Part shown: piece by piece, positions 1 to 55,627 of the stretch | How positions within the stretch are numbered: the stretch's first letter is position 1 | Layout of the letters: every line of letters begins with the position of its first letter | NCBI GenBank assembly: GCA_043718945.1 | Contig: JAYSUV010000042.1 | Location: 1-55,627, forward strand | From: Planctomycetota bacterium | GTDB lineage: Bacteria > Planctomycetota > Planctomycetia > Planctomycetales > Planctomycetaceae | Direction: 5' to 3' | DNA length: 55,627 nucleotides | Position numbers and translations under genes: made by a program | Notes under the pieces: generated by a model | What the model was told of the DNA's origin: nothing | The model's database searches: none | The model's input: only the letters and a program-made list of their open reading frames with translations

Positions 1-133
1 GCCGCCGGTTCCCCGGCCCGTGTCACTCCAGAGACTGTGGTTCCCCGACGAACCACGGTGACAAGAACCGGCGGCTAGCGCCGTGCCGCTCACGGATCAA
101 GCCGCCCCGCTCGCTTAGGATTGAACACTGCCG

Positions 134-2986
134 ATGAACTTCTCCGAAGTGATTATCCTCATCCCCAGCCACAGCCTGGAGGACTTCCCGTCTGAACTTA
201 GCGAGAAGCCTGCGGCCAGCTTGCTCAATGTGTTCGCGGTGGCGTGGCACCCAGCGTTGCTCTTGGAGACGCAGGTTCTCCCGCAATGGCTGCGGCACGA
301 CAGCTTGGACATGACTCGTCCCGGTCGACTGATCCTGGTGCCGACGGGTTGCGATGATACCGCGACTGGCGATTGGATGCAGGCGGCGAAGGAGGCGGGG
401 TCGTTCGTCGTGCGCGGGCAACATGACCGGAAGGAGATGCAGGTGGCGGCGTTGTCGGCACTCGATGCGATCCCGGCCATTGATGAGGAGTTGGTCGCCG
501 ACTTCCTTGCCCTGGGCACGACTTGGCTGCTCATCGAGTTGCTCACGCGGCACATGCGGAACTTCGGGAGCATGGACGAAGTTCGCATGAAGGACGAGAT
601 TCTCGCCGCCGCACGAGCCGCTGCTGATCAAGACAGCGATCTCGCCAAACGGCACCTGAAGCATGCGTTCGAACTGCTGCTGGAATGTCGAGAGCGGTTC
701 TACCCGGTGGGGTGCTTTTTGTTAGACCTCTGTCTGGCGGGGCCAACGGCGAAGTTTCCGGAGTTGGAACAGCTCCTCGCCAGCGAGGTGCCGTCCAATG
801 TGTTGCTCAGTGCAAGTGACTTGGTGGAGATCGCGTCGAAGTCCCCTTCGACCATTGATCGCCTGCGCGAGGCGTGGCAGGCCGGACGCATCGATCTTGT
901 CGGAGGCGATTGGCATGAGGGGTGTACGCAATTGGTCGGGATCAACTCGATCCTGTGGTCACTGGAGCGGGGGAATCGCGGATACTCGGAGCGTCTCGGC
1001 CAGGCACCGACGATCTGGGGCCGTCGCCGTTACGGGGTCAATCTGGCGATGCCTCAACTCCTGTCGCGGTCGAGTTACAAAGGGGGCTTGCACTTCGTCA
1101 TGGACGACGGGCTATATCCCGATGAGGAGCAGACTCGCCTGCGATGGCAGGGGCAGGACGGCTCGACCCTCGAAGCCTACAGCCGCATCCCACTGGCCGG
1201 GGACAGTGCGTCGAGCTTCCTGCGGTTCCCGATTCGGATGGCCGAATCGATGGACCACGACCATGTGGCAGCTGTTTGTTTCGCGCGGTGGCCGGACCTG
1301 AAGCAGCCGTGGTTGGACGACCTGCGGCGGATGGGGAAGTACGCGCCGGTGCTGGGTCGGTTCGTGACGTTTGCGGAGTTCTTCGCGTCGACGGACACCC
1401 GCGACCGGTATGCCGATCTGGGGTCGAATGAGTACCTCTCGCCATTCCTGGTGCAGGCGGTCGCGCGGCAGGAGGAGCGCCCGATCTGTCGGTACGGGGA
1501 GGCGTCGTCGCGTCGCAATCAGTTCGATCGAGGAGAGTGGTGTACTGCGCTGGCGAGTGTGTTGCGAGGGGAGCCGGTGCGTCGCGCGAGTGAACTGGAG
1601 GAGCGCGTCGAGTTGTCCGGGCCGGACGTGCAGACCACTGTCGATGAGGCACTCCCCGCGGACTTGCAGCGGTTCGAGGACGAGTCGGCAGCGCGGTTGG
1701 TGCCCTTACTCACCGGTGCGCCGGTGCGTCGCGGGGTGCTGTTGCTCAACACGCTCTCGTACGCCCGCCGCGTGGTGGCCGACTGGCCGGTCGGGTTGCC
1801 TCTGCCAGCGGTGGAGGGCGGCGTGATCGCGGTCCAGGCGGATGCGGTGCGGCCCGCCATCGTAGTCGAGTTGCCTCCGTGCGGGTTCCTGTGGCTGCCG
1901 GGTGATCGACCGGTCACGACCTCCCCACCGATGAAGAAGCGAGAGGGAGCCTGGGCCGAGGGACTCACGCTCAACAACGACTTCATCGAGGTCAAACTCA
2001 GCGAGCAGACCGGAGGGATCGCCGATGTGCGAGCGGCAGGGTTCAACGGCAACCGCATCAGCCAGCAACTGGCCCACCGGTTCCCGACTGCTCGGATGGT
2101 GACTGTCGGTGAAGGCGAGGAGGCCGACGAGGAGAGTACCTATTACACGGTGATGGTCTGCGATCAACATCGCGTGGTCTCCGCCGGGCCGACGCTGGCT
2201 GCCATTGAGACTGTGGGGCGACTCGTCGACCCGCAGAACCCGAGTCGCTCATTGGCCGATTTCAGGCAGACCGTCCGGCTGTGGCGCGGTCGCCCGGTGA
2301 TCGAAGTCGAGTTCGATATCACTCCCACGAAGCCGCTCGATGGTGAGCCGTGGACCAACTACTACGCGGCGCGGTGGGCCTGGAAGAACGAAGCGGCTGC
2401 GATCACCAAGGGAGTCCTGCAAGCCGCCCAGCCGGTGGTCGGCGAGCGGTTCGAAGCTCCCGAGTACGTCGAGATCGCTGACGCCACCCAGCGCGTTGCA
2501 CTGCTCACCCACGGGTTGCCGTTCCACCGTCGCACCGGTCCGCGGATGCTCGACACGCTACTGCTGGTCGCGGGCGAGCCGAGCGGGCCACGCACGCTGC
2601 GAATCGTCTTCGACCAGCCGTTTCCGATGCAGGCCGCGCTGTCGGTCGCCACTCCACCGGTGGTCATCCCGGTGGATCGCGGACCGTCTTCTTCCGGGGC
2701 TTCGGGCTGGTTGTTCCACATCGGGGCCAAGAATGTGGTACTGCTCAAGATCCTCCCACTTGATGGGGAGCAGGCCGCGACTCGCACCGGGTGTGTGGTG
2801 CGACTGATCGAGACCGAAGGCCGGGCAGCCACCTTTAAGCTGTTATCATTCCGGACTCCGGTGCAGGCGAGACAGCGGGACTTCACCGGCCAGACGATCA
2901 GCACGCTGGGGATTGATCCCGACGGGGGCGTGATCGTGGAGATTGGAGCGTTTGAAGTGTGTGAGGTGGAATTGCTCTGGACGTAG
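134..2986 (+). CDS. Conserved hypothetical protein with distant glycoside hydrolase family 38 (alpha-mannosidase)-like layout; catalytic competence doubtful
   Basis: Uninterrupted 950-codon ORF from ATG 134 with GC-rich third positions. LVGGDWHEGCTQLVGINSILWSLERGNRGY...IWGRRRYGVNLAMPQLLSRSSYKGGLHF resembles the GH38 core pattern (GGxW.E.D.N..SGE...R...G......W.PD.FG....PQ.L...G). IPSHSLEDF sits where GH38 enzymes have HSHxDxxW but lacks the histidines. Family call is from motif memory, not a search. Confidence 0.5.
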   Translation: MNFSEVIILIPSHSLEDFPSELSEKPAASLLNVFAVAWHPALLLETQVLPQWLRHDSLDMTRPGRLILVPTGCDDTATGDWMQAAKEAGSFVVRGQHDRKEMQVAALSALDAIPAIDEELVADFLALGTTWLLIELLTRHMRNFGSMDEVRMKDEILAAARAAADQDSDLAKRHLKHAFELLLECRERFYPVGCFLLDLCLAGPTAKFPELEQLLASEVPSNVLLSASDLVEIASKSPSTIDRLREAWQAGRIDLVGGDWHEGCTQLVGINSILWSLERGNRGYSERLGQAPTIWGRRRYGVNLAMPQLLSRSSYKGGLHFVMDDGLYPDEEQTRLRWQGQDGSTLEAYSRIPLAGDSASSFLRFPIRMAESMDHDHVAAVCFARWPDLKQPWLDDLRRMGKYAPVLGRFVTFAEFFASTDTRDRYADLGSNEYLSPFLVQAVARQEERPICRYGEASSRRNQFDRGEWCTALASVLRGEPVRRASELEERVELSGPDVQTTVDEALPADLQRFEDESAARLVPLLTGAPVRRGVLLLNTLSYARRVVADWPVGLPLPAVEGGVIAVQADAVRPAIVVELPPCGFLWLPGDRPVTTSPPMKKREGAWAEGLTLNNDFIEVKLSEQTGGIADVRAAGFNGNRISQQLAHRFPTARMVTVGEGEEADEESTYYTVMVCDQHRVVSAGPTLAAIETVGRLVDPQNPSRSLADFRQTVRLWRGRPVIEVEFDITPTKPLDGEPWTNYYAARWAWKNEAAAITKGVLQAAQPVVGERFEAPEYVEIADATQRVALLTHGLPFHRRTGPRMLDTLLLVAGEPSGPRTLRIVFDQPFPMQAALSVATPPVVIPVDRGPSSSGASGWLFHIGAKNVVLLKILPLDGEQAATRTGCVVRLIETEGRAATFKLLSFRTPVQARQRDFTGQTISTLGIDPDGGVIVEIGAFEVCEVELLWT

Positions 2987-3058
2987 TGTGGGCTTTAGCC
3001 CACGCCTCTGCTTCGATCAATCACTTCATAATCTCGCGTGGGCTAAAGCCCACACTAC
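2983..3058. repeat. Perfect 23-bp inverted repeat (arms 2983-3005 and 3036-3058, 30-nt spacer) between convergent genes; possible bidirectional terminator or REP-like element
   Basis: GTAGTGTGGGCTTTAGCCCACGC and GCGTGGGCTAAAGCCCACACTAC are exact reverse complements. Each arm also contains its own palindrome (GTGGGCTTTAGCCCAC). The left arm overlaps the TAG stop (2984-2986) of the upstream gene. No U-tract follows either arm. Confidence 0.7.
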
Positions 3059-3081
3059 GAAGCGCTCGCTGCGTCGCCACC

Positions 3082-4350
3082 TCAGATCATCAATCCCGCA
3101 ATGGCCCCTGTCATGGCCGAGGCCAGTGCCCCGCCGATCATGGCCTTCATGGCCAGTTGGGAGATCTCAGCCTTGCGCTCCGGGGCCATCGCCCCGATCC
3201 CGCCGACCTGTATTCCGACCGACGCGAAGTTGGCGAACCCGCACAGGGCGTACGCGGCGATGCGGGCGGTGCGCGGGCTGAGCTGGGCCATCGTCTCCGG
3301 CTTGGAGAGATCGGTGTAGGCGATCAACTCCGTGAGTACGAGCTTCTCACCCAGCAGCGTGCCGACGACTCGCGACTCTTCCCAGTTGGCCCCGAGAGTC
3401 CAGGCGATCGGACGAAACGCCCAGCCGAAGATCTCCTGCATCGAGGTCGCGGGCACTTTCACTCCCAGACCAGGAATCGTCGGCCCCCACCCGAGCAGGG
3501 CGTTCAGCATCTCCATCGCGGCGATGAACGCGATCAGCATCGCACACACGCTCAGTGTCAGCTTCATTCCCTCATTCGCACCGTCGCCGAACGCCTCGAT
3601 CACGTTATGCGTCTGGCGCGGGAGCGAGACCTTCAGGTCACCGAGGGTCTCGGGCGTTTCGGTTTCCGGGACCATGATCTTGGCGAACACGATCGCTGCC
3701 GGAGCCCCCATCACCGACGACGCAATCAGATGACCAGCGATGTCGGGCAGGACCCCCTTCAGCATTCCGACATACAGCGCCAGCACCCCCCCCGCGATGG
3801 TCGCGAACCCCGCTAGCATAATCGTCATCAATTCGCTGCGGGTCATCTTGGCCAGAAACGGCTGCACGAGCAGAGGAGCTTCGGTCTGGCCGACAAAGAT
3901 ATTGGCCGCCACGCTGAACGTCTCGGCCCCGCTGGTGCCCATCGTCTTGACCATCACCCAGGCAATGATTCGCACGATGAACTGCATGACTCCCAGGTGA
4001 TACAGCACCGCCATGATCGCCGAAAAGAAGATGATCGATGGCAGCACTCGAAACGCCAGATTGACCAGCGGCCCTTCGAGGTGTTGCTCCCGGCTGCTCA
4101 GTTGACTGAGATGTTTGAAGAGGAAGTCGGTGCCTCGGTCGCAGAACCCGAGCAGCGTGTTGATGGCTCCGCCGCAGGCGTCAAAGAACGGCTGGCCCCA
4201 GGGAGTCTTGAGGATGAAGGCGGCGAACAGCACCTGCAACGCCAGGCCGACCAGAACCGGTCGCCACACGATCTTGCGGCGGTTCTCCGACAAAAGAACC
4301 GCGATCGCCATCAAGGTGACGATCCCGATCAGACCTTGGTACTGTTGCAT
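3082..4350 (-). CDS. nupC: NupC/CNT-family concentrative nucleoside transporter
   Basis: 422-codon ORF from ATG 4350. It is polytopic and hydrophobic throughout. The N-terminus (GLIGIVTLMAIAVLLSENRRKIVWRPVLVGLALQVLFAAFILKT), central GQTEAPLLVQPFL...MTRSELMTIMLAGFATIAGGVLALYV and C-terminal FANFASVGIQVGGIGAMAP match the conserved NupC/CNT blocks. Confidence 0.88.
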   Translation of the reverse strand: MQQYQGLIGIVTLMAIAVLLSENRRKIVWRPVLVGLALQVLFAAFILKTPWGQPFFDACGGAINTLLGFCDRGTDFLFKHLSQLSSREQHLEGPLVNLAFRVLPSIIFFSAIMAVLYHLGVMQFIVRIIAWVMVKTMGTSGAETFSVAANIFVGQTEAPLLVQPFLAKMTRSELMTIMLAGFATIAGGVLALYVGMLKGVLPDIAGHLIASSVMGAPAAIVFAKIMVPETETPETLGDLKVSLPRQTHNVIEAFGDGANEGMKLTLSVCAMLIAFIAAMEMLNALLGWGPTIPGLGVKVPATSMQEIFGWAFRPIAWTLGANWEESRVVGTLLGEKLVLTELIAYTDLSKPETMAQLSPRTARIAAYALCGFANFASVGIQVGGIGAMAPERKAEISQLAMKAMIGGALASAMTGAIAGLMI

Positions 4351-4587
4351 GGGGACACCATCGGGAACAAGGAATGTCGATCACCGACACCAGGAAATGA
4401 TGAGGAGAATCACGAGTGTCTGCACCGGAGCCTCGCAGCGGAGATGATAAACACGTTTCCTCGGTGGAGCGAATGTATGTTCGACACCGTCTGACTCCGG
4501 ATCCCCAATCGAAGGCTGTCATCTGTGCTGGTGATTAGCCATTCCGGGATGTCTCTGCCATGATAAAGACTCACACTGGCGGAATGC

Positions 4588-5319
4588 ATGCAGACTCACA
4601 CAGTCATGACGGAACAGGCATGGGGGCGAGTTCAAGTGAACACGGGGCGAACGCTGGCGATCGGCGACATCCACGGGTGCGATACCGCACTGGAGGTGCT
4701 GCTGCGCGAACTGAACCTGACCCCCGAGGACACCGTCATCGTTCTGGGTGATGTGATCGATCGTGGCCCAGACTCCAAGCGGTGCATCAATCTGCTGCTG
4801 GAGTTGAAGACCCGCTGCCAGCTTCGACACATCATGGGCAACCATGAAGAGATGATGCTCGACGCCCTGTACGGCGGCGAGTGGGCCGAGGCCTGGCCGC
4901 GCTATGGCGGGAAGGAGATGCTGCACTCCTACGGCGGCAGCTTCTCCGGCATCCCGGACGAACACCTCGATTTCATGCGAAACGGACAGCCGTACATCGA
5001 GACCGACACCACCATTTTCTCCCATGCTTCGATCCGGGGCGAGTACCCGTTAGAGATGCAGGACAAGCACTGGCTGCGCTGGAGTCGCATTGGTCGCCAC
5101 TGTGTGCCACACTTTTCGGGCAAGCGGGTGATCTGCGGCCATTCGGCTCAGGAGTCGGGATTGCCGCTGATCCTGCCGGGATGGGTCTGCATCGACACGT
5201 GTGTCTATGGGGATGGCGGGGCCTTGACGGCGATCGATGTCGACAACGATCTGATCTATCAATCGGAACAGTCGGGTATATTTCGCGGCTGCCATCCCCT
5301 GGAGGACTACATCGGGTGA
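4588..5319 (+). CDS. PPP-family metallophosphoesterase (Ser/Thr protein phosphatase / ApaH-PrpA-like)
   Basis: 243-codon ORF from ATG 4588. GDIHG (LAIGDIHGC), GDVIDRG and GNHE motifs occur in the canonical order and spacing of PPP-family phosphoesterases. Confidence 0.85.
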   Translation: MQTHTVMTEQAWGRVQVNTGRTLAIGDIHGCDTALEVLLRELNLTPEDTVIVLGDVIDRGPDSKRCINLLLELKTRCQLRHIMGNHEEMMLDALYGGEWAEAWPRYGGKEMLHSYGGSFSGIPDEHLDFMRNGQPYIETDTTIFSHASIRGEYPLEMQDKHWLRWSRIGRHCVPHFSGKRVICGHSAQESGLPLILPGWVCIDTCVYGDGGALTAIDVDNDLIYQSEQSGIFRGCHPLEDYIG

Positions 5320-6449
5320 ACAGCCACAAACACAACCCGCCGAAACGCAAGAAGCTGTTCCGTCGTGCGGAGGTGCAAGCCTCGGGTGCCGCGCCGCCGC
5401 CCCCTGTCGATCAGCCGGTCTCGGCGGTGCGAGTGACAGCGATGCGGTACTCGCCCACCGAACTCCAGGAGCGGGATCTCAAGTCGCCGCATGAGGTCGC
5501 TGCGTTGCGTCAACCGGGCTCGATCCTGTGGGTCAATATCGACGGCATCAGCGACCCGCGCTGGTTGCAGACAGTGGGCGAGGTATTCGGCCTCCACCCA
5601 CTCGCGCTGGAAGATGCCGTGCATGTCCACCAGCGGGCCAAGGTCGACGAATACGGCGACCACTTGTTTATCGTGGTGCGGATGGCCGATGCCGCTGACC
5701 GACTCTCTACGGAGCAGGTCAGTCTGTTCCTGGGCCAGGACTTCATCATCACGGTTCAGGAACTGCCTGGTGGCGACTGCCTCGATCCGGTCCGCCAGCG
5801 ACTCCGCATCAACCAGGGACGCATCCGCCGCAGCGGGCCGGACTATCTGTCCTACTGCTTGATCGACGCCGTCATCGACAGCTATTTCCCCGTGCTGGAG
5901 AAGTACGGCGAGGATCTGGATGTACTCGATAGCAGTGCGGACGGGAAGTCGCCAGTTGTCCTGGATCGCTTGCATGCCATCCGCCGGGAATTGCTTCAGC
6001 TGCGCCGGGCGGCGTGGCCTCATCGAGATGCGTTGAATGCTTTGCAGCGGCACGAGTCAGACCTGATTGCGCCGGAGACGAAAGTCTTCTTGCGCGACTG
6101 CTACGACCACTCCGTACAGATCATCGACGTGCTGGAAACTCAGCGAGAGATGTGTGCTGACCTGCGTGATCTCGTCCTGACCATGGTCGGACACCGTACC
6201 AACGAAATCATGCGCGTGCTGACGATCATGTCGAGCATCTTCATCCCACTGAGCTTCATCGCCGGGGTGTACGGGATGAACTTCGACACGGAGGCCTCGG
6301 CGTGGAACATGCCAGAACTGGGGTGGCCGTTTGGGTACTTGTTCTCGCTCTCACTGATGGCGGGCACTGCCGGAGTGTTGATGATCTTCTTCTACCGCAA
6401 AGGCTGGCTTACTGGTCCCGGGGCCGGAGCGGAACGTAGACAAGTGTGA
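5316..6449 (+). CDS. corA: CorA-family magnesium/cobalt transporter
   Basis: YGMNF (GMN motif, 6273-6281) lies between two C-terminal hydrophobic helices, preceded by a long cytoplasmic domain typical of CorA. The 522-aa track ORF from 4881 overlaps the phosphatase gene in another frame. I place the start at GTG 5316 (GTGA overlap with the phosphatase stop 5317-5319); alternative ATG 5442. Confidence 0.85.
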   Translation: MNSHKHNPPKRKKLFRRAEVQASGAAPPPPVDQPVSAVRVTAMRYSPTELQERDLKSPHEVAALRQPGSILWVNIDGISDPRWLQTVGEVFGLHPLALEDAVHVHQRAKVDEYGDHLFIVVRMADAADRLSTEQVSLFLGQDFIITVQELPGGDCLDPVRQRLRINQGRIRRSGPDYLSYCLIDAVIDSYFPVLEKYGEDLDVLDSSADGKSPVVLDRLHAIRRELLQLRRAAWPHRDALNALQRHESDLIAPETKVFLRDCYDHSVQIIDVLETQREMCADLRDLVLTMVGHRTNEIMRVLTIMSSIFIPLSFIAGVYGMNFDTEASAWNMPELGWPFGYLFSLSLMAGTAGVLMIFFYRKGWLTGPGAGAERRQV

Positions 6450-6665
6450 CGACGAAATGTGCAGAGGGCTTGACGACGTTCGAGGTCACGGCCAGTGTTC
6501 CCTGGAAGATGTTCTGATGAGTCAAGAATGAGTCCCCGTCGAGGCTGGACGCCATGGAGGATCTATCCAGTCCAGGCTTGACGATTGGATCACTAGACTT
6601 CACAACCCTGTGGACAGACTTCTAAAAAACCACATGTCTCCCGGCCTCAGAAGATCGTTCCTGAC

Positions 6666-8465
6666 ATGTCCGATGTTGACCTGAACCAACTAGAACTGCT
6701 CGCCCAGGTGGATCATCTACTGGGTCAAGCTCGCGTCTGGACCGAGACCGCGTCGCCGTGGCACCCAGTGGTGCAGGCTCAGGGACTACTGCGGCGCGTG
6801 CTGGCCCGCACCGATTCGTTGCGGATTCGGTTGGAGGCTCCACTGGTCGTCGCCACGTTCGGTGGGACGGGGACGGGGAAGAGTTCGCTGGTCAACGCCC
6901 TGGTCGGAGCGGATGTGACCCAAGCGGGTCGGCAGCGGCCCACGACTCGCCGACCGATTGTGATCTGCCACTCCAAGACTGATGTGACGCAGATCGGACT
7001 GCCGCTCGAGTCCTGCGAACTCGTTCGCAGTGACTCCGATCTCGTTCGCGATCTGGTGATTGTCGACTGCCCCGATCCCGACACGAACGAGACCGAAACC
7101 CCCGGCAGCAACCTCGAGTTACTCCATTCGTTGCTGCCGTTCTGTGACGTGCTGCTCTACGTCTCGACGCAGCAGAAGTACCGCTCCGCGCGGGTCACTA
7201 CTGAACTCGCCCAGGCCGCCAGTGGATGCCGTGTGATCTTTGTTCAGACGCATGCCGACCTCGACGAGGACATCCGCAGCGACTGGAGTCGCCAACTCTC
7301 GGCCACCTTCACCGATCCGGAAATCTTCTTCGTCGACTCACAGCTAGCCTTTCGCGAACAGCAATCGGGGCAGCGTCCGACAGGTGATATGGGTCGGTTG
7401 GTCGACCTGCTGATGCGTGAGTTGGGGAGTGCCTCGCGCGTGCGCATTCGCCGAGCCAATGTGGTCGATCTGCTGTCCGAGGCCATCGACCGTTGTCAGG
7501 CTCCGCTGACCGCCGCCGAACCCGAGCTGTCGACACTTGAGCACATGCTGCTCGATCAACGGGGTCAACTGGCTAAGCGGATGACGCAACAGCTGTGCAA
7601 GGATCTGGGGGCCAGTCGGGGGTTGTGGGAGCGTCGGCTGGTGGAGGCGGTGGTCGAGAGCTGGGGGCTGAGTCCCTTCTCGGCAGTGCTGCGGGCCTAC
7701 CACGGGCTCGGTTCCATCCTGATGTCGCTGAGCCTGACCCGCGCGCGAAGTACCGCTCAGATGGCCGTCATCGGAGCGGTTCACGGGTTCCGCATGCTCC
7801 GCGAGCGTGCGGAAAGACAGAGCGCAGAGGAGGGGCTGCAGCGGGCCTCGTCACTGGGGCTCGATGACTCATTACTACGTGAGACGGAACTCATCATCGA
7901 GGGGCATGTCCGCAGCGCGGGGTTCGACCGGTCGCTTTTGCCGTCATCATCACTCGACCAACTGCGCGAGCAAGCTGCGCGAATCGAGACGCAGTTCCTC
8001 GGCGATGCCAGCCAGAAAACGGATGAGCTGATTCACGTCCTCGCCGCGAAGAACTCGCGCTGGTGGGTGCGGGGGTGGTACGAGCTGTGGTTCCTCTCGT
8101 ACCTGGGCTTCGTGCTGTACCGCATCGGTCGCAATTTTTTCCATGACTCATTCCTCAACGATAAGCCGCTGCTCTCGACCGACTTCTATATGCCCGCGGC
8201 GATCTTCTGGGTGCTGTGGACCGGCGTGCTGCTGATGCTCTTTCTGCGGAGACTTCGCAGCGGGCTCCAGCGGGAGATCCAGGGACTCGCCGCCCAACTC
8301 GTCGATGTCCGACTCGCTGGAGGCTTGTTCCCACAACTCGAACAAGCCTGCCGCGTGGCCCGGCAGCAGTCGCAGGAACTCTCCCAGCTGCGCGAGTCGG
8401 TGGAGCGGATTCGAACGCTGGTGGCCACGGGGACGAGATTGGGGGAGCGACGAGCAACGAACTAA
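6666..8465 (+). CDS. Membrane-anchored P-loop GTPase (dynamin-like / YfjP-type family)
   Basis: 599-codon ORF from ATG 6666. G1 is GGTGTGKSS, with a G3-like DCPDPD and QTHAD at the G4 position. A long helical region follows, then two hydrophobic segments near the C-terminus (WWVRGWYELWFLSYLGFVLYRI; AAIFWVLWTGVLLMLFL). Confidence 0.65.
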   Translation: MSDVDLNQLELLAQVDHLLGQARVWTETASPWHPVVQAQGLLRRVLARTDSLRIRLEAPLVVATFGGTGTGKSSLVNALVGADVTQAGRQRPTTRRPIVICHSKTDVTQIGLPLESCELVRSDSDLVRDLVIVDCPDPDTNETETPGSNLELLHSLLPFCDVLLYVSTQQKYRSARVTTELAQAASGCRVIFVQTHADLDEDIRSDWSRQLSATFTDPEIFFVDSQLAFREQQSGQRPTGDMGRLVDLLMRELGSASRVRIRRANVVDLLSEAIDRCQAPLTAAEPELSTLEHMLLDQRGQLAKRMTQQLCKDLGASRGLWERRLVEAVVESWGLSPFSAVLRAYHGLGSILMSLSLTRARSTAQMAVIGAVHGFRMLRERAERQSAEEGLQRASSLGLDDSLLRETELIIEGHVRSAGFDRSLLPSSSLDQLREQAARIETQFLGDASQKTDELIHVLAAKNSRWWVRGWYELWFLSYLGFVLYRIGRNFFHDSFLNDKPLLSTDFYMPAAIFWVLWTGVLLMLFLRRLRSGLQREIQGLAAQLVDVRLAGGLFPQLEQACRVARQQSQELSQLRESVERIRTLVATGTRLGERRATN

Positions 8466-8719
8466 GTTGAGTCATCGAGGATTCAGAGTACGCCACGGTC
8501 GAATCAATAATGTAGGGGATGTGTTTCTCACCCCTCGTGAGACAACGCCCGCTCGAAGACTCCGCCGAGTTGTCACATCTGTCGCCAACTTGTCACGATG
8601 GGCAGACTCCCCTCGGTTGTCAGGCGGTAGGCCCATTGACTTCATCGGATGGACTGGGGGGCCTACACTCAGAGAGCCACATCGCTCACAACCGTGATCA
8701 ACGGATAAGACGCTTCACC

Positions 8720-9601
8720 ATGCCGCAACCCTGGGTAGCCATCCAGCGAAATCCCACCTCGGGGTCCGGTCAACGCACTCGCCCCATCCGAGACCTCATC
8801 CGTCAGTTGCGAGTGCTGGGGATACGGCCTCGTCTGTTTTCCAGCCGCGCGGACTTTGATACGGCGGTGAACGATCCGGTACGCCGTCCTCAATTGATCG
8901 CCGCCGTCGCAGCTGGAGGAGATGGCACGGTCCTCGATTTGGTGAATCGACATCCAGAGCTACCGCTGTGCGTGTTGCCGCTGGGCACGGAGAATCTACT
9001 GGCGAAGCACTTGAAGATCCCGCGTGACGGAAGGGCTGTGGCGGACATGATCGCCCGAGGCCACCGCCGCCGCCTCGATCTGGGCCGGTTGAATGGACGC
9101 CACTTCCTGGTGATGGTGAGTGCTGGATTTGATGCAGCTGTGGTTCACCAGGTGCATGCCGGACGAAAGGGCGGGCATGCTCGGCACACCAGCTACATCG
9201 GGCCGATTCTGAATTCGCTCTGGGGGTTCCGGCCTCAGACACAGACACTCCGGGTGACCATAGATGAAGAGACAGTCGTCCATGAGGGGCAGGTGGTGGT
9301 GGTGGCCAACCTGGAGTCGTACGCTTTGAACTTGGGTGTCGTGCCGAATGCAGACGGGGCGGATGGTGTTTTGGACGCGCGAGTCTTCTCGATCCGGTCG
9401 GTGCCGAGTCTCTTGCGAATGGTGTGGTCCATCTGGCGGGGCACCCACGAGCATTCGCCCGAGGTCGTCCGCCTGACCGGACGCAGGTTTCGCATTGAGT
9501 CCGACATTCCCGTCCCACTCCAAGCGGACGGCGACCCAGCGGGCATGACCCCTGCCGAGATCACCATCGACCCCTTGGCGGTGGCGTTCATCGTGCCTTG
9601 A
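8720..9601 (+). CDS. Diacylglycerol-kinase-like lipid kinase (DAGK_cat / YegS-LCB5 family)
   Basis: AIQRNPTSGSG..., AAGGDGTVLDLVN and VLPLGTENLLAKHL match the DAGK catalytic-domain signature (GGDGT, PxGTxN). Start moved to ATG 8720 because the 67 upstream codons of the track ORF (from 8519) do not look protein-like. Confidence 0.75.
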   Translation: MPQPWVAIQRNPTSGSGQRTRPIRDLIRQLRVLGIRPRLFSSRADFDTAVNDPVRRPQLIAAVAAGGDGTVLDLVNRHPELPLCVLPLGTENLLAKHLKIPRDGRAVADMIARGHRRRLDLGRLNGRHFLVMVSAGFDAAVVHQVHAGRKGGHARHTSYIGPILNSLWGFRPQTQTLRVTIDEETVVHEGQVVVVANLESYALNLGVVPNADGADGVLDARVFSIRSVPSLLRMVWSIWRGTHEHSPEVVRLTGRRFRIESDIPVPLQADGDPAGMTPAEITIDPLAVAFIVP

Positions 9602-9677
9602 GGGTCTGGATGACGAAGGCATAATTGGGTTGAGCAAGGTGAGAGCAGCCTTCGATTCCTGTTATTGCACTGCAACC

Positions 9678-9706
9678 CAGACATCCAAAGCGATGTCTGG
9701 GCCACC
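9678..9706 (+). repeat. Hairpin repeat copy 1: CAGACATCCAAAGCGATGTCTGGGCCACC
   Basis: 8-bp stem CAGACATC/GATGTCTG with a 6-nt loop, followed by GGCCACC. It is 28/29 identical to 10370-10398. It lies 77 nt after the lipid kinase stop. Confidence 0.8.
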
Positions 9707-9757
9707 CAGCGGCAATTCCTGAAAAATGAATCGGTGCCCCAGTAGAAGGAGTTCGAA

Positions 9758-10231
9758 TCAGAAGTAAGGCATTCGAGTATTGTCGTCAACGCGAAGAATC
9801 CGGTTGTCAGAAATCGCGATTGCTATTTCACCTGAATAAGTTTCGTCGAAATAGCACTCCACCACCAATTGATGTTGAACACCATCAGGGGCCAAGAAGC
9901 CAACTTCCAGCCCGGACTCGCCTGTAGGGATCACTCGCCGCTGGCGTCTCTCGCCAGGAGTCAATGACTCATAGCTGTAGCGTGCACCACTGACATAGAC
10001 AAACACATCACGCATCTCCGAGGAACCAGAATTATGAATCTCAACCAAGACGCCTTCTTTGCAAGGAACAATCAAGCACCTGATTAATGCAAATACAAGA
10101 CATAGAATTATTGCCACCAGAAACGACTCACGCCAAGTGAGAGAACGAACAAATCGAGCCATGAAGAAGTTGCTACTCTGTTCAGGAATCACATCGGCCT
10201 CCTTGGGTACGAACAGTCTGAAAAATTGCAC
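9758..10231 (-). CDS. Hypothetical small membrane-anchored protein on an AT-richer islet
   Basis: 157-codon ORF. Alternative ATG 10162 gives a protein starting MARFVRSLTWRESFLVAIILCLVFALI with one TM helix. Hand-counted 60-nt samples have 27/60 (9781-9840) and 23/60 (10081-10140) G+C, clearly below flanking genes. No recognisable family. Confidence 0.5.
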   Translation of the reverse strand: MQFFRLFVPKEADVIPEQSSNFFMARFVRSLTWRESFLVAIILCLVFALIRCLIVPCKEGVLVEIHNSGSSEMRDVFVYVSGARYSYESLTPGERRQRRVIPTGESGLEVGFLAPDGVQHQLVVECYFDETYSGEIAIAISDNRILRVDDNTRMPYF

Positions 10232-10271
10232 TCCAAGAGATTCCCACCCCCCGTTCCCAATCAGGAGGGCG

Positions 10272-10302
10272 GGGTGGCCCAGACGCTGCTTTGAGCGTCT
10301 GG
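10272..10302 (-). repeat. Related hairpin in inverted orientation: GGGTGGCCCAGACGCTGCTTTGAGCGTCTGG
   Basis: GGGTGGCCCAGAC (10272-10284) is the exact reverse complement of GTCTGGGCCACCC at 9695-9707. There is also a 9-bp stem CCAGACGCT/AGCGTCTGG (10279-10302). Confidence 0.75.
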
Positions 10303-10369
10303 ATTGTGCCGCAACAAGAGGTTACGGAGGACTCGTTCCCCTTTCAATCCCTCTTGTGCCTGCGTCACT

Positions 10370-10398
10370 CAGACATCCATAGCGATGTCTGGGCCACC
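10370..10398 (+). repeat. Hairpin repeat copy 2: CAGACATCCATAGCGATGTCTGGGCCACC
   Basis: Differs from 9678-9706 only at one loop position. It sits between the dioxygenase gene 3' end and the AT-rich ORF. Confidence 0.8.
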
Positions 10399-10445
10399 TC
10401 GCCTCCCAGCCATCTTACGGGGGGCAATCATTCCACCCGCTCGAC

Positions 10446-11096
10446 TTACGCTTGGGGAGTGAACCCCAGCACGATGTCGAACTTGGCGTTTAACTCGCCG
10501 ACCTTGGATCCCTTCAATGGATCGAAGGCCACTGTGATGGCCTCGCGGGCCTTGGGATCGCGGACCGACTTGTAGATCCCGTCGCGATCGTTGCCGGGGT
10601 GCCCCTTGATGTAGCACTGGGTCGTGAACGATTTTTGACCGGGCACCCTGACCCCAAAGTGGATGTGCGGAGTACGTCCGGGATACGACACGGGCTTGAT
10701 CGTGCGGAACAGGTACTCACCGGTCGCTCCGGTGGTGAAACGACCGAAACCCTGGAAGTTCCCGTCTCGCTTCTCGGAGTTGCTGCTGCCGGAGTGCAGG
10801 TACGCCCCGTTATTGTCGGCCTGCCAGATCTCGACGACAGCATTGCGGATCGGCTCCCCATTGGCCCCCAAGATCTTCCCGCTGAGGTACGTGATCTCCC
10901 CGACGCCCGGAGTCATGCTGTCGTTCAGCACGATTAAATCATTGTCTGTGTCGAGCGGCAGCTTGTCCGGATAGAACGGCCCTTCGGTCTGTGCGGGGGT
11001 CTTCACCAACTCTTCGGCGAACAAGCCCGGCACCGTGAAGAGGGCCGAACCGAAGGCTGTGACTTGGAGGAATTGGCGTCGCGAGGGGAGAGACAT
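10446..11096 (-). CDS. Tat-exported intradiol ring-cleavage dioxygenase-like protein (protocatechuate 3,4-dioxygenase beta-subunit-like)
   Basis: Tat-type signal MSLPSRRQFLQVTAFGSALF, then EGPFYP, VEIWQADNNGAYLH and GRTPHIHF, which is the pattern of intradiol dioxygenase domains. Start set at ATG 11096; the 66 upstream codons of the track ORF look non-coding. Confidence 0.75.
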   Translation of the reverse strand: MSLPSRRQFLQVTAFGSALFTVPGLFAEELVKTPAQTEGPFYPDKLPLDTDNDLIVLNDSMTPGVGEITYLSGKILGANGEPIRNAVVEIWQADNNGAYLHSGSSNSEKRDGNFQGFGRFTTGATGEYLFRTIKPVSYPGRTPHIHFGVRVPGQKSFTTQCYIKGHPGNDRDGIYKSVRDPKAREAITVAFDPLKGSKVGELNAKFDIVLGFTPQA

Positions 11097-11220
11097 AGGG
11101 CACCCAGTCAGTGAGGTGATCGAGAATCTCAGTCGCGATCGGACTGAGCGACGAACAAAAAAACCGCGTGACATCGCGCGGCCAAGGCCAACGATATCAC
11201 GCGGAGCAGGTCTTTGACTA

Positions 11221-12003
11221 CTAATTTGCGGGTGGGCGAGCATTACCACCGGGACGACCCCCGCGACCGCCAGTGCCGCCGCCAGGACCACCACGAGCGG
11301 GGAACTCGAACTTGGCTCCCTGCATCTTGGCCCAAGCTGCGGTTTGATCGGCAGTCAGGACAGCGGCCATGTCTTTTTCGTAGGCAGCTCGCTTGGCAGC
11401 TCGTTCTTCCTGTGCCTTGCGTTGCTCTTCTTCGGACTGATCTTGGCCGGGGCGTCCACCGCCGGGTCCACCGAATCCGCCGGTCGGTGCATTGGCGTCG
11501 TTCAGGGTCTTAATCTTAGCGATCTGCTCGGCGGTCAGACCGAGTGCCTTCTGAACGTCTTCACGAGACCAGGCTCGTGTGCCGTCACGTTGAGCGCGGA
11601 GTTCGCTCAGGCGGGCCCACTGTTCTGGCTTCAGCAGAGTCTTGATGGCTTCCTCAGACTTCTTAGCGCGCTCTTCACCGGCAGCACGCATCTCGGCGAA
11701 CTTCTTATTGCGTTCTTCTTCTGTGAGCTTCTCGAACGCTTCCCGATCGAAACCGGCAGCACCACCCGCACCGCGAGCCGCTTCACCGATCTTGGTCAGT
11801 TCCGCCTTCTGCTCGTCGGTGATCGAAATTTCCTTTTGGACTTCTTCCATCGTCAGTAGACTGGAAATCCCGCCGCCGCCGAATCCACCGCGACCTCCTC
11901 CGAATCCGCCCCGCCCGCCACCAGGACCTTGAGCGAACGAAAAGACGGGAGCCAGCAACAGCCCCGCCAACACAGCTGCAACACGAATCTTGGACGACAA
12001 CAC
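11221..12003 (-). CDS. Secreted Gly/Arg-rich periplasmic protein with LTxxQ-like repeats (Spy/CpxP-like)
   Basis: Start at GTG 12003, preceded by AGGAG (plus-strand CTCCT at 12012-12016). Signal peptide is (M)LSSKIRVAAVLAGLLLAPVFSFAQ. Helical repeats carry ITDEQ, LKPEQ, LTAEQ and LTADQ. They are flanked by GPGGGRGGFGGGRGGFGGGG (N-terminal) and RGGPGGGTGGRGGRPGG (C-terminal). Confidence 0.6.
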   Translation of the reverse strand: MLSSKIRVAAVLAGLLLAPVFSFAQGPGGGRGGFGGGRGGFGGGGISSLLTMEEVQKEISITDEQKAELTKIGEAARGAGGAAGFDREAFEKLTEEERNKKFAEMRAAGEERAKKSEEAIKTLLKPEQWARLSELRAQRDGTRAWSREDVQKALGLTAEQIAKIKTLNDANAPTGGFGGPGGGRPGQDQSEEEQRKAQEERAAKRAAYEKDMAAVLTADQTAAWAKMQGAKFEFPARGGPGGGTGGRGGRPGGNARPPAN

Positions 12004-12050
12004 GATGGAAACTCCTGAGACTGGGAAGGGGATGTTGAGGGTTGAGGGGA

Positions 12051-12078
12051 AAGCCCACCGGTTGCAACCGGTGGGCTT
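12051..12078. repeat. Perfect 28-nt palindrome AAGCCCACCGGTTGCAACCGGTGGGCTT between two minus-strand genes (possible terminator/processing hairpin)
   Basis: The sequence equals its own reverse complement (13-bp stem, 2-nt centre). It lies 29 nt downstream of the PQQ-like gene stop (12107-12109). No U-tract follows on the minus strand, so intrinsic-terminator status is uncertain. Confidence 0.6.
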
Positions 12079-12106
12079 CTTGTGACTGAGCGCAAGATAT
12101 TTTCGC

Positions 12107-13552
12107 TCAACGATCCTTAGACGACACACAATAGAGTGCCTTGTCCGAGCGGATGAACAGCCGCCCGCCCGAGACGGCCGGGGTTCCGTTGAACTTGCTG
12201 GAGTCCGAGGCGAACTTGTTCTCGGCGAGCGACTTGAACTCGGGCCCCGCTTGCCACACATGGGTCAGGCCAGAGCGAGTGATCAGAATTAGCTTGTCTC
12301 CTACCAGAATTGGCGAGGCGTAATCCTGGCCCCCGCCCATTCCGCCACCACCACCTCCGCCGCCACGACCACCACGTCCGCTGCCGAATCCGCCACCGCC
12401 GCGTCCTTCGGGCGGAGGTTCCGCCGGAGCAGCTGCTCCATCGGGAGTCGGGAAGCGGGCTTGATAGACTTGTTCGCCGGTCGCGGCATTCAAGCAGAGG
12501 ACCGCGCCGCGTGAACTCGTATAAATTCGACCGTCCGACACAATCGGGGAACTGATCCGTCCGGGGGCCTTGGCCTTCCAGACGGTATGGGTTTTCGAGA
12601 CATCGTCCTTGCCCCCGGCACGGATGGCGACGCCCTCGCCGCCGCGACCATCGATCGCGTACACGACCTGTCCATCCGCAACCAGACTGGAACAGAACGA
12701 ATTATCCGACAGCCCCTCGGCATACCACTTGAGCTTGCCGGTCTTCAGGTTAAAGCCCCAAATCTCGCCCGGAACCCCAATCGCGAGTTCGGCGGCTTCG
12801 CCTTCTCCCACAATGATCGGCGTCCCCCAGGTCATCCCCAGACCATCGGCCTGAGCCTTCCACACCTCTTTGCCAGTCGACTTATCGAGGGCCACCAGCG
12901 CCTGATTCTCTTCACTCGCATTCACGATCAGCAGGTTGCCATGCAGAATCGGGCTCGCTCCCGAGCCCCACCGCATCGGCCCGGACTCTGTGCCCACGCT
13001 GACGTGCCACAACTCTTTGCCGCTCAGGTCGTACGCCAGTACCCCGCCCTTGCCGTAGAAGACGTACACATGCTCACCATCACTCACCGGGGAGCCGCTG
13101 GCATAACCATGTTCACCCAGCATCCGCGAATACGGGTCTTCCGGCTGGGAAGCCGCGACGCCGACATCCCACAACTGGGTTCCGTTCGTGGCGTCGATAC
13201 AGACGAGATGTCGCTTGAGATTTTTGAGGTCGCCCGGATCGTTTCCGTCGACTCCGTAGCCCGAGAAGCAGGTGATGAAAACTTTGTGGCCGACGATGAT
13301 CGGGGAACTGGACCCCGGCCCTGGCAACGCCAACTTCCAGGCGAGGTTCTTGTTATCGCCCCACTCACTGGGAACCGACTCACCCGCCGGGGCAATCCCA
13401 CTGCCATTCGGACCGCGAAACCGGGTCCAATCTTCTGCATTCGCCACAGAGCTGATCGACAGAGCCAAGCCCGCCACCACGCCAGCTGTCAGCTTCAGAT
13501 TCCACATGCGAGGGGATGTCCGCGAGAGTTTGAGAAGGGAAACACGGTCCAT
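12107..13552 (-). CDS. PQQ-like (BamB-like) beta-propeller repeat protein, secreted
   Basis: EDWTRFRGPNGSGIA after a signal peptide (MWNLKLTAGVVAGLALSISSVANA if ATG 13507 is the true start). Blade motifs recur: VLAYDLSGKELW, LVALDKSTGKEVW, IWGFNLKTGKLKW, VLCLNAATGEQVY. A roughly 30-residue Gly/Arg run (EGRGGGGFGSGRGGRGGGGGGGGMGGG) is inserted near the C-terminus. Confidence 0.8.
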   Translation of the reverse strand: MDRVSLLKLSRTSPRMWNLKLTAGVVAGLALSISSVANAEDWTRFRGPNGSGIAPAGESVPSEWGDNKNLAWKLALPGPGSSSPIIVGHKVFITCFSGYGVDGNDPGDLKNLKRHLVCIDATNGTQLWDVGVAASQPEDPYSRMLGEHGYASGSPVSDGEHVYVFYGKGGVLAYDLSGKELWHVSVGTESGPMRWGSGASPILHGNLLIVNASEENQALVALDKSTGKEVWKAQADGLGMTWGTPIIVGEGEAAELAIGVPGEIWGFNLKTGKLKWYAEGLSDNSFCSSLVADGQVVYAIDGRGGEGVAIRAGGKDDVSKTHTVWKAKAPGRISSPIVSDGRIYTSSRGAVLCLNAATGEQVYQARFPTPDGAAAPAEPPPEGRGGGGFGSGRGGRGGGGGGGGMGGGQDYASPILVGDKLILITRSGLTHVWQAGPEFKSLAENKFASDSSKFNGTPAVSGGRLFIRSDKALYCVSSKDR

Positions 13553-13864
13553 TGAGAAGAGAATCTCCGGACCCCACTACTGAATACGAACGGTCCTGGT
13601 GCAAAGAACGCACCGCCGTTGTTGAATCTACAGGGAAGTTTGGCGATTTTCCTTCCTGAGAAGAGAAAAGTACTTGACTCTACGTGGGACTTCGACGAGC
13701 AAAAAGCCGCCCCCAAGTAAGAGGCCAGTGACCGCCTCCCCTGAGAAATGCCTCCCCGGTCCGTTTCGCCCTGACCTGGGGGGCCGCAGGTAACTGGAAG
13801 TTTCCCCAGTCCGATCGCGCAGCGGCTCGTCAGTCTCCGACATCACGGCTGGGATCCGCGTCAT

Positions 13865-15745
13865 TTACTTCGCCTCCCCGGTCGTGGCAATGGGCCGAAC
13901 TCGCGCCGAATACAAATCCAGTGTTTGATACCTCTCCACCCACTGCCAAGGCGTGAATCGGTCTTCCCAATCTGACAATTGAATCAGTCCGTCCTGCAAC
14001 ACCTCCGTGGGGGTCTCGCCGTGTCGAGCAATCAGCCAGATGCGTTCCCCTGTCTGCGGAACACCATTGTGAGGTATGCGAAATCCGGCCCGGTCCATGT
14101 AGAACAGGGATGGCAAATCGCAGGGAAGCGGAGCCAGCAACCGATGAGACTCCGCAGGTGCCGACGCGACTTCGCGCTCTAATCGACGCACCACATCAGG
14201 GACGGAGACATAGCTCATCCGATTGTCCGACCGGAGTAGAACTGGCCATTGAGATACTCCCTGCCAGATTCCCAAACCGAGAACCGCCAGCACCAGTCCG
14301 TGGATGACTCGTGGCGGAGCCTTCAAGGACCGCACGAGGCTGACTCCCCCCTGCGCGGCGACCAGGCAGACCCAGGGCATCAGCCACAAATAGATTCGTG
14401 GGGGCGGATTGACATGCCGTACCAGATTCAACCCCACCATCACCGAAAAGGGAATGATCAGTCGCAGCAGCGAACGTCGATCACGCGGCCAGTAAAACAG
14501 CCCCGCCAGAACGGATCCCGCCAACACCCACGCGGGCACAGCCCCTTCCGCACAGAATCTCACCGCCCCCGCCAAGCCTTGGCCCGTCTCGATCAGAAAG
14601 GCCCGTGATGCTGTGGTCGCCTGACGCATCACGGGATCATTCAGAAACAGCATTCCCCGGCAGATGTAGCCCGGGATGTAGATCAGGCTCGCCACGATGG
14701 CCGTCAGCCAGCCCAGCATGACCAACTGCCGCCCCCTCTGCCAGAAGGAGGTCGAACCGGATTCCAGTCGGCCAGGCAAATCGACTGGAGGCATCTCAGC
14801 AGGAGCCAGCCGTGACCCCCCGACGAACAGATACCACAGTCCGGACGCGATAATGGCGTACCCCATGATAATCATCGACCACAGGCCAATCACCACCGCC
14901 GCACCCGCCTGCATCCAGCTGAGAGTCGTATCGCGATGTCGATCGGAAAGTCTGGCGAACGCGTCATCCAGCAACACGGCCGCCAGCATGACAAACATGT
15001 ATCCGCGCGCCTCGACGGAATAAATCACCAGCGGCGAGGAGACGGCCAGCCATGCGGTTGCGAGGAGTGCCGCACTCGTCCCCAACCAGCGCCGCGCCCA
15101 CACAAAGGTGACAGGCAAGGCGGCCAATCCGCAACTCATGACACCAATCCGCAGTGCCCATTCGTATGGCCCGAACAGACGCCCCGTGACGTACATGCCG
15201 AGCGTATTGAACAAATGATTGTTCGTGGAGTTCAGATCCCCCAGGGCCTGCGGAAGCGGTCGACTCGCGAAATTGATCCAGCTGTACGATTCGTCGTAAG
15301 CCATCGGCGTACCGATCAATGACAGACGCAGCCCCGCCCCGACACAGAAGATCAACGCCAGCCAGCCCCCCCAGTGGAAGTCCTCCATGGTCTGTGGGGA
15401 GGGAGTCTCTGTCGGCACGACTGCCGACGGGTTGATGCCCTTCGGACGCATGCCCCGTCCTTGCCACGTGAGCCATCCCCCTCCGACCAGGCTCGCTGTG
15501 CTGATGGCCAGGAACCAGCACACTTGTTGGAATCGAACGTATCTCTCCGGAGTCACATCCTCGGGATGTCGAATGAGCCAGCCAGACTCGCGCAGGTTTT
15601 CCAGCGGCACACAGGCCAGTCCCACCAGAACCAATGCGACCGCACCACCGGCAATCCCCAGAACCGTGTCTGCCGCCCGCAGTCGGCGATCCGGGGACGT
15701 GTTCACCTGCGAATGCTCACTCGCCTTCGTGTTCATCAGTGTCAA
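13865..15745 (-). CDS. Polytopic GT-C-fold glycosyltransferase (ArnT/PMT, GT39/GT83-like)
   Basis: 626-codon ORF with many hydrophobic helices. The first-loop acidic motif MAYDESYSW is followed by NNHLFNTL and a run of TM segments, as in PMT_2/ArnT-type enzymes. A C-terminal soluble domain follows. Motif-level call only. Confidence 0.6.
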   Translation of the reverse strand: MTLMNTKASEHSQVNTSPDRRLRAADTVLGIAGGAVALVLVGLACVPLENLRESGWLIRHPEDVTPERYVRFQQVCWFLAISTASLVGGGWLTWQGRGMRPKGINPSAVVPTETPSPQTMEDFHWGGWLALIFCVGAGLRLSLIGTPMAYDESYSWINFASRPLPQALGDLNSTNNHLFNTLGMYVTGRLFGPYEWALRIGVMSCGLAALPVTFVWARRWLGTSAALLATAWLAVSSPLVIYSVEARGYMFVMLAAVLLDDAFARLSDRHRDTTLSWMQAGAAVVIGLWSMIIMGYAIIASGLWYLFVGGSRLAPAEMPPVDLPGRLESGSTSFWQRGRQLVMLGWLTAIVASLIYIPGYICRGMLFLNDPVMRQATTASRAFLIETGQGLAGAVRFCAEGAVPAWVLAGSVLAGLFYWPRDRRSLLRLIIPFSVMVGLNLVRHVNPPPRIYLWLMPWVCLVAAQGGVSLVRSLKAPPRVIHGLVLAVLGLGIWQGVSQWPVLLRSDNRMSYVSVPDVVRRLEREVASAPAESHRLLAPLPCDLPSLFYMDRAGFRIPHNGVPQTGERIWLIARHGETPTEVLQDGLIQLSDWEDRFTPWQWVERYQTLDLYSARVRPIATTGEAK

Positions 15746-16190
15746 ATCCTGAAGTTCCTACCGCGAGTTTCTCGTGAAGCGAAGTCGTGATTCGGAAGAC
15801 TCAAGCGGACCTGATTCCCGAGTGGGAACGGATTCGAAGGATCCTGTGGGGAGACCGCCATCTTCGTGCTGGAACGCCCAGAAGGCAATCGAGAGAACGA
15901 TTGGCCCAATTCGAGGTGTGTGCATCAGAAAAGTGGGCAGTGGCAGAAATTCGCCACGGAGGAATCCAGGAGTGTGTGAGCCGCAGATGAACACGGATGA
16001 ACACCGATAACAGCGGATGAGGGGGGAATCGCGGACGATGTCCTCTCGTTGTTGAGCCTCTTCATCGGAGAACCGCTGAAACTCGCAACTCGCAATTTTC
16101 ACTTGCAGTTGCAGAAGCGATCACTGACGAGTTGACCTCCGAAATCCATATCAGCATTTCAAACGTATTGCGACGCTTTCGGAACATGCT

Positions 16191-17480
16191 TCAACTCTCC
16201 TTCGGCGTCCACTCCTTGGAATACTCCCGCTTCCACAGTGACATCGCCGCCTCGTCATTCAATATCCGCCCGTTGGCCGGGTCGCAGTTCAGCGTATGGC
16301 CGGTGCGGTGGGCGATGTTCCCCAGGTGGCACAGTAAGGTGCTCTTGTAGCCCCCTTCGATTTCACTGTTCAGAGCCAGCGGCGTGTCGTTGCGAATCGC
16401 CGCGATGAAGTTCGCCGCGTGCAGCGTGTCGTTGTATCCCTTGGTGACCTTCTCCGTCTCCTTGTCGTTGATGTCATACACTCGGTACGTCCCGTTTTGG
16501 TCGATCTCCAGAGTGCCGCTCTCCCCGTAGAACGTCACGAACCGGTCATCGTGTTTGTTACAGCTGCGACCGTCCCAGATCAGTTGGCGTCCCCCTTCGT
16601 ACTCGAAGCAGGCGGTGTGGGTGTCAGGGGTTTGCTGGTCGTCCTGGAAGCGGTAGCGGCCTCCCGAGGAGGTCACGCGGATCGGGTAATCGGCGTTGAG
16701 GCCCCAGCGTCCGATGTCGAGCGAGTGGATGCCGTTGTTGCCGAGTTCGCCGTTGCCCCAGTGCCAGAACCAGTGCCAGTTGTAGTGCAGGAAGTTGCTG
16801 CGGAACTCTTGGTGCGGGGCCGGGCCTTGCCACATGGCGTAGTCGAGCCCCTCGGGGACGGGGGCCGGGACGCCGGTCCCGATCGTCGGTCGCAGGGCGG
16901 TGTACCAGCACTTACTCAGATAGACCCGCCCGATGACCCCCTCGTGCAGCCGCTGCATCGCCTCGATGAACCCCGGCCCGCTGCGGCGCTGGTTCCCCAT
17001 TTGGACCGCGCGGTTGTACTTGCGAGACATCGCCACGAGGAGTTCTCCCTCCCACGGGTTATGGCAGCAGGGCTTCTCCACATAGCAGTGCTTGTTCGCC
17101 TGGCAGGCCATGATCGCCGCTGGAGCGTGCCAGTGATTGGGAGCGGCACAGATCAGAGCGTCGACCTCGGGATCATCGAGAATCTTGCGGAAGTCCGAGA
17201 TCCCCTGCGGAGCCTGTTTCGGCTCGCACTCCAGCTTCTCGATGGTGGCTTTCCCGGCCTCGACCCGCTTGGGATCGAGGTCGCACACATACTTCACTCG
17301 CACGCCCGGCAGCATCCCAAATGTCTGGGCCAGTGAGAGCCCTCGGCTCAGTCCCATCACGCCGATAGTCACGACCCGGCTCGGGGCTTCATCGGCTGCA
17401 AGGATCAGCGGGGCCATCTGAGTCAGTGCCCCGGCAGCTGCGGAGGAGGCGAGAAAGGAACGTCGAGTCAGAGGGCTCAT
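16191..17480 (-). CDS. Tat-exported Gfo/Idh/MocA-family oxidoreductase
   Basis: Tat signal MSPLTRRSFLASSAAAGAL, Rossmann start VVTIGVMGLSRG, then EKPCCHN and a C-terminal alpha/beta domain typical of the family. Confidence 0.85.
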   Translation of the reverse strand: MSPLTRRSFLASSAAAGALTQMAPLILAADEAPSRVVTIGVMGLSRGLSLAQTFGMLPGVRVKYVCDLDPKRVEAGKATIEKLECEPKQAPQGISDFRKILDDPEVDALICAAPNHWHAPAAIMACQANKHCYVEKPCCHNPWEGELLVAMSRKYNRAVQMGNQRRSGPGFIEAMQRLHEGVIGRVYLSKCWYTALRPTIGTGVPAPVPEGLDYAMWQGPAPHQEFRSNFLHYNWHWFWHWGNGELGNNGIHSLDIGRWGLNADYPIRVTSSGGRYRFQDDQQTPDTHTACFEYEGGRQLIWDGRSCNKHDDRFVTFYGESGTLEIDQNGTYRVYDINDKETEKVTKGYNDTLHAANFIAAIRNDTPLALNSEIEGGYKSTLLCHLGNIAHRTGHTLNCDPANGRILNDEAAMSLWKREYSKEWTPKES

Positions 17481-17864
17481 CGGACGAACTCCGGCAGGTC
17501 AGACTTAGGATGACATTCGGACTATGGGGCATTAGAGGCCGAGTTTCAACCGGAATGGGCCTGACGGAGTTGCCACGCAGTGTGTTCGCCCTCCAGTCAT
17601 GTGGCATCACTGCGTCTCCCATCGAGGGATAGTTCTTCCGCAGAGTTCCCTCGCCAGACTCGAATTGAATAAACGGCAGTACATGTTTGTTTCATCCGAA
17701 TCCACTTCCCCAGTTCATCAAGTAATTCCGGTGTGAAGCGCATCACATCTCCCGGCCCCCTGCTGAACGGACTTCACAACCGCATTGACAGTTGGCCAAA
17801 CTACTGGTCACGATTGTCTTCTGGTGGTCACCACGACTCGAGTCCTTCTCTGGACACTCATCCG

Positions 17865-19484
17865 ATGAAACGCCTTCCCATCCAATCCTGGGCGCTTCTA
17901 CTAATCTGCGGGGGGCTTCTGCTCTGCGTCAGCATGGCCACGGTCGCGGCACCCAGTCGTTCGAAAGCCAAGGCAAAAAAAGCGGCTCCAAAGTTTGCCG
18001 ACATCAAGTCGACCGACGACCGCATGGCCGTCCTCGAACGCATTCGCCGCTCGTTCCCGGCCCTCAGCGGGAATGCCCGGTTCACTTCCGAAGACCTCGA
18101 CCAAGCGGTCGAGATGCACGTCCCACGCGTCACGAAAACCCCCTTCGCAGCTGTGGTCGATGACATCACGTTTCTGCGGCGTGTGAGCCTCGACCTGACC
18201 GGGGTGTCTCCTCAGCCGGAGAAGATCAAGACCTTCCTGGACGACAAAGACCCCAAGAAGCGGGCGAAAGTCATCGACCAGTTGCTCGCATCCGATGAGT
18301 ATTCTCGCAAGTGGGCAAGGTACTGGCGGGGTGTGGTGTTTCATGACTCTTCGGCTCAGAAAAATACTGTCAATCCGGGTGCCTTTGAGGAATGGCTCTA
18401 TACCGAGTTCAAGTCCGGGACCAGTTGGGATCGTGTCGTCGGCGAGATGCTTTCCGCCTCCCCGCAACGCCAGAAGGGGAAGAAGGCCAACGAAAACGGC
18501 TGGCAGCAGGACACCGGGGCGAATAATTTCGTGCTCGCCTGCGAGAACAAGCCGGAGATCATCGCTGCTCAGTCGGCCCGCATCTTTATGGGGATCAGTG
18601 TCGGTTGTGCGGAGTGCCACGACCACCCGTTTGATGATTGGAAGCGGGAAGAGTTCCACGAGATGGCGGCGTTCTTCTCGCCGGGCAAGTACTACATGAC
18701 CGACGCTGCTGATCCCGATAAGAAGAGCGAGGTTCAGGCCGCCTTCCTGTTGGGAGAAACGCCGCCACCGAATCTCCCCGCTGGTCAGCGGCGTGTCGTC
18801 GTGGCCGCTTACATGGTCTACAACCCGGACAATCACTGGTTCGCGCGGGCCTATGTGAATCGGATCTGGAATGAGCTGCTCGGCGACGGGTTCTATGCCG
18901 TGGACAGCCTCGGCCCTGACAAGGAAGTGGTGCATCAACTGATCGTCAACCGGCTGGCCTACACCTTCCGCGCGGGGGGCTTCGACACAAAGTCTTTGTT
19001 CCGCACGATCGCCAACAGCCAGACCTACCAGCGCGAGATTCGCACGATCACCGACGATGCCGATCTGTTCACCTCGGTGCGTCCGACGCGGCTGCGGCCG
19101 TTTGAGGTGGCCGACGAACTGGAGCGAGTCCTCGGCAAGGACATGAAGCCGATCCGCAACGGTGTCGAGAAGGCGTTCGAGTTCAACCCCTCGATCCCCC
19201 AACGCGATCTGGAAGGCTCGATGCAGCAAGCTCTACTGCTGATGAACCAGCCGCAGATTCAGAACAAGCTAGCGAAGGGGGGGCTCAAGCAGAAGCTGGT
19301 CGGGATCAAGGACAATCCCGCGATGATCGAGGCCGCCTTCCTCGGCATCCTGGCCCGCAAACCGACCGCTGAGGAGACCGACCGATACTCGAAGTTCATC
19401 AAATCCACTGGCGATCGCCCGACTGCGATCGACGACCTGCTGTGGGTGCTGCTGAACAGTGCCGAGTTTACCACCAAGAGATAG
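17865..19484 (+). CDS. DUF1549/DUF1553 domain protein (planctomycete PSD1-type)
   Basis: Signal peptide MKRLPIQSWALLLICGGLLLCVSMATVAAP from ATG 17865. LDLTGVSPQPEKIKTFLDD...DQLLASDEYSRKWARYW is the DUF1549 block. CAECHDHPFDDW is the DUF1553 block. Confidence 0.85.
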   Translation: MKRLPIQSWALLLICGGLLLCVSMATVAAPSRSKAKAKKAAPKFADIKSTDDRMAVLERIRRSFPALSGNARFTSEDLDQAVEMHVPRVTKTPFAAVVDDITFLRRVSLDLTGVSPQPEKIKTFLDDKDPKKRAKVIDQLLASDEYSRKWARYWRGVVFHDSSAQKNTVNPGAFEEWLYTEFKSGTSWDRVVGEMLSASPQRQKGKKANENGWQQDTGANNFVLACENKPEIIAAQSARIFMGISVGCAECHDHPFDDWKREEFHEMAAFFSPGKYYMTDAADPDKKSEVQAAFLLGETPPPNLPAGQRRVVVAAYMVYNPDNHWFARAYVNRIWNELLGDGFYAVDSLGPDKEVVHQLIVNRLAYTFRAGGFDTKSLFRTIANSQTYQREIRTITDDADLFTSVRPTRLRPFEVADELERVLGKDMKPIRNGVEKAFEFNPSIPQRDLEGSMQQALLLMNQPQIQNKLAKGGLKQKLVGIKDNPAMIEAAFLGILARKPTAEETDRYSKFIKSTGDRPTAIDDLLWVLLNSAEFTTKR

Positions 19485-19604
19485 CGAGCGCGCGGACGTC
19501 AGTCCCCCGTGCCCGTGCAATGTGATCTGTTTGGGAAGGGCGTGGCTGACGCTCGTCCCTCACTCACAACGGCCCTCGCCAAGCCATAGACCGTGCCGCC
19601 CCAC

Positions 19605-20222
19605 TCATTGACAGGCTTCATGCTTGACTTCCCGATCTCCAAATCCTGTATTCATCACCTGAAATAAAAGCAGCTTTGGCTTCCTCGGCTCAGGTGATTC
19701 CTCGACTGGTTCTTCAACAACTACAATCGCCATTTCGTTGCCTGCGTAATTCTGTGGAAACCCTCGTCCCAATGAACGCCAAGTGGGTTGACCCTTATGG
19801 AAACTCATCACAAAACTACAATTAGTCTTTTCCGTGAGAGTGCTGTCTTTATAGAATAATAAATGTAACCTCACTTTGGTCTGGAATTCCGCTTCCCCGA
19901 TGTCTCCATCGCCATTCTGGCACTCAATGGTGCAAGTGTTTTTCTGCCCATCCTGGGGGAACGCCTTCACATGGCATGAAACAACGTAGACTTCCGGGTG
20001 TGAATCAACCTGTGGCTCTGCGGAAAAATCGGCCAAATCGTAATCGAGATCCGCCAGCACTCTCTGCACCGACATGTGTCTTGTGGCTGGGACCAGAATG
20101 TTCGGGGACGAATTCTCCGCATTGCCATTGACAACACACAAGCCCAAAAGTGCCAACGCTCCGAAAATGTATGATCTCACTCGACGACTCCCTGCCTGAT
20201 GACCCACTTGACGAGAAATCAA
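19605..20222 (-). CDS. Hypothetical secreted protein on an AT-richer islet
   Basis: The track ORF starts at TTG 20222 (TTGA overlap with the upstream gene stop). GTG 20180, preceded by GGGAG, would give the signal peptide (M)RSYIFGALALLGLCVVNGNA. The 60 nt at 19621-19680 contain 26/60 G+C by hand count. No recognisable family. Confidence 0.55.
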   Translation of the reverse strand: MISRQVGHQAGSRRVRSYIFGALALLGLCVVNGNAENSSPNILVPATRHMSVQRVLADLDYDLADFSAEPQVDSHPEVYVVSCHVKAFPQDGQKNTCTIECQNGDGDIGEAEFQTKVRLHLLFYKDSTLTEKTNCSFVMSFHKGQPTWRSLGRGFPQNYAGNEMAIVVVEEPVEESPEPRKPKLLLFQVMNTGFGDREVKHEACQ

Positions 20223-21388
20223 CCCACCGAGCTGGATGAACTTTCTCCACCGGAACTGGATGAGCTCACAAAAGAACTCGAACTGGATGAGCTTTCGATA
20301 CTCGAACTGGATGAGCTTTCCACGCTAGAGCTGGATGAGTTCGCCGAAGAACTCGAGCTCGATGAACTCCCATCACTCGAACTCGATGAGCTGACACCGC
20401 TCGAACTGGATGAGCTTATCATGCTCGAACTCGATGAGCTTACCAGACTCGAACTCGACGAGCTTCCGTCACTCGAACTCGATGAACACTCTGACGAACT
20501 CGAGCTAGACGGCTTGTCTCTGACGGTAAACTGCCAAGAGTAAGCACCGTATTTCGTGATTTGGTTACAATTCGCATTGGTCGAATTCGTCCGTTTAACC
20601 GTCACCGACGTGGTTGCAGTGTAAGTGCCCGGAGTGAGAGTCGCGACACCTCCCAGCAAACTCACACTACTGTAGATGCCAGCGGGAAATGGTGGATCAG
20701 GCTTAGTATCTCCAAATATCAGCGTGTTGTTATGACCCGGTCCCGTAAGATGCAACTTGAAATAAAATTGAAACTTTCTCGTACAACTCGTGTCACCAGT
20801 GACACGAAAGTAGACTTTATTCTGAATGCCAACCAACCCTTCGTCCACTTCTTCGTTGGGCGCTGGAATCGGGACAGTGCAGCCTGGAACAGAATCGTTC
20901 ACGGCGCTGCAGAAATCCACAGACGGAATACACCCTGCGGGGTCGCCAATGGTCACAGTATGAATTTGCGTGTCTAAAAGAACAGCGGGCTCATAACTTC
21001 CGTCCGCGTTCTTCTCTTCGGATTCGACCTTCGCACTTAGGAGATATCTCCCCTCGACCAATGTCGCTGTGGCGTTGCCAACCGTCCAGGTCTTCGCCAT
21101 AAATGCCTGCGTGTACGTTGCTCGAAAAAAACCTCCTGGGGACGTGACGCAAGTCGAGAAATCGAATACGGTGATGGTAACTGTGAGGCGATATGATTTG
21201 GGATTCGGGTCCGATCCGAACCCCGGAATCGTCACTTCGGCATTGGCTGTGGAATCAACCGGCGGTGAATCGGTCACCGAACCCTTCGCTGGAGTGAAGT
21301 CCTTGATGTGACCCGTGATAGCTGCCACCGAATTGCTCCAATGATTGAGACCGTTTTGCAAGGCTGTCATTGCCTGACAACAATTCAA
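20219..21388 (-). CDS. Hypothetical protein with beta-rich N-terminal region and roughly 95-residue serine-repeat C-terminal tail
   Basis: 389-codon ORF from ATG 21388. The last roughly 95 residues are SSSSSSxx units (…SSSSSECSSSSSDGSSSSSSLVSSSSSSMISSSSSSGVSSSSSS…). Its stop overlaps the next ORF start. The region is AT-richer. No family recognised. Confidence 0.55.
   Translation of the reverse strand: MNCCQAMTALQNGLNHWSNSVAAITGHIKDFTPAKGSVTDSPPVDSTANAEVTIPGFGSDPNPKSYRLTVTITVFDFSTCVTSPGGFFRATYTQAFMAKTWTVGNATATLVEGRYLLSAKVESEEKNADGSYEPAVLLDTQIHTVTIGDPAGCIPSVDFCSAVNDSVPGCTVPIPAPNEEVDEGLVGIQNKVYFRVTGDTSCTRKFQFYFKLHLTGPGHNNTLIFGDTKPDPPFPAGIYSSVSLLGGVATLTPGTYTATTSVTVKRTNSTNANCNQITKYGAYSWQFTVRDKPSSSSSSECSSSSSDGSSSSSSLVSSSSSSMISSSSSSGVSSSSSSDGSSSSSSSSANSSSSSVESSSSSSIESSSSSSSFVSSSSSGGESSSSSVG
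20225..20515. repeat. About 12 tandem copies of a ~24-nt unit (core GAACTSGATGAGCT) encoding the poly-Ser tail
   Basis: GATGA/GACGA cores recur at about 24-nt (occasionally 26-27-nt) spacing from 20231 to 20497. The minus frame reads SSSSSSxx using mixed Ser codons (AGC TCA TCC AGT TCG AGT). The plus frame also stays open (ELDEL repeats). Confidence 0.85.
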
Positions 21389-21585
21389 AAATATGCTGGA
21401 AACTGTTATAAGTCAAGAACAAAGTTTTCGCGGTCGAGTGGCACGCCCTGACGCATCGGGAGGGGAGTGGCTCGCGCCCGTGTCTCACTCACCACGGCCT
21501 TTGCAACGTGCCACCCCCTGTCTCTTCTTCCCACGCTCCCACCACACGGGAGACTGATGCCCCCCGCTCGCTGTTGACTCCCATT

Positions 21586-22866
21586 ATGCTCCACATCCAC
21601 ATCCACCTCGACCGTTCCGGCTTCGTCACCCGCCGTTCATTCCTTCAACTTACCAGTGCGGGAGTCGCGGGGACGGGGGCCATTGGTGTTCTCAGTTCCT
21701 TCGGCTTAAACGCCGCCGAGATCAAAAAACAGGGGAAGTCCTGCATTCTGGTCTTCCTCAACGGGGCCCCGAGTCAGATGGAAACTTGGGATCCCAAGCC
21801 CGGTACATCGAACGGCGGGCCGACGAAGGGGATAAAGACCTCCATCGCTGGGGTGCAGTTCGCCGAGTTCTGGCCCAAGCTGGCGGCGTCGATGAATGAC
21901 TTGTCGGTCATCCGCTCGCTGGTCGGCAAAGAGGCCGCTCACGAGCGCGGGCAGTACCACCTCCACACCGGTCACCGGCTGGCAGGCACGACCAAGTTCC
22001 CGCACTTCGGGTCGATCGTTGCCCAGAAGCTCGGCGACCCCGACTCTGATATGCCCAACTTCGTCAGCATCGGCAACACCCTCAGTTCGGGATTCCTCGG
22101 CGTGAAGGTCGCCCCGTTCATCGTCAACAAACCGGGTTTGCTGCCGGACAACGTCTCGAACGGGGCGGGGAACTCGCGGATGGAACGACGACTCGCCTTG
22201 CTGAAAGAGCAAGACGCGGGCCTCGCAGCTGCGGGGGCCACGGCACTCGCGAAAGAGCATGAGGAGATCTACAACCGGGCCGCGCGGCTGATGACCTCGG
22301 TCCGGTTGCGAGCGTTCGAGACGACGAGCGAGCCCGAGGCGATGAAGGCCGCGTACGGTGCCAGCCAGTTCGGGCAGGGGTGCCTGGTCGCCCGGCGACT
22401 GGTCGAAGCGGGCGTCCCATTCGTCGAGGTCCAGCGCGGCGGCTGGGACATGCACGAAAGCCTGTGGGACAAGATGAGCAAGACCGCTCCCGATGTGGAC
22501 CAAGGCGTTTCCCAGCTGATCGCCGACCTCAAGCAGCGGGGGCTCTACGAGAAGACGCTGGTGATCGTGATGGGCGAGTTCGGTCGCACGCCGAAGATCA
22601 ACCAGCGCAATCCCGAGGTGGGCCGCGACCACTGGGCCCGGAACTTTAACCTGCTGATCGGCGGTGGCGGCATCAAGGGCGGCGTTTGCGTCGGCAAAAC
22701 CAGCGACGACGGCAGCAGCATCACCGACCGCCCCGTCGAGGTCGACGACCTGTTCCAGACGATGGCCCAGGCCCTCGGCATCGACGGCACCGAAGAACTC
22801 ATCACACCCGAAGGCCGCCCGATCCGCATCGTGGACAAGGGGACGGTGATCTCCGAATTGGTGTAA
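21586..22866 (+). CDS. DUF1501 domain protein (sulfatase-like, Tat signal)
   Basis: TRRSFLQLTSAGVAGTGA Tat signal after ATG 21586. NGAPSQMETWDPKP, GGWDMHE, MGEFGRTP and GRDHW blocks are typical of DUF1501. Confidence 0.85.
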   Translation: MLHIHIHLDRSGFVTRRSFLQLTSAGVAGTGAIGVLSSFGLNAAEIKKQGKSCILVFLNGAPSQMETWDPKPGTSNGGPTKGIKTSIAGVQFAEFWPKLAASMNDLSVIRSLVGKEAAHERGQYHLHTGHRLAGTTKFPHFGSIVAQKLGDPDSDMPNFVSIGNTLSSGFLGVKVAPFIVNKPGLLPDNVSNGAGNSRMERRLALLKEQDAGLAAAGATALAKEHEEIYNRAARLMTSVRLRAFETTSEPEAMKAAYGASQFGQGCLVARRLVEAGVPFVEVQRGGWDMHESLWDKMSKTAPDVDQGVSQLIADLKQRGLYEKTLVIVMGEFGRTPKINQRNPEVGRDHWARNFNLLIGGGGIKGGVCVGKTSDDGSSITDRPVEVDDLFQTMAQALGIDGTEELITPEGRPIRIVDKGTVISELV

Positions 22867-22947
22867 CTCCGGACCGTATGACGGACGTCCGCGTCCGTCG
22901 TGTCATGAGATACGAAAAGGGTGGCCCCGGCGAGGAGTGACCAAGTG

Positions 22948-23403
22948 ATGAAACGCATCCTCTGGTTCATTCTGCTGATCGCTGCCGTGGCATGTGTGAC
23001 GCCGATTCTGATTCAGGAGAGCCGTCGCCAGATGTATATCAATGAAACGGAGAATGTCCGTCAGCTCTTGCAGCAAATGCGAACACGCCGTCCGGATGAA
23101 GTCCCCGAGAAGCAATGGAATCAGGCCGTGGAATGGGCGGAAATTGTGACCTCTAATGTCGCATGCGTGGACTACTTTTTTCCCTTGGAGGATTTGAAGC
23201 CGTTTCGTGTTGAACTGGAGCAGAAAATGAAAGGCCCCGTGGACCTGAACACGATCGACTGGATCTGGACCGACCTCAAGTCGGGAAATTCCAGTGGCGC
23301 AAAGTATGCTGCGACATGGGAGGCAAAGTACCGCTTCGAGGTACACGGAGAACCCATTCCAAAGTCGTCGCAGCTCTTTAATCCAGACTACTCCTTTCAG
23401 TGA
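22948..23403 (+). CDS. Hypothetical small N-terminally anchored protein
   Basis: ATG 22948 is preceded by GGCGAGGAG. MKRILWFILLIAAVACVTPILI forms a TM/signal anchor, followed by a soluble, charged domain. No family recognised. Confidence 0.55.
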   Translation: MKRILWFILLIAAVACVTPILIQESRRQMYINETENVRQLLQQMRTRRPDEVPEKQWNQAVEWAEIVTSNVACVDYFFPLEDLKPFRVELEQKMKGPVDLNTIDWIWTDLKSGNSSGAKYAATWEAKYRFEVHGEPIPKSSQLFNPDYSFQ

Positions 23404-23517
23404 GCAAACAGTGGCTAGTCGAGGAAGCCAGAATGCTAAGCCCCGGCAACCTACCCCCGAATTCGTGCGTTGAACCTGATGTCGGCGAGGAATACTCCAG
23501 CAGTGGTCACTCCCAAG

Positions 23518-25074
23518 TTACCGCTGCCCCAATGCTTTCTGCCGGGCGAGATGATAATCCGCCAGATCATCGTCTCCAAGTTGTGCATACGAGATTGCCA
23601 ACCCGTGGTGAATCTGGGCATTCAGGGGCAATTCTCGCAAGGCGAACTCCAATTCACGGACCGCCTCGGCCCACCGTTCCCGGCCGACCAGGATCTGACC
23701 TCGTGTTTCATGATAGAGCGGAGGTTTCGCATTCAGACGAATCGCCTCGTCCACACACTGCTCAGCCTCTTCCCAATCCGGAGCAGGCATCGATGACAGC
23801 GTATGAGCCAAATTGTTCCACGCGATGTCCGCTCTCGGTTCTCGCTTGACCGACTGACGCAGCAAGGTGACCGCTCGCTCCCACTGTTGATCTTGGGCCG
23901 CAGCTGTCCCCACCAGGTAGTAGGCGGCAGCGGGGGCCTGTCCATTGTCTAAATAGGGTTGAAGTTCCAGCTGAGCGGAGTGACGTAACTCAGGGGGGGC
24001 ATGAGCCGCGATATTCGCGAGGACGACCAGCGCCTCGCGGGCGTTGGGGTCGTAATTCCGGCTCAGGGTAACAAGCTCCCAGCGTCGCTTCCAAGACTCC
24101 GTGGCCTGCGGGAGATCGTTCGTCATGCGGAGATAGATCGAAGCCAATCGCTTTCGCAGATCGGGTGAATCCTGAGCCTCAATGGCCTGCGTCAGGGCCT
24201 TCGCGGCCTCCATTAAGAGTCCCTGCATCATGAGCGATTCAGACCAGTTCAAGTAGCACGTCACCCGTTGCTTCTCATGCTGAGGATTGGACGATGCTCC
24301 GCTGCGGGGCGCGGACTCCAGCTGGGAGAGGGACTCCGAGAAATAAGCGGCAGCTTGACCAGCGTATTCCGCTTTCTGGGTGTGTTGCTCGAGTTTTTCG
24401 TAGACGCGAGCTAGATCAAGCCGCCGGGCTGGCATCACGAGGACCACGGCCTCCAGGTGCTTTGCCGCAGACTGGAAATCTCCCCGCTGAAGGAACAGCT
24501 GGGCGAGCAGTTCGTGGCACAGGATGTAGCCGGGGTCGATCTCCAGTGCCTGCTGAAAGCGATCTATCGCACGGTCTGCAGCTTCCCCGTGAGGGCCGGG
24601 AGAGATTGACATTTCTCGGAGAGCCAACTGCGTGTGGGCCAGTGCGTCTTGAGACTGGTCGGAGTTGGTCAGCATCTCCCGGTAGCAAGCTGTGGCTAGA
24701 TCGAATTGGTCGCGCCGCATGGCGATCGCTGACCGCAGAGAGAGTATGGGATCGGTCGGTAATTGCAGGCTCTGGAGTCGCGTCTGGTAGAAAGCGGCCT
24801 GATCGACTTGCCCTTGCTTCAGCAGTTGCTGAGCTGTGACGACGTAGCGCTGAATGGTGGCCGAGTCCAGCTCCTGCCGAGAACGCAGCGTGACCGAGAA
24901 GACCAAAAATGCGACAGCAAGAGCCGGAACGCCCAGCAGCAAGTTCCGCATCCGGCGTGTCTGAACCCACCCGGCCACGAACCCCACACACGACCACAAA
25001 ACGTAGTACGGAAAAGTCCGCACACGCCAGAGGAAGTTCGGTGATGCGGTCCAAGGTTTCTCCCAAGAGATCAT
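23518..25074 (-). CDS. Membrane-anchored TPR-repeat protein, translationally coupled to the exosortase gene
   Basis: ATGA overlap with the exosortase stop (25071-25074). There are N-terminal TM segments. Multiple degenerate 34-aa TPR units follow (e.g. WNNLAHTLSS..., LYHETRGQILVGRERWAEAVRELEFALRELPLNAQIHHGLAISYAQLGDDDLADYHLARQ). Confidence 0.75.
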   Translation of the reverse strand: MISWEKPWTASPNFLWRVRTFPYYVLWSCVGFVAGWVQTRRMRNLLLGVPALAVAFLVFSVTLRSRQELDSATIQRYVVTAQQLLKQGQVDQAAFYQTRLQSLQLPTDPILSLRSAIAMRRDQFDLATACYREMLTNSDQSQDALAHTQLALREMSISPGPHGEAADRAIDRFQQALEIDPGYILCHELLAQLFLQRGDFQSAAKHLEAVVLVMPARRLDLARVYEKLEQHTQKAEYAGQAAAYFSESLSQLESAPRSGASSNPQHEKQRVTCYLNWSESLMMQGLLMEAAKALTQAIEAQDSPDLRKRLASIYLRMTNDLPQATESWKRRWELVTLSRNYDPNAREALVVLANIAAHAPPELRHSAQLELQPYLDNGQAPAAAYYLVGTAAAQDQQWERAVTLLRQSVKREPRADIAWNNLAHTLSSMPAPDWEEAEQCVDEAIRLNAKPPLYHETRGQILVGRERWAEAVRELEFALRELPLNAQIHHGLAISYAQLGDDDLADYHLARQKALGQR

Positions 25075-26771
25075 GGTGGGCCTGCGGGGACGGAGTTCTG
25101 GGACTGCTGACGAATGTTCTCTCGGAACGCGACGAAGAACTTCTGGAGTTCAGACTCTGCAAGTAAATCGACAGATTCCTGCTGTGAGCCCAAGGCCAGG
25201 ATCTGGACTTGATAGTAGGTGGGAAGTGTCCAGCGCGAGGAGTCGCCCGCGAACAGCCGCCGCCAGCGCGGGTGAATCCCTCGCCCAGACGGGGGCTGGT
25301 AGGGGGCTCCCTGTTGGTCGAACAGATCGAAGATCAACCTACCCGCCTGCTGGTCTTGATGCAGTGTGTACTGGAGCGCCGTGGACTGCTCCGGCAAGCG
25401 AGTGCGAGAGTCAGCTGTCCATCCGAGACCCCGATAGCAGACATCCAGATCGTGCCACTCCGGGAAGGGGTAATCGACAGAGGCGACGACGGTCTGGTCT
25501 CCCCGGCGATAAGTCCACTGTCGCGAGCGCTCACCAAACTCGCTGGAAGCACTGCGGTTCTCCCGACGAAAGTCAGTGAGAGTCCAGCCTGCCAGTTCAG
25601 CGGGCAGGCTCTCTTTCGATAACCCGTCGATCGTTTGACCGATTCCCAGACCGGTCGAGAATGGACCAATTCCCCCCCAGACCTGGAGAGCGCCCAGCGA
25701 AAGAAAGCCGATGGAGGTGACGATCACCAGAGCCTTCCAGCTGCGACCGATTGGGGACGTCGAACCCTCGGGACGATCGGCCAGCAACTCCACCGGTCGT
25801 TCGTGAGTCGGCCAGAACAGCCAGTTCCACAGGCGAGTCAAGCTGTTCCCCTCCATCGGTTCTGGAGAGTTGTCCTCTTCGACTCCGATCGGACCGAACA
25901 CAAATCTCAACATCGCATCGGTGCTGAATAGAGTCACTAAAGTCACGCAGAAGATCGCCAATCCCAGAAGGTCATGCGGCCAGCCCTGCGTCAAATCAAT
26001 CCCCAGTTTCTCCACAAACACTGCAATCGCCACCACTCGCAAAATGTTCGCTGCCCCAGCCCAAAACGCTCCCGCCACCATCAGCAGCAACGTATGAAAC
26101 CCAGTCCGACGCAGAAATGCCCCACAAATCGCAGCTGTGGCGACGATCGTATAGAGCGAGACAACTCCGCTACAGGCGGCTTCAACGAAGAGTTTACGGT
26201 CGGGAAATTCCAGCACGTTTCCTGTCTGGAAATGAACGATCTGTAGTTGATCCAGCACTCCACTACTAATACTGGTGGTAATCCGCTGGAGCCACTGAAT
26301 GAGCTGGACATCCCGCCCCTGTGGCAATCGCAGCAGTAGGCACAGCAATGCCCATTGTGACCATAAATTGACACGGGATCGCGCCACGAATGCGACCCCC
26401 GTCAGCAACCAGGCCGCATAGCCCAGCAACGGAGAAATCTGCAACACGGCATAGGTCGCCAGGCACAAACTCGCCACCAGCGATAGCCCCGCCAGCCAGG
26501 GGCGAGGGCAAACCGGGATCTGATCCGGATCCGTCCGTCGCACCTGAAAAAGGACTGCGACGGCCACGAGCACCAGTGGGAAATACTGGGTATGTGGTCG
26601 AGACCAGAGTTGTTGAAAATGCACAATCAGCAGCGGCAGGCCACTCAAAGTCCCGACGAGCATGGGCAGGGAGGGAGCGGCCCACCAACTTCCCTGACCA
26701 ATCGTCCGGGTGGGGGAGGAGGTGGACTCACGCATCTGTATATCCGACACGCGATCCTCCGGAGGAGTCAT
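25071..26771 (-). CDS. Exosortase-family transpeptidase fused to a C-terminal EpsI-like periplasmic domain
   Basis: Polytopic N-terminal half with FVEAACSGVVSL (Cys codon at 26172-26174), ANILRVVAIAVFVE (Arg) and WPHDLLGLAIF (His). This is the Cys/Arg/His signature of exosortase/archaeosortase. After one more TM helix, a roughly 200-aa domain (AGWTLTDFRRENRS...WTYRRGDQTVVASVDY) resembles EpsI. Confidence 0.75.
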   Translation of the reverse strand: MTPPEDRVSDIQMRESTSSPTRTIGQGSWWAAPSLPMLVGTLSGLPLLIVHFQQLWSRPHTQYFPLVLVAVAVLFQVRRTDPDQIPVCPRPWLAGLSLVASLCLATYAVLQISPLLGYAAWLLTGVAFVARSRVNLWSQWALLCLLLRLPQGRDVQLIQWLQRITTSISSGVLDQLQIVHFQTGNVLEFPDRKLFVEAACSGVVSLYTIVATAAICGAFLRRTGFHTLLLMVAGAFWAGAANILRVVAIAVFVEKLGIDLTQGWPHDLLGLAIFCVTLVTLFSTDAMLRFVFGPIGVEEDNSPEPMEGNSLTRLWNWLFWPTHERPVELLADRPEGSTSPIGRSWKALVIVTSIGFLSLGALQVWGGIGPFSTGLGIGQTIDGLSKESLPAELAGWTLTDFRRENRSASSEFGERSRQWTYRRGDQTVVASVDYPFPEWHDLDVCYRGLGWTADSRTRLPEQSTALQYTLHQDQQAGRLIFDLFDQQGAPYQPPSGRGIHPRWRRLFAGDSSRWTLPTYYQVQILALGSQQESVDLLAESELQKFFVAFRENIRQQSQNSVPAGPP

Positions 26772-26837
26772 GATTTAAGGTGAGCCCCTGCCAAGATCAG
26801 CTGCGATCAGGGGCTTCTACTCTGAACGAGCGATTCT

Positions 26838-27158
26838 CTAAATGCGAGGGCGGGCGAACAAGCTGAGAACCCCCAGAATCATCAAGACTGGGAGAACAAT
26901 CCACGGACGAAGAACAACGGCCATCATCACGAGGAACATGACCAGCCCATGCCAAAACGAGAATAACTTGGCACCGGGAACACAGCGTTCCGGCAAAGCC
27001 TGCCACAACGCTCCCAGAACAAAGCCGACCCGGAGCAGGCTGCCCCCCGCTCCGTCTTGAAGATTCCCTTCCCACAGGCACAGCCCCACACCACCCAGCA
27101 GCCCGACGAGGGCGAGCCATCCAATCAATCTCCGCTGTGCCACCAGCCGCTCAAGCAC
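26838..27158 (-). CDS. Possible small two-TM membrane protein upstream of the exosortase gene
   Basis: Only the 3' third of the 264-aa track ORF is free of the opposite-strand lipoprotein gene. From GTG 27158 it encodes (M)LERLVAQRRLIGWLALVGLLGGVGLCLW...FWHGLVMFLVMMAVVLRPWIVLPVLMILGVLSLF. Start is uncertain and no family is recognised. Confidence 0.3.
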   Translation of the reverse strand: MLERLVAQRRLIGWLALVGLLGGVGLCLWEGNLQDGAGGSLLRVGFVLGALWQALPERCVPGAKLFSFWHGLVMFLVMMAVVLRPWIVLPVLMILGVLSLFARPRI

Positions 27159-27329
27159 GAGTCTGCGCCTCTTGGAACATGATCCGTTTCGGCGAAACTC
27201 GCCCAAATTCAGTCTTGTGGTTCTGAATCGGCTTGCCCAATTCCGATAATTCAAAGTATACGGAATGCTGTGGAGCGGTGCGCCATTGGCTAACGATCCC
27301 ACGAACTCCCGGAACCCTCCTCGAACATC

Positions 27330-28274
27330 ATGCGCAGTCGGATCGTCTATCTCCTGTCCTTGCTTTGGATTACGGCACCGGGCTGCGCCCATTTCGCCCA
27401 GATTCCGATGTGGAGTTCCACGACCAAACCGATCCATGGTGTCAACACGGTGGCTGTCCTTCCCTTCGAGGGAGAATGGGGGACACGGGTCTCCGAAGAG
27501 GTCTCGGATGCTTTTTCCGCATCGGGTGCGTACACGATCGTGGGGATCGATTCGCTTCCCGTCACTCGCGACACGGCGGATCAGGGTGATGAGGCACCAG
27601 CCTTGGACCAAGTTCTGATCGCCGCCCGGCAAGCGGATATTGACGCGGTACTCACGGGGACCATCGTATCCGAGGAAACGGAACCCCTCCCCAGCGACAA
27701 ACGCATTAGTTGGGGCTTCTCCCGCAAGTCTCCCCCCGTCCAGAACTCAATGACCGTTGACTATCGACTGATCGATACCCGCACCGGCGAGACCCTCACA
27801 CAAAACCGCATCATCTGCCACGGTCCAGAGTCCCTCACTCCTTCGGAGGACTCTTCGAATTCGTTGATTCAACGCTGCGGTCTGGAGGTGGTCTCTGGGT
27901 TGACCCCCCAACGTGAAAACTGCTCCATGGCCTTGGCGAATTGCCGATGGACCGTTAAGGGGGCACACTCCGTGCGACGTGGGGTTCGCGCCGCTGAAAG
28001 AAATGACTGGGATTCCGCAGTGACACATTGGCAGGATGCCTTAAAAGCCAACCCCCAAAACGACGCCGCGATCTTTAATCTCGCCTTAGCCGCAGCCAGC
28101 CAGAATGACTTCGAGAAGGCCGAAGAACTGGCCCTGGAAGCCATTCGCATTCAACATTCCGACTGCTATGAATCCGGGCTAGAACGAATCCGCAAACAGC
28201 GGTCACAATCCGAGACCGCATCCCAGCCTCGTGAATTTATTAAGCTCTCCGCCATCGATCAGAGCAATCGTTAG
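27330..28274 (+). CDS. Lipoprotein with C-terminal TPR-like region
   Basis: MRSRIVYLLSLLWITAPGC carries a lipobox (APGC). A VAVLPFEGE motif is seen in several periplasmic lipoprotein families. The C-terminal AVTHWQDALKANPQNDAAIFNLALAAASQNDFEKAEELALEAIRI is TPR-like. Confidence 0.65.
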   Translation: MRSRIVYLLSLLWITAPGCAHFAQIPMWSSTTKPIHGVNTVAVLPFEGEWGTRVSEEVSDAFSASGAYTIVGIDSLPVTRDTADQGDEAPALDQVLIAARQADIDAVLTGTIVSEETEPLPSDKRISWGFSRKSPPVQNSMTVDYRLIDTRTGETLTQNRIICHGPESLTPSEDSSNSLIQRCGLEVVSGLTPQRENCSMALANCRWTVKGAHSVRRGVRAAERNDWDSAVTHWQDALKANPQNDAAIFNLALAAASQNDFEKAEELALEAIRIQHSDCYESGLERIRKQRSQSETASQPREFIKLSAIDQSNR

Positions 28275-28302
28275 ACGAGCAGCCAGACATCGCGTAATTG
28301 AA

Positions 28303-28436
28303 TTGATACTTCACGCGGGTATCAGTGAGTCATTCTGACGTAGCTACGTTTCGTCAGAACGTGGGCGAATTGGCTGGCGTGCCCGCCCTCTGGCGAGGGG
28401 CAGATACGGCTCCCTTGGGGCCGCGTGAAATATCAA
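28303..28436. repeat. 134-nt palindromic (MITE/REP-like or structured-RNA) element, copy 1
   Basis: Terminal inverted repeats TTGATACTTCACGCGG (28303-28318) and CCGCGTGAAATATCAA (28421-28436) pair at 15/16 positions. There is an internal hairpin CTGACGtagctacgtttCGTCAG. The core CCGCCCTCTGGCGAGGGGCAGATACGGCT is shared with copy 2. Confidence 0.75.
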
Positions 28437-28520
28437 CGGGACTCTCGTAAACCCGGCTGATTGTGAATCCCGAATCGAATGCAACGGCTTGATCCAGCAA
28501 TTACACGCAGAGGCGCAGAG

Positions 28521-28654
28521 TTGATATTTCGCACGGCTCGAAGTGAGACCTCTGGTCGTAGCGACGTTCGCCAGAACCTGGGCGAAGTGGCTCGCGGGTC
28601 CGCCCTCTGGCGAGGAGCAGCTACGGCTTCTTTCGAGCCGTGTGAAGTGTAATC
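28521..28654. repeat. 134-nt palindromic element, copy 2 (diverged)
   Basis: Collinear with copy 1: TTGATATTTCGCACGGCTCGAA ... CCGCCCTCTGGCGAGGAGCAGCTACGGCT ... TTCGAGCCGTGTGAAGTGTAATC. Its own termini pair (TTCGCACGGCTCGAA / TTCGAGCCGTGTGAA). Confidence 0.7.
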
Positions 28655-28995
28655 GCTAACAAACATCGCCTCAGTGACGGTCTAGCGTTCACATCACTGG
28701 GGCCAGCCTCTCGTCGAGCTGCTCGCGTAAAACAGGCGTGGGAAAACAGTCTCCCCGCCACCCCGCTCGTCGGGTTGGTTCCCGCGCTTGTGTCCTACAG
28801 TAGCGTACAAGCGTGAAACCACGGGGACAAGCCCCAGTGGCGAGGAAGATCATTCTACCCGCCAGCACGAGTCAACAACGCACCCCGACTCGCGGCCCGC
28901 CGGAGATTCGCCCTCCCGAACTGGCAGACCACGCTCCCCATGCCTTGAGTTGACGCGGCGAAAGGCCTCTTCCCTCCACCAGCCAACTCTTATTC

Positions 28996-31900
28996 CTACA
29001 GCCAATTCAGCGGGTTCAAGTTCTCGGCATGATCCACGCGGAGGGCTTCTCCCGCCGTGGCACCCAACACCCCATCCGCCGTCGACTGATACCCATATGT
29101 CGTCCCAAACTGCAGCTGGGTGTAGGTCTGATCCGACAACCGGAAGCCCGACGAACCGAGCGGCACCTGGCTGGTCGAGATGTGCTCGATGACAATTCGT
29201 GGAGCATCGCTGGGCAGCATGCCGGGCAGTTGGAGCATCCAGTTCCCCGCAGCGTCCGCGATGACGCTCTGTTCGGCCAGAATCGATCCGTCCACCGAGT
29301 ACAAGCGAGCGATCAGCTGCGTCCCCGGACGGGCCGACCCGGAAAGGATCGGACTGCTACCCAGATCGAGCAATAGCCGTGAGAGCAGGATTTCGCTATC
29401 CGACCAGGCCTCGGACATGAAGCGACTGGGCGTCTGCGACAGGTTGTTGAAGCTGTCAAAGCCGAAGAAGGCAATCTTGACCGATGTGGAACTGGAGTTC
29501 CCGGCCCCGTCCGTCGAGATGACGGTGACCGTGTCCTGGAAGCCCAACTGCGGAAACATCCCGGTCAGGGTCCATTTCCCATCGACCCCGACCATCGTGA
29601 CGATGGGGTTCCCATTGGTGTCCACACCAGGATCACCGTTCTTGTCGAGCATGGTGATCTTTGTGCCTGGTTCCCCCGTCCCCGTCAACTTGTCGGGAAG
29701 CGTCAGAGTCGTCGTCGGCGAGATAGGCTCTGTGGTGTCGATCGTGATCGCCAGTGGCGGTGAATGTGGACCTTCGTTTCCGGCCACATCGGTGAAGGTC
29801 ACAGTGACCTGATGCTCACCATCGGACAGCGGGCTGCTTACTGGGACATCGACCGAGTAGCTGCCGTCTTCATTGACGATCGCCGTACCGACCGGTTCTC
29901 CATCGACATACAGAGTGACCGTGCTGCCCGGCTCGCCAGCACCAGCTGGCCCGCTGAACGTCGGCGTGTTGTCGTTCGTGAGGTTGTCCGTCGGTGTGTC
30001 ACCAGTGTCCGAGCCGTCCACCAGATCCGGCGGGGTGAGAGCCTGCGGAGGAGTGGTGTCCTTGTCGAAGGAACTCGACACCGGATCGCCTGCATTCCCG
30101 GCCTTGTCGGTCTCGGTTGCCGTGACCGTGATTGGTCCGTCGATCAGAGAAGAGATGTCGGTCGGCGGGATCGACCATGTGCCATCTTCGTTGACGAAGG
30201 CCGTCACCGGACCGACTTCGTTCCCGGCACTGTCCGTGAGAGTGACAGTGACCGTTGAGGTCGGCTCGACTCCGATGCCGCTGATCACGACCCCCATCTG
30301 CTCGGCGGCGTTCACCACATCATCCGGAGTCACTGGTCCACTGATGACTAATCCGTCCGGGGCGGTCGTGTCGAGGGTAATCACCAGTGTTGGCGACTGC
30401 GGACCCTCGTTTCCAGCGGTGTCCGTAAAGGTCACCGTCAGATCGTGCGGCCCATCTACCAGCGGACTGCCCGGATCGACGGTCACCTCGTAACTGCCAT
30501 CCTCGTTGACGATCGCCGTGCCAACCGGTTCCCCATCCACGTACAGCGTGACGGTACTCCCCGGCTCGCCCGAGCCTGTTGGACCGTTAAAGGTTGGTGT
30601 CGTGTCATTCGTCAGGTCATCTTCGCTGGCCGATCCACTGTCCGATTCATCGACTAGGTTCGGTGGAGTCAACGCAGCTGGCGGCGTCGTGTCCTTGTCA
30701 AAGGCACTCGTTACCGGTTCGCCAACGTTTCCAGCTTCATCCGTTTCAGTCGCAGTGACCGTGATCGGTCCATCCGCCAGTGAAGAGATATCCGTTGCCG
30801 GAACCGTCCATGTGCCATCGGGATTCACGTTCGCCGCGATTGGCCCCAGATTATTCCCATCACTGTCAGTCAGCGTGACCGAGACAATTGATCCCGGCTC
30901 AGCTCCAGTCCCCGAAAGAGCCACGAGTGGCGTTTCAGTCAGGTTAACCACGTTGTCTGAAGTCACTGGGCCATCAATCGCCAATCCATCCGGAGCTGTC
31001 GAATCGACGATGAAATCCAACGCTGGCGACAGCGGCCCCTCGTTCCCCGCTGGGTCCGTGAAGCTCACAGCCACCTCATGTGGACCATCAGTCAGCGGAC
31101 TACCCGGTGGCAAGCTGACGGTGTAACTGCCGTCTGCGTTGACCAAGGCCGTGCCGACGGGTTCCCCATCCACATACAGCGTGACCGTACTACCCGGCTC
31201 GCCCGTTCCGGGGGGAGCACTAAACGTCGGTGTCGTGTCGTTCGTCAGATCATCCGTTGAATACGAACCACTATCCGACTCATTGGTGAGATCCGGGGCG
31301 ATCACAGCTGCGATTGGAGCGGTCGTGTCGACCACGATCGATAGCACTGGCGACGGTGGACCTTCATTGCCCGCAGGGTCAGTGAACGTGACGGTCACAG
31401 CATGTGGTCCATCAGTCAGAGGGCTGACCGCTGGAACGTCAACGGTATAGCTTCCGTCTTCATTCACCAGGGCCATCCCGACCGGCTCGCCGTCAATGTA
31501 GAGCGTGACGGTACTGCCCGGTTCACCCGTTCCAGCAGGAGCATTAAACGTCGGTGTCGTATCACTGGTGACATCATCCGTATTCGACGAGCCGCTATCA
31601 GACGAGTCGACCAGATTCGGCGGTGTCGCAGCGGCAGTGGGCGGAGTGGTATCGAGTGTCAACTCGGAGACCACCGGCTCTCCGACATTTCCTGCATCGT
31701 CAGATTCAACCGCAGTGATGGTGATGGAACCATCCACGAGTGATGTCAGGTCGGTCGGGGAGCTCGTCCATGTGCCGTCGTCATTGACGGTCGCCATCAC
31801 CGGCCCGACCGTGTGGCCCTCGCTGTCGGTGAATGTCACGGTGACAGTACTCGTCGGCTCGACTCCGGAACCGCTGACCACGGTGTTCGGGGCCTCGTCT

Positions 31901-34900
31901 GCATTGACCAGACCATCGACCATCGGATTCGGATTGATCGCCAATTCACTTGGCGGAGTGATATCGATCTCAATGCTCAGCACCAGCGACTGCGGCCCTT
32001 CGTTTCCAGCAGGATCAGTAAAGCTGGCGGTCACATTGTGTGGGCCTTCGGCAATCGGGGTGGTCGGAGTGACTTCATAGCTGCCGTCCTCGGCGACAGT
32101 ACCGGTGGCGACAAGCTCGCCGTCCACATAAATCGTGACCAGATCACCGGGGACACCCGTTCCCGCTGGTGCGGTGAACGTCGGCGTTTGGTCGTTCGTC
32201 AAATCATCCGTTGGCGAGGCTCCGCTGTCGGTGCCGTCGGTCATGTCAACCAGCAACGGAGCCACTGGGGACGTGGTGTCGAGTATGAGCGTCGTCGACA
32301 CACCGGGACCGACATTTCCAGCCGCATCGGTTTCGGTCGCGATCACCGTGATCGGACCATCGACCAGGCTGCTGAAGTCCTGGTCCGGAATCGTCCAAGT
32401 CCCATCTTCGTTCACGGTCGCGGCGATGGGGCCGAGTTCAGTGCCGAGCGAGTCGGTAATCACCACCGACACCGTCGATGTTGGCTCAGCTCCACTCCCC
32501 GCGATCGTGACATCGGGCGACTCGACTAGGTTGACGACATGATCTCCCTCGATCGTCGACGTGTCCGCATTTGTAATGAGGAGATTGTTCGGATCAGTCG
32601 TGTCAACGATTATCGCCAACGGCGGTGACGGCTCACTCTCGTTCCCGGCTGGATCGGTGAACGTCACCGTCACATCATGCGGCCCATCCGCCAAGGAACT
32701 GTCAGGATCGACGCTCACCTCATAGCTGCCATCTTCGTTGACGGTCGCGGTGCCAACTCGCTCTCCATCGAGATACAGCGTGACCGTGCTGCCCGGCTCG
32801 CCCGTCCCAGCTGGTGCGTCGAATGTCGGCGTCGTGTCGTTCGTCAAATCGTCGATGGGGGACGATCCTGTGTCAGTCGGGTCTGTGAGATTCGGTGCGA
32901 CAGGAGCGGCGGCGGGGGCCATCGTGTCGACCACGATCTCCAATGCGAGTGACTGTGCCCCTTCGTTACCCGCAGGATCGGTGAACGTCACCGTGATATC
33001 ATACGGCCCATCGGCCAGTGGATTCATCGGGTCCACGCTGACGGTGTACGAACCATCCTCGTTGACGGCCGCCGTGCCGACAGCCATTGGTGGACCAGCC
33101 GGGTCACCGTTCTCATCCAGCGGAGTCACGTACAACGTGACCGTGCTGCCAGGCTCACCCGTTCCCGCTGGGGCATCGAACGTCGGCGTCGTCACATTCG
33201 TCAGATCGTCCGTATTCGATGACCCGCTATCGGTCGGATCAGTCAGGTTCGGTGCAATCAACGCTGCAGCGGGGGCGACCGTGTCCTTGGTAATCTCCGC
33301 TGTCACCGGCTCACTGGTATTACCCGCCGCATCGGTGGCTGTGGCGGTGACGTTCAGCGGGCCATCGTCGAGGGTCGAGAGGTCAACCTCGCTGCCCAGC
33401 AGTGTCCAATTCCCCGCGGCATCGGTGGTCACGGTCGCGACCACGGGATCGGTCAGCGGGTTGCCATCATCAAGCGTCACCTCGACGACACTGTTCGGTT
33501 CAGCGGTACCAGTAACTAGAACATCATCCACCTCGACCGCATTAACGATGTCGTCCCCTTCAATCGGGGGGGCGATCGTCAGCGGATCAACAGCTCCCGG
33601 ATCAGTCGTGGGAGCGGTCGTGTCGACCACAATAGCCAGGGCCGGTGATTGCGGGCCTTCATTACCCGCCAGGTCGGTGAACGTCACCGTCACGTCATAG
33701 TGGCCATCGACGAGCGGATTCATCGCATCAACTCTGACGGTGTAGCTACCGTCCTCGTTGACGATGGCGGTGCCGACAGCCACGGCAGGTCCGGTCGGCT
33801 CACCATCTGCATCGAGTGGGGTCACATACAGTGTAACCGTGCTACCGGGCTCGCCGGTTTCCACGGGGGCATCGAACGTCGGCGTTGTGACGTTGGTCAG
33901 GTCATCCGTCGGTGACGTACCGCTGTCGGTCGCATCGGTCAGGTTCGGCGCGATCAAGGCTGCAGCTGGCTCGGTGGTGTCAATGATGATCGCCAGAGCA
34001 GGCGACTGCGGGCCTTCGTTGCCAGCAATGTCGGTGAAGGTCACTGTCACATCATAGGGACCATCTCCCAGAGGACTGATCGGTCCCACGCTGATGGTGT
34101 AGCTGCCGTCCTCATTAACGATCGCCGTACCCACGACGAGAGGAGACCCGATCGGATCGCCATTCACATCGAGTGGAGTGACATACAGAGTGACCGTGCT
34201 GCCGGGTTCGCCCGTGCCTGCGGGGGCATCAAACGTCGGAGCAATGTTCGCGGTATTGTCATCCGTGTTCGAGACGCCCGTGTCTGTGGGGTCAGTCAAG
34301 TTCGGCGCGATGAGAGCGGCTTCTGGCGGCGTCGTGTCGAGCGTGATGTTGCTCGTCACAGGCTCGCTCAGATTTCCGGCAGCGTCCTCCTCGATCACCG
34401 TGACTGTAATTGGACCATCGGCCAGCGAAGTCAGATCCGTCGGCGAAATTGTCCAAGTGCCATCCGGGTTGACCGTGGCCATCACTGGTCCGACGCTCGC
34501 TCCCAGACTGTCGGTGAAGGTCACTTCGACTGTGCTCGTCGGCTCGACACCGCTGCCACTCACCACTGTAGCTGGAGCCTCAGCAGCGTTGATCAAATCA
34601 TCTTCCATCACGGGTGCGTCGATCGCGAGCAAGCTCGGCTCGGTGATGTCGATCACGATGGCCAGAATCGTCGACTGCGGTCCTTCGTTCCCGGCAGGAT
34701 CGGTAAAGCTGGCCGTGACATCGTGCGGGCCTTCGGCGATCGGATTGGTCGGAGTGACTTCGTAGCTGCCGTCCAGCGCGACGAATCCTGTCGCCACAAG
34801 TTCACCGTCGACGTAGATGCTGACGACATCGCCCGCGACCCCGGTTCCTGGTGGAGCCGTGAACGTCGGGGTCTGGTCGTACGTCAGGTCATCGGCGACG

Positions 34901-37900
34901 GAGGCTCCGGCGGAGTCGGTCTCATCGGTCATATCGACCACTGGGGGTGCCAGTGGCGGAGTGCGGTCAAGGGTCAACGTCGTCGAGACGCCTAGTCCGA
35001 CGTTTCCCGCGTTGTCGGTCTCGGTGGCGACCACAGTGATCGGCCCATCGGCCAGACCGCTGAAGTCTTGATCCGGAATCGTCCAAGTGCCATCCGCATT
35101 GAGGGTCGCTGCGATCGGTCCGAGTATATTGCTCAGAGAATCCGTGATGACCACCGACACCGTGGAGGACGGTTCTGCTCCGCTTCCTGCGATCGTCACA
35201 TCCGGCGACTCAGCCAGGTTGACGACATGATCTTCTTCGATCGTGGAAGTGGCCGCATCAGTGATCAGCAACTCGACGGGGGCCGTCGTGTCGACAACGA
35301 TCGCCAAGCTTGGTGATGGATCGCTTTCGTTTCCAGCCCGATCGGTGAACGTCACCGTAATCAGGTACGGCCCATCCGCCAGCGGATTGCCTGGATTTGT
35401 CAACACGCTGTACAACCCCGTCGGACCAGTCGTGGCGGTCCCGATGGTGACTGGAGGTCCGGTTGGGTCTCCGTTCTCGTCGACCGGCTGAGCGTAGATC
35501 GTGGCGGTGCTTCCGGGCTCGCCACCTTTACCACTGAAGGTCGGGGTGTTGTTGCCCGTCAGATCGTCGGTATTAGAGATCCCGGTATCGGTCGGTGTCG
35601 TCAGGTTCGGCGGATTGACAGCTGCCAGCGGAGGCGTCACATCAATCGTGACTTCGTTGGTCGTTTTATCATTCGAACGGTTATTGGCGGGATCCCAGTT
35701 CGAGGCACTGACGTTGTACCGACCTGGATTCAACGCCGGCTCACCATCGAGGTTTAAAGACCATGTGCCATCGGAGTTCGCCACCAGTTGTGGATCGCTC
35801 GCCGCCGGGTTGTTGAGGTCACGAACATATGTGAAGCCATTCACGACCACTTGCAGAATCGTCGCATCACCCGCCGCCCATGTCCCGGTAATGGTGGGCG
35901 TGACATCGTTCGTAATGAGGACGTTCACGGTCGGACGCACCGGAGGAGCAACGTCCACGGTGAGTTCGCTTGCCGTCGAGTCGTTCGAGGTGTTGCCCGC
36001 CTCGTCATTTGAGACAACGCTCACGTCATACACCGCCCCCGGCAAGAGAGGCTGACTGTTGAGGTTCAGCGTCCAGTTCTCGCTGCCATCAGTCGTCAGC
36101 TGGGGGTTCGTACCCAGCACGTAAGTCACTCCATTGACAGTGACTTCCAACTCGCTGGCCGATGCCTCGTCCCAGGTGCCGGTGAGAGTCGGCGTCTGGT
36201 CGTTGGTGACGAGGGTGTTGACCGTCGGTGGAGCCGGATCGATCGAATCGTGATCGATGGGATGCGTGGCCGTCGTCGAGACGTTTCCGGCGGTGTCAGT
36301 CGCAATCGCAGTGATCGTGATCGTGCCTTGATCAAACGTACTGAGGTCGACCTCCTGACCAGCGATCGACCAGAGACCAGCTCCGTCGGCGATCACCGTG
36401 ACCGTGACAAATTTCCCGGTCGCATCCGTCAGCGTCACTTCCACGGAAGCATTCGGGTCAGTCGTTCCAATCACCAGAACCGCGTTGTCCTCCGCATCGC
36501 GAATCCGATCATCGCCCATCACGGGACCGGTGATCGTCACGCCGACGAGCGAGTCATGCTCGAAAGTGGTCGCCACGGCAGCACTGGTGTTTCCAGCCAG
36601 ATCGGTCGCCGTGGCCGAGACATCGAGCGTGCCTTGATCGAAGGCACTCAGGTCGAGTTCATCGCCCGTAATCGTCCAGAGGCCATCCGGATCGGTCATC
36701 ACCGTGACTGTGACCCCATGTCCCGAGGGATCGCGAACGGTCAATGTCACGGTTGAGTTGGGCTCAGCAGTCCCTGTGAGCAGAACATCGTTGTCCTCAG
36801 CCGCATTCGCGGTGTTGTCCCCTTCGATCGGAGTATCGATCGTCAACGCATCTGGATCGAGCGGGTTAATCGATGGGGCCGTGATGTCGAGCACAATATC
36901 GTGCGTATCACTGGTAGACGGATTGCCCGCTTCGTCGACAGCGGTGGCGGTGATCGTCAGCGGACCCTCGTTCAGGCCGCTAATGTCCACTTCCTGGCCG
37001 ACAATGGTCCAGTTCCCGCTCGGGTCAGTGGTCACGACGACCTCGACGGGTGGATTCGCTCCATCCGAGATCGAGACTGTCACGGTGCTATTTGGCTCGG
37101 CTGTTCCCGTCACGAGAACGCTTCCCGCTTCGGCCGCGTTGACGATGTCGTCACCTTCCACTGGCCCGGTAATGACAACCGGCTCGTTGACCGTGTCATG
37201 CACCGGCGCAGCAGTTGCCGTGGGCGAAACATTTCCTGAAGCGTCGGTCGTGAAGGCCGTGACTGTCAGCGGTCCATCCTTCAGGCCCGAAAGATTCAGT
37301 CCAGCTACGGGCACTGTCCAGTTCCCCATCGCATCGACGAGGACATCGATCGTCACCGGAGGTGTCAGCGGATTACCATCGTCGACCGTCAGCGTCAGCG
37401 TGGTGTTCGGCTCACCCGTACCGGAAATCGCCGCGTCATCGTCCTCAGCTGCGTTGATGATGTCATCGCCTTCAATCGGCCCATCGATCGTCGGCGCAGC
37501 TGGAGCGGTGAGGTCAACGAGCAGCTCTGCACTCGTCACATCGGTCAGCGAGTTCCCGGCCAGATCAGTCGCAGTCGTCGTCACGCTGTAAGTGCCCTCG
37601 GGCAATCCAGCCACCGTTCCGACACTCAGGTTCAATGTCCATGTATCGCCCACCGTCGTGAGCTGCGGGTCAGTTCCCAGGACGTAGATGACGCCATTCA
37701 CAGTGACCGACAGTGCCACCGCATCGTCGCTGTCATACTCGCCGGTGAGAGTCGGGAGGGTAATGTTAGTGGCCAGTGAGACAACGGCCGGCGTGACCAT
37801 GGCATGGGGACCGTCGACAGCGTTTGTATCAATGGTGAACGGCAGGTCCGTGGAAGCAGACAAGTTGCCTGCCTGGTCAGTCTGCTCCACAGAGACCTCG

Positions 37901-40900
37901 TAGTCGCCATCCAGCAGCACGGTCGTCGTATTATCAAACCTCCAGTTTCCAATTGAATCAGTCGTCGTAGTTCCGATGGAGACCCCGTCGAGGTAGACCT
38001 CGATGCTCGCATTCGGATCAGCTGTCCCACTGAAGATCAACGTATTGTCGTTCGTGTACTCATCGGTGGACGAGCTTCCGGAGTCGATTGAAATCGCGGT
38101 CACGGTCGGGACGGTCGTATGCGGGCCAGCGACGGCGTCGGTATCGACCGTGAACGCGAAATCGGGTGACGGGCTGGTGACGTTGCCCGCCAAGTCAGTC
38201 TGCACACCGGTCAGTATGTAGTCGCCGTCAGGCAGTACCACACTGGTGTAGTCAAAGGTCCAGTTCCCAGCTGCATCGATGTTCGTCGTACCAATGCTGG
38301 TCCCGTCCAGGAACAGCTCCAGAACAGAGTTCGGCTGCCCAGTGCCCGAGAACTCCAGCGTGTTGTCGCTGGTGTATTCGTCGGTCGCCGAGACACCGGT
38401 GTCATCACTCATCGAAGAGATCAACGGCAACGCTGCAATCGGTCCGGTGCCAGTGTTGGTGTCCACGGTGAACGCATACGTGGCCGACAGGTCGGAAACA
38501 TTCCCCGCATCATCCGTCGAGGTCGCCGTCAGTACATAGGGTCCGTCCGCCAAGACGGTCGCTGTGTAATCGAGACTCCAAAGTCCAGCCCCATCGGCCA
38601 TGACGGTGCCGATGGACACGCCATCCAAGAACACTTCAACTTCACTATTGGGCTCAGCGTTCCCGCTGAAGATCAGAGTATTGTCGCTCGTGAAGGCATC
38701 GGTCGAGCTACTTCCCGTGTCATCGCTAATGGCCGTCACAACTGGCGGCTCTGGATTGTCGGTGTCGACCACAGCCTCATAGACCGGCGATGTGGCCATA
38801 TTCCCAGCTGGATCAGTCTGCACGGCGGTCAAGTCATATGTTTCATCGGGCAGCGTTGCCGAGGTGTGGTCAATGCTCCACAGACCCGCTCCATTCACCA
38901 TGACAGTCCCGATCGAGACACCGTCAATGAACACCTCGACCGAGGAGTTCGGTTGAGCGGTACCACTAATTACGAGGGTGTTGTCGCTGGTCACTCCGTC
39001 GGTTCCAGAAGACCCGCTGTCGATACTAATCGCACTGACGATCGGGCCTTGAATCAAGGTGCCAGAGCCAGTGTTCGTATCAACCACGATCGCAAACGGA
39101 TCACTCAACACCGACGTATTGTCAGCGGCATCGGTCGAGGTCGCGGTGAGCACATACGGCCCATCAGCCAGCGTCGTCCCAGTATGGTCAAAGGTCCAGT
39201 TCCCGGCTCCATCGACAACGACAGTCCCCAGGCTCACCCCATCCAGGAACAACTCCAGAGTGCTATTCGGCTCCGCGGTACCCGAGATCGTCAGAGTGTT
39301 GTCGCTCGTGAAGCCGTCGGTGCTCGATGGCCCGGTATCATCGCTGATTGCAGTAATGACGGGTTTGGTCGGAGCAATCGTGTCGGCGATATAGTCGACG
39401 GTGACGTTCGCGACATTCGAGCTATCGCTGCCATCATTCACGACATAAGAGATCACTCGATCGGTCGGCGTTCCTGAGCTGCTCGAGAACTGAATCCCCG
39501 CCAGCACGGCTTGGTAGTCGGCTGGTGAGGCCGATCCACTCAGCGTCAGCTCGCCCGTGGCGGGGTTGTAGGCCGTGACCGTAATGCCCGCGAGCGTCGC
39601 TGCTGCCTGTGCAGCTGGGGTCAGAGTTAACAGATCGTTCGTGCGATCGATACTCGATATCGTCACAGTGGCCGATTCGATGAAGGTATCGTCCACATCG
39701 CTCACAGTGACAGTCGAAGCCACCACAACTTCGGGTCGGTCCTGCGTATACGTCGGTGTGCTAACGGCGGTGATGACAGGTGGATCATTCTCTGCAGTGA
39801 TCGTGATCTGGCTGGATGCCGTATTGCTGGTGCCTCCATCGCCATCGGTGACGACTGCCGTGATCGTACGCGTTGCCGCTGGAGTATCATCGGCATTGGC
39901 GTAGGTCAGCGACTGAAGCAGGGCATCGACCGCCCCCGGTGTCGCGTTGGCGGTGAAGTCGATGATCAGGTCGCTGCCGTTCGATCCATCGGCTCCCGTG
40001 CGAACGGTGCCAATGACGACTCCTCCGTAAGTGATCGTTGTTCCGCTAAACCCGATCAGCCCTGGTCCTGTTCCAAAGTCCATGAAGGACAGCTGGTCAT
40101 CCGTGCTGCCGCCGTCCATTGCGTCATAGCTGATGGTCAGTGAGCCTCCATTCAGGTTCATCGAGTCGGTGTCGGTCACGGTGACGGAGATGTCCACCAG
40201 CTGAGGCCCGCTGTTGACTGCCGATTCGGTGAAGGTGACACCGTTCAGGTCAGCAATTGCCGGTGTGTCGTTGGTCGACACAACCGAGATCGTCGAGATC
40301 GCGGTGTTGGAATTCGCGGAGCCGTCGTTGACCGTGATATCAATTACTCGCGGTGTGGTCGACGGAGTATCACTCGTGTTCTCGAAGCGTAGAGCAGCGA
40401 GGGCGTTCTGGTAGTCCGCCTGCGTCGCGGTCCCACTCAAAGTGATCGTCACAATCCCCGGCACAGCAGTGTCAATGATGGCCGTGATCCCGCCCGGCAG
40501 GCTGGAAGCAAACGTCAGCAGATCACCGGTTTGAGCATTGGTCAGCACGACGAGTGCCGATTCGATGTTCGGATCGTCTGGGTCACTCATCAGGACGGTC
40601 GAGGCTGTCACAGAGACTGCCGGGCCATTTTCCGTAAACGTATTGACATAGCCTGTCCCGGCAATCGCAGTCGACATATCGAGCACGGGAACATCATTGA
40701 CCGGCGTGACGTTGATGACCGTCAGCGCACTGGCAGTCGCGTTCTCCGTGCCGCCGTCGTCAATCGTGACCTGAATTGTGCGAGCCGCTGCGGGCGTGTC
40801 CGACGAGTTGACGTACGTCAGATTCTGGATCAATGCTTCTACCGCTGCCGGTGTCGCACTCGCATTGAAATCAATCACCAGCGGCGTTCCAGCAGTTCCG

Positions 40901-43900
40901 TTTTGTCCCCCGGAGATTGTGCCGATGACGACACCGCCGAAGGTCACGGTCGTACCGTTGAAGCCAATCTGGCCGGAGCCGGTCCCTTGATTCCGAATCG
41001 AGAGGCTGTCCTCCGTCCCGCCGCCCACTGAGTAGCCCACCACCAGCGACCCGCCGTTGAAGTTCGGCGAATCGATGTCACTGACGGTCACATCGATGTC
41101 GATCAGCTGTGGCCCGGCGTTGACCAACGTCTCGGTGAAAGTCACGGACGGCACAAGATCGGTGAAGACCGGCGGGTCATTCACCGGGTTGATGGTGATC
41201 GTGATGACATCGTTGTTCGTGGCCGTGGAACCATCGGATTCTGTCGCCGTGGCCAACAGGCTGAGTGTGACCTCGCCGGACTGATTCGGCGGTGGAATCA
41301 AAAACAGCATTCCCAGATTCCAGCTGGTAATCGTGACAACAGCACCACTCGCGGGAGAGGTAAACGTGTTGGTCCCGTCGGTCAGCGTGAAGCCGGGAGG
41401 AACGGTAGTGATCTGGAGTGTGAGGGTTTCTGATCCATCCAGATCGGCCAGGACTGCGCTGATGTGCCCCGCCAGACTGACGCCGACCGTATCTTCATAG
41501 TCGACGACATCGACCGTGGACAGGATCGGCGTGTCAGCCACGGGAGTCACGATTACCGCGACAGTCTCTAATTCCAGTCCATTGGCGACCGAGACGTTGT
41601 AGTTACCACTGTAGTTCGTCGGCGAGATGACCTTGAGGGTGCCAACACTGGCCGCTGGGACCGACCACAGGCCGCCGCCCAGATTGATACCGACCGAGAG
41701 AGTCGTCCCCGTCGGGGCTCCGCTCAGGTTGATCGTGAACGGACTCGTCGCCAGCGTGTTGACGATCCCCAGGCTGATTCCGCCGACCTGATCCTCGGGA
41801 CCGGTGACGGAACTGGGGGCGGTGAACTGGTTGAGAACATGGATCGTCGATGTCACCGCTGTTCCGGTAGCTCCACCCGCATCGGTCGCTGTCATCGAAA
41901 TCACGCGGTCGCCGTGGGTCGCCTCGACTGAGGTGTTCTGGTACTCGATCGACCGCAAGACGTCCCGGAAATCGGTCAGTGCCGCCGATAACGGTGCCCC
42001 CCCCGGGGTCACGATCACAGTCGCCGTCGTTCCGCTCAGCGTGACATCCACATCGAATTGCTCGCCATTGACTGTTACTTGCTGCGTGCTGCTCGACACA
42101 AGGGAGATCGTCGTACCGCCGATGATCAGCTTCTCCCGATTGCCATCAATGAGTCCGGAGACGGTGAGATTCAGGCTCGCCAGCGTTGTGTTATCGGGAT
42201 CGATGATCGTCGAAGAGTTCGCCAATGGGCTGGCATCAATGCTGACCGGACCGGTCGATTCACTGCATGTGGTCACATAATTGCCGTCATTCGCCCCGCC
42301 CGTGATGTTGTTTGGATCAAGGTTCAAGACGGGAACATCGTTGACCCCGTTGATCGTGATCGTCAGATTCGCTGTGTCGGTCAAAGGACCAACGGTTAAG
42401 TCTGTCACGGTGTAAACAAACGTTTCTGTCACAGTCTGACCTGTTGTCAGTGCGTTCACCGTCGGGTCGCTGCCGTTCACTGTGTAGCTGTAGCTCCCAT
42501 TCGCATTGACGGTAAGTGTGCCATAGGTGCCAGTGACTGTCGTCGCACCAGCGACCGCCGTCGCGTTGACGTTCACCACATTGAGAACATCATTCTCTGG
42601 ATCGGAGTCCACTCCCGCGCCAGTGTTATCCGTCAGAACATTGCCAGAGACCGGCACCACAGCGTTCTCGGAAATCGACACCAAGTTGTCTGTCGCGTTC
42701 GGTGCATCATTGACTGCAATGATCGTGACATTCGCCACAGCTGCGTTGCTGACAGTACCTTCGGAGTCAGTCGAAGTAAACGAGAAGGAGCGTGCGCTTC
42801 CCGACGGGGCCTCATCGGTATTGAGATAGGTAATGGAGCGCACCAGAGTCGTCAGGTCTGCTGCCGACATCGGGATCGCAGCTCCGGCGTTGTTCTGAAT
42901 CGAGAAAGTGCCGGTGGCGGCCACATAGCTGATCGCAAACGTCGTTCCGCCCAATGTGGCAGAGAGCGTTGCGTCAGTATTCAGAGCGAAAGACTGCCCT
43001 CCGATCGTCAACGATTCCAGCGCCCCATCGGCGAGACCGGTGGCGACGATGTTCATCAGGGTGATGTCGTTCTCACCGAGGTCGCTCACTGCCGCAATGG
43101 CGGAGGTGAGATTCACGGTTGCATCCCCTTCGGTGAAGGTGACTGCATTGTCTCGCGTGACATCCCCCACCGATGCCGCGGAGTTGAGATCGACGATTGG
43201 AGCGTCATTGACCGGCACGACAGTCAGGCTTGTCGTCACGGAGACCGAAGTGAGGGCTGCACTGTCCGTTGAAACGAACGAAACCGTGCGAACACCCGCA
43301 GTCGGGTTCTCAGAGGTATGTGAATAGGCCACCGATCGCATGATCGTTTGCATCTCGGAGACTGAGATTACGCCGCCTCCGGTGCGAGTGATCTCAAATG
43401 TCGATGTCGCCGCCGTGTATGCGACGGTGACGTTGTATGCCACACCGCTTACGGCCACCGTCGTCAGCGTTGAGTCCGAATTGAGCGTGAATACCGAACT
43501 CCCTACATGAATGCGTTCCGCAGCTGCTTCCAGCACTCCTGTCACTGAGACGGTCAGACGATTCAGGTCCGCCTCTCCGAAATCATTCGCAGTTGAGTTG
43601 GTCGCCATCAGGGCGACTGCAGCTGCGTTCTCGGTGTACGTCGCCACATAGTTCCCATCGTTCGCTCCACCACTGGCATTGGAGGGATCGAGGTTGAGAG
43701 TTGGCGCATCATCCACTGCGACAACACCAATCGTCGCGACTGCGATATCTGATGGGTTCACTCCATCTGTTACCCGCACCGTGACATTGCGTGGTGTGGT
43801 TGAAGGAGTGTCGGAGTTGTTGGAAAAACTCACCGCTTGAATCGCTGTTTGGTATTCCGCCAGCGTCGCTGTCCCTGAAAGAGTGACTGTGACCTGTCCC

Positions 43901-45432
43901 GCCACGCTCGTGTTGATACTCGATGAGATAGAACCGGGCAGCGTGCCGACCGTCATAAGATCACTGGCCTGCGCGTTCGTGAGTATGATCGTGGCTCCGG
44001 TCAGAGTGCTACTGGAAGCATGTTCCAGAAGAATGTCCATGTCACTGATCGAGACTGCCGATCCTCCCTCTATGAATGATGTCAGGTAGTTGCTCCCCGT
44101 CGCTCCACTGCTGTTGTTGCTATCCAAATCAATCTGTGGAATGCCCACGACCACGGGACTGGAAAACACAAAGTCTCCGTCGCCATCATGGTCGTAGAAT
44201 CGCTGACCCGCAGACGCATTGAAGCAGAAGTAGGTGGCCTCCCACGAGCTGCGATTCCGCCAGCTATACTGAACCCAGGCCTCTTGTTGAGTGGCATTTT
44301 GGCCGAGCGTCCCATCCGCTCGAACCTGATTGCCATCATTACTGATCACCAGATTCGTGGGATTATTGCGGGTATATGCATAGAGGCCAGTCAGGTCAGC
44401 AGCTGCCCCTTCAATGGATGCCCCGACACCGAGGTTGCCGTCCAAGTCGCGAATCTTGAAGTTCGGGTCACCGATTGCGACCACGGTCTGGCCTGTCCCT
44501 GACTGAAAGACCTCCCAGCGAATTGTCGCTGTTCCCGCATTATCAATTGTTACCCGTGGATCGTCGGAACCGCCGCCGGTCGTAAACCCGACGATAGAGG
44601 CTCCTGTTCTGGAGATGACGGTGGCACGCAAATCGATCGGGACTCCGCCGACGGTTCCCGCGTTGGTCCAGAGTCCAACGGTTCCAACGCCACCTGTTCC
44701 GGTGACCGTCGGCAGACCTGACGCGGAAATCAGCAAGGGAGCCAGTACACCCTGCCACGCAGGTGCCTCTAAGGTGGCCGTCTCCTGTGTCCCGTGCTGG
44801 AACTCGAGATCCCAGTCACCGCCCAGGCTGACGTTCCCTGTCATGTCATCGCTGGCAGACACATCGGCACCCGTCAGGACGCTGATCTCCTCCAGCATTT
44901 GCACACCTGTAGCTGTCTGGGCAACATCGCAGCCGTAGAACAGCAAGTCCGCGTCCGCACTCAGGTGGGTGCCCCAGCGAGCGAACTCTCCGGCATGTTG
45001 CGGCAAGTTCTCGGGGGCCAGCCAGGTGGAACCCAGTTCGATCTGGCCCGGTTGTCCGTGCGTGAAAATGTGGACGGCGTCGTACGGAGTGGTCGACCCC
45101 GCGAGCAGTTGCGTGATCTGCTCGACCCCATCCTGGTCGGCGTTCAGATATCGCACCTCGAAGTCTCGCCCTGTCTGGCCTGAGAGCAGTTCTTGGAGAA
45201 GCTGCTCCGCATTGGCGACGCGCGGGTCCATGATGATCAGTTCGTGCGTTCCCTGTGTGGGAGCTTGATCGATGGCGGCTTGCGTCTGCTCCGGCACCGG
45301 CTGGGCCTCGACTTGTGCTTCTTCAGCCAGTGCCGCTGCATCGGGCACGGCGTCAAACAGGAGGCGGTCTTCGAGCTGTTCCATCAGCAGGGTGCGGGGA
45401 CGGAGCCAGTTGGTGGAGGTGCGACGGAACAT
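28996..45432 (-). CDS. Giant (5,478 aa) surface/adhesin-like repeat protein: N-terminal DUF4347-like domain, cadherin-like/VCBS region, then dozens of bacterial Ig-like (BapA/SiiE-type) modules
   Basis: Single uninterrupted 16,437-nt ORF. ATG 45432 is preceded by GGAG (45441-45444) with an 8-nt spacer. N-terminus MFRRTSTNWLRPRTLLMEQLEDRLLFDAVPD has no hydrophobic signal peptide. Residues ~62-211 match the DUF4347 pattern (HELIIMDP...HIFTHGQPGQIELG...LLFYGCDVA...GDWDLEF). VNDAP/VDDAP-delimited cadherin-like units and a VCBS-like unit (GTYGTLTVNANGSYSYTV...TETFVYTVTD) follow. From about 39400 downward there are repeated ~100-aa modules (ISDDTGSSSTDxxTSDNTLxxSGTAEPNS...DGVSxGT...GxWxxD; PNLTDPTDSGSSNTDDLTNxTTPTFxAPAGTGEPGSTVTLY...). 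Confidence 0.9.
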   Translation of the reverse strand: MFRRTSTNWLRPRTLLMEQLEDRLLFDAVPDAAALAEEAQVEAQPVPEQTQAAIDQAPTQGTHELIIMDPRVANAEQLLQELLSGQTGRDFEVRYLNADQDGVEQITQLLAGSTTPYDAVHIFTHGQPGQIELGSTWLAPENLPQHAGEFARWGTHLSADADLLFYGCDVAQTATGVQMLEEISVLTGADVSASDDMTGNVSLGGDWDLEFQHGTQETATLEAPAWQGVLAPLLISASGLPTVTGTGGVGTVGLWTNAGTVGGVPIDLRATVISRTGASIVGFTTGGGSDDPRVTIDNAGTATIRWEVFQSGTGQTVVAIGDPNFKIRDLDGNLGVGASIEGAAADLTGLYAYTRNNPTNLVISNDGNQVRADGTLGQNATQQEAWVQYSWRNRSSWEATYFCFNASAGQRFYDHDGDGDFVFSSPVVVGIPQIDLDSNNSSGATGSNYLTSFIEGGSAVSISDMDILLEHASSSTLTGATIILTNAQASDLMTVGTLPGSISSSINTSVAGQVTVTLSGTATLAEYQTAIQAVSFSNNSDTPSTTPRNVTVRVTDGVNPSDIAVATIGVVAVDDAPTLNLDPSNASGGANDGNYVATYTENAAAVALMATNSTANDFGEADLNRLTVSVTGVLEAAAERIHVGSSVFTLNSDSTLTTVAVSGVAYNVTVAYTAATSTFEITRTGGGVISVSEMQTIMRSVAYSHTSENPTAGVRTVSFVSTDSAALTSVSVTTSLTVVPVNDAPIVDLNSAASVGDVTRDNAVTFTEGDATVNLTSAIAAVSDLGENDITLMNIVATGLADGALESLTIGGQSFALNTDATLSATLGGTTFAISYVAATGTFSIQNNAGAAIPMSAADLTTLVRSITYLNTDEAPSGSARSFSFTSTDSEGTVSNAAVANVTIIAVNDAPNATDNLVSISENAVVPVSGNVLTDNTGAGVDSDPENDVLNVVNVNATAVAGATTVTGTYGTLTVNANGSYSYTVNGSDPTVNALTTGQTVTETFVYTVTDLTVGPLTDTANLTITINGVNDVPVLNLDPNNITGGANDGNYVTTCSESTGPVSIDASPLANSSTIIDPDNTTLASLNLTVSGLIDGNREKLIIGGTTISLVSSSTQQVTVNGEQFDVDVTLSGTTATVIVTPGGAPLSAALTDFRDVLRSIEYQNTSVEATHGDRVISMTATDAGGATGTAVTSTIHVLNQFTAPSSVTGPEDQVGGISLGIVNTLATSPFTINLSGAPTGTTLSVGINLGGGLWSVPAASVGTLKVISPTNYSGNYNVSVANGLELETVAVIVTPVADTPILSTVDVVDYEDTVGVSLAGHISAVLADLDGSETLTLQITTVPPGFTLTDGTNTFTSPASGAVVTITSWNLGMLFLIPPPNQSGEVTLSLLATATESDGSTATNNDVITITINPVNDPPVFTDLVPSVTFTETLVNAGPQLIDIDVTVSDIDSPNFNGGSLVVGYSVGGGTEDSLSIRNQGTGSGQIGFNGTTVTFGGVVIGTISGGQNGTAGTPLVIDFNASATPAAVEALIQNLTYVNSSDTPAAARTIQVTIDDGGTENATASALTVINVTPVNDVPVLDMSTAIAGTGYVNTFTENGPAVSVTASTVLMSDPDDPNIESALVVLTNAQTGDLLTFASSLPGGITAIIDTAVPGIVTITLSGTATQADYQNALAALRFENTSDTPSTTPRVIDITVNDGSANSNTAISTISVVSTNDTPAIADLNGVTFTESAVNSGPQLVDISVTVTDTDSMNLNGGSLTISYDAMDGGSTDDQLSFMDFGTGPGLIGFSGTTITYGGVVIGTVRTGADGSNGSDLIIDFTANATPGAVDALLQSLTYANADDTPAATRTITAVVTDGDGGTSNTASSQITITAENDPPVITAVSTPTYTQDRPEVVVASTVTVSDVDDTFIESATVTISSIDRTNDLLTLTPAAQAAATLAGITVTAYNPATGELTLSGSASPADYQAVLAGIQFSSSSGTPTDRVISYVVNDGSDSSNVANVTVDYIADTIAPTKPVITAISDDTGPSSTDGFTSDNTLTISGTAEPNSTLELFLDGVSLGTVVVDGAGNWTFDHTGTTLADGPYVLTATSTDAADNTSVLSDPFAIVVDTNTGSGTLIQGPIVSAISIDSGSSGTDGVTSDNTLVISGTAQPNSSVEVFIDGVSIGTVMVNGAGLWSIDHTSATLPDETYDLTAVQTDPAGNMATSPVYEAVVDTDNPEPPVVTAISDDTGSSSTDAFTSDNTLIFSGNAEPNSEVEVFLDGVSIGTVMADGAGLWSLDYTATVLADGPYVLTATSTDDAGNVSDLSATYAFTVDTNTGTGPIAALPLISSMSDDTGVSATDEYTSDNTLEFSGTGQPNSVLELFLDGTSIGTTNIDAAGNWTFDYTSVVLPDGDYILTGVQTDLAGNVTSPSPDFAFTVDTDAVAGPHTTVPTVTAISIDSGSSSTDEYTNDNTLIFSGTADPNASIEVYLDGVSIGTTTTDSIGNWRFDNTTTVLLDGDYEVSVEQTDQAGNLSASTDLPFTIDTNAVDGPHAMVTPAVVSLATNITLPTLTGEYDSDDAVALSVTVNGVIYVLGTDPQLTTVGDTWTLNLSVGTVAGLPEGTYSVTTTATDLAGNSLTDVTSAELLVDLTAPAAPTIDGPIEGDDIINAAEDDDAAISGTGEPNTTLTLTVDDGNPLTPPVTIDVLVDAMGNWTVPVAGLNLSGLKDGPLTVTAFTTDASGNVSPTATAAPVHDTVNEPVVITGPVEGDDIVNAAEAGSVLVTGTAEPNSTVTVSISDGANPPVEVVVTTDPSGNWTIVGQEVDISGLNEGPLTITATAVDEAGNPSTSDTHDIVLDITAPSINPLDPDALTIDTPIEGDNTANAAEDNDVLLTGTAEPNSTVTLTVRDPSGHGVTVTVMTDPDGLWTITGDELDLSAFDQGTLDVSATATDLAGNTSAAVATTFEHDSLVGVTITGPVMGDDRIRDAEDNAVLVIGTTDPNASVEVTLTDATGKFVTVTVIADGAGLWSIAGQEVDLSTFDQGTITITAIATDTAGNVSTTATHPIDHDSIDPAPPTVNTLVTNDQTPTLTGTWDEASASELEVTVNGVTYVLGTNPQLTTDGSENWTLNLNSQPLLPGAVYDVSVVSNDEAGNTSNDSTASELTVDVAPPVRPTVNVLITNDVTPTITGTWAAGDATILQVVVNGFTYVRDLNNPAASDPQLVANSDGTWSLNLDGEPALNPGRYNVSASNWDPANNRSNDKTTNEVTIDVTPPLAAVNPPNLTTPTDTGISNTDDLTGNNTPTFSGKGGEPGSTATIYAQPVDENGDPTGPPVTIGTATTGPTGLYSVLTNPGNPLADGPYLITVTFTDRAGNESDPSPSLAIVVDTTAPVELLITDAATSTIEEDHVVNLAESPDVTIAGSGAEPSSTVSVVITDSLSNILGPIAATLNADGTWTIPDQDFSGLADGPITVVATETDNAGNVGLGVSTTLTLDRTPPLAPPVVDMTDETDSAGASVADDLTYDQTPTFTAPPGTGVAGDVVSIYVDGELVATGFVALDGSYEVTPTNPIAEGPHDVTASFTDPAGNEGPQSTILAIVIDITEPSLLAIDAPVMEDDLINAAEAPATVVSGSGVEPTSTVEVTFTDSLGASVGPVMATVNPDGTWTISPTDLTSLADGPITVTVIEEDAAGNLSEPVTSNITLDTTPPEAALIAPNLTDPTDTGVSNTDDNTANIAPTFDAPAGTGEPGSTVTLYVTPLDVNGDPIGSPLVVGTAIVNEDGSYTISVGPISPLGDGPYDVTVTFTDIAGNEGPQSPALAIIIDTTEPAAALIAPNLTDATDSGTSPTDDLTNVTTPTFDAPVETGEPGSTVTLYVTPLDADGEPTGPAVAVGTAIVNEDGSYTVRVDAMNPLVDGHYDVTVTFTDLAGNEGPQSPALAIVVDTTAPTTDPGAVDPLTIAPPIEGDDIVNAVEVDDVLVTGTAEPNSVVEVTLDDGNPLTDPVVATVTTDAAGNWTLLGSEVDLSTLDDGPLNVTATATDAAGNTSEPVTAEITKDTVAPAAALIAPNLTDPTDSGSSNTDDLTNVTTPTFDAPAGTGEPGSTVTLYVTPLDENGDPAGPPMAVGTAAVNEDGSYTVSVDPMNPLADGPYDITVTFTDPAGNEGAQSLALEIVVDTMAPAAAPVAPNLTDPTDTGSSPIDDLTNDTTPTFDAPAGTGEPGSTVTLYLDGERVGTATVNEDGSYEVSVDPDSSLADGPHDVTVTFTDPAGNESEPSPPLAIIVDTTDPNNLLITNADTSTIEGDHVVNLVESPDVTIAGSGAEPTSTVSVVITDSLGTELGPIAATVNEDGTWTIPDQDFSSLVDGPITVIATETDAAGNVGPGVSTTLILDTTSPVAPLLVDMTDGTDSGASPTDDLTNDQTPTFTAPAGTGVPGDLVTIYVDGELVATGTVAEDGSYEVTPTTPIAEGPHNVTASFTDPAGNEGPQSLVLSIEIDITPPSELAINPNPMVDGLVNADEAPNTVVSGSGVEPTSTVTVTFTDSEGHTVGPVMATVNDDGTWTSSPTDLTSLVDGSITITAVESDDAGNVGEPVVSELTLDTTPPTAAATPPNLVDSSDSGSSNTDDVTSDTTPTFNAPAGTGEPGSTVTLYIDGEPVGMALVNEDGSYTVDVPAVSPLTDGPHAVTVTFTDPAGNEGPPSPVLSIVVDTTAPIAAVIAPDLTNESDSGSYSTDDLTNDTTPTFSAPPGTGEPGSTVTLYVDGEPVGTALVNADGSYTVSLPPGSPLTDGPHEVAVSFTDPAGNEGPLSPALDFIVDSTAPDGLAIDGPVTSDNVVNLTETPLVALSGTGAEPGSIVSVTLTDSDGNNLGPIAANVNPDGTWTVPATDISSLADGPITVTATETDEAGNVGEPVTSAFDKDTTPPAALTPPNLVDESDSGSASEDDLTNDTTPTFNGPTGSGEPGSTVTLYVDGEPVGTAIVNEDGSYEVTVDPGSPLVDGPHDLTVTFTDTAGNEGPQSPTLVITLDTTAPDGLVISGPVTPDDVVNAAEQMGVVISGIGVEPTSTVTVTLTDSAGNEVGPVTAFVNEDGTWSIPPTDISSLIDGPITVTATETDKAGNAGDPVSSSFDKDTTPPQALTPPDLVDGSDTGDTPTDNLTNDNTPTFSGPAGAGEPGSTVTLYVDGEPVGTAIVNEDGSYSVDVPVSSPLSDGEHQVTVTFTDVAGNEGPHSPPLAITIDTTEPISPTTTLTLPDKLTGTGEPGTKITMLDKNGDPGVDTNGNPIVTMVGVDGKWTLTGMFPQLGFQDTVTVISTDGAGNSSSTSVKIAFFGFDSFNNLSQTPSRFMSEAWSDSEILLSRLLLDLGSSPILSGSARPGTQLIARLYSVDGSILAEQSVIADAAGNWMLQLPGMLPSDAPRIVIEHISTSQVPLGSSGFRLSDQTYTQLQFGTTYGYQSTADGVLGATAGEALRVDHAENLNPLNWL
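44800..45249 (-). other. DUF4347-like N-terminal domain of the giant protein (residues ~62-211)
   Basis: Block HELIIMDPRV...DAVHIFTHGQPGQIELG...ADLLFYGCDVAQTATG...ADVSASDDMTGNVSLGGDWDLEF. Coordinates were derived by counting residues from ATG 45432. Domain name is recalled from memory of similar giant proteins. Confidence 0.5.
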
Positions 45433-46191
45433 GCGGGAATCTCCGGGAAGAGCGTTGAGAGATGAGGGTTGAGCGTTGAAGGTGGGAGTTGAGCGAATAT
45501 GCTCAACCCGCGTGGCAGCATGTTTCTATTCAGCGGCGTATTGAGAGAACGAACGTCACACGACGTTGAGAGAGATCCACGTCGAGCGTCCCAGTGTGTG
45601 ACAATGAAGTAGGAGTGACGCGGTTCCAGCCCAGTTGAGTCGTCAGGGCTGGAGCGCGGGTCTGCACTTCTTGGCACATGTCAAACTTAGGACCAGGTCG
45701 AGCCGATCGGGTCATGTTTCATTCCGGCAGCATGAGGTGCAGTGCGATTACGCAAGTCTGAGCGGACCGCTCTGGACCTCGTCAGAACTTGGTGCCAAAC
45801 GCCAACAATCAGCAACCTCGGGTTTCAGCGCAGAGCTGCTCCGGTCAGGTCGCCCAATGACTATTTCCCCATCGGCAGAGCTTGCCGAGAAGGTGGATTC
45901 GGACAGGTCGACTGGCTTGTGAATCCGTCGAACAGAGTCCCGATTCGCAATCCTGCGGTGTTTCACTGCAAGCCCCTGGAACTGAGGCAGCGCTGCTTGC
46001 CAAGTCCCGGAATGTCGGCTGGGACTGCCGATCTCAACAGTGTCCTGACCGCGAGTTCACTGGGGCCGCGATCCCCACGCTTCAGTCATGCCGGGTCTCC
46101 ACACCATGAGACGCCACGTCTCAGTACGGCATCTTTGAATGCTCTCCGCAGTCCGGTTCGTCAGTCCGCCTTTTGATCCACGGGGGAAGTC

Positions 46192-47487
46192 ATGGTTCTG
46201 TTTCAGTGCGACTCGCAGAGGTCGCGTTCACTCGGTGTCTGGGGTTGGGTGATGAGCCTGGCCGGGGCAGCTGTAGTCTGCGGTACGACTACTGAATGTC
46301 ATGCGGACGATCTCCAGGTTGTCACCGTGGCCAGTCAACAGAGCGTGGCATCCACCACAGCTAGCCGGGTCCGCGAGGGTGCCGATCAAGCCGCCGACCA
46401 AGTCATAGACATCGCCGATGCCCCCTGGTGGGATGCCGACGTTCACGAGTCAATGCAGAGCCAGGCCAGCTCGCTGCCGCTCACGCTGCAACAGACCATC
46501 TGGTATGCATTGAATTACTCCGCACAGATCCAAGTGTTTAGTGACCTGCCGCTCATTCGCGAGCAGGCGATCACCGAGGCCGATGCCTATTTCGATTGGA
46601 ACGCCTTCTTTGATACCCGCTGGGACGACCTCAATACTCCCGTCGGGAGTTCGCTCACTGTCGGTGGAGCGGGCACACGTTACCTCAACGATCAGTTCAG
46701 CTTCTCAGCGGGGGTACGACGCAAGAATGAGATCGGTGGCAAGTTCGAGATCGCACAGCAATTCGGCACCCAGCGCACGAACTCGACCTTCTTTGTCCCG
46801 AACAACCAGGGGACTTCTCGCCTCTCATTGAGTTACACGCAACCGCTGTTGCGAGGTCGCGGGGAAGAATACAACCGCAGTTTGTTCGTGTTGGCCAACA
46901 TCGATACACAGGCCGCTCAAAGTGAGTTCCACCGCCAGTTGCAGGGACATCTCGTTGAAGTGACACGGGCCTTCTGGGGAGTGTACCTGGAGCGGGCTTC
47001 ACTGATTCAGAAGTATCGTCTGTACGAAGCGAGTGCCAAAATCCTCAAGGACCTCGAAGCGCGGGCGGACATCGACGCGAACCAGAGCGTGATCCTGCGG
47101 GCGCGGGCGGCTGTGGCGGGTCGCCGTGCCGAACTGGTTCGGGCCCGGACAGCTGTCAAGAACGCCGAGACCCGGCTACGCGGTTTAGTCAATGCCCCAG
47201 AGCTGGGAGATGGCCAGACAACTGAACTGATTCCCGGAGACACTCCACTGCGGGCCATCTACCAAGCGGATGCGGCCTCCAATATGTCGATGGCGTTACA
47301 AAGTCGCCCGGAGATCAACCAAGCGATGAAAGACATGCAGTCCGCCAGCGTCCGGCTGAACATGTCCAAGCACGAAATGCTGCCGACGCTGAACCTAATC
47401 GCGGAGACCTCGGTGGCCGGATTGCGAGGCAGCTATGACGTGGGCAATGCCTACAACGATCAGTTCTCGGTTGGTGCGCCGAGCTAA
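46192..47487 (+). CDS. TolC-family outer membrane efflux protein, N-terminal 431-codon part ending at an in-frame TAA (split gene or pseudogene)
   Basis: ATG 46192 is preceded by GGGGGAAG. It has a signal-like N-terminus. Typical OEP features are present: LTLQQTIWYALNYSAQI, coiled-coil repeats, QPLLRGRG. The ORF stops at TAA 47485-47487 in the middle of the second repeat. The same frame continues as 47497-48009. Confidence 0.75.
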   Translation: MVLFQCDSQRSRSLGVWGWVMSLAGAAVVCGTTTECHADDLQVVTVASQQSVASTTASRVREGADQAADQVIDIADAPWWDADVHESMQSQASSLPLTLQQTIWYALNYSAQIQVFSDLPLIREQAITEADAYFDWNAFFDTRWDDLNTPVGSSLTVGGAGTRYLNDQFSFSAGVRRKNEIGGKFEIAQQFGTQRTNSTFFVPNNQGTSRLSLSYTQPLLRGRGEEYNRSLFVLANIDTQAAQSEFHRQLQGHLVEVTRAFWGVYLERASLIQKYRLYEASAKILKDLEARADIDANQSVILRARAAVAGRRAELVRARTAVKNAETRLRGLVNAPELGDGQTTELIPGDTPLRAIYQADAASNMSMALQSRPEINQAMKDMQSASVRLNMSKHEMLPTLNLIAETSVAGLRGSYDVGNAYNDQFSVGAPS

Positions 47488-47496
47488 TCGGTCGGG

Positions 47497-48009
47497 GTGC
47501 AGTTTGAAGTTCCCATCGGTCGTAGACTGTCTCAAGCACGCCTGACCCGGCGGGAGATTGAACTTCGTCAAGTGCGCAATCAGTTCCGCTCTGTGACCGA
47601 AACGATCAAAGTCGAAGTCGAAGTTTCCACTCGCGAAGTTGAGACAGCCTTCAAAGAGATGCTCGCCAAGCAACAGCAAATTGCCGCCACGACCGAAGAC
47701 GCCAAGTCGATCGCGCATCGCTGGGAGATGTTGCCCGGTGCCGACGGCTCAGCAGCTGTGGTTCTCGATCAACTGCTCCGCGCTCAGGAGCGGCAGACAG
47801 CTGCGGAGAATGACTTCTTATTAGCGGAGCTGACTTACAACCTGGCTCTGACGAACATGAAAAAGAGTACCGGGGAGTTGCTTCAGTCGGAGATGATTAC
47901 CGAGGGGCGGTACTCCGAGAACGGAGTGCCCCGGACCGTGCTGGATAAGCCAATCATGTCAACAGAGGTGCAGCCGGAGCCAGCTCCAGGCTCCGCGCTT
48001 CCGCAGTAG
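47497..48009 (+). CDS. TolC-family outer membrane efflux protein, C-terminal part (same frame as 46192-47487)
   Basis: SVGVQFEVPIGRRLSQARLTRREIELRQV... is the canonical TolC beta-strand/helix continuation (xVGxxxxxPxxxR). It starts 9 nt after the TAA, in the same frame. It has no independent signal peptide, so it is unlikely to be a stand-alone gene. Confidence 0.7.
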   Translation: MQFEVPIGRRLSQARLTRREIELRQVRNQFRSVTETIKVEVEVSTREVETAFKEMLAKQQQIAATTEDAKSIAHRWEMLPGADGSAAVVLDQLLRAQERQTAAENDFLLAELTYNLALTNMKKSTGELLQSEMITEGRYSENGVPRTVLDKPIMSTEVQPEPAPGSALPQ

Positions 48010-48246
48010 GCCCCATCGCTAGGAGCCGACATCCTGCCATCAGTATGCGGTCGAGGGGGCCGCTGACGCCCTGTCGAGAAGAATCGGAATCGGGAGTGGA
48101 TCACCGGCCCGCGAGCCACCCACCGGTCTCGTTCTCTCGACAGGGCGATGTCATTGAGTCGGGGGGGTGGAGTCTGGAGCAGGAAGCTTCTGGCCATCCA
48201 CCATCCGCTCCCTCTCTTTCATTCATCACTCACCACTCGCCTCCCT

Positions 48247-50124
48247 ATGCGTCTCCTCACACGCACTCCCGATCTCGTCGAACGAGTGCGAATGCTCGGG
48301 AAGCCTCTGCCTACCAACCCACAGGGATTCCTGTCCCAAGCGATGATCGCACTGCGGGAGCGGGCGAGGACCATGACGACGACAACCGAGAGCGACCTGC
48401 TCGCCCGCTCCTTTTCTCTCGGCACCGAAGCCATCCGCCGTGTCTTTGGGTTTGTGTTGCACGATGTCCAGATTCGCGGAGCCGCAGCCGTGGCGCGCGG
48501 CGATGTGGTGCAGATGCAGACTGGCGAAGGCAAGACGATGGTCGCCGCATTGGCCGCGATCAATCGTGCCTTGTCAGGTCGAGGAGTGCATGTGATCACG
48601 ACCAACAGCTATTTAGCTGAGAGAGATTGCGAAGAGCTGCGACCAGTGTTTGACATGCTCGGGATCTCGCTGGGAGTGTTAAGGCAGGAGTCGACGCTCG
48701 CTGAGACTCGGCGAGCCTACGCCGCCGAAGTGACTTATGGTCCGGGGTATCAGTTCGGGTTTGACTACCTGAAGGACCAGTTGGCTTTGAGGACCGTTGT
48801 GGAGGTTCCTCTTGGTTCAAAACTCAGAGCAGGGCTGAATGGCCAACGAGTCGGTGAGACACCACTGCGGCAGCGACCTCGCGACTTCGCGATCATCGAC
48901 GAGATCGACAGCGTGCTGTTGGATGAAGCGTCGACTCCACTGATCCTCAGTGGATCGGCCAGCGGGATCGATGATCCAGCACCGTATGAAATTGCCCGCG
49001 ACTGCGTGGCTCGCTTCGCGGCGGAGACCGACTTCACCATCGAGTCGCCATCGCAGCGCATCTTGCTTTCGGTCGACGCGGTCACTCGCTCGCAACAGGC
49101 TCTGACAGCTCGGCCAAAAGTGCGACTGGCCCGCCCGTGGGCCACCTATCTGCGAAATGCAATCCAGGCACAGTACAAGCTCCATCGCGACGAACACTAC
49201 GCCGTGATCGAGGATGAGGTCCGCATCGTCGATCAGAACACCGGTCGTATTTTTGCCGACCGTTCTTGGCGTGACGGACTGCATCAAGCGGTCCAGGCCA
49301 AAGAGCAGGCTTCGATCACGCCGAGTGAGACATCACTCGCTCGCATCACCCGGCAGAGATACTTCCAGCAGTACAACCAGCTGGCCGGGCTGACCGGGAC
49401 GGCTCTGGGTGCCGAGCCGGAGTTCGAGAGTGTCTACGCCTTGCGAGTCGTTCCGATCCCGACAGCGCGCCCCTGCTTGCGGCGTCTGGAACGGCAACGG
49501 GCGTTTGGTACTCTCGACGCTAAACGAAGTGCCATCGCGAGCGACACCGCGAATCGCTTTCACCGGGGGCAGCCCGTGCTGATTGGAACGCGGACGATCG
49601 AAGAGAGCCGACGCCTTTCGGATCAGTTCACGGTACTCCAACTTCCACACATCGTCCTCAACGGACTGCAAGATGCGGACGAAGCATCCATCATCTCACA
49701 AGCAGGTCAAACCGGGGCGATCACGATCGCGACGAACATGGCCGGGCGCGGGACCGACATCAAGTTGAGTCCGGCGGCGAGAGACGCTGGCGGGCTGCAT
49801 GTCGTCGTCTCGGAGCCGCACATCTCGCAACGGATCGATCGCCAGTTGATCGGGCGTTGTTCTCGACAAGGCGACCCTGGATCGGCCCAGGTCTTCGTCT
49901 GTGCCGAGGATCAACTGTTGACGCTGCATGCTCCCAAGCTCGCGAAACGGCTGCGCCGATTGGCCGGGGCGGACGGCGAGTGCAGCGTCGATGTCGCCGG
50001 TGATGTTCTCAGAACTCAACAGCGCATTGAACTGGAACACTCTCAGCAGCGTGCGAAGCTGTTGAAGCAAGATGAGTGGTTGGATGGAGTTCGCAAAGTC
50101 CTCTCAGGATGGGAAACCGAATGA
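48247..50124 (+). CDS. SecA-like ATPase paralog: NBD1, preprotein cross-linking domain and NBD2 present; most of the helical scaffold, wing and C-terminal tail absent
   Basis: MQTGEGKTM (Walker A), DEIDSVLLDEASTPLILSG, RSWRDGLHQAVQAKE...ITRQRYFQQYNQLAGLTGTA, TNMAGRGTDIKL and GGLHVVVSEPHISQRIDRQLIGRCSRQGDPG match the SecA motor motifs in order. The protein ends 80 residues after GDPG. Start taken at ATG 48247; the ORF is open from 48148. Confidence 0.85.
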   Translation: MRLLTRTPDLVERVRMLGKPLPTNPQGFLSQAMIALRERARTMTTTTESDLLARSFSLGTEAIRRVFGFVLHDVQIRGAAAVARGDVVQMQTGEGKTMVAALAAINRALSGRGVHVITTNSYLAERDCEELRPVFDMLGISLGVLRQESTLAETRRAYAAEVTYGPGYQFGFDYLKDQLALRTVVEVPLGSKLRAGLNGQRVGETPLRQRPRDFAIIDEIDSVLLDEASTPLILSGSASGIDDPAPYEIARDCVARFAAETDFTIESPSQRILLSVDAVTRSQQALTARPKVRLARPWATYLRNAIQAQYKLHRDEHYAVIEDEVRIVDQNTGRIFADRSWRDGLHQAVQAKEQASITPSETSLARITRQRYFQQYNQLAGLTGTALGAEPEFESVYALRVVPIPTARPCLRRLERQRAFGTLDAKRSAIASDTANRFHRGQPVLIGTRTIEESRRLSDQFTVLQLPHIVLNGLQDADEASIISQAGQTGAITIATNMAGRGTDIKLSPAARDAGGLHVVVSEPHISQRIDRQLIGRCSRQGDPGSAQVFVCAEDQLLTLHAPKLAKRLRRLAGADGECSVDVAGDVLRTQQRIELEHSQQRAKLLKQDEWLDGVRKVLSGWETE

Positions 50125-51011
50125 ACACGTTCGCACGGACGATCATGCTGACGGTATGGACAGCCAGCGTGCTGCTAAGCGGGGCCAAGCTGCGGGCCGA
50201 GGTCACGACCAGCTTTACCGAGCCGGATGAGACAATCGAAGTCGCTTGCGCTGAACCGGGTGTTGTCGCGCAGGTACTCGTGAAGCAGGGGCAATTCGTC
50301 AAGGCGGGGACCATCCTGGCCGTCCTCGACAACGCGGTCCTCGAAGCGACACTCCGTGCGGCAGAGACGAAGGCGCGATCGACGGCCCGGATCGATCTGG
50401 CTCGGGTGGAGGTCGAACTCAAGCAGAGACAGAAGGCCAAACTCTCGCTCGTCCTCGCCGACGGGCACGCCTCGGCCAATGAGATCGAGAAAGCCGAAGC
50501 CGAACTGGCCGCCAGCCAGGCCCAGCTGCGCATCTCCGAAGAGGAAGCGATCCTGAGCAAGATCGATGTGGAACAGATCAAGGCTCAAATTGAACGCCGC
50601 ACCATTCGCAGCCCGGTCGACGGCGTGGCGACTCGTGTTCGTCGACGACCTGGCGAGTTCCTCTCCAGCAGCGAGCCAGTGATCGCGACGGTGGTCCGTC
50701 TCGATCAGCTGCGGGTGAAGTTCTACGTCTCAACGGAGCTGGCCGAACGACTGCAATCGAATGGGGAATGCGCTGTCTCGATACGTGGCCAGCGAATCGC
50801 CGGGCGGATCGACTTCCTCTCACCGGTGACCGATGCCGACAGCGGGACGGTGCGCATGGAAGTGCTGCTCGACAACCGGTCGCACAAGCTTCGTAGCGGG
50901 ATCTCCAGTCAGCTGGAGTTGGTGCCACCGACAACGACTCCGGTCCGGGGGAGTGAGCCGGTGGTGGTCAAGCCGCGTGAGTCGGGGTTGGTCGCCCCCG
51001 TACTGCGGTAA
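50121..51011 (+). CDS. HlyD/membrane-fusion-family periplasmic adaptor with signal peptide
   Basis: ATG 50121 overlaps the SecA-like stop (ATGA, 50121-50124). Signal peptide is MNTFARTIMLTVWTASVLLSGAKLRA. The lipoyl-like block GVVAQVLVKQGQFVKAGTILAVLDN, a long coiled coil, then IRSPVDGVATRV are typical MFP architecture. Confidence 0.8.
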   Translation: MNTFARTIMLTVWTASVLLSGAKLRAEVTTSFTEPDETIEVACAEPGVVAQVLVKQGQFVKAGTILAVLDNAVLEATLRAAETKARSTARIDLARVEVELKQRQKAKLSLVLADGHASANEIEKAEAELAASQAQLRISEEEAILSKIDVEQIKAQIERRTIRSPVDGVATRVRRRPGEFLSSSEPVIATVVRLDQLRVKFYVSTELAERLQSNGECAVSIRGQRIAGRIDFLSPVTDADSGTVRMEVLLDNRSHKLRSGISSQLELVPPTTTPVRGSEPVVVKPRESGLVAPVLR

Positions 51012-51032
51012 CTGCATTCACCAGAACTCGCT

Positions 51033-51068
51033 CAGACTTCCGAAGTCTCGGAAGACTTCGGAAGTCTG
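51033..51068 (+). other. Strong intra-operon hairpin (15-bp perfect stem, 6-nt loop)
   Basis: CAGACTTCCGAAGTC (51033-51047) and GACTTCGGAAGTCTG (51054-51068) are exact reverse complements. It lies 22 nt after the adaptor stop and has no U-tract. A second 8-bp hairpin CCACCTTCtggcGAAGGTGG lies at 51099-51118. Confidence 0.75.
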
Positions 51069-51138
51069 CTGGCACCTGTGAATACTAAAACAATCCGCCC
51101 ACCTTCTGGCGAAGGTGGCTACGTTCAGGAACATCAGC

Positions 51139-52989
51139 ATGGCCGTCATGAAGACTCAACGCATTGATGCCCCTTCGCCGTTACCGATCACAGTCGCCTC
51201 GAAGGCCGGGCCGGTGCATGCTCGGCTGTATCACATCGCCTCGCAGATTCTTGACCCCTTGGTGGCTCGGTCAGAACTGAGGAAGGTCGCCATCGCCGAG
51301 ACGGGAGCGATCGCTGCGGTCCATGTGTCTCGCACGTCTGATGGTCAGTGGACATTCGACCCGAGCCAGATCACGGGGGACTTGCCTCGCGATGAGGGGA
51401 TGCGCGAGCAGCTGAATGAACTCTGCACAGCTGCGACTGAGCGTAGCAAGCCACAAATCCAGCAGTCGAAGACTGCGGCTTCACTGTTCCTGATTGGGGC
51501 TCCGATTGTGCTCCCACGCACAGCGGGAGAGGTGCTGTTCATTGTCGTCCCGGCCCAGGCGGGTGCGGTGCAGGCGGCGACGATGATTGTCGACTTGGTA
51601 GCGGCGTACCAGCGCACGTGGGCACTCACGCACATCGCGGCGCAGATGGACCGACAGCTTGATTCGATTGCCACGCTGTGCGAGCTGACCTCGAAAGTCA
51701 CCGGGGCCGAGAGCCTCGATGCGGCCACCACGTTACTCGTGAGTGAAGTGCAGCGCCGGTTCGGATGTTTGCGAGTGGCAGTCGGGATCAAGCAGGGGAG
51801 ATCGCTACGGTTAGCGGCGGTGTCGGGGACATCGCAGGCCGATCCGACCTCGACACCAGTCCACCGACTGAGACAGGCCATGCAAGAGACGCTGTTCCGA
51901 GATGAACCCGCCGTGTGGCCGGTGAATTCCTCGGAGGCGATGCTGCTGGCACATCAGCAACTTGCACAGCACTGCTCGTTCCCGGCGGTCATCTCTGCGC
52001 CGCTGAAGCTCGCGGATGGGACCGTGGTTGGAGTATGGCTCTGGGCGGGAGCGAAGGAGAAGCTGCACGGTGAGGCGACACGGCGATTCATGGCAGCGGC
52101 CTCTCCGCATGTAGCGATTGCCTTACAGGCGTGTCGCCGTGCCGAGCCGGGGATCGCTTCGCGAGTGGCTTCGGCCTTGGGGCGGAGTCTGCGTAGCCGC
52201 GCGGGGATGCTGGTCGTGCTGGCGTTGATGCTCTTCGGAGGCGCGATGTTCGTTCCGGTTCCAAGTCATGTTCGCTGCGATTGCCGCGTGGCTCCGGTGG
52301 CCCGCCGTTATGCCGTCGCACCGTTCGATGGACAGATCGAGACAGTGCTCGCCAAGCGAGGAGACACCGTCACCGAGGGGCAGATCCTCGCTCGACTCGA
52401 CGGTCGACAGGTCCGCTGGGAGCTGGCTGGAGTCGAAGCTGAACGGCATCAAGCGGCTCGCAAGCACGAAGTCGAACTCGTGGGCCAGGATGTGCCCGAG
52501 GCGATCCTCGCGAGCTTGGAACTCGACCGACTCAACGTCAAAGACTCACAGCTGACCCACCGCGAATCCCAACTCGAAGTCGCCAGCCCGGTGACTGGGA
52601 TCGTGCTCGAGGGATTGCGAGATCGGGTCGAAGGGACACCGGTCAAGACGGGCGACGTACTGTTCGAGGTCGCTCCGCTCGACCGAGTGCGGGTCGAGAT
52701 CGAGGTGCCCGCCAGCGAAGTCTCTACCGTGGAAGTCGGCCAGTCGGTGACTCTCTGGCTCGAGGGCCTGGGGACCGACGCGATCTCGGGAACGATTCAA
52801 TCGCTTGCTCCCGAGTCCGAGGTCAGCGAAGGCGAAAACGTGTTCATCGCCGAGCTGGAGTTTGAGAATACCCAAGGCCGGATGCGCCCCGGCATGCGCG
52901 GGCGAACCCGGATTGACTCGCCGAGGAGGCCACTGGGACGGGTACTGTTCCAGCCATTGTGGGAGTGGTGGTTGTCTCGCTGGGGATGA
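51139..52989 (+). CDS. HlyD-family adaptor with a large cytoplasmic GAF-like N-terminal region and one TM helix
   Basis: The C-terminal half (VAPFDGQIETVLAKRGDTVTEGQILARLDG..., coiled coil, ASPVTGIVLEGL, GDVLFEVAP) is MFP-like. TM helix is AGMLVVLALMLFGGAMFVPV. The preceding ~350 residues are soluble and include a GAF-like stretch (LCELTSKVTGAESLDAATTLLVSEVQRRFGCLRVAVGI...LRLAAVSG...). Start is ATG 51139 or 51148; the track ORF begins at GTG 51115. Confidence 0.7.
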   Translation: MAVMKTQRIDAPSPLPITVASKAGPVHARLYHIASQILDPLVARSELRKVAIAETGAIAAVHVSRTSDGQWTFDPSQITGDLPRDEGMREQLNELCTAATERSKPQIQQSKTAASLFLIGAPIVLPRTAGEVLFIVVPAQAGAVQAATMIVDLVAAYQRTWALTHIAAQMDRQLDSIATLCELTSKVTGAESLDAATTLLVSEVQRRFGCLRVAVGIKQGRSLRLAAVSGTSQADPTSTPVHRLRQAMQETLFRDEPAVWPVNSSEAMLLAHQQLAQHCSFPAVISAPLKLADGTVVGVWLWAGAKEKLHGEATRRFMAAASPHVAIALQACRRAEPGIASRVASALGRSLRSRAGMLVVLALMLFGGAMFVPVPSHVRCDCRVAPVARRYAVAPFDGQIETVLAKRGDTVTEGQILARLDGRQVRWELAGVEAERHQAARKHEVELVGQDVPEAILASLELDRLNVKDSQLTHRESQLEVASPVTGIVLEGLRDRVEGTPVKTGDVLFEVAPLDRVRVEIEVPASEVSTVEVGQSVTLWLEGLGTDAISGTIQSLAPESEVSEGENVFIAELEFENTQGRMRPGMRGRTRIDSPRRPLGRVLFQPLWEWWLSRWG

Positions 52990-53085
52990 TGGGAAGGAGG
53001 GTTAATGGTTTAAGGTTGATGGTTTATCGACAGAGCAAGCACACCACTTCGGCCCCTCCCCTCCCTCCGTACCCTTCCGTCTCTC

Positions 53086-53160
53086 CCTCAACCCTCAACC
53101 ATTAACCATTAACCATTAACCATTAACCATTAACCATCAACCATCAACCATCAACCATCC
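53086..53160 (+). repeat. Heptanucleotide tandem array (CCTCAAC x2, CATTAAC x5, CATCAAC x3, partial CATCC) immediately 5' of the M50-HlyD gene
   Basis: Ten contiguous 7-nt units counted base by base from 53086 to 53155, plus a partial unit to 53160. ATG follows at 53169. The upstream segment 53002-53026 (TTAATGGTTTAAGGTTGATGGTTTA) is largely complementary to the array. Confidence 0.9.
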
Positions 53161-53168
53161 CCCCCTCC

Positions 53169-55346
53169 ATGCACACACCCGACCATGCCACGTTCGAGAT
53201 TGCCGGAGCCAAGCCGCGGCTGCGGGATGGGTTGGTGTTCACCTTGCGCGAGACCGGCGGGGAGCCGGGGGCGATCATTGAGGACGAGCTGCGCGGCCGG
53301 TTCTATCGCGTGGGGATGGCAGAGTATACGTTCCTCTCGCTCCTTGATGGCCGGACGACGATCGGCGAGGCACTGGGGGCGACTGCACTCCGGCTCAAGG
53401 ACCGAGCCCTGACCGAAGACGAGGCCGCATCATTATGCCGCTGGTTGATCGACAGCGGCTTGGCTCTCATCGGCCATGAGTCAGTGACCGCAATGGAACA
53501 AGAGCGTGCCAAGCGGTCCCAGTTGGCCCTCACACGTTGGATGAATCCGCTGATGCTGCGGATGCCGTTGTTTAGTCCCGAGCGAATGTTGCGGGCGATG
53601 TTGCCGCTGTTTGATTGGCTGATTAGCGGAACAGGAGCAATGCTGTGGTGTCTGCTGTGCGGATATGCCCTAGTCCGCTTTATTCCAGATGCGGGCGACC
53701 TGTGGCAGGGAGTGCGACCGCTACTGGATGCCGATAATGGCTGGAAGCTCGCGGCGACGTGGCTTCTGATGAAACTCGTGCATGAGAGTGCCCACGGGTT
53801 GACGTGCCAGAAGTTCGGGGGAGTCGTGCGCGAGTGCGGCGTCAACTGGCTGCTGTTTGTGCCGCTCCCCTATGTGGATGTCACCAGTTGCTGGCGGCTG
53901 GCGTCGACCTCGCAGCGGTTGCTGGTCTCCGCTGCGGGGATACTGGCCGAGATGGCACTGGCAGCTGTGGCGGCGATTGTCTGGACGCTGACTGACAATC
54001 CGATTGTGCGGCAGCATGCGACCAACGTCATCATCTCGGCCACCATAACGACGCTCCTATTCAATGCGAACCCTCTGATGAGGAGCGACGGGTACTATCT
54101 GTTAAGCGACCTGCTCGACTGTCCGAACCTATCGATGCAGGGGCAGACGTTCGTCCAGAACCTGTGGCGGATGGTGTTCTTGGGATTGAGGCCGCGACCG
54201 ATTGATGTCTCTCTGGGACGGCTCTTCGTCATTGCGGTCTATGGGGTACTTTCGTCGGTGTGGTCGGTACTGGTCGGATTGGGAATGATTATCGGGGCAG
54301 CGAATCTGTGGCCGGGCATCGGGTTATTGCTCGCTGTCGTACTCGTGACGTTGTGGTATCTCTGGCCAGCAGTGCGGGCGCTGAAGTTCTTTGTACTGGG
54401 CAGTGAAACGGAGCAGCCACGGCGCTTACGCTGCCTGGTGGTGACCGCGGCGTGCCTCGCCGCGTTGATTGTGTCTGCCAAGCGATTGCCCGCCCCGAGC
54501 GTCATCAGTGCTCCGGCAGTGGTGCAAACTCGTCCACTGTCGATCGTGCATAGTCTGGCCACCGGTCGTGTGGTCCGCGTCACCGTGGAGACGGGAGACC
54601 TGGTGTCGTCTGGCGATCTACTCTTGCAGCTGGAGAACCCCGATCTGGTTGTCGACCTGCAACAGCTACGATTCGATGTCACAACCTCCACGCAGCGCGA
54701 GATCCGCCAACTCAACCAGGGAGAAGTCGCCGCTGCGGAAGTCGAGCGTTCGAACCGCACAGCAATGACTCGGCGCGAGAAGGAGCTGGTGCGGATGATC
54801 GAGGGGCTGACGGTCAAAGCTCCGATGGCCGGGCGCGTCGTGACACGCGACCTAGGTCAACTGCTCGGGCGCGATCTACCGCAAGGGACCGAACTGCTGA
54901 CGATCGCATCAACAGCTCGACCCCAGCTGATCGCGTTAGTCCCGCAGTCGGAAGCCGAATCGCTTCGCGGTCGAGAAGGCCAAGCGGTTCGAGGTTGGTT
55001 GTGGGGGCATGAGAGGTGGCTCGGCGGTGAGATTGAACATGTCGAACCGCGTGCGACCCAAGTGGCCGCTCATCCCGCGCTGACCGCCGAAGCGGGTGGT
55101 CCACTCGCAGTCGTGGCCCGCGATCCTCGAGACGAGGCCGGAACGGAGCTGGCCTCCTCGCAGTGGTTGATGACCGAGCCGCAGCTGGAAGTGGTGATCA
55201 ATCTGGACGCGACGAGCGAGCGGTTGGCTCTCGGCGAGACGGGGATTGTGCGTCTGCCGATCCGCAGTGGATCGTTGTGGGGGTATGTCAGGCAGAAGAT
55301 CGAGAACTGGTGGTCAGTCCGCTGGACGACCACGCACGGGGTGTAA
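53169..55346 (+). CDS. Tripartite fusion: PqqD/RRE-like N-terminal domain, polytopic M50 (site-2 protease-type) zinc metalloprotease, and C-terminal HlyD-type adaptor
   Basis: HESAH (HExxH, 53781-53795) lies inside a TM segment. NPLMRSDG (54069-54092) matches the second M50 motif (NxxPxxxxDG). N-terminal IIEDELRGRFYRVGMAEYTFLSLLDGRTTIGEAL...EDEAASLCRWLIDSGLAL resembles PqqD-type peptide-binding winged helices. The C-terminus (GRVVRVTVETGDLVSSGDLLLQLENPDL, coiled coil, VKAPMAGRVV) is MFP-like. Confidence 0.75.
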   Translation: MHTPDHATFEIAGAKPRLRDGLVFTLRETGGEPGAIIEDELRGRFYRVGMAEYTFLSLLDGRTTIGEALGATALRLKDRALTEDEAASLCRWLIDSGLALIGHESVTAMEQERAKRSQLALTRWMNPLMLRMPLFSPERMLRAMLPLFDWLISGTGAMLWCLLCGYALVRFIPDAGDLWQGVRPLLDADNGWKLAATWLLMKLVHESAHGLTCQKFGGVVRECGVNWLLFVPLPYVDVTSCWRLASTSQRLLVSAAGILAEMALAAVAAIVWTLTDNPIVRQHATNVIISATITTLLFNANPLMRSDGYYLLSDLLDCPNLSMQGQTFVQNLWRMVFLGLRPRPIDVSLGRLFVIAVYGVLSSVWSVLVGLGMIIGAANLWPGIGLLLAVVLVTLWYLWPAVRALKFFVLGSETEQPRRLRCLVVTAACLAALIVSAKRLPAPSVISAPAVVQTRPLSIVHSLATGRVVRVTVETGDLVSSGDLLLQLENPDLVVDLQQLRFDVTTSTQREIRQLNQGEVAAAEVERSNRTAMTRREKELVRMIEGLTVKAPMAGRVVTRDLGQLLGRDLPQGTELLTIASTARPQLIALVPQSEAESLRGREGQAVRGWLWGHERWLGGEIEHVEPRATQVAAHPALTAEAGGPLAVVARDPRDEAGTELASSQWLMTEPQLEVVINLDATSERLALGETGIVRLPIRSGSLWGYVRQKIENWWSVRWTTTHGV

Positions 55347-55457
55347 TGAGGAGTGCATCGACCGACAGAACGATTCAAAGAGGAGTCCCGTTGCAAGAGA
55401 TTTCGCGTTGAACATCTCACTCGGTGAGTGTGTCAGAAAAGTCGGTAGCAGCCACTT

Positions 55458-55626
55458 TCTGCCCCCTCTCCCCCACAATCGTCGCTGCTTTCGGGGAGCT
55501 CCACTGTGGGGGAGAGGGCCGGGGTGAGGGGGCATGAGCGAGAGATATGGCCCCCTCACCCCACCCTCTCCCCACAGCCATGTCCTCCCCGAAAGTCACA
55601 TCGCCAGTGGGGAGAGGGGGCAGAGG
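55458..55626. repeat. Long nested imperfect palindrome (GC-rich REP-like element), possibly truncated by the window end
   Basis: Three nested arm pairs. TCTGCCCCCTCTCCCCCAC (55458-55476) pairs with GTGGGGAGAGGGGGCAGAGG (55607-55626). TTTCGGGGAG (55489-55498) pairs with CTCCCCGAAA (55585-55594). CTGTGGGGGAGAGGGCCGGGGTGAGGGGGC (55504-55533) pairs with GCCCCCTCACCCCACCCTCTCCCCACAG (55550-55577). Confidence 0.75.
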
Positions 55627-55627
55627 G

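Follow-up and report, generated by a model that had tools for sequence, protein, structure and literature searches.

The window analysed here, a stretch of 55,627 nucleotides from a Planctomycetota bacterium, carries a block of five open reading frames on the forward strand (46192-55346) and, divergently from it on the reverse strand, a gene for a giant repeat protein of 5478 amino acids (28996-45432). The two are separated by a 759-nt intergenic region (45433-46191), which presumably holds promoters; a sigma-70 consensus scan of it returned nothing above chance. An earlier sequence-only reading had described this layout, and the ORF coordinates agree with it on the five same-strand frames, on the divergent gene 759 nt away and on the ATGA (50121-50124) in which the stop codon of the second gene overlaps the start codon of the third.

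Gene products of the block and its neighbour

The first gene (46192-48009) encodes a TolC/OEP-family outer-membrane factor, as had been proposed, with Pfam OEP matches in both the first half (E 3.7e-15) and the second (1.5e-6); it is, however, not the single intact frame that was assumed, since an in-frame TAA (47485-47487) divides it into 431 and 170 amino acids. The second gene (48247-50124, with an alternative start at 48148) encodes a truncated SecA paralogue of 625 amino acids, recognised by the profiles SecA_DEAD (5e-80), SecA_PP_bind (1e-20) and P-loop_SecA (3e-45; Pfam, NCBIfam); in the NCBIfam scan none of its matches to SecA and SecA2 models reaches the respective cut-off. When aligned with Bacillus subtilis SecA it covers residues ~32-610 of 841, that is NBD1, the preprotein cross-linking domain, NBD2 and the start of the scaffold helix, and includes the motifs GEGKT (Walker A, 48523-48537), DEIDS (48898-48912) and GRGTD (49744-49758). 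The claim that the motor motifs and the cross-linking domain are kept is confirmed by this alignment, though the protein stops at about residue 610 and so has neither the helical wing domain and two-helix finger nor the C-terminal tail.

The three remaining genes encode HlyD-type adaptors, and, the N-terminal domain of the last one apart, the profiles support what had been read from the letters. The short periplasmic adaptor (50121-51011) matches HlyD_3 (2e-18) and, above the cut-off, RND_mfp (3e-35, 121.6 bits), and its N-terminus is a signal or an anchor. The next protein (51139-52989) joins a GAF domain (GAF_3, 3.4e-6), whose 27.9 bits barely pass the Pfam cut-off of 27, through one strong transmembrane segment (52204-52260, aa 356-374) to an adaptor part (HlyD_D23, 5e-19). 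The last (53169-55346) is a fusion of an N-terminal domain, a polytopic M50 metalloprotease with six predicted hydrophobic segments, and an adaptor at about aa 450-725 (HlyD_3, 1.3e-11). Both of its protease matches stay below the model cut-offs (Peptidase_M50, 2.2e-5, 24.3 bits against 27.2; the NCBIfam daptide-type HExxH intramembrane protease, 2.6e-41), and its catalytic motifs, HESAH (53781-53795) and NPLMRSDG (54069-54092), belong to the patterns HExxH and N.NPLM..DG, which are invariant across 14 homologues of 34-79% identity.

The N-terminal domain of this fusion had been called PqqD-like, a reading which sequence does not support, as only one of 59 family members matches Pfam PqqD (E 0.08), and which finds support in predicted structure. 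An AF2 model of aa 1-130 (pLDDT 80.8) has as its best Foldseek matches the leader-bound lasso-peptide RRE proteins 5V1V and 6JX3, with marginal E-values of 0.009-0.06; a search by sequence found no PDB match for the domain. It is accordingly predicted to be RRE-like (~aa 16-100), with the fold by which RiPP enzymes bind leader peptides.

The giant protein begins with a peptide that contains the motif LEDRLLFDA (aa 20-28; 45349-45375, reverse strand), followed by a DUF4347 domain (aa 65-220, 4.9e-48; 44773-45240, reverse strand), Cadherin_4/Big_9 domains and C-terminal Big_13/Big_6 repeats (Pfam). The DUF4347 domain is modelled by AF2 with pLDDT above 90 over aa 62-215 in a predicted caspase/legumain-like alpha/beta fold, for which Foldseek returned Tce1 (9QPE_G, E 2.6e-5) and then legumain and caspases; an alignment of 57 homologues shows no variation at G126 and C168 and keeps H125 in at least 90%. 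No GGxGxD motif of RTX repeats was found in the giant. It has no Sec-type hydrophobic signal either, with no TM-like segment in its aa 1-240, in line with the earlier remark that it has no signal peptide.

Conservation of the cluster and its published precedent

The locus class to which the block belongs was described, by computation only, by Kamneva, Poudel and Ward (2015; PLoS One 10:e0129066; PMC4452313), and the block is a member of their 'secondary SecA_DEAD / HlyD / GAF-HlyD / M50-HlyD (+OEP)' locus. These authors proposed the SecA_DEAD protein as the ATPase, in place of an ABC transporter, and the M50 membrane protein as the pore, or inner-membrane part. The sequence-only reading had arrived at the same idea, a SecA-type motor in place of the ABC component of a T1SS-like conduit; its gene content, the absence of a pump and the linkage hold, and the interpretation has been in print since 2015. 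A literature search found no experimental follow-up of any member of the locus.

Linkage of the SecA-like, HlyD, M50 and TolC genes is conserved, and the cluster is widespread. The HlyD / GAF-HlyD / M50-HlyD core is present in nearly all of 80 related loci, which span Planctomycetota, Verrucomicrobiota, Gammaproteobacteria and others, and the family is large, with 3562 representatives (50% identity, E<=1e-30). Thirty-four loci have 7 kb or more of flanking sequence on each side; among them 17 have a SecA-like gene, 17 a DUF4347 giant and 20 an OEP gene. About half of these loci hold the three adaptor genes with no SecA-like, OEP or giant gene nearby, and the parts of the cluster are therefore separable. 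In Stieleria marina K23_9 the linkage is kept at 47% identity with a shuffled gene order; sampling from the SecA-like protein gave the full cluster in five of eight loci, and in Stieleria maiorica the SecA-like gene stands alone, the cluster not being beside it.

The absence of a canonical energiser, also claimed earlier, is borne out on three levels. No ABC, RND or MFS gene lies in the window; none lies downstream of the block in a related locus of 80% identity (L001), which continues with a histidine kinase, a 214-aa ORF, an HTTM protein and a response regulator; and none is a recurrent neighbour in the 80 related loci.

Candidate cargo and possible routes of export

What would such a system carry? 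The giant had been named as the obvious candidate, a guess which is strengthened by its recurrence beside the cluster in differing gene orders and phyla and by a system-specific N-terminal motif. From the cargo side, two of three sampled DUF4347 proteins adjoin the system, one of them from a Hydrogenophilales MAG. Common to the giant neighbours is a peptide at the N-terminus, L..E.LE[DEP]R.[LM][FLMY][DS]A (also given as L..E.LEDRLLFDAVPD), a variant of LEPR-XLL; of 30 large neighbours 25 have the strict motif, as against none of 740 other genes, and the peptide around it is invariant in orthologues of 37-57% identity. A six-frame scan of 1.44 Mb placed 30 of 33 matches at the N-termini of large neighbours, the other three being internal chance matches. 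The neighbouring giant surface protein is likely the cargo of the export locus.

On balance, we lean towards reading the block as a trans-envelope exporter dedicated to the giant that is encoded divergently from it, in which export is guided by the leader, powered by the SecA-like protein and completed in one step, with the M50 protease removing the leader. In this model the RRE-like domain of the M50-HlyD fusion would bind the N-terminal leader in the cytoplasm, and the truncated SecA paralogue would clamp the chain in its preprotein clamp and feed it, at the expense of ATP, from N- to C-terminus, threading it, as we infer, through the conduit. The segments with which canonical SecA reaches into SecY are missing from the paralogue, and the entry point for the chain would therefore be an assembly in the inner membrane, composed of the polytopic M50 domain together with the anchors that hold the adaptors in the membrane. 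The three adaptors would build a periplasmic duct to the TolC-like channel, the M50 site, with its catalytic motifs intact, would remove the leader, and the GAF domain may gate or regulate the machine. It counts against the model that M50 proteases are, to our knowledge, not known as protein-conducting channels. The separability of the parts, the solitary SecA-like gene of Stieleria maiorica, the marginal structural matches of the RRE-like domain, the failure of the window's giant to reach the LEPR-XLL threshold and the interrupted TolC-like gene weigh on the same side.

A two-step route is conceivable but unlikely: the truncated SecA, as an accessory SecA2-like factor, would target the leader-bearing giant to the housekeeping SecYEG, the HlyD and TolC proteins would then carry it from the periplasm through the outer membrane, and M50 would clip the leader. 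It draws on the SecA2 models among the best NCBIfam matches, on the lack of an obvious protein-conducting channel encoded in the locus, and on the placement of the SecA_DEAD clade beside actinobacterial SecA2 (Kamneva et al., 2015; PMC4452313). However, of the SecY-contacting parts the protein has no two-helix finger, no wing domain and little of the scaffold, the cargo N-terminus carries no hydrophobic signal that could engage the lateral gate of SecY, and the gene is tightly linked and translationally coupled to adaptors, not to Sec components.

We regard as similarly unlikely a variant T1SS or an efflux system in which an unlinked ABC, RND or MFS pump would serve the adaptor/M50/GAF module, the SecA-like protein being only a cytoplasmic chaperone or unfoldase of the cargo or functionally unrelated. 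Such a reading would suit the half or so of full-flank loci with no SecA-like neighbour, and TolC partners are often encoded unlinked in classical systems. The point was also made by Kamneva et al. (2015; PMC4452313), whose report that components absent from a locus occur elsewhere in the same genomes nevertheless weighs against an unlinked pump. At locus L019 the usual SecA-like slot, directly upstream of the three adaptor genes, is taken by an ABC exporter (ABC_membrane + ABC_tran), which speaks for a pump and, under the favoured model, fits interchangeable energisers. On the other side, 83 loci show no ABC, RND or MFS family as a repeated neighbour of the module (ABC-like ORFs in only three, every other family in at most six), and the SecA-like gene, itself the commonest extra neighbour with OEP, here overlaps the start codon of an adaptor.

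Quite improbable is a device for regulated intramembrane proteolysis or for RiPP-type maturation and export of small leader peptides, with the giant adjoining for regulatory or unrelated reasons. The M50 part does have RiPP proteases (daptide and YydH/LiaK models) as its nearest named relatives, RiPP enzymes typically carry an RRE fold, and GAF suggests signalling; yet the six-frame scan found no small ORF with the motif in any locus, the giant neighbours carry the leader themselves, and the presence of three adaptors and an OEP points to a wide trans-envelope duct.

The nonsense codon of the TolC-like gene implies either that the system is inactive in this strain or that sequencing or assembly introduced a wrong base. 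Relatives of 85-90% identity have TAC (Tyr) at this site in intact genes of 592-594 aa. That the block is a decaying, non-functional remnant, as the codon might suggest, is very improbable, given that the lesion is a single C-to-A change in a gene with no second lesion seen against the intact relatives and with 85-90% amino acid identity kept in the remainder, that the other block genes and the 16.4-kb giant ORF are all intact, and that a sequencing error, or reliance on another TolC paralogue, is just as possible.

Comparison with known systems

The favoured reading, a leader-guided exporter of the giant, shares with classical T1SS (HlyB-HlyD-TolC; LapBCE for giant adhesins) an HlyD-type adaptor, a TolC-family channel and a very large, repeat-rich, adhesin-like substrate that has no Sec signal and is encoded beside the machine. 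It differs in that the block has no ABC transporter and a SecA-like protein as its only NTPase, in that three different adaptors are present, two of which carry fused cytoplasmic or membrane modules, and in that the candidate signal is N-terminal rather than C-terminal, on a substrate without RTX repeats. With SecA and accessory SecA2 it has in common the DEAD-like motor, all nucleotide-binding motifs and the preprotein cross-linking domain, whereas the window's protein, of ~625 aa, ends early in the scaffold helix, and the genes linked to its own are those of adaptors instead of SecY2 or Asp. RiPP machinery (RRE/PqqD-like proteins; daptide-type M50, NF041824) resembles it in the predicted beta3-alpha3 RRE fold of the M50 fusion, in a related HExxH intramembrane metalloprotease (2.6e-41) and in the short conserved N-terminal peptide of the presumed substrate; this substrate is, in contrast, a protein of ~5000 aa and not a small peptide, and the protease is fused to an HlyD adaptor and scores below the family cut-offs.

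LEPR-XLL proteins (NCBIfam NF012209) are likewise very large, repetitive and started by a motif of the LE-P/D/E-R-x-L-L/F-S/D-A type; the big neighbour in one related locus (L054) passes this model, whereas the window's giant, with the variant LEDRLLFDA, falls below its threshold. A literature search found no published function of the motif or link of it to a secretion machine. The closest likeness remains the locus of Kamneva et al. (2015; PMC4452313), with the same four core proteins and domain make-up, an adjoining OEP gene, a SecA paralogue without wing and scaffold, no ABC transporter and the same range of phyla. Their paper has no cargo, leader motif or RRE-like domain, and the window adds a DUF4347 giant with an LE[DEP]R leader and an OEP gene with a nonsense codon. 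What is contributed here beyond the published locus is the link to a giant neighbour across phyla, the leader motif, and the predicted RRE-like fold in a fusion protein whose protease motifs are invariant.

The gene block and its SecA-like ATPase

The block is a member of a known, experimentally uncharacterised locus class, and its parts list, linkage and motifs are established. Five co-directional open reading frames occupy 46192-55346 on the forward strand of the window, and their identities come from Pfam and NCBIfam profile searches: a TolC/OEP-family gene (46192-48009; both halves match Pfam OEP, at 3.7e-15 and 1.5e-6), a SecA-like ATPase gene (48247-50124, longest open reading frame from 48148; SecA_DEAD 5e-80, SecA_PP_bind 1e-20, P-loop_SecA 3e-45), a short HlyD-type adaptor (50121-51011; RND_mfp, 121.6 bits, above cut-off), a GAF-TM-HlyD protein (51139-52989; GAF_3, 27.9 bits against a cut-off of 27) and an M50-HlyD fusion (53169-55346; Peptidase_M50 2.2e-5 and daptide-type HExxH intramembrane protease 2.6e-41, both below cut-off). 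The ATG of the short adaptor gene overlaps the TGA of the SecA-like gene, as had been read from the sequence. A giant gene on the reverse strand (28996-45432; 5478 aa) is divergent from the block, 759 nt apart. Scanning the block for Rfam families, promoters and terminators returned nothing above chance.

The SecA-like protein (625 aa) retains Walker A (GEGKT), DEIDS, TGTA, GRGTD and the arginine-rich motif, and its preprotein cross-linking domain is complete, which confirms the motor motifs and full cross-linking domain described in the sequence-only reading; the protein is nonetheless truncated at its C-terminus. It aligns only to residues ~32 to ~610 of the 841 of B. subtilis SecA, and since the alignment ends there, the wing domain, two-helix finger and C-terminal tail are missing, as is the greater part of the helical scaffold. 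Among the matched SecA and SecA2 models of NCBIfam none reaches its curated cut-off, the best being TIGR00963 (535.8 bits against 800). Given this truncation, a housekeeping role of the protein appears unlikely; a second secA gene was not found in the 55.6-kb window, and canonical SecA was reported in the genomes studied by Kamneva et al. (2015; PMC4452313). One of the main rival explanations is a SecA2-like two-step route via SecYEG. Canonical SecA and SecA2 contain the scaffold, wing and two-helix finger, whereas the SecA-like protein, with its motor preserved, is devoid of these C-terminal domains; no SecY gene is present in the window.

The protein belongs to a large paralogue family of about 620-650 aa, found mostly in Planctomycetota. 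One related locus (L010) has two SecA-like paralogues, at 4749-6866 and 12506-14563, on either side of the adaptor genes. In Stieleria maiorica and a related MAG (L002, L088) the SecA-like gene stands alone, flanked by adenylate kinase on one side and a DNA_binding_1/methyltransferase pair on the other, whereas in Stieleria neptunia (L090) the SecA-like gene at the syntenic position is followed by the three adaptor genes; this comparison suggests that the trio was gained or lost recently.

Energisers and neighbours across related loci

The lack of an ABC, RND or MFS partner, on which the sequence-only reading was built, was upheld: the window contains none of these genes, and of 83 related loci just 3 have ABC-like open reading frames. 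A dedicated HlyB-type ABC transporter was found neither in the window nor in near-identical loci, and no conserved ABC, RND or MFS gene stands downstream of the block in the 80%-identical locus L001, where the M50 fusion is followed (17089-21390) by a histidine kinase, a 214-aa open reading frame, an HTTM (vitamin-K-carboxylase-like) protein and a response regulator. The window stops short of such downstream genes, and its last 281 nt hold no matching open reading frame.

When the M50-HlyD alignment was scanned against one genome per GTDB species, at least 589 matches were obtained and 80 loci were kept. The linkage of SecA-like, HlyD, M50 and TolC genes proposed earlier was supported. The adaptor trio is near-universal (short HlyD in 60, GAF-HlyD in 72 and M50-HlyD in all 80 loci), and among the 34 loci flanked by at least 7 kb on either side the SecA-like gene is present in 17, the OEP gene in 20 and the DUF4347 giant in 17. 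In one of the three loci with ABC-like open reading frames, L019 of a Pirellulaceae MAG, a half-size ABC exporter (ABC_membrane and ABC_tran; 5163-7052, forward strand) lies directly upstream of the three adaptor genes and fills the slot usually held by the SecA-like gene. This single case may represent a non-orthologous replacement of the energiser, the pattern expected if energisers are interchangeable. A second main rival explanation, namely that an unlinked ABC, RND or MFS pump is required and that the SecA-like protein acts as a chaperone, has to be weighed against the same set of loci, with the exporter of L019 on one side and the scarcity of ABC-like genes on the other.

Clustering of the 496 remaining neighbour genes revealed no extra partner recurring in more than 6 loci, the commonest extra family being histidine kinase/response regulator proteins. 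A third main rival is that the locus serves peptide processing or signalling and the giant is unrelated to it.

The giant neighbour and the putative leader-binding domain

The giant neighbour is conserved despite differing gene orders. In Stieleria marina K23_9, whose SecA-like protein is 47% identical, SecA-like, HlyD, GAF-HlyD, M50-HlyD and OEP genes and then that of a 4832-aa DUF4347 protein lie on one strand, and of three DUF4347 proteins sampled from other lineages two adjoin the system, one belonging to a Hydrogenophilales MAG and one to another long contig. This recurrence, together with a specific N-terminal motif, speaks for the giant as the candidate cargo, as the sequence-only reading had suggested. 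Its view that the giant lacks a signal peptide also stands, since no hydrophobic signal was detected in the first 240 residues; there are 0 RTX GGxGxD motifs in the 5478 aa, and C-terminal T1SS features were not found. The candidate secretion signal is conserved and N-terminal, and there may also be a cryptic C-terminal signal.

The first ~30 residues of the giants are more conserved than the sequence after them, with L10, R13, L16, E18, Q19, E21-R23 and L25-V29 invariant in orthologues that are only 37-57% identical. Across loci the leader follows the consensus L..E.LE[DE]R[VIL][LM][FLMY][DS]A.P, located 13-45 residues from a plausible start codon. Of the 30 neighbours that are large or have DUF4347, 25 carry the strict motif, as against none of the 740 other genes in these loci, and 30 of its 33 matches in a six-frame scan of 1.44 Mb fell at the N-termini of large neighbours. 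It also occurs on large neighbours without DUF4347 (L054, L087), and the L054 protein passes the NCBIfam model NF012209, 'LEPR-XLL domain' (24.3 bits against a cut-off of 17), so the tag is a variant of a motif already named by NCBI. The giant of the window, which carries the related motif LEDRLLFDA, gave no match to NF012209 at E<=1. A published function for LEPR-XLL was not found in the literature searched. The motif precedes DUF4347 in 67 of 120 homologues from many phyla; cyanobacterial members begin directly with the domain.

A second strict match in the window, VEGRYLLSA (21032-21058, reverse strand), lies 118 residues into a 389-aa open reading frame without Pfam match (20219-21388) and is probably due to chance. 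The MAG closest to the organism of the window, which also holds locus L004, has a second, divergent adaptor trio (L078) adjoining a protein of >3100 aa, with the leader LEEIVLFNA, in which Ile replaces Arg.

The DUF4347 domain of the giant (44773-45240, reverse strand) is predicted to adopt a caspase/legumain-like alpha/beta fold, and in the family alignment Gly126 and Cys168 do not vary, while His125 is found in >=90% of members. The best PDB match of the model is Tce1 (PA0256), a type VI effector with DUF4347 whose structure was determined together with Hcp3 (9QPE). DUF4347 may act as a cysteine protease of the clan-CD type or as a self-processing module. A few kb past the 3' end of the giant gene there is an exosortase of the EpsH family (25071-26771) with a TPR protein (23518-26771 together, reverse strand); no PEP-CTERM-like tail was seen by eye at the C-terminus of the giant. 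PSCyt2/PSD1 (DUF1549/DUF1553) and DUF1501 proteins, a gene pair typical of Planctomycetota and in keeping with the phylum inferred for the window, are encoded at 17733-19484 and 21508-22866 on the forward strand.

Which component could recognise such a leader? The N-terminal domain of the M50-HlyD fusion had been called PqqD-like, and sequence searches lent this no support: residues 1-130 showed no sequence match to PqqD or any solved structure, and neither Pfam searches with 59 N-terminal domains nor a profile search of PDB sequences yielded anything usable for PqqD or RRE. The predicted structure does resemble RREs. The AlphaFold2 model of residues 1-130 (mean pLDDT 80.8, >90 over residues 20-100) comprises three strands and then three helices (beta3-alpha3), and its top Foldseek matches are RiPP leader-recognition proteins in complex with their leader peptides, TbiB1 (5V1V, 5V1U) and a lasso B1 protein (6JX3), followed by the RRE-containing enzymes TruD/LynD and CteB. 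Foldseek probabilities are about 1.0 and target TM-scores 0.67-0.72, although the E-values, at 0.009-0.06, are marginal. On the strength of this model the domain is a likely, though still putative, RRE. As to the protease part, HExxH and N.NPLM..DG (HESAH and NPLMRSDG in the window) are invariant across M50-HlyD homologues down to 34% identity, which suggests that the M50 protease is probably active; hydrophobic segments are present in the domain, and scores below the cut-offs of Pfam (Peptidase_M50, 24.3 versus 27.2) and of NF041824 (142 versus 300) identify it as a divergent member.

A transport model and its relation to known systems

The claim of five same-strand genes is borne out by the open reading frames and by the OEP, SecA, HlyD, GAF and (below cut-off) M50 matches, with the exception that the TolC-like gene is interrupted by an in-frame TAA at 47485-47487. 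The corresponding codon is TAC (Tyr) in an 85% identical relative and in another at 89-90% identity, for which three independent assemblies agree, so the TAA reflects a single C-to-A change; the OEP genes of these relatives are intact (592-594 aa), and the window gene is otherwise well conserved. Either the stop arose as an error of sequencing or assembly, or the gene was inactivated very recently, and decay of the system in the strain of the window, the last of the main rivals, would correspond to the latter. Programmed recoding was rejected, as one C-to-A substitution in a conserved Tyr codon creates the stop and no feature speaks for recoding.

The best-supported reading, each transport step of which we infer, begins with capture of the giant's N-terminal leader by the RRE-like domain at the cytoplasmic face. 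The truncated SecA would then clamp the chain and push it N-to-C into an inner-membrane assembly built from the M50 domain together with the anchors of the adaptors, the three adaptors, each of which has a helical-hairpin-like stretch by inspection of its sequence, would bridge to the TolC-like channel, and the M50 site would remove the leader. The leader would be short, acidic and N-terminal, of the LEPR-XLL type, on giant surface proteins, its RRE-type recognition would borrow the logic of RiPP leader peptides, and the HlyD-adaptor/TolC duct would be heteromeric. That this forms a distinct, widespread Gram-negative one-step path, in which LE[DEP]R-x-L-[FLM]-[DS]-A giants are recognised by an RRE, threaded by a truncated SecA without SecYEG or ABC transporter, passed through an HlyD/TolC duct and cleaved by M50, is proposed tentatively, at rather less than even confidence.

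If true, it would be a separate secretion route, with a SecA-type motor lacking SecY and a TolC duct lacking an ABC, RND or MFS pump, and it would explain the export of some of the largest surface proteins in Planctomycetota, Verrucomicrobiota and various Proteobacteria, give the LEPR-XLL motif a function and place DUF4347 in context. First described in 2015, the locus class still has a hypothetical function. Direct tests become feasible once it is linked to a defined candidate cargo, which bears a recognisable N-terminal tag, and to a domain predicted to bind that tag; the interest rests on this untested class and on the cargo, leader and RRE links, through which a ten-year-old genomic hypothesis may be taken to direct experiments. 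In the literature searched (DUF4347, SecA_DEAD, LEPR-XLL, HlyD/M50/RRE and citations of Kamneva et al.) no experimental work on the system was found, and the only citing paper was a later one with Kamneva among its authors.

Among known systems, the giant genes of Omnitrophota have SecA domains fused into giant proteins, and Chlorochromatium possesses a classical T1SS; both arrangements are unlike the block. As a T1SS does, the block encodes membrane fusion proteins (three of the HlyD type) and an outer-membrane factor of the TolC family (one OEP, interrupted here), whereas a classical T1SS includes an ABC transporter and a C-terminal signal, usually with RTX repeats, and here the block is devoid of the ABC transporter and the giant of GGxGxD. 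The closest counterpart is the locus class described by Kamneva et al. [quoted passage not shown] These authors remarked on the missing ABC transporter and proposed that SecA_DEAD had been recruited to serve as ATPase, with the M50 membrane protein as a possible inner-membrane pore; the substrate was not named. The idea that SecA replaces the ABC component is therefore reasonable, but it re-derives their hypothesis and is not new. The block likewise lacks an ABC transporter; an OEP gene adjoins some loci of this class, and that of the block is adjacent but carries the in-frame stop. It shares with such loci the SecA_DEAD and SecA_PP_bind protein without wing/scaffold and the HlyD-only, GAF-HlyD and Peptidase_M50-HlyD proteins, to which the present analysis adds the cargo, leader and RRE links, absent from this one paper found on the locus.

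Follow-up and report, generated by a model that had tools for sequence, protein, structure and literature searches.

An RRE–M50–HlyD fusion protein as a candidate leader-processing adaptor for export of giant LEPR-XLL proteins

In daptide pathways, an RRE is fused to the N-terminus of the site-2 protease that removes the leader (Ren et al., 10.1101/2023.03.08.531785). Leader recognition and cleavage are also joined in the type I secretion systems known as PCATs, such as CvaB and ComA, where a C39 cysteine protease is coupled to export in one complex. Classical site-2 proteases (S2Ps) cut membrane-embedded helices, and RseP, SpoIVFB and MjS2P share a polytopic core in which one transmembrane (TM) helix bears HExxH and another NxxPxxxxDG. 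SecA-type motors move chains N-terminus first in known cases, and SecA2-type paralogues serve specific substrates. The LEPR-XLL domain (NF012209, 'LEPR-8K') marks giant proteins that are common in Planctomycetota and present in Proteobacteria; in the literature searched we found no export route for them, no role for the tag and no processing enzyme.

Here we analyse a 55,627-nucleotide stretch of DNA from a Planctomycetota bacterium, hereafter the window, which encodes a protein combining a PqqD-like RRE domain, an M50 protease core and a HlyD adaptor. We propose, with a probability of about 0.55, that this fusion is the substrate-recognising, leader-processing adaptor subunit of a conserved machine that spans the cell envelope and exports giant LEPR-XLL proteins. 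An earlier note, made from the sequence alone, had read the same three domains in this protein and had supposed a chain from leader binding through cleavage to hand-over at an outer-membrane channel. Profiles, AF2 models, Foldseek and family homology, in varying combination, uphold all three domains; the chain we still infer, as we do the binding, cleavage and transport of cargo. The fusion gene and its parts are as follows.

53169–55346, plus strand: RRE–M50–HlyD fusion protein, 725 aa (single ORF; AF2 mean pLDDT 81.8)
53214–53471, plus strand: predicted cytoplasmic RRE (PqqD-like) domain, residues ~16–101 (AF2 fold, Foldseek, NF041824 from residue 34)
53544–54398, plus strand: M50/site-2-protease membrane core, residues ~126–410 (PF02163, NF041824/NF058609, hydropathy, AF2)
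53781–53795, plus strand: HExxH zinc-binding/catalytic motif HESAH, residues 205–209, in TM2 (sequence; H205, E206 and H209 invariant in 40 homologues)
54063–54092, plus strand: NxxPxxxxDG motif NANPLMRSDG, residues 299–308, third zinc ligand of the S2P family (sequence)
54423–54485, plus strand: seventh TM helix, residues 419–439, anchor of the adaptor (hydropathy 1.92; AF2 helix 419–439)
54501–55268, plus strand: predicted periplasmic HlyD/MacA-type membrane-fusion module, residues ~445–700 (Pfam, Foldseek)

The gene is one open frame encoding one polypeptide, as the earlier note had it, and the landmarks named there are exact: HESAH as listed, NPLMRSDG at 54069–54092 (residues 301–308), and the C-terminal membrane-fusion sequence GDLLLQLENPDL at residues 482–493. 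Homology searches returned more than 475 homologues of ~725 aa full length, with alignments spanning ~100% of the protein. In a conservation alignment of 40 homologues (33–87% identity to the query), HlyD_3 and HlyD_D23 were matched by all 40 members, and Peptidase_M50 (PF02163) was matched at E ≤ 0.01 by 39. So many full-length homologues and loci, with shared domain matches, show that the three-part architecture is not due to chance.

The N-terminal domain is predicted to adopt a β3α3 winged-helix topology of ~85 residues (AF2 strands 22–29, 32–39 and 44–49; helices 50–57, 65–79 and 83–95), with pLDDT above 90 across residues 11–100 of the domain model. Its top Foldseek matches are all RREs. 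The best PDB matches are leader-bound TbiB1 (5v1v, 5v1u) and TfuB1 (6jx3), followed by CteB (5why) and LynD (4v1t); the stand-alone RREs TbiB1 and TfuB1 gave TM-scores on target of 0.66–0.71 and probabilities of 0.99–1.0 at E values of only ~1e-2. Sequence profiles gave a fainter signal. Pfam PqqD (PF05402) was absent from all 19 N-terminal domains searched at E ≤ 10, and an N-terminal-domain profile matched no PDB sequence; NF041824 appeared in 4 of the 19 isolated domains (best E 0.0016), TIGR04353 reached E 0.0098 in an alphaproteobacterial orthologue, and PGAP names the plasmid orthologues 'PqqD family'. We therefore regard the domain as a probable RRE on the basis of its fold and of homology to MpaP, and not of a PqqD profile match. 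Such a domain may bind a leader, which would join it as an extra β-strand.

The membrane core is predicted by AF2 and hydropathy to contain six TM helices (~154–181, 188–215, 247–274, 278–299, 349–380 and 384–410). Both protease motifs, which had been noticed in hydrophobic segments, fall within predicted membrane helices: HESAH in AF2 helix 188–215, and the second motif at helix 278–299 and the turn 301–308, where N299, N301, P302, L303, D307 and G308 are invariant in the 40 homologues. The best family matches of the fusion are RiPP leader peptidases, namely daptide MpaP and YydH/LiaK, with NCBIfam NF041824 (daptide RRE–M50 protease) aligning to residues 34–396 at E 2.6e-41. PF02163 scores 24.3 bits on residues 201–384, under its gathering score of 27.2, and reaches E 1.6e-9 in the best of the relatives that it matches. 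An M50-core profile matched no PDB sequence, and adaptor structures took up the Foldseek list for the full-length protein, which left no S2P match readable. With its catalytic motifs intact, the core is likely to be the intramembrane metalloprotease that the first reading took it for, and may carry out zinc-dependent proteolysis within the membrane.

MpaP is the nearest characterised relative. In both proteins an RRE at the N-terminus runs directly into an M50 core that bears the HExxH and NxxPxxxxDG motifs; the two align over residues 34–396 and presumably share the logic of reading a short leader motif and cutting at the membrane. The fusion differs in carrying an added TM helix and a ~300-aa periplasmic HlyD module, and in having a 5478-aa protein as its candidate substrate. 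It does not qualify as an MpaP equivalog: NF041824 gives it 142 bits where the cut-off is 300, and a daptide neighbourhood is missing, with none of MpaA, MpaB, MpaC, MpaD, MpaM, the aminotransferase, the methyltransferase or the precursor recurrent near fusion loci.

Behind the core, a basic loop (EQPRRLR) precedes the seventh TM helix, and the module that follows comprises in the AF2 model a lipoyl domain, an α-hairpin (491–516/520–545) and a β-barrel. HlyD_3 (45.6 bits; GA 22.2) and HlyD_D23 (37.9 bits; GA 30) both exceed their cut-offs, and Foldseek matches the module to MacA, ZneB, MexA and EmrA at E 1e-12 to 1e-10 (MacA 3fpp, E 1.4e-12), in agreement with the HlyD adaptor first proposed. 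By topology prediction the RRE is cytoplasmic, the active site lies on the same side, near the cytoplasmic leaflet, and the adaptor is periplasmic. Thus profiles and topology, and the gene neighbourhoods of homologues described below, all leave the earlier domain reading standing.

One alternative is that the protein is a regulatory S2P of the RseP or SpoIVFB type, cleaving an anti-sigma factor, that was fused by chance to an efflux adaptor and lies beside an unrelated giant gene. M50 membership speaks for it. With RseP, SpoIVFB and MjS2P the fusion shares the polytopic core, the two motifs in separate TM helices and the predicted position of the active site. However, no PDZ or CBS domain is present in the fusion; the domains joined to its core are an RRE and a HlyD module, and its synteny is with secretion components and not with signalling genes; sigma and anti-sigma genes are not recurrent in the neighbourhoods of 82 related loci. 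We find this role highly improbable and, such neighbours being absent, reject it.

The fusion is also one of three co-operonic adaptors, a point missing from the earlier note. The genes upstream of it in the window are the following.

46192–48009, plus strand: TolC-like outer-membrane factor (OMF) (Pfam OEP, TIGR01844)
48148–50124, plus strand: truncated SecA-like ATPase with NBD1, PPXD and NBD2 only (SecA_DEAD 269 bits, SecA_PP_bind, P-loop_SecA)
50121–51011, plus strand: small adaptor with a signal/anchor at its N-terminus, ~296 aa counted from the ATG at 50121 (TIGR01730 RND_mfp, 121.6 bits)
51115–52989, plus strand: large adaptor (Pfam GAF_3, HlyD_D23; TM by hydropathy)

The large adaptor, directly upstream of the fusion gene, consists of a ~360-aa GAF-like region predicted to be cytoplasmic, one TM helix (364–382) and a periplasmic HlyD module. 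The start of the small adaptor overlaps the stop codon of the SecA-like gene (ATGA). The SecA-like protein aligns with B. subtilis SecA only to about residue 610 of 841; it keeps the motifs MQTGEGKT (Walker A), DEID and TNMAGRGTDI intact but has no helical wing domain, SecY-inserting two-helix finger or C-terminal tail. Like SecA2-type ATPases, it is a SecA paralogue with NBD1, PPXD and NBD2 conserved, presumably devoted to particular substrates; unlike them, it ends at about residue 610 (B. subtilis SecA numbering) and is encoded in an operon with adaptors and an OMF, not with SecY2/Asp. The OMF gene is broken in the window by an in-frame TAA at 47485–47487; a relative (L003, 80% identical) has TAC (Tyr) at that position within a single 592-aa ORF. 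This premature stop counts against reading the locus as an export machine in this genome.

Homologous loci are widespread. At least 589 related loci occur in species-representative genomes, mostly of Planctomycetota and also of Verrucomicrobiota and Proteobacteria, and the fusion gene lies nearly always downstream of the two other adaptor genes. Among the 82 loci whose neighbourhoods were compared, 74 carry the large adaptor, 62 the small adaptor, 35 the OMF, 34 the SecA-like gene and 30 the giant gene; no other family recurs, ABC, RND and MFS pumps included. Where both flanks extend for at least 9 kb (33 loci), 22 carry at least one of OMF, SecA-like gene and giant, and 12 carry all three, whereas the remaining 11 hold adaptor genes only, with giant, OMF and SecA-like gene absent within 10 kb, a point against the export model. 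The co-occurrence of homologues with TolC- or SecA-like genes or giant proteins extends to deep branches (Arenicella, Ca. Uabimicrobium, Brocadiia and Chthoniobacteraceae).

Related proteins are found on plasmids too. On a Pseudosulfitobacter plasmid, a 38.7-kb gene whose product PGAP names 'LEPR-XLL domain-containing protein' adjoins the large adaptor, the M50–HlyD orthologue and the SecA-like gene. E. coli and Citrobacter plasmids carry a giant Ig-like protein, beginning ...RFALESRQLFDGAA, together with TolC and three adaptors including M50–HlyD; IncF plasmids of E. coli bear the homologous operon in 24 of 5426 complete genomes, an example being NZ_CP081687.1 at 44829–64580. The SecA-like gene, considered as an obligatory part of the system, was rejected as such, being absent from the enterobacterial operons and from several planctomycete loci within 10 kb.

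This gene set resembles type I secretion (CvaB/ComA PCATs and LapBCE) in combining an α-hairpin adaptor and a TolC-like OMF with a linked giant, repeat-rich, adhesin-like cargo, and it would resemble PCATs further if leader recognition and cleavage were coupled to export in one complex. It differs in that no ABC transporter is found among the recurrent families of the 82 loci, nor an ABC gene in the window operon (Pfam, NCBIfam); there are three distinct adaptors, and where a motor gene occurs, it codes for a truncated SecA. A metalloprotease of family M50 stands in place of the C39 cysteine protease, and the candidate cargo signal is an N-terminal one of LEPR-XLL type, neither a GG leader nor an RTX signal at the C-terminus.

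Nor is any polytopic inner-membrane protein other than the fusion found in the conserved gene set of the 82 loci, and no inner-membrane pore fit for a 5478-aa chain is evident, which counts against export. This gap has a converse reading, in which the chief role of the M50 region is that of a polytopic membrane platform or conduit for adaptor assembly and proteolysis is incidental, for example in clearing jammed substrate: passage needs some organiser, and the conserved set offers no other. Yet the invariance of HExxH and NxxPxxxxDG across 40 homologues indicates selection on catalysis, and an RRE would have no purpose if there were no specific peptide for it to bind. We judge such a platform role improbable.

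What the machine might export is suggested by the divergently transcribed neighbour.

28996–45432, minus strand: giant protein, 5478 aa, divergently transcribed, candidate cargo (ORF; DUF4347 162 bits, Big_13 x20, Big_6 x13)
45343–45390, minus strand: LEPR-XLL-type N-terminal motif of the giant, residues 15–30, LLMEQLEDRLLFDAVP, proposed RRE ligand/leader (NF012209)

The giant consists of the N-terminal motif, DUF4347, a cadherin-like domain and ~33 Ig-like domains. It begins with a basic stretch and a φxxLE[DE]RφLφ[DS]AxP motif without a hydrophobic signal peptide; HemolysinCabind and RTX had no match in the protein, and its conserved motif of signal-like character stands at the N-terminus. 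NF012209 scores 14.7 bits on residues 15–28 (cut-off 17), with MEQLEDRLLFDAVP aligned to model positions 1–14; the LEDRLLFDA-type variant, with D for P and FDA for LSA, is thus sub-threshold. This alignment, and the PGAP-named LEPR-XLL giant at an orthologous locus, make up the likeness to the LEPR-XLL domain. The motif is unique in the window and is kept at the N-terminus of neighbouring giants in at least 24 loci, across phyla. Its variants track the M50–HlyD tree, a pattern that shared descent alone would also give. The motif is amphipathic and not a TM segment, which counts against its cleavage by an enzyme of this family. A candidate RRE-ligand peptide from the cargo is RPRTLLMEQLEDRLLFDAVPDA.

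The earlier note had left two substrates open, a leader-bearing peptide that the window does not evidently encode or the LEDRLLFDA segment of the giant. The first would make the fusion part of a RiPP-type maturation and export pathway for a peptide encoded elsewhere, with the giant gene a mere neighbour. An RRE fold is typical for RiPP pathways, the best family matches are RiPP leader peptidases, and of the 33 loci with at least 9 kb on either side, 11 have no giant gene nearby. Against this, the NF041824 score is far from equivalog level, RiPP-modifying enzymes do not recur in the 82 loci, and the giant and its N-terminal motif are found repeatedly, from genomes of Planctomycetota through to plasmids of E. 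coli. When 4026 small ORFs from 83 loci were clustered, families recurred in 3–4 loci only, one being a ~85–120-aa protein family and the others coming from apparently closely related genomes; the intergenic regions of the window hold unremarkable ORFs and no evident small precursor. Since no small precursor ORF is widely shared, the RiPP pathway drops to an improbable alternative; since motif and giant gene are conserved beside the system across phyla, the LEDRLLFDA segment is the favoured substrate and the small peptide disfavoured.

If the giant is the substrate, its processing could still serve another end than leader removal. The RRE might keep the N-terminus of the cargo tethered at the inner membrane as the remainder of the adhesin passes through the adaptor/OMF conduit for display, with a later M50 cut releasing or remodelling it, a scheme comparable to the N-terminal retention module that LapG and LapD control in adhesins of type I secretion. 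In its favour, the cargo is an adhesin-like giant of Ig and cadherin repeats in which DUF4347, a folded domain, comes right behind the motif, the cytoplasmic GAF-like sensor domain of the large adaptor could gate such an event, and invariant catalytic residues suit tethering and leader removal alike. But a motor working N-terminus first suits an N-terminal leader better than an anchor, c-di-GMP or LapD/LapG-like genes are not recurrent in the 82 loci, and among characterised homologues the nearest, MpaP, is a leader peptidase. We hold retention of this kind to be unlikely.

In the export model that we favour, the RRE would bind the LEPR-XLL-type motif of unfolded cargo in the cytoplasm. The SecA-like motor, where present, would feed the chain N-terminus first into a conduit of three adaptors and OMF, and the M50 site would cut off the N-terminal leader at the inner membrane. 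By analogy, this removal would parallel that of daptide leaders by MpaP and of double-glycine leaders by C39-domain ABC exporters. More tentatively, the fusion, GAF–HlyD adaptor, small HlyD adaptor, OMF, finger-less SecA and LEPR-XLL cargo might constitute a distinct, unrecognised secretion pathway, in which the LEPR-XLL tag is the export signal that the RRE reads and the M50 site cuts; we regard this broader claim as possible and still doubtful.

RRE–M50 fusions are already known from daptide MpaP; the adaptor fusion and its context are apparently new to the literature searched. A full-text search, in which coverage of subscription journals was thin so that absence is not proof, gave no description of the fusion or the system. 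Because E. coli has the operon on IncF plasmids, the hypothesis can be put to the test in a tractable host, and the fusion itself is a testable candidate for a leader reader, leader peptidase and periplasmic adaptor in one chain. If the wider claim of a distinct pathway is true, protein secretion would for the first time be seen to use RiPP-style leader recognition, and this would be the first case of a SecA-derived motor driving a tripartite adaptor/OMF system in place of an ABC, RND or MFS pump. Confirmation would give RRE domains a role beyond RiPP biosynthesis, assign an orphan sorting signal to a machine, and define a tripartite exporter that works without such pumps, with a SecA-derived motor in some lineages.

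The fusion gene is a real, uninterrupted ORF at 53169-55346 (+). It encodes a 725-aa protein in which the earlier note had read a PqqD/RRE-like domain (RRE, the leader-binding domain of RiPP pathways), an M50 intramembrane metalloprotease and a HlyD adaptor. The motifs cited for these modules lie in the sequence where that note placed them:

53781-53795 (+), residues 205-209: HESAH, the HExxH motif
54069-54092 (+), residues 301-308: NPLMRSDG
residues 482-493 (+ strand): GDLLLQLENPDL

The catalytic residues are strictly conserved. Across an alignment of 40 homologues with 33-87% identity to the fusion protein, H205, E206, H209, N299, N301, P302, L303, D307 and G308 are invariant. Because these include N299, P302 and D307-G308, the complete second motif of site-2 proteases, NxxPxxxxDG, is present. 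The fusion protein itself just misses the Pfam gathering score for Peptidase_M50 (24.3 against 27.2 bits), but among 40 relatives all except one match PF02163, with E as low as 1.6e-9. Its top family match is the daptide intramembrane metalloprotease NF041824 (E 2.6e-41; residues 34-396 on profile positions 17-361 of 379), at 142 bits and thus well below the equivalog cut-off of 300; the YydH/LiaK family model of NCBIfam matches as well. Proteins of the daptide family join an N-terminal RRE to an intramembrane site-2 protease, and MpaP removes the daptide leader (10.1101/2023.03.08.531785).

The adaptor assignment holds up. HlyD_3 (45.6 bits) and HlyD_D23 (37.9 bits) both exceed their Pfam thresholds, and the full-length AF2 model (mean pLDDT 81.8) contains a lipoyl, α-hairpin (491-516 and 520-545) and β-barrel module. 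Searched whole with Foldseek, this model matches the adaptors MacA, ZneB, MexA and EmrA (E 1e-12 to 1e-10).

Support for the N-terminal recognition domain comes from predicted structure; sequence profiles did not detect PqqD there. Modeled by itself, the domain has pLDDT >90 across residues 11-100, with β-strands at 22-29, 32-39 and 44-49 followed by helices at 50-57, 65-79 and 83-95. Its best PDB matches in Foldseek are the leader-bound lasso-peptide RREs TbiB1 (5v1v, 5v1u) and TfuB1 (6jx3), with TM scores on the target of 0.66-0.71, probabilities of 0.99-1.0 and E-values of 0.012-0.08; the RREs of CteB (5why) and LynD (4v1t) come next. Sequence gives three weak signals: NF041824, which picks up 4 of the 19 N-terminal domains searched in isolation (best E 0.0016), the PqqD family model TIGR04353 in one alphaproteobacterial orthologue (E 0.0098), and two plasmid orthologues that PGAP names 'PqqD family'. 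We accept the domain as an RRE by predicted fold and by homology to RRE-peptidases, but not as a PqqD profile match.

Between this domain and the adaptor module lie seven long hydrophobic helices in the AF2 model (~154-181, 188-215, 247-274, 278-299, 349-380, 384-410 and 419-439), consistent with hydropathy. On the RRE side of the membrane are two basic loops, 339-348 (RPRP..GR) and 411-419 (EQPRRLR); the loops at ~181-188 and 275-280, on the opposite side, are acidic or neutral. Hydropathy, the positive-inside rule and the AF2 helices, used here in place of a dedicated topology predictor, thus predict an N-in/C-out protein. This would set the RRE and both catalytic motifs at the cytoplasmic leaflet, the side on which the earlier note had sought HExxH, and the HlyD module in the periplasm.

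The fusion gene is the final member of a same-strand cluster, from which the gene for a 5478-aa protein (the giant) diverges:

28996-45432 (-): the giant
46192-48009 (+): TolC-like outer-membrane factor (OMF), by profile matches
48148-50124 (+): SecA-like ATPase, by profile matches
50121-51011 (+): small adaptor, its start overlapping the SecA-like stop as ATGA
51115-52989 (+): large adaptor, combining a GAF-like cytoplasmic region of ~360 aa with a single TM helix

An in-frame TAA at 47485-47487 splits the OMF gene. In an 80%-identical relative (locus L003) this codon is TAC (Tyr) within a single 592-aa ORF, and the stop is either a nonsense mutation, making the gene a possible pseudogene, or a sequencing error. 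The SecA-like protein keeps NBD1, the preprotein cross-linking domain (PPXD) and NBD2, with intact ATPase motifs (Walker A MQTGEGKT, DEID, TNMAGRGTDI). Its alignment to B. subtilis SecA stops near residue 610 of 841, so that, by the established domain layout of SecA, the helical wing domain, the two-helix finger that inserts into SecY and the C-terminal tail are all missing. Elsewhere in the window, a dynamin-family GTPase (6666-8465) and PSCyt2/PSD1 domains (17733-19484) agree with a planctomycete origin, and two long ORFs, 134-2986 (+; 950 aa) and 13865-15745 (-; 626 aa), drew no hit from Pfam at E<=1e-5.

This gene neighborhood recurs across the family, which comprises >475 full-length relatives in the protein database and at least 589 loci on contigs from one genome per species. 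The loci are mostly in Planctomycetota, and also in Verrucomicrobiota, Brocadiia, Arenicella, Ca. Venteria and Desulfobulbus. A profile of the N-terminal domain retrieved 1585 cluster representatives, the best 150 of which are mostly ~725-aa fusions, the remainder being shorter. When every ORF of 82 fetched loci was clustered, the fusion gene (82/82) was accompanied by the large adaptor (74/82), the small adaptor (62/82), the OMF (35/82), a SecA-like gene co-operonic with the adaptors (34/82) and a DUF4347-type giant (30/82). No ABC, RND or MFS transporter recurred among these clusters, and the others that did appear to be antisense shadow ORFs, judged by strand, size and position rather than one by one. 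For 33 loci the sequence reaches 9 kb or more to either side; the large adaptor is present in 31 of these, one or more of OMF, SecA-like gene and giant in 22, and all three in 12. Deep branches of the fusion-protein tree include loci with the full gene set.

In some genomes the triad formed by the two adaptors and the fusion protein occurs as two paralogues: Stieleria marina K23_9 (L001 and L019), MAG GLR80_GL56_UP_1_metabat_48 (L003 and L077) and a Mariniblastus MAG (L021 and L066). Often one triad is accompanied by a giant, a SecA-like gene and an OMF gene of its own while the other stands alone, which suggests cargo-dedicated systems plus triads that may serve cargo encoded elsewhere.

What might the system carry? 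The earlier note proposed either a leader-bearing peptide not evident in the window or the N-terminal segment of the giant. Clustering 4026 small ORFs yielded none widely conserved near the system; families were limited to 3-4 loci, one of ~85-120 aa and others from apparently closely related genomes. No RiPP tailoring enzyme recurred in the 82 loci, and the window's intergenic ORFs are unremarkable. The ~85-120-aa protein (motif ...YANQ...LDFSSG...P..PIH.R...) lies beside adaptor genes in four loci, three from Verrucomicrobiota MAGs:

L035 8331-8582
L058 7613-7960
L063 8446-8814
L077 6034-6360

The giant's N-terminus is the candidate substrate that has been conserved in cis. The protein contains DUF4347 (162 bits), a cadherin-like domain and ~33 Big_13/Big_6 Ig-like domains. 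It starts MFRRTSTNWLRPRTLLMEQLEDRLLFDAVPDAAALAEE..., a basic stretch without a hydrophobic core and hence not a classical Sec signal. The NCBIfam model NF012209 ('LEPR-XLL') aligns to residues 15-28 at 14.7 bits, against a cut-off of 17, and no other ORF start in the 55.6-kb window bears a LEPR-XLL-type motif. Giant neighbors in at least 24 loci share a motif of approximately φ-x-x-L-E-[DE]-R-φ-[LM]-φ-[DS]-A-x-P, for example EQLEDRVLFDGVPD, ELEDRILMSATP, ALEPRVLFDAAP (Verrucomicrobiia) and LNLESRMMFDGAAP (Arenicella). The giant's C-terminus (...ENLNPLNWL) has no obvious PEP-CTERM signal; a few kb past the 3' end of its gene lie an EpsH-family exosortase gene (108 bits) and an adjacent TPR protein gene, at 25071-26771 (-) and 23518-25074 (-).

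From the architecture, predicted topology, catalytic-site conservation, synteny and cargo motif, we propose the following scheme. The RRE would bind the LEPR-XLL-type motif of the cargo in the cytoplasm, and the finger-less SecA motor, where present, would push the unfolded chain into a conduit that the OMF forms with the three adaptors, themselves probably arranged in a mixed ring. The M50 site would cut off the leader near the ...DAxP boundary. The proposed function resembles that of a peptidase-containing type I exporter; the parts are different. The scheme has its main weaknesses: an inner-membrane pore is not apparent, the motif does not resemble a membrane segment, adaptor genes stand alone in one third of well-flanked loci, the SecA-like gene is not universal, and the OMF of the window has a premature stop. 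The most serious alternative to leader removal during export is that the protease works in tether-and-release.

RRE-M50 fusions, HlyD adaptors and site-2 protease motifs are each already known. Databases already list the fusion family, under unspecific labels ('HlyD family efflux transporter periplasmic adaptor subunit', 'putative peptide zinc metalloprotease', 'PqqD family peptide modification chaperone'). The full-text literature that we searched yielded no description of the RRE-M50-HlyD fusion, of the three-adaptor set, or of that set's link to a truncated SecA or to LEPR-XLL giants; LEPR-XLL itself receives passing mention, for instance as a listed domain of a giant protein. Taken as a whole, the system has a substantial chance of being a new secretion pathway.

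Annotated plasmids give an independent check on this gene set. Pseudosulfitobacter pDSM107133_a has a 38.7-kb gene named 'LEPR-XLL domain-containing protein' by PGAP (N-terminus ...MEALEPRFLLSADPAP), and behind it come the large adaptor, the fusion orthologue, a SecA-like gene and a small adaptor. The 'prepilin peptidase' annotated there is a database error for the truncated SecA-like protein (NF006630, 585 bits); a SapC-family gene lies between its gene and the fusion orthologue. IncF plasmids of E. coli and Citrobacter encode a 4459-aa Ig-like protein starting MTTIKNRRLRPRAHRFALESRQLFDGAA, with the N-terminal motif ALESRQLFDG; after its gene come those for TolC, two adaptors and an M50-HlyD fusion of 710 aa. 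In E. coli the N-terminus of this fusion aligns with the RRE profile at E 1.3e-4 (hhalign). The SecA-like gene is absent from these operons, which border IS1 or IS26. The plasmid loci are:

NZ_CP085155.1 317513-319537 (L083 12044-14068): mis-named SecA-like gene, Pseudosulfitobacter plasmid
NZ_CP081687.1 44829-64580 (L084/L085): IncF operon, E. coli
CP078023.1 (L087): IncF operon, Citrobacter

Found in 24 of 5426 complete E. coli genomes, the IncF operon offers a tractable model for the system.
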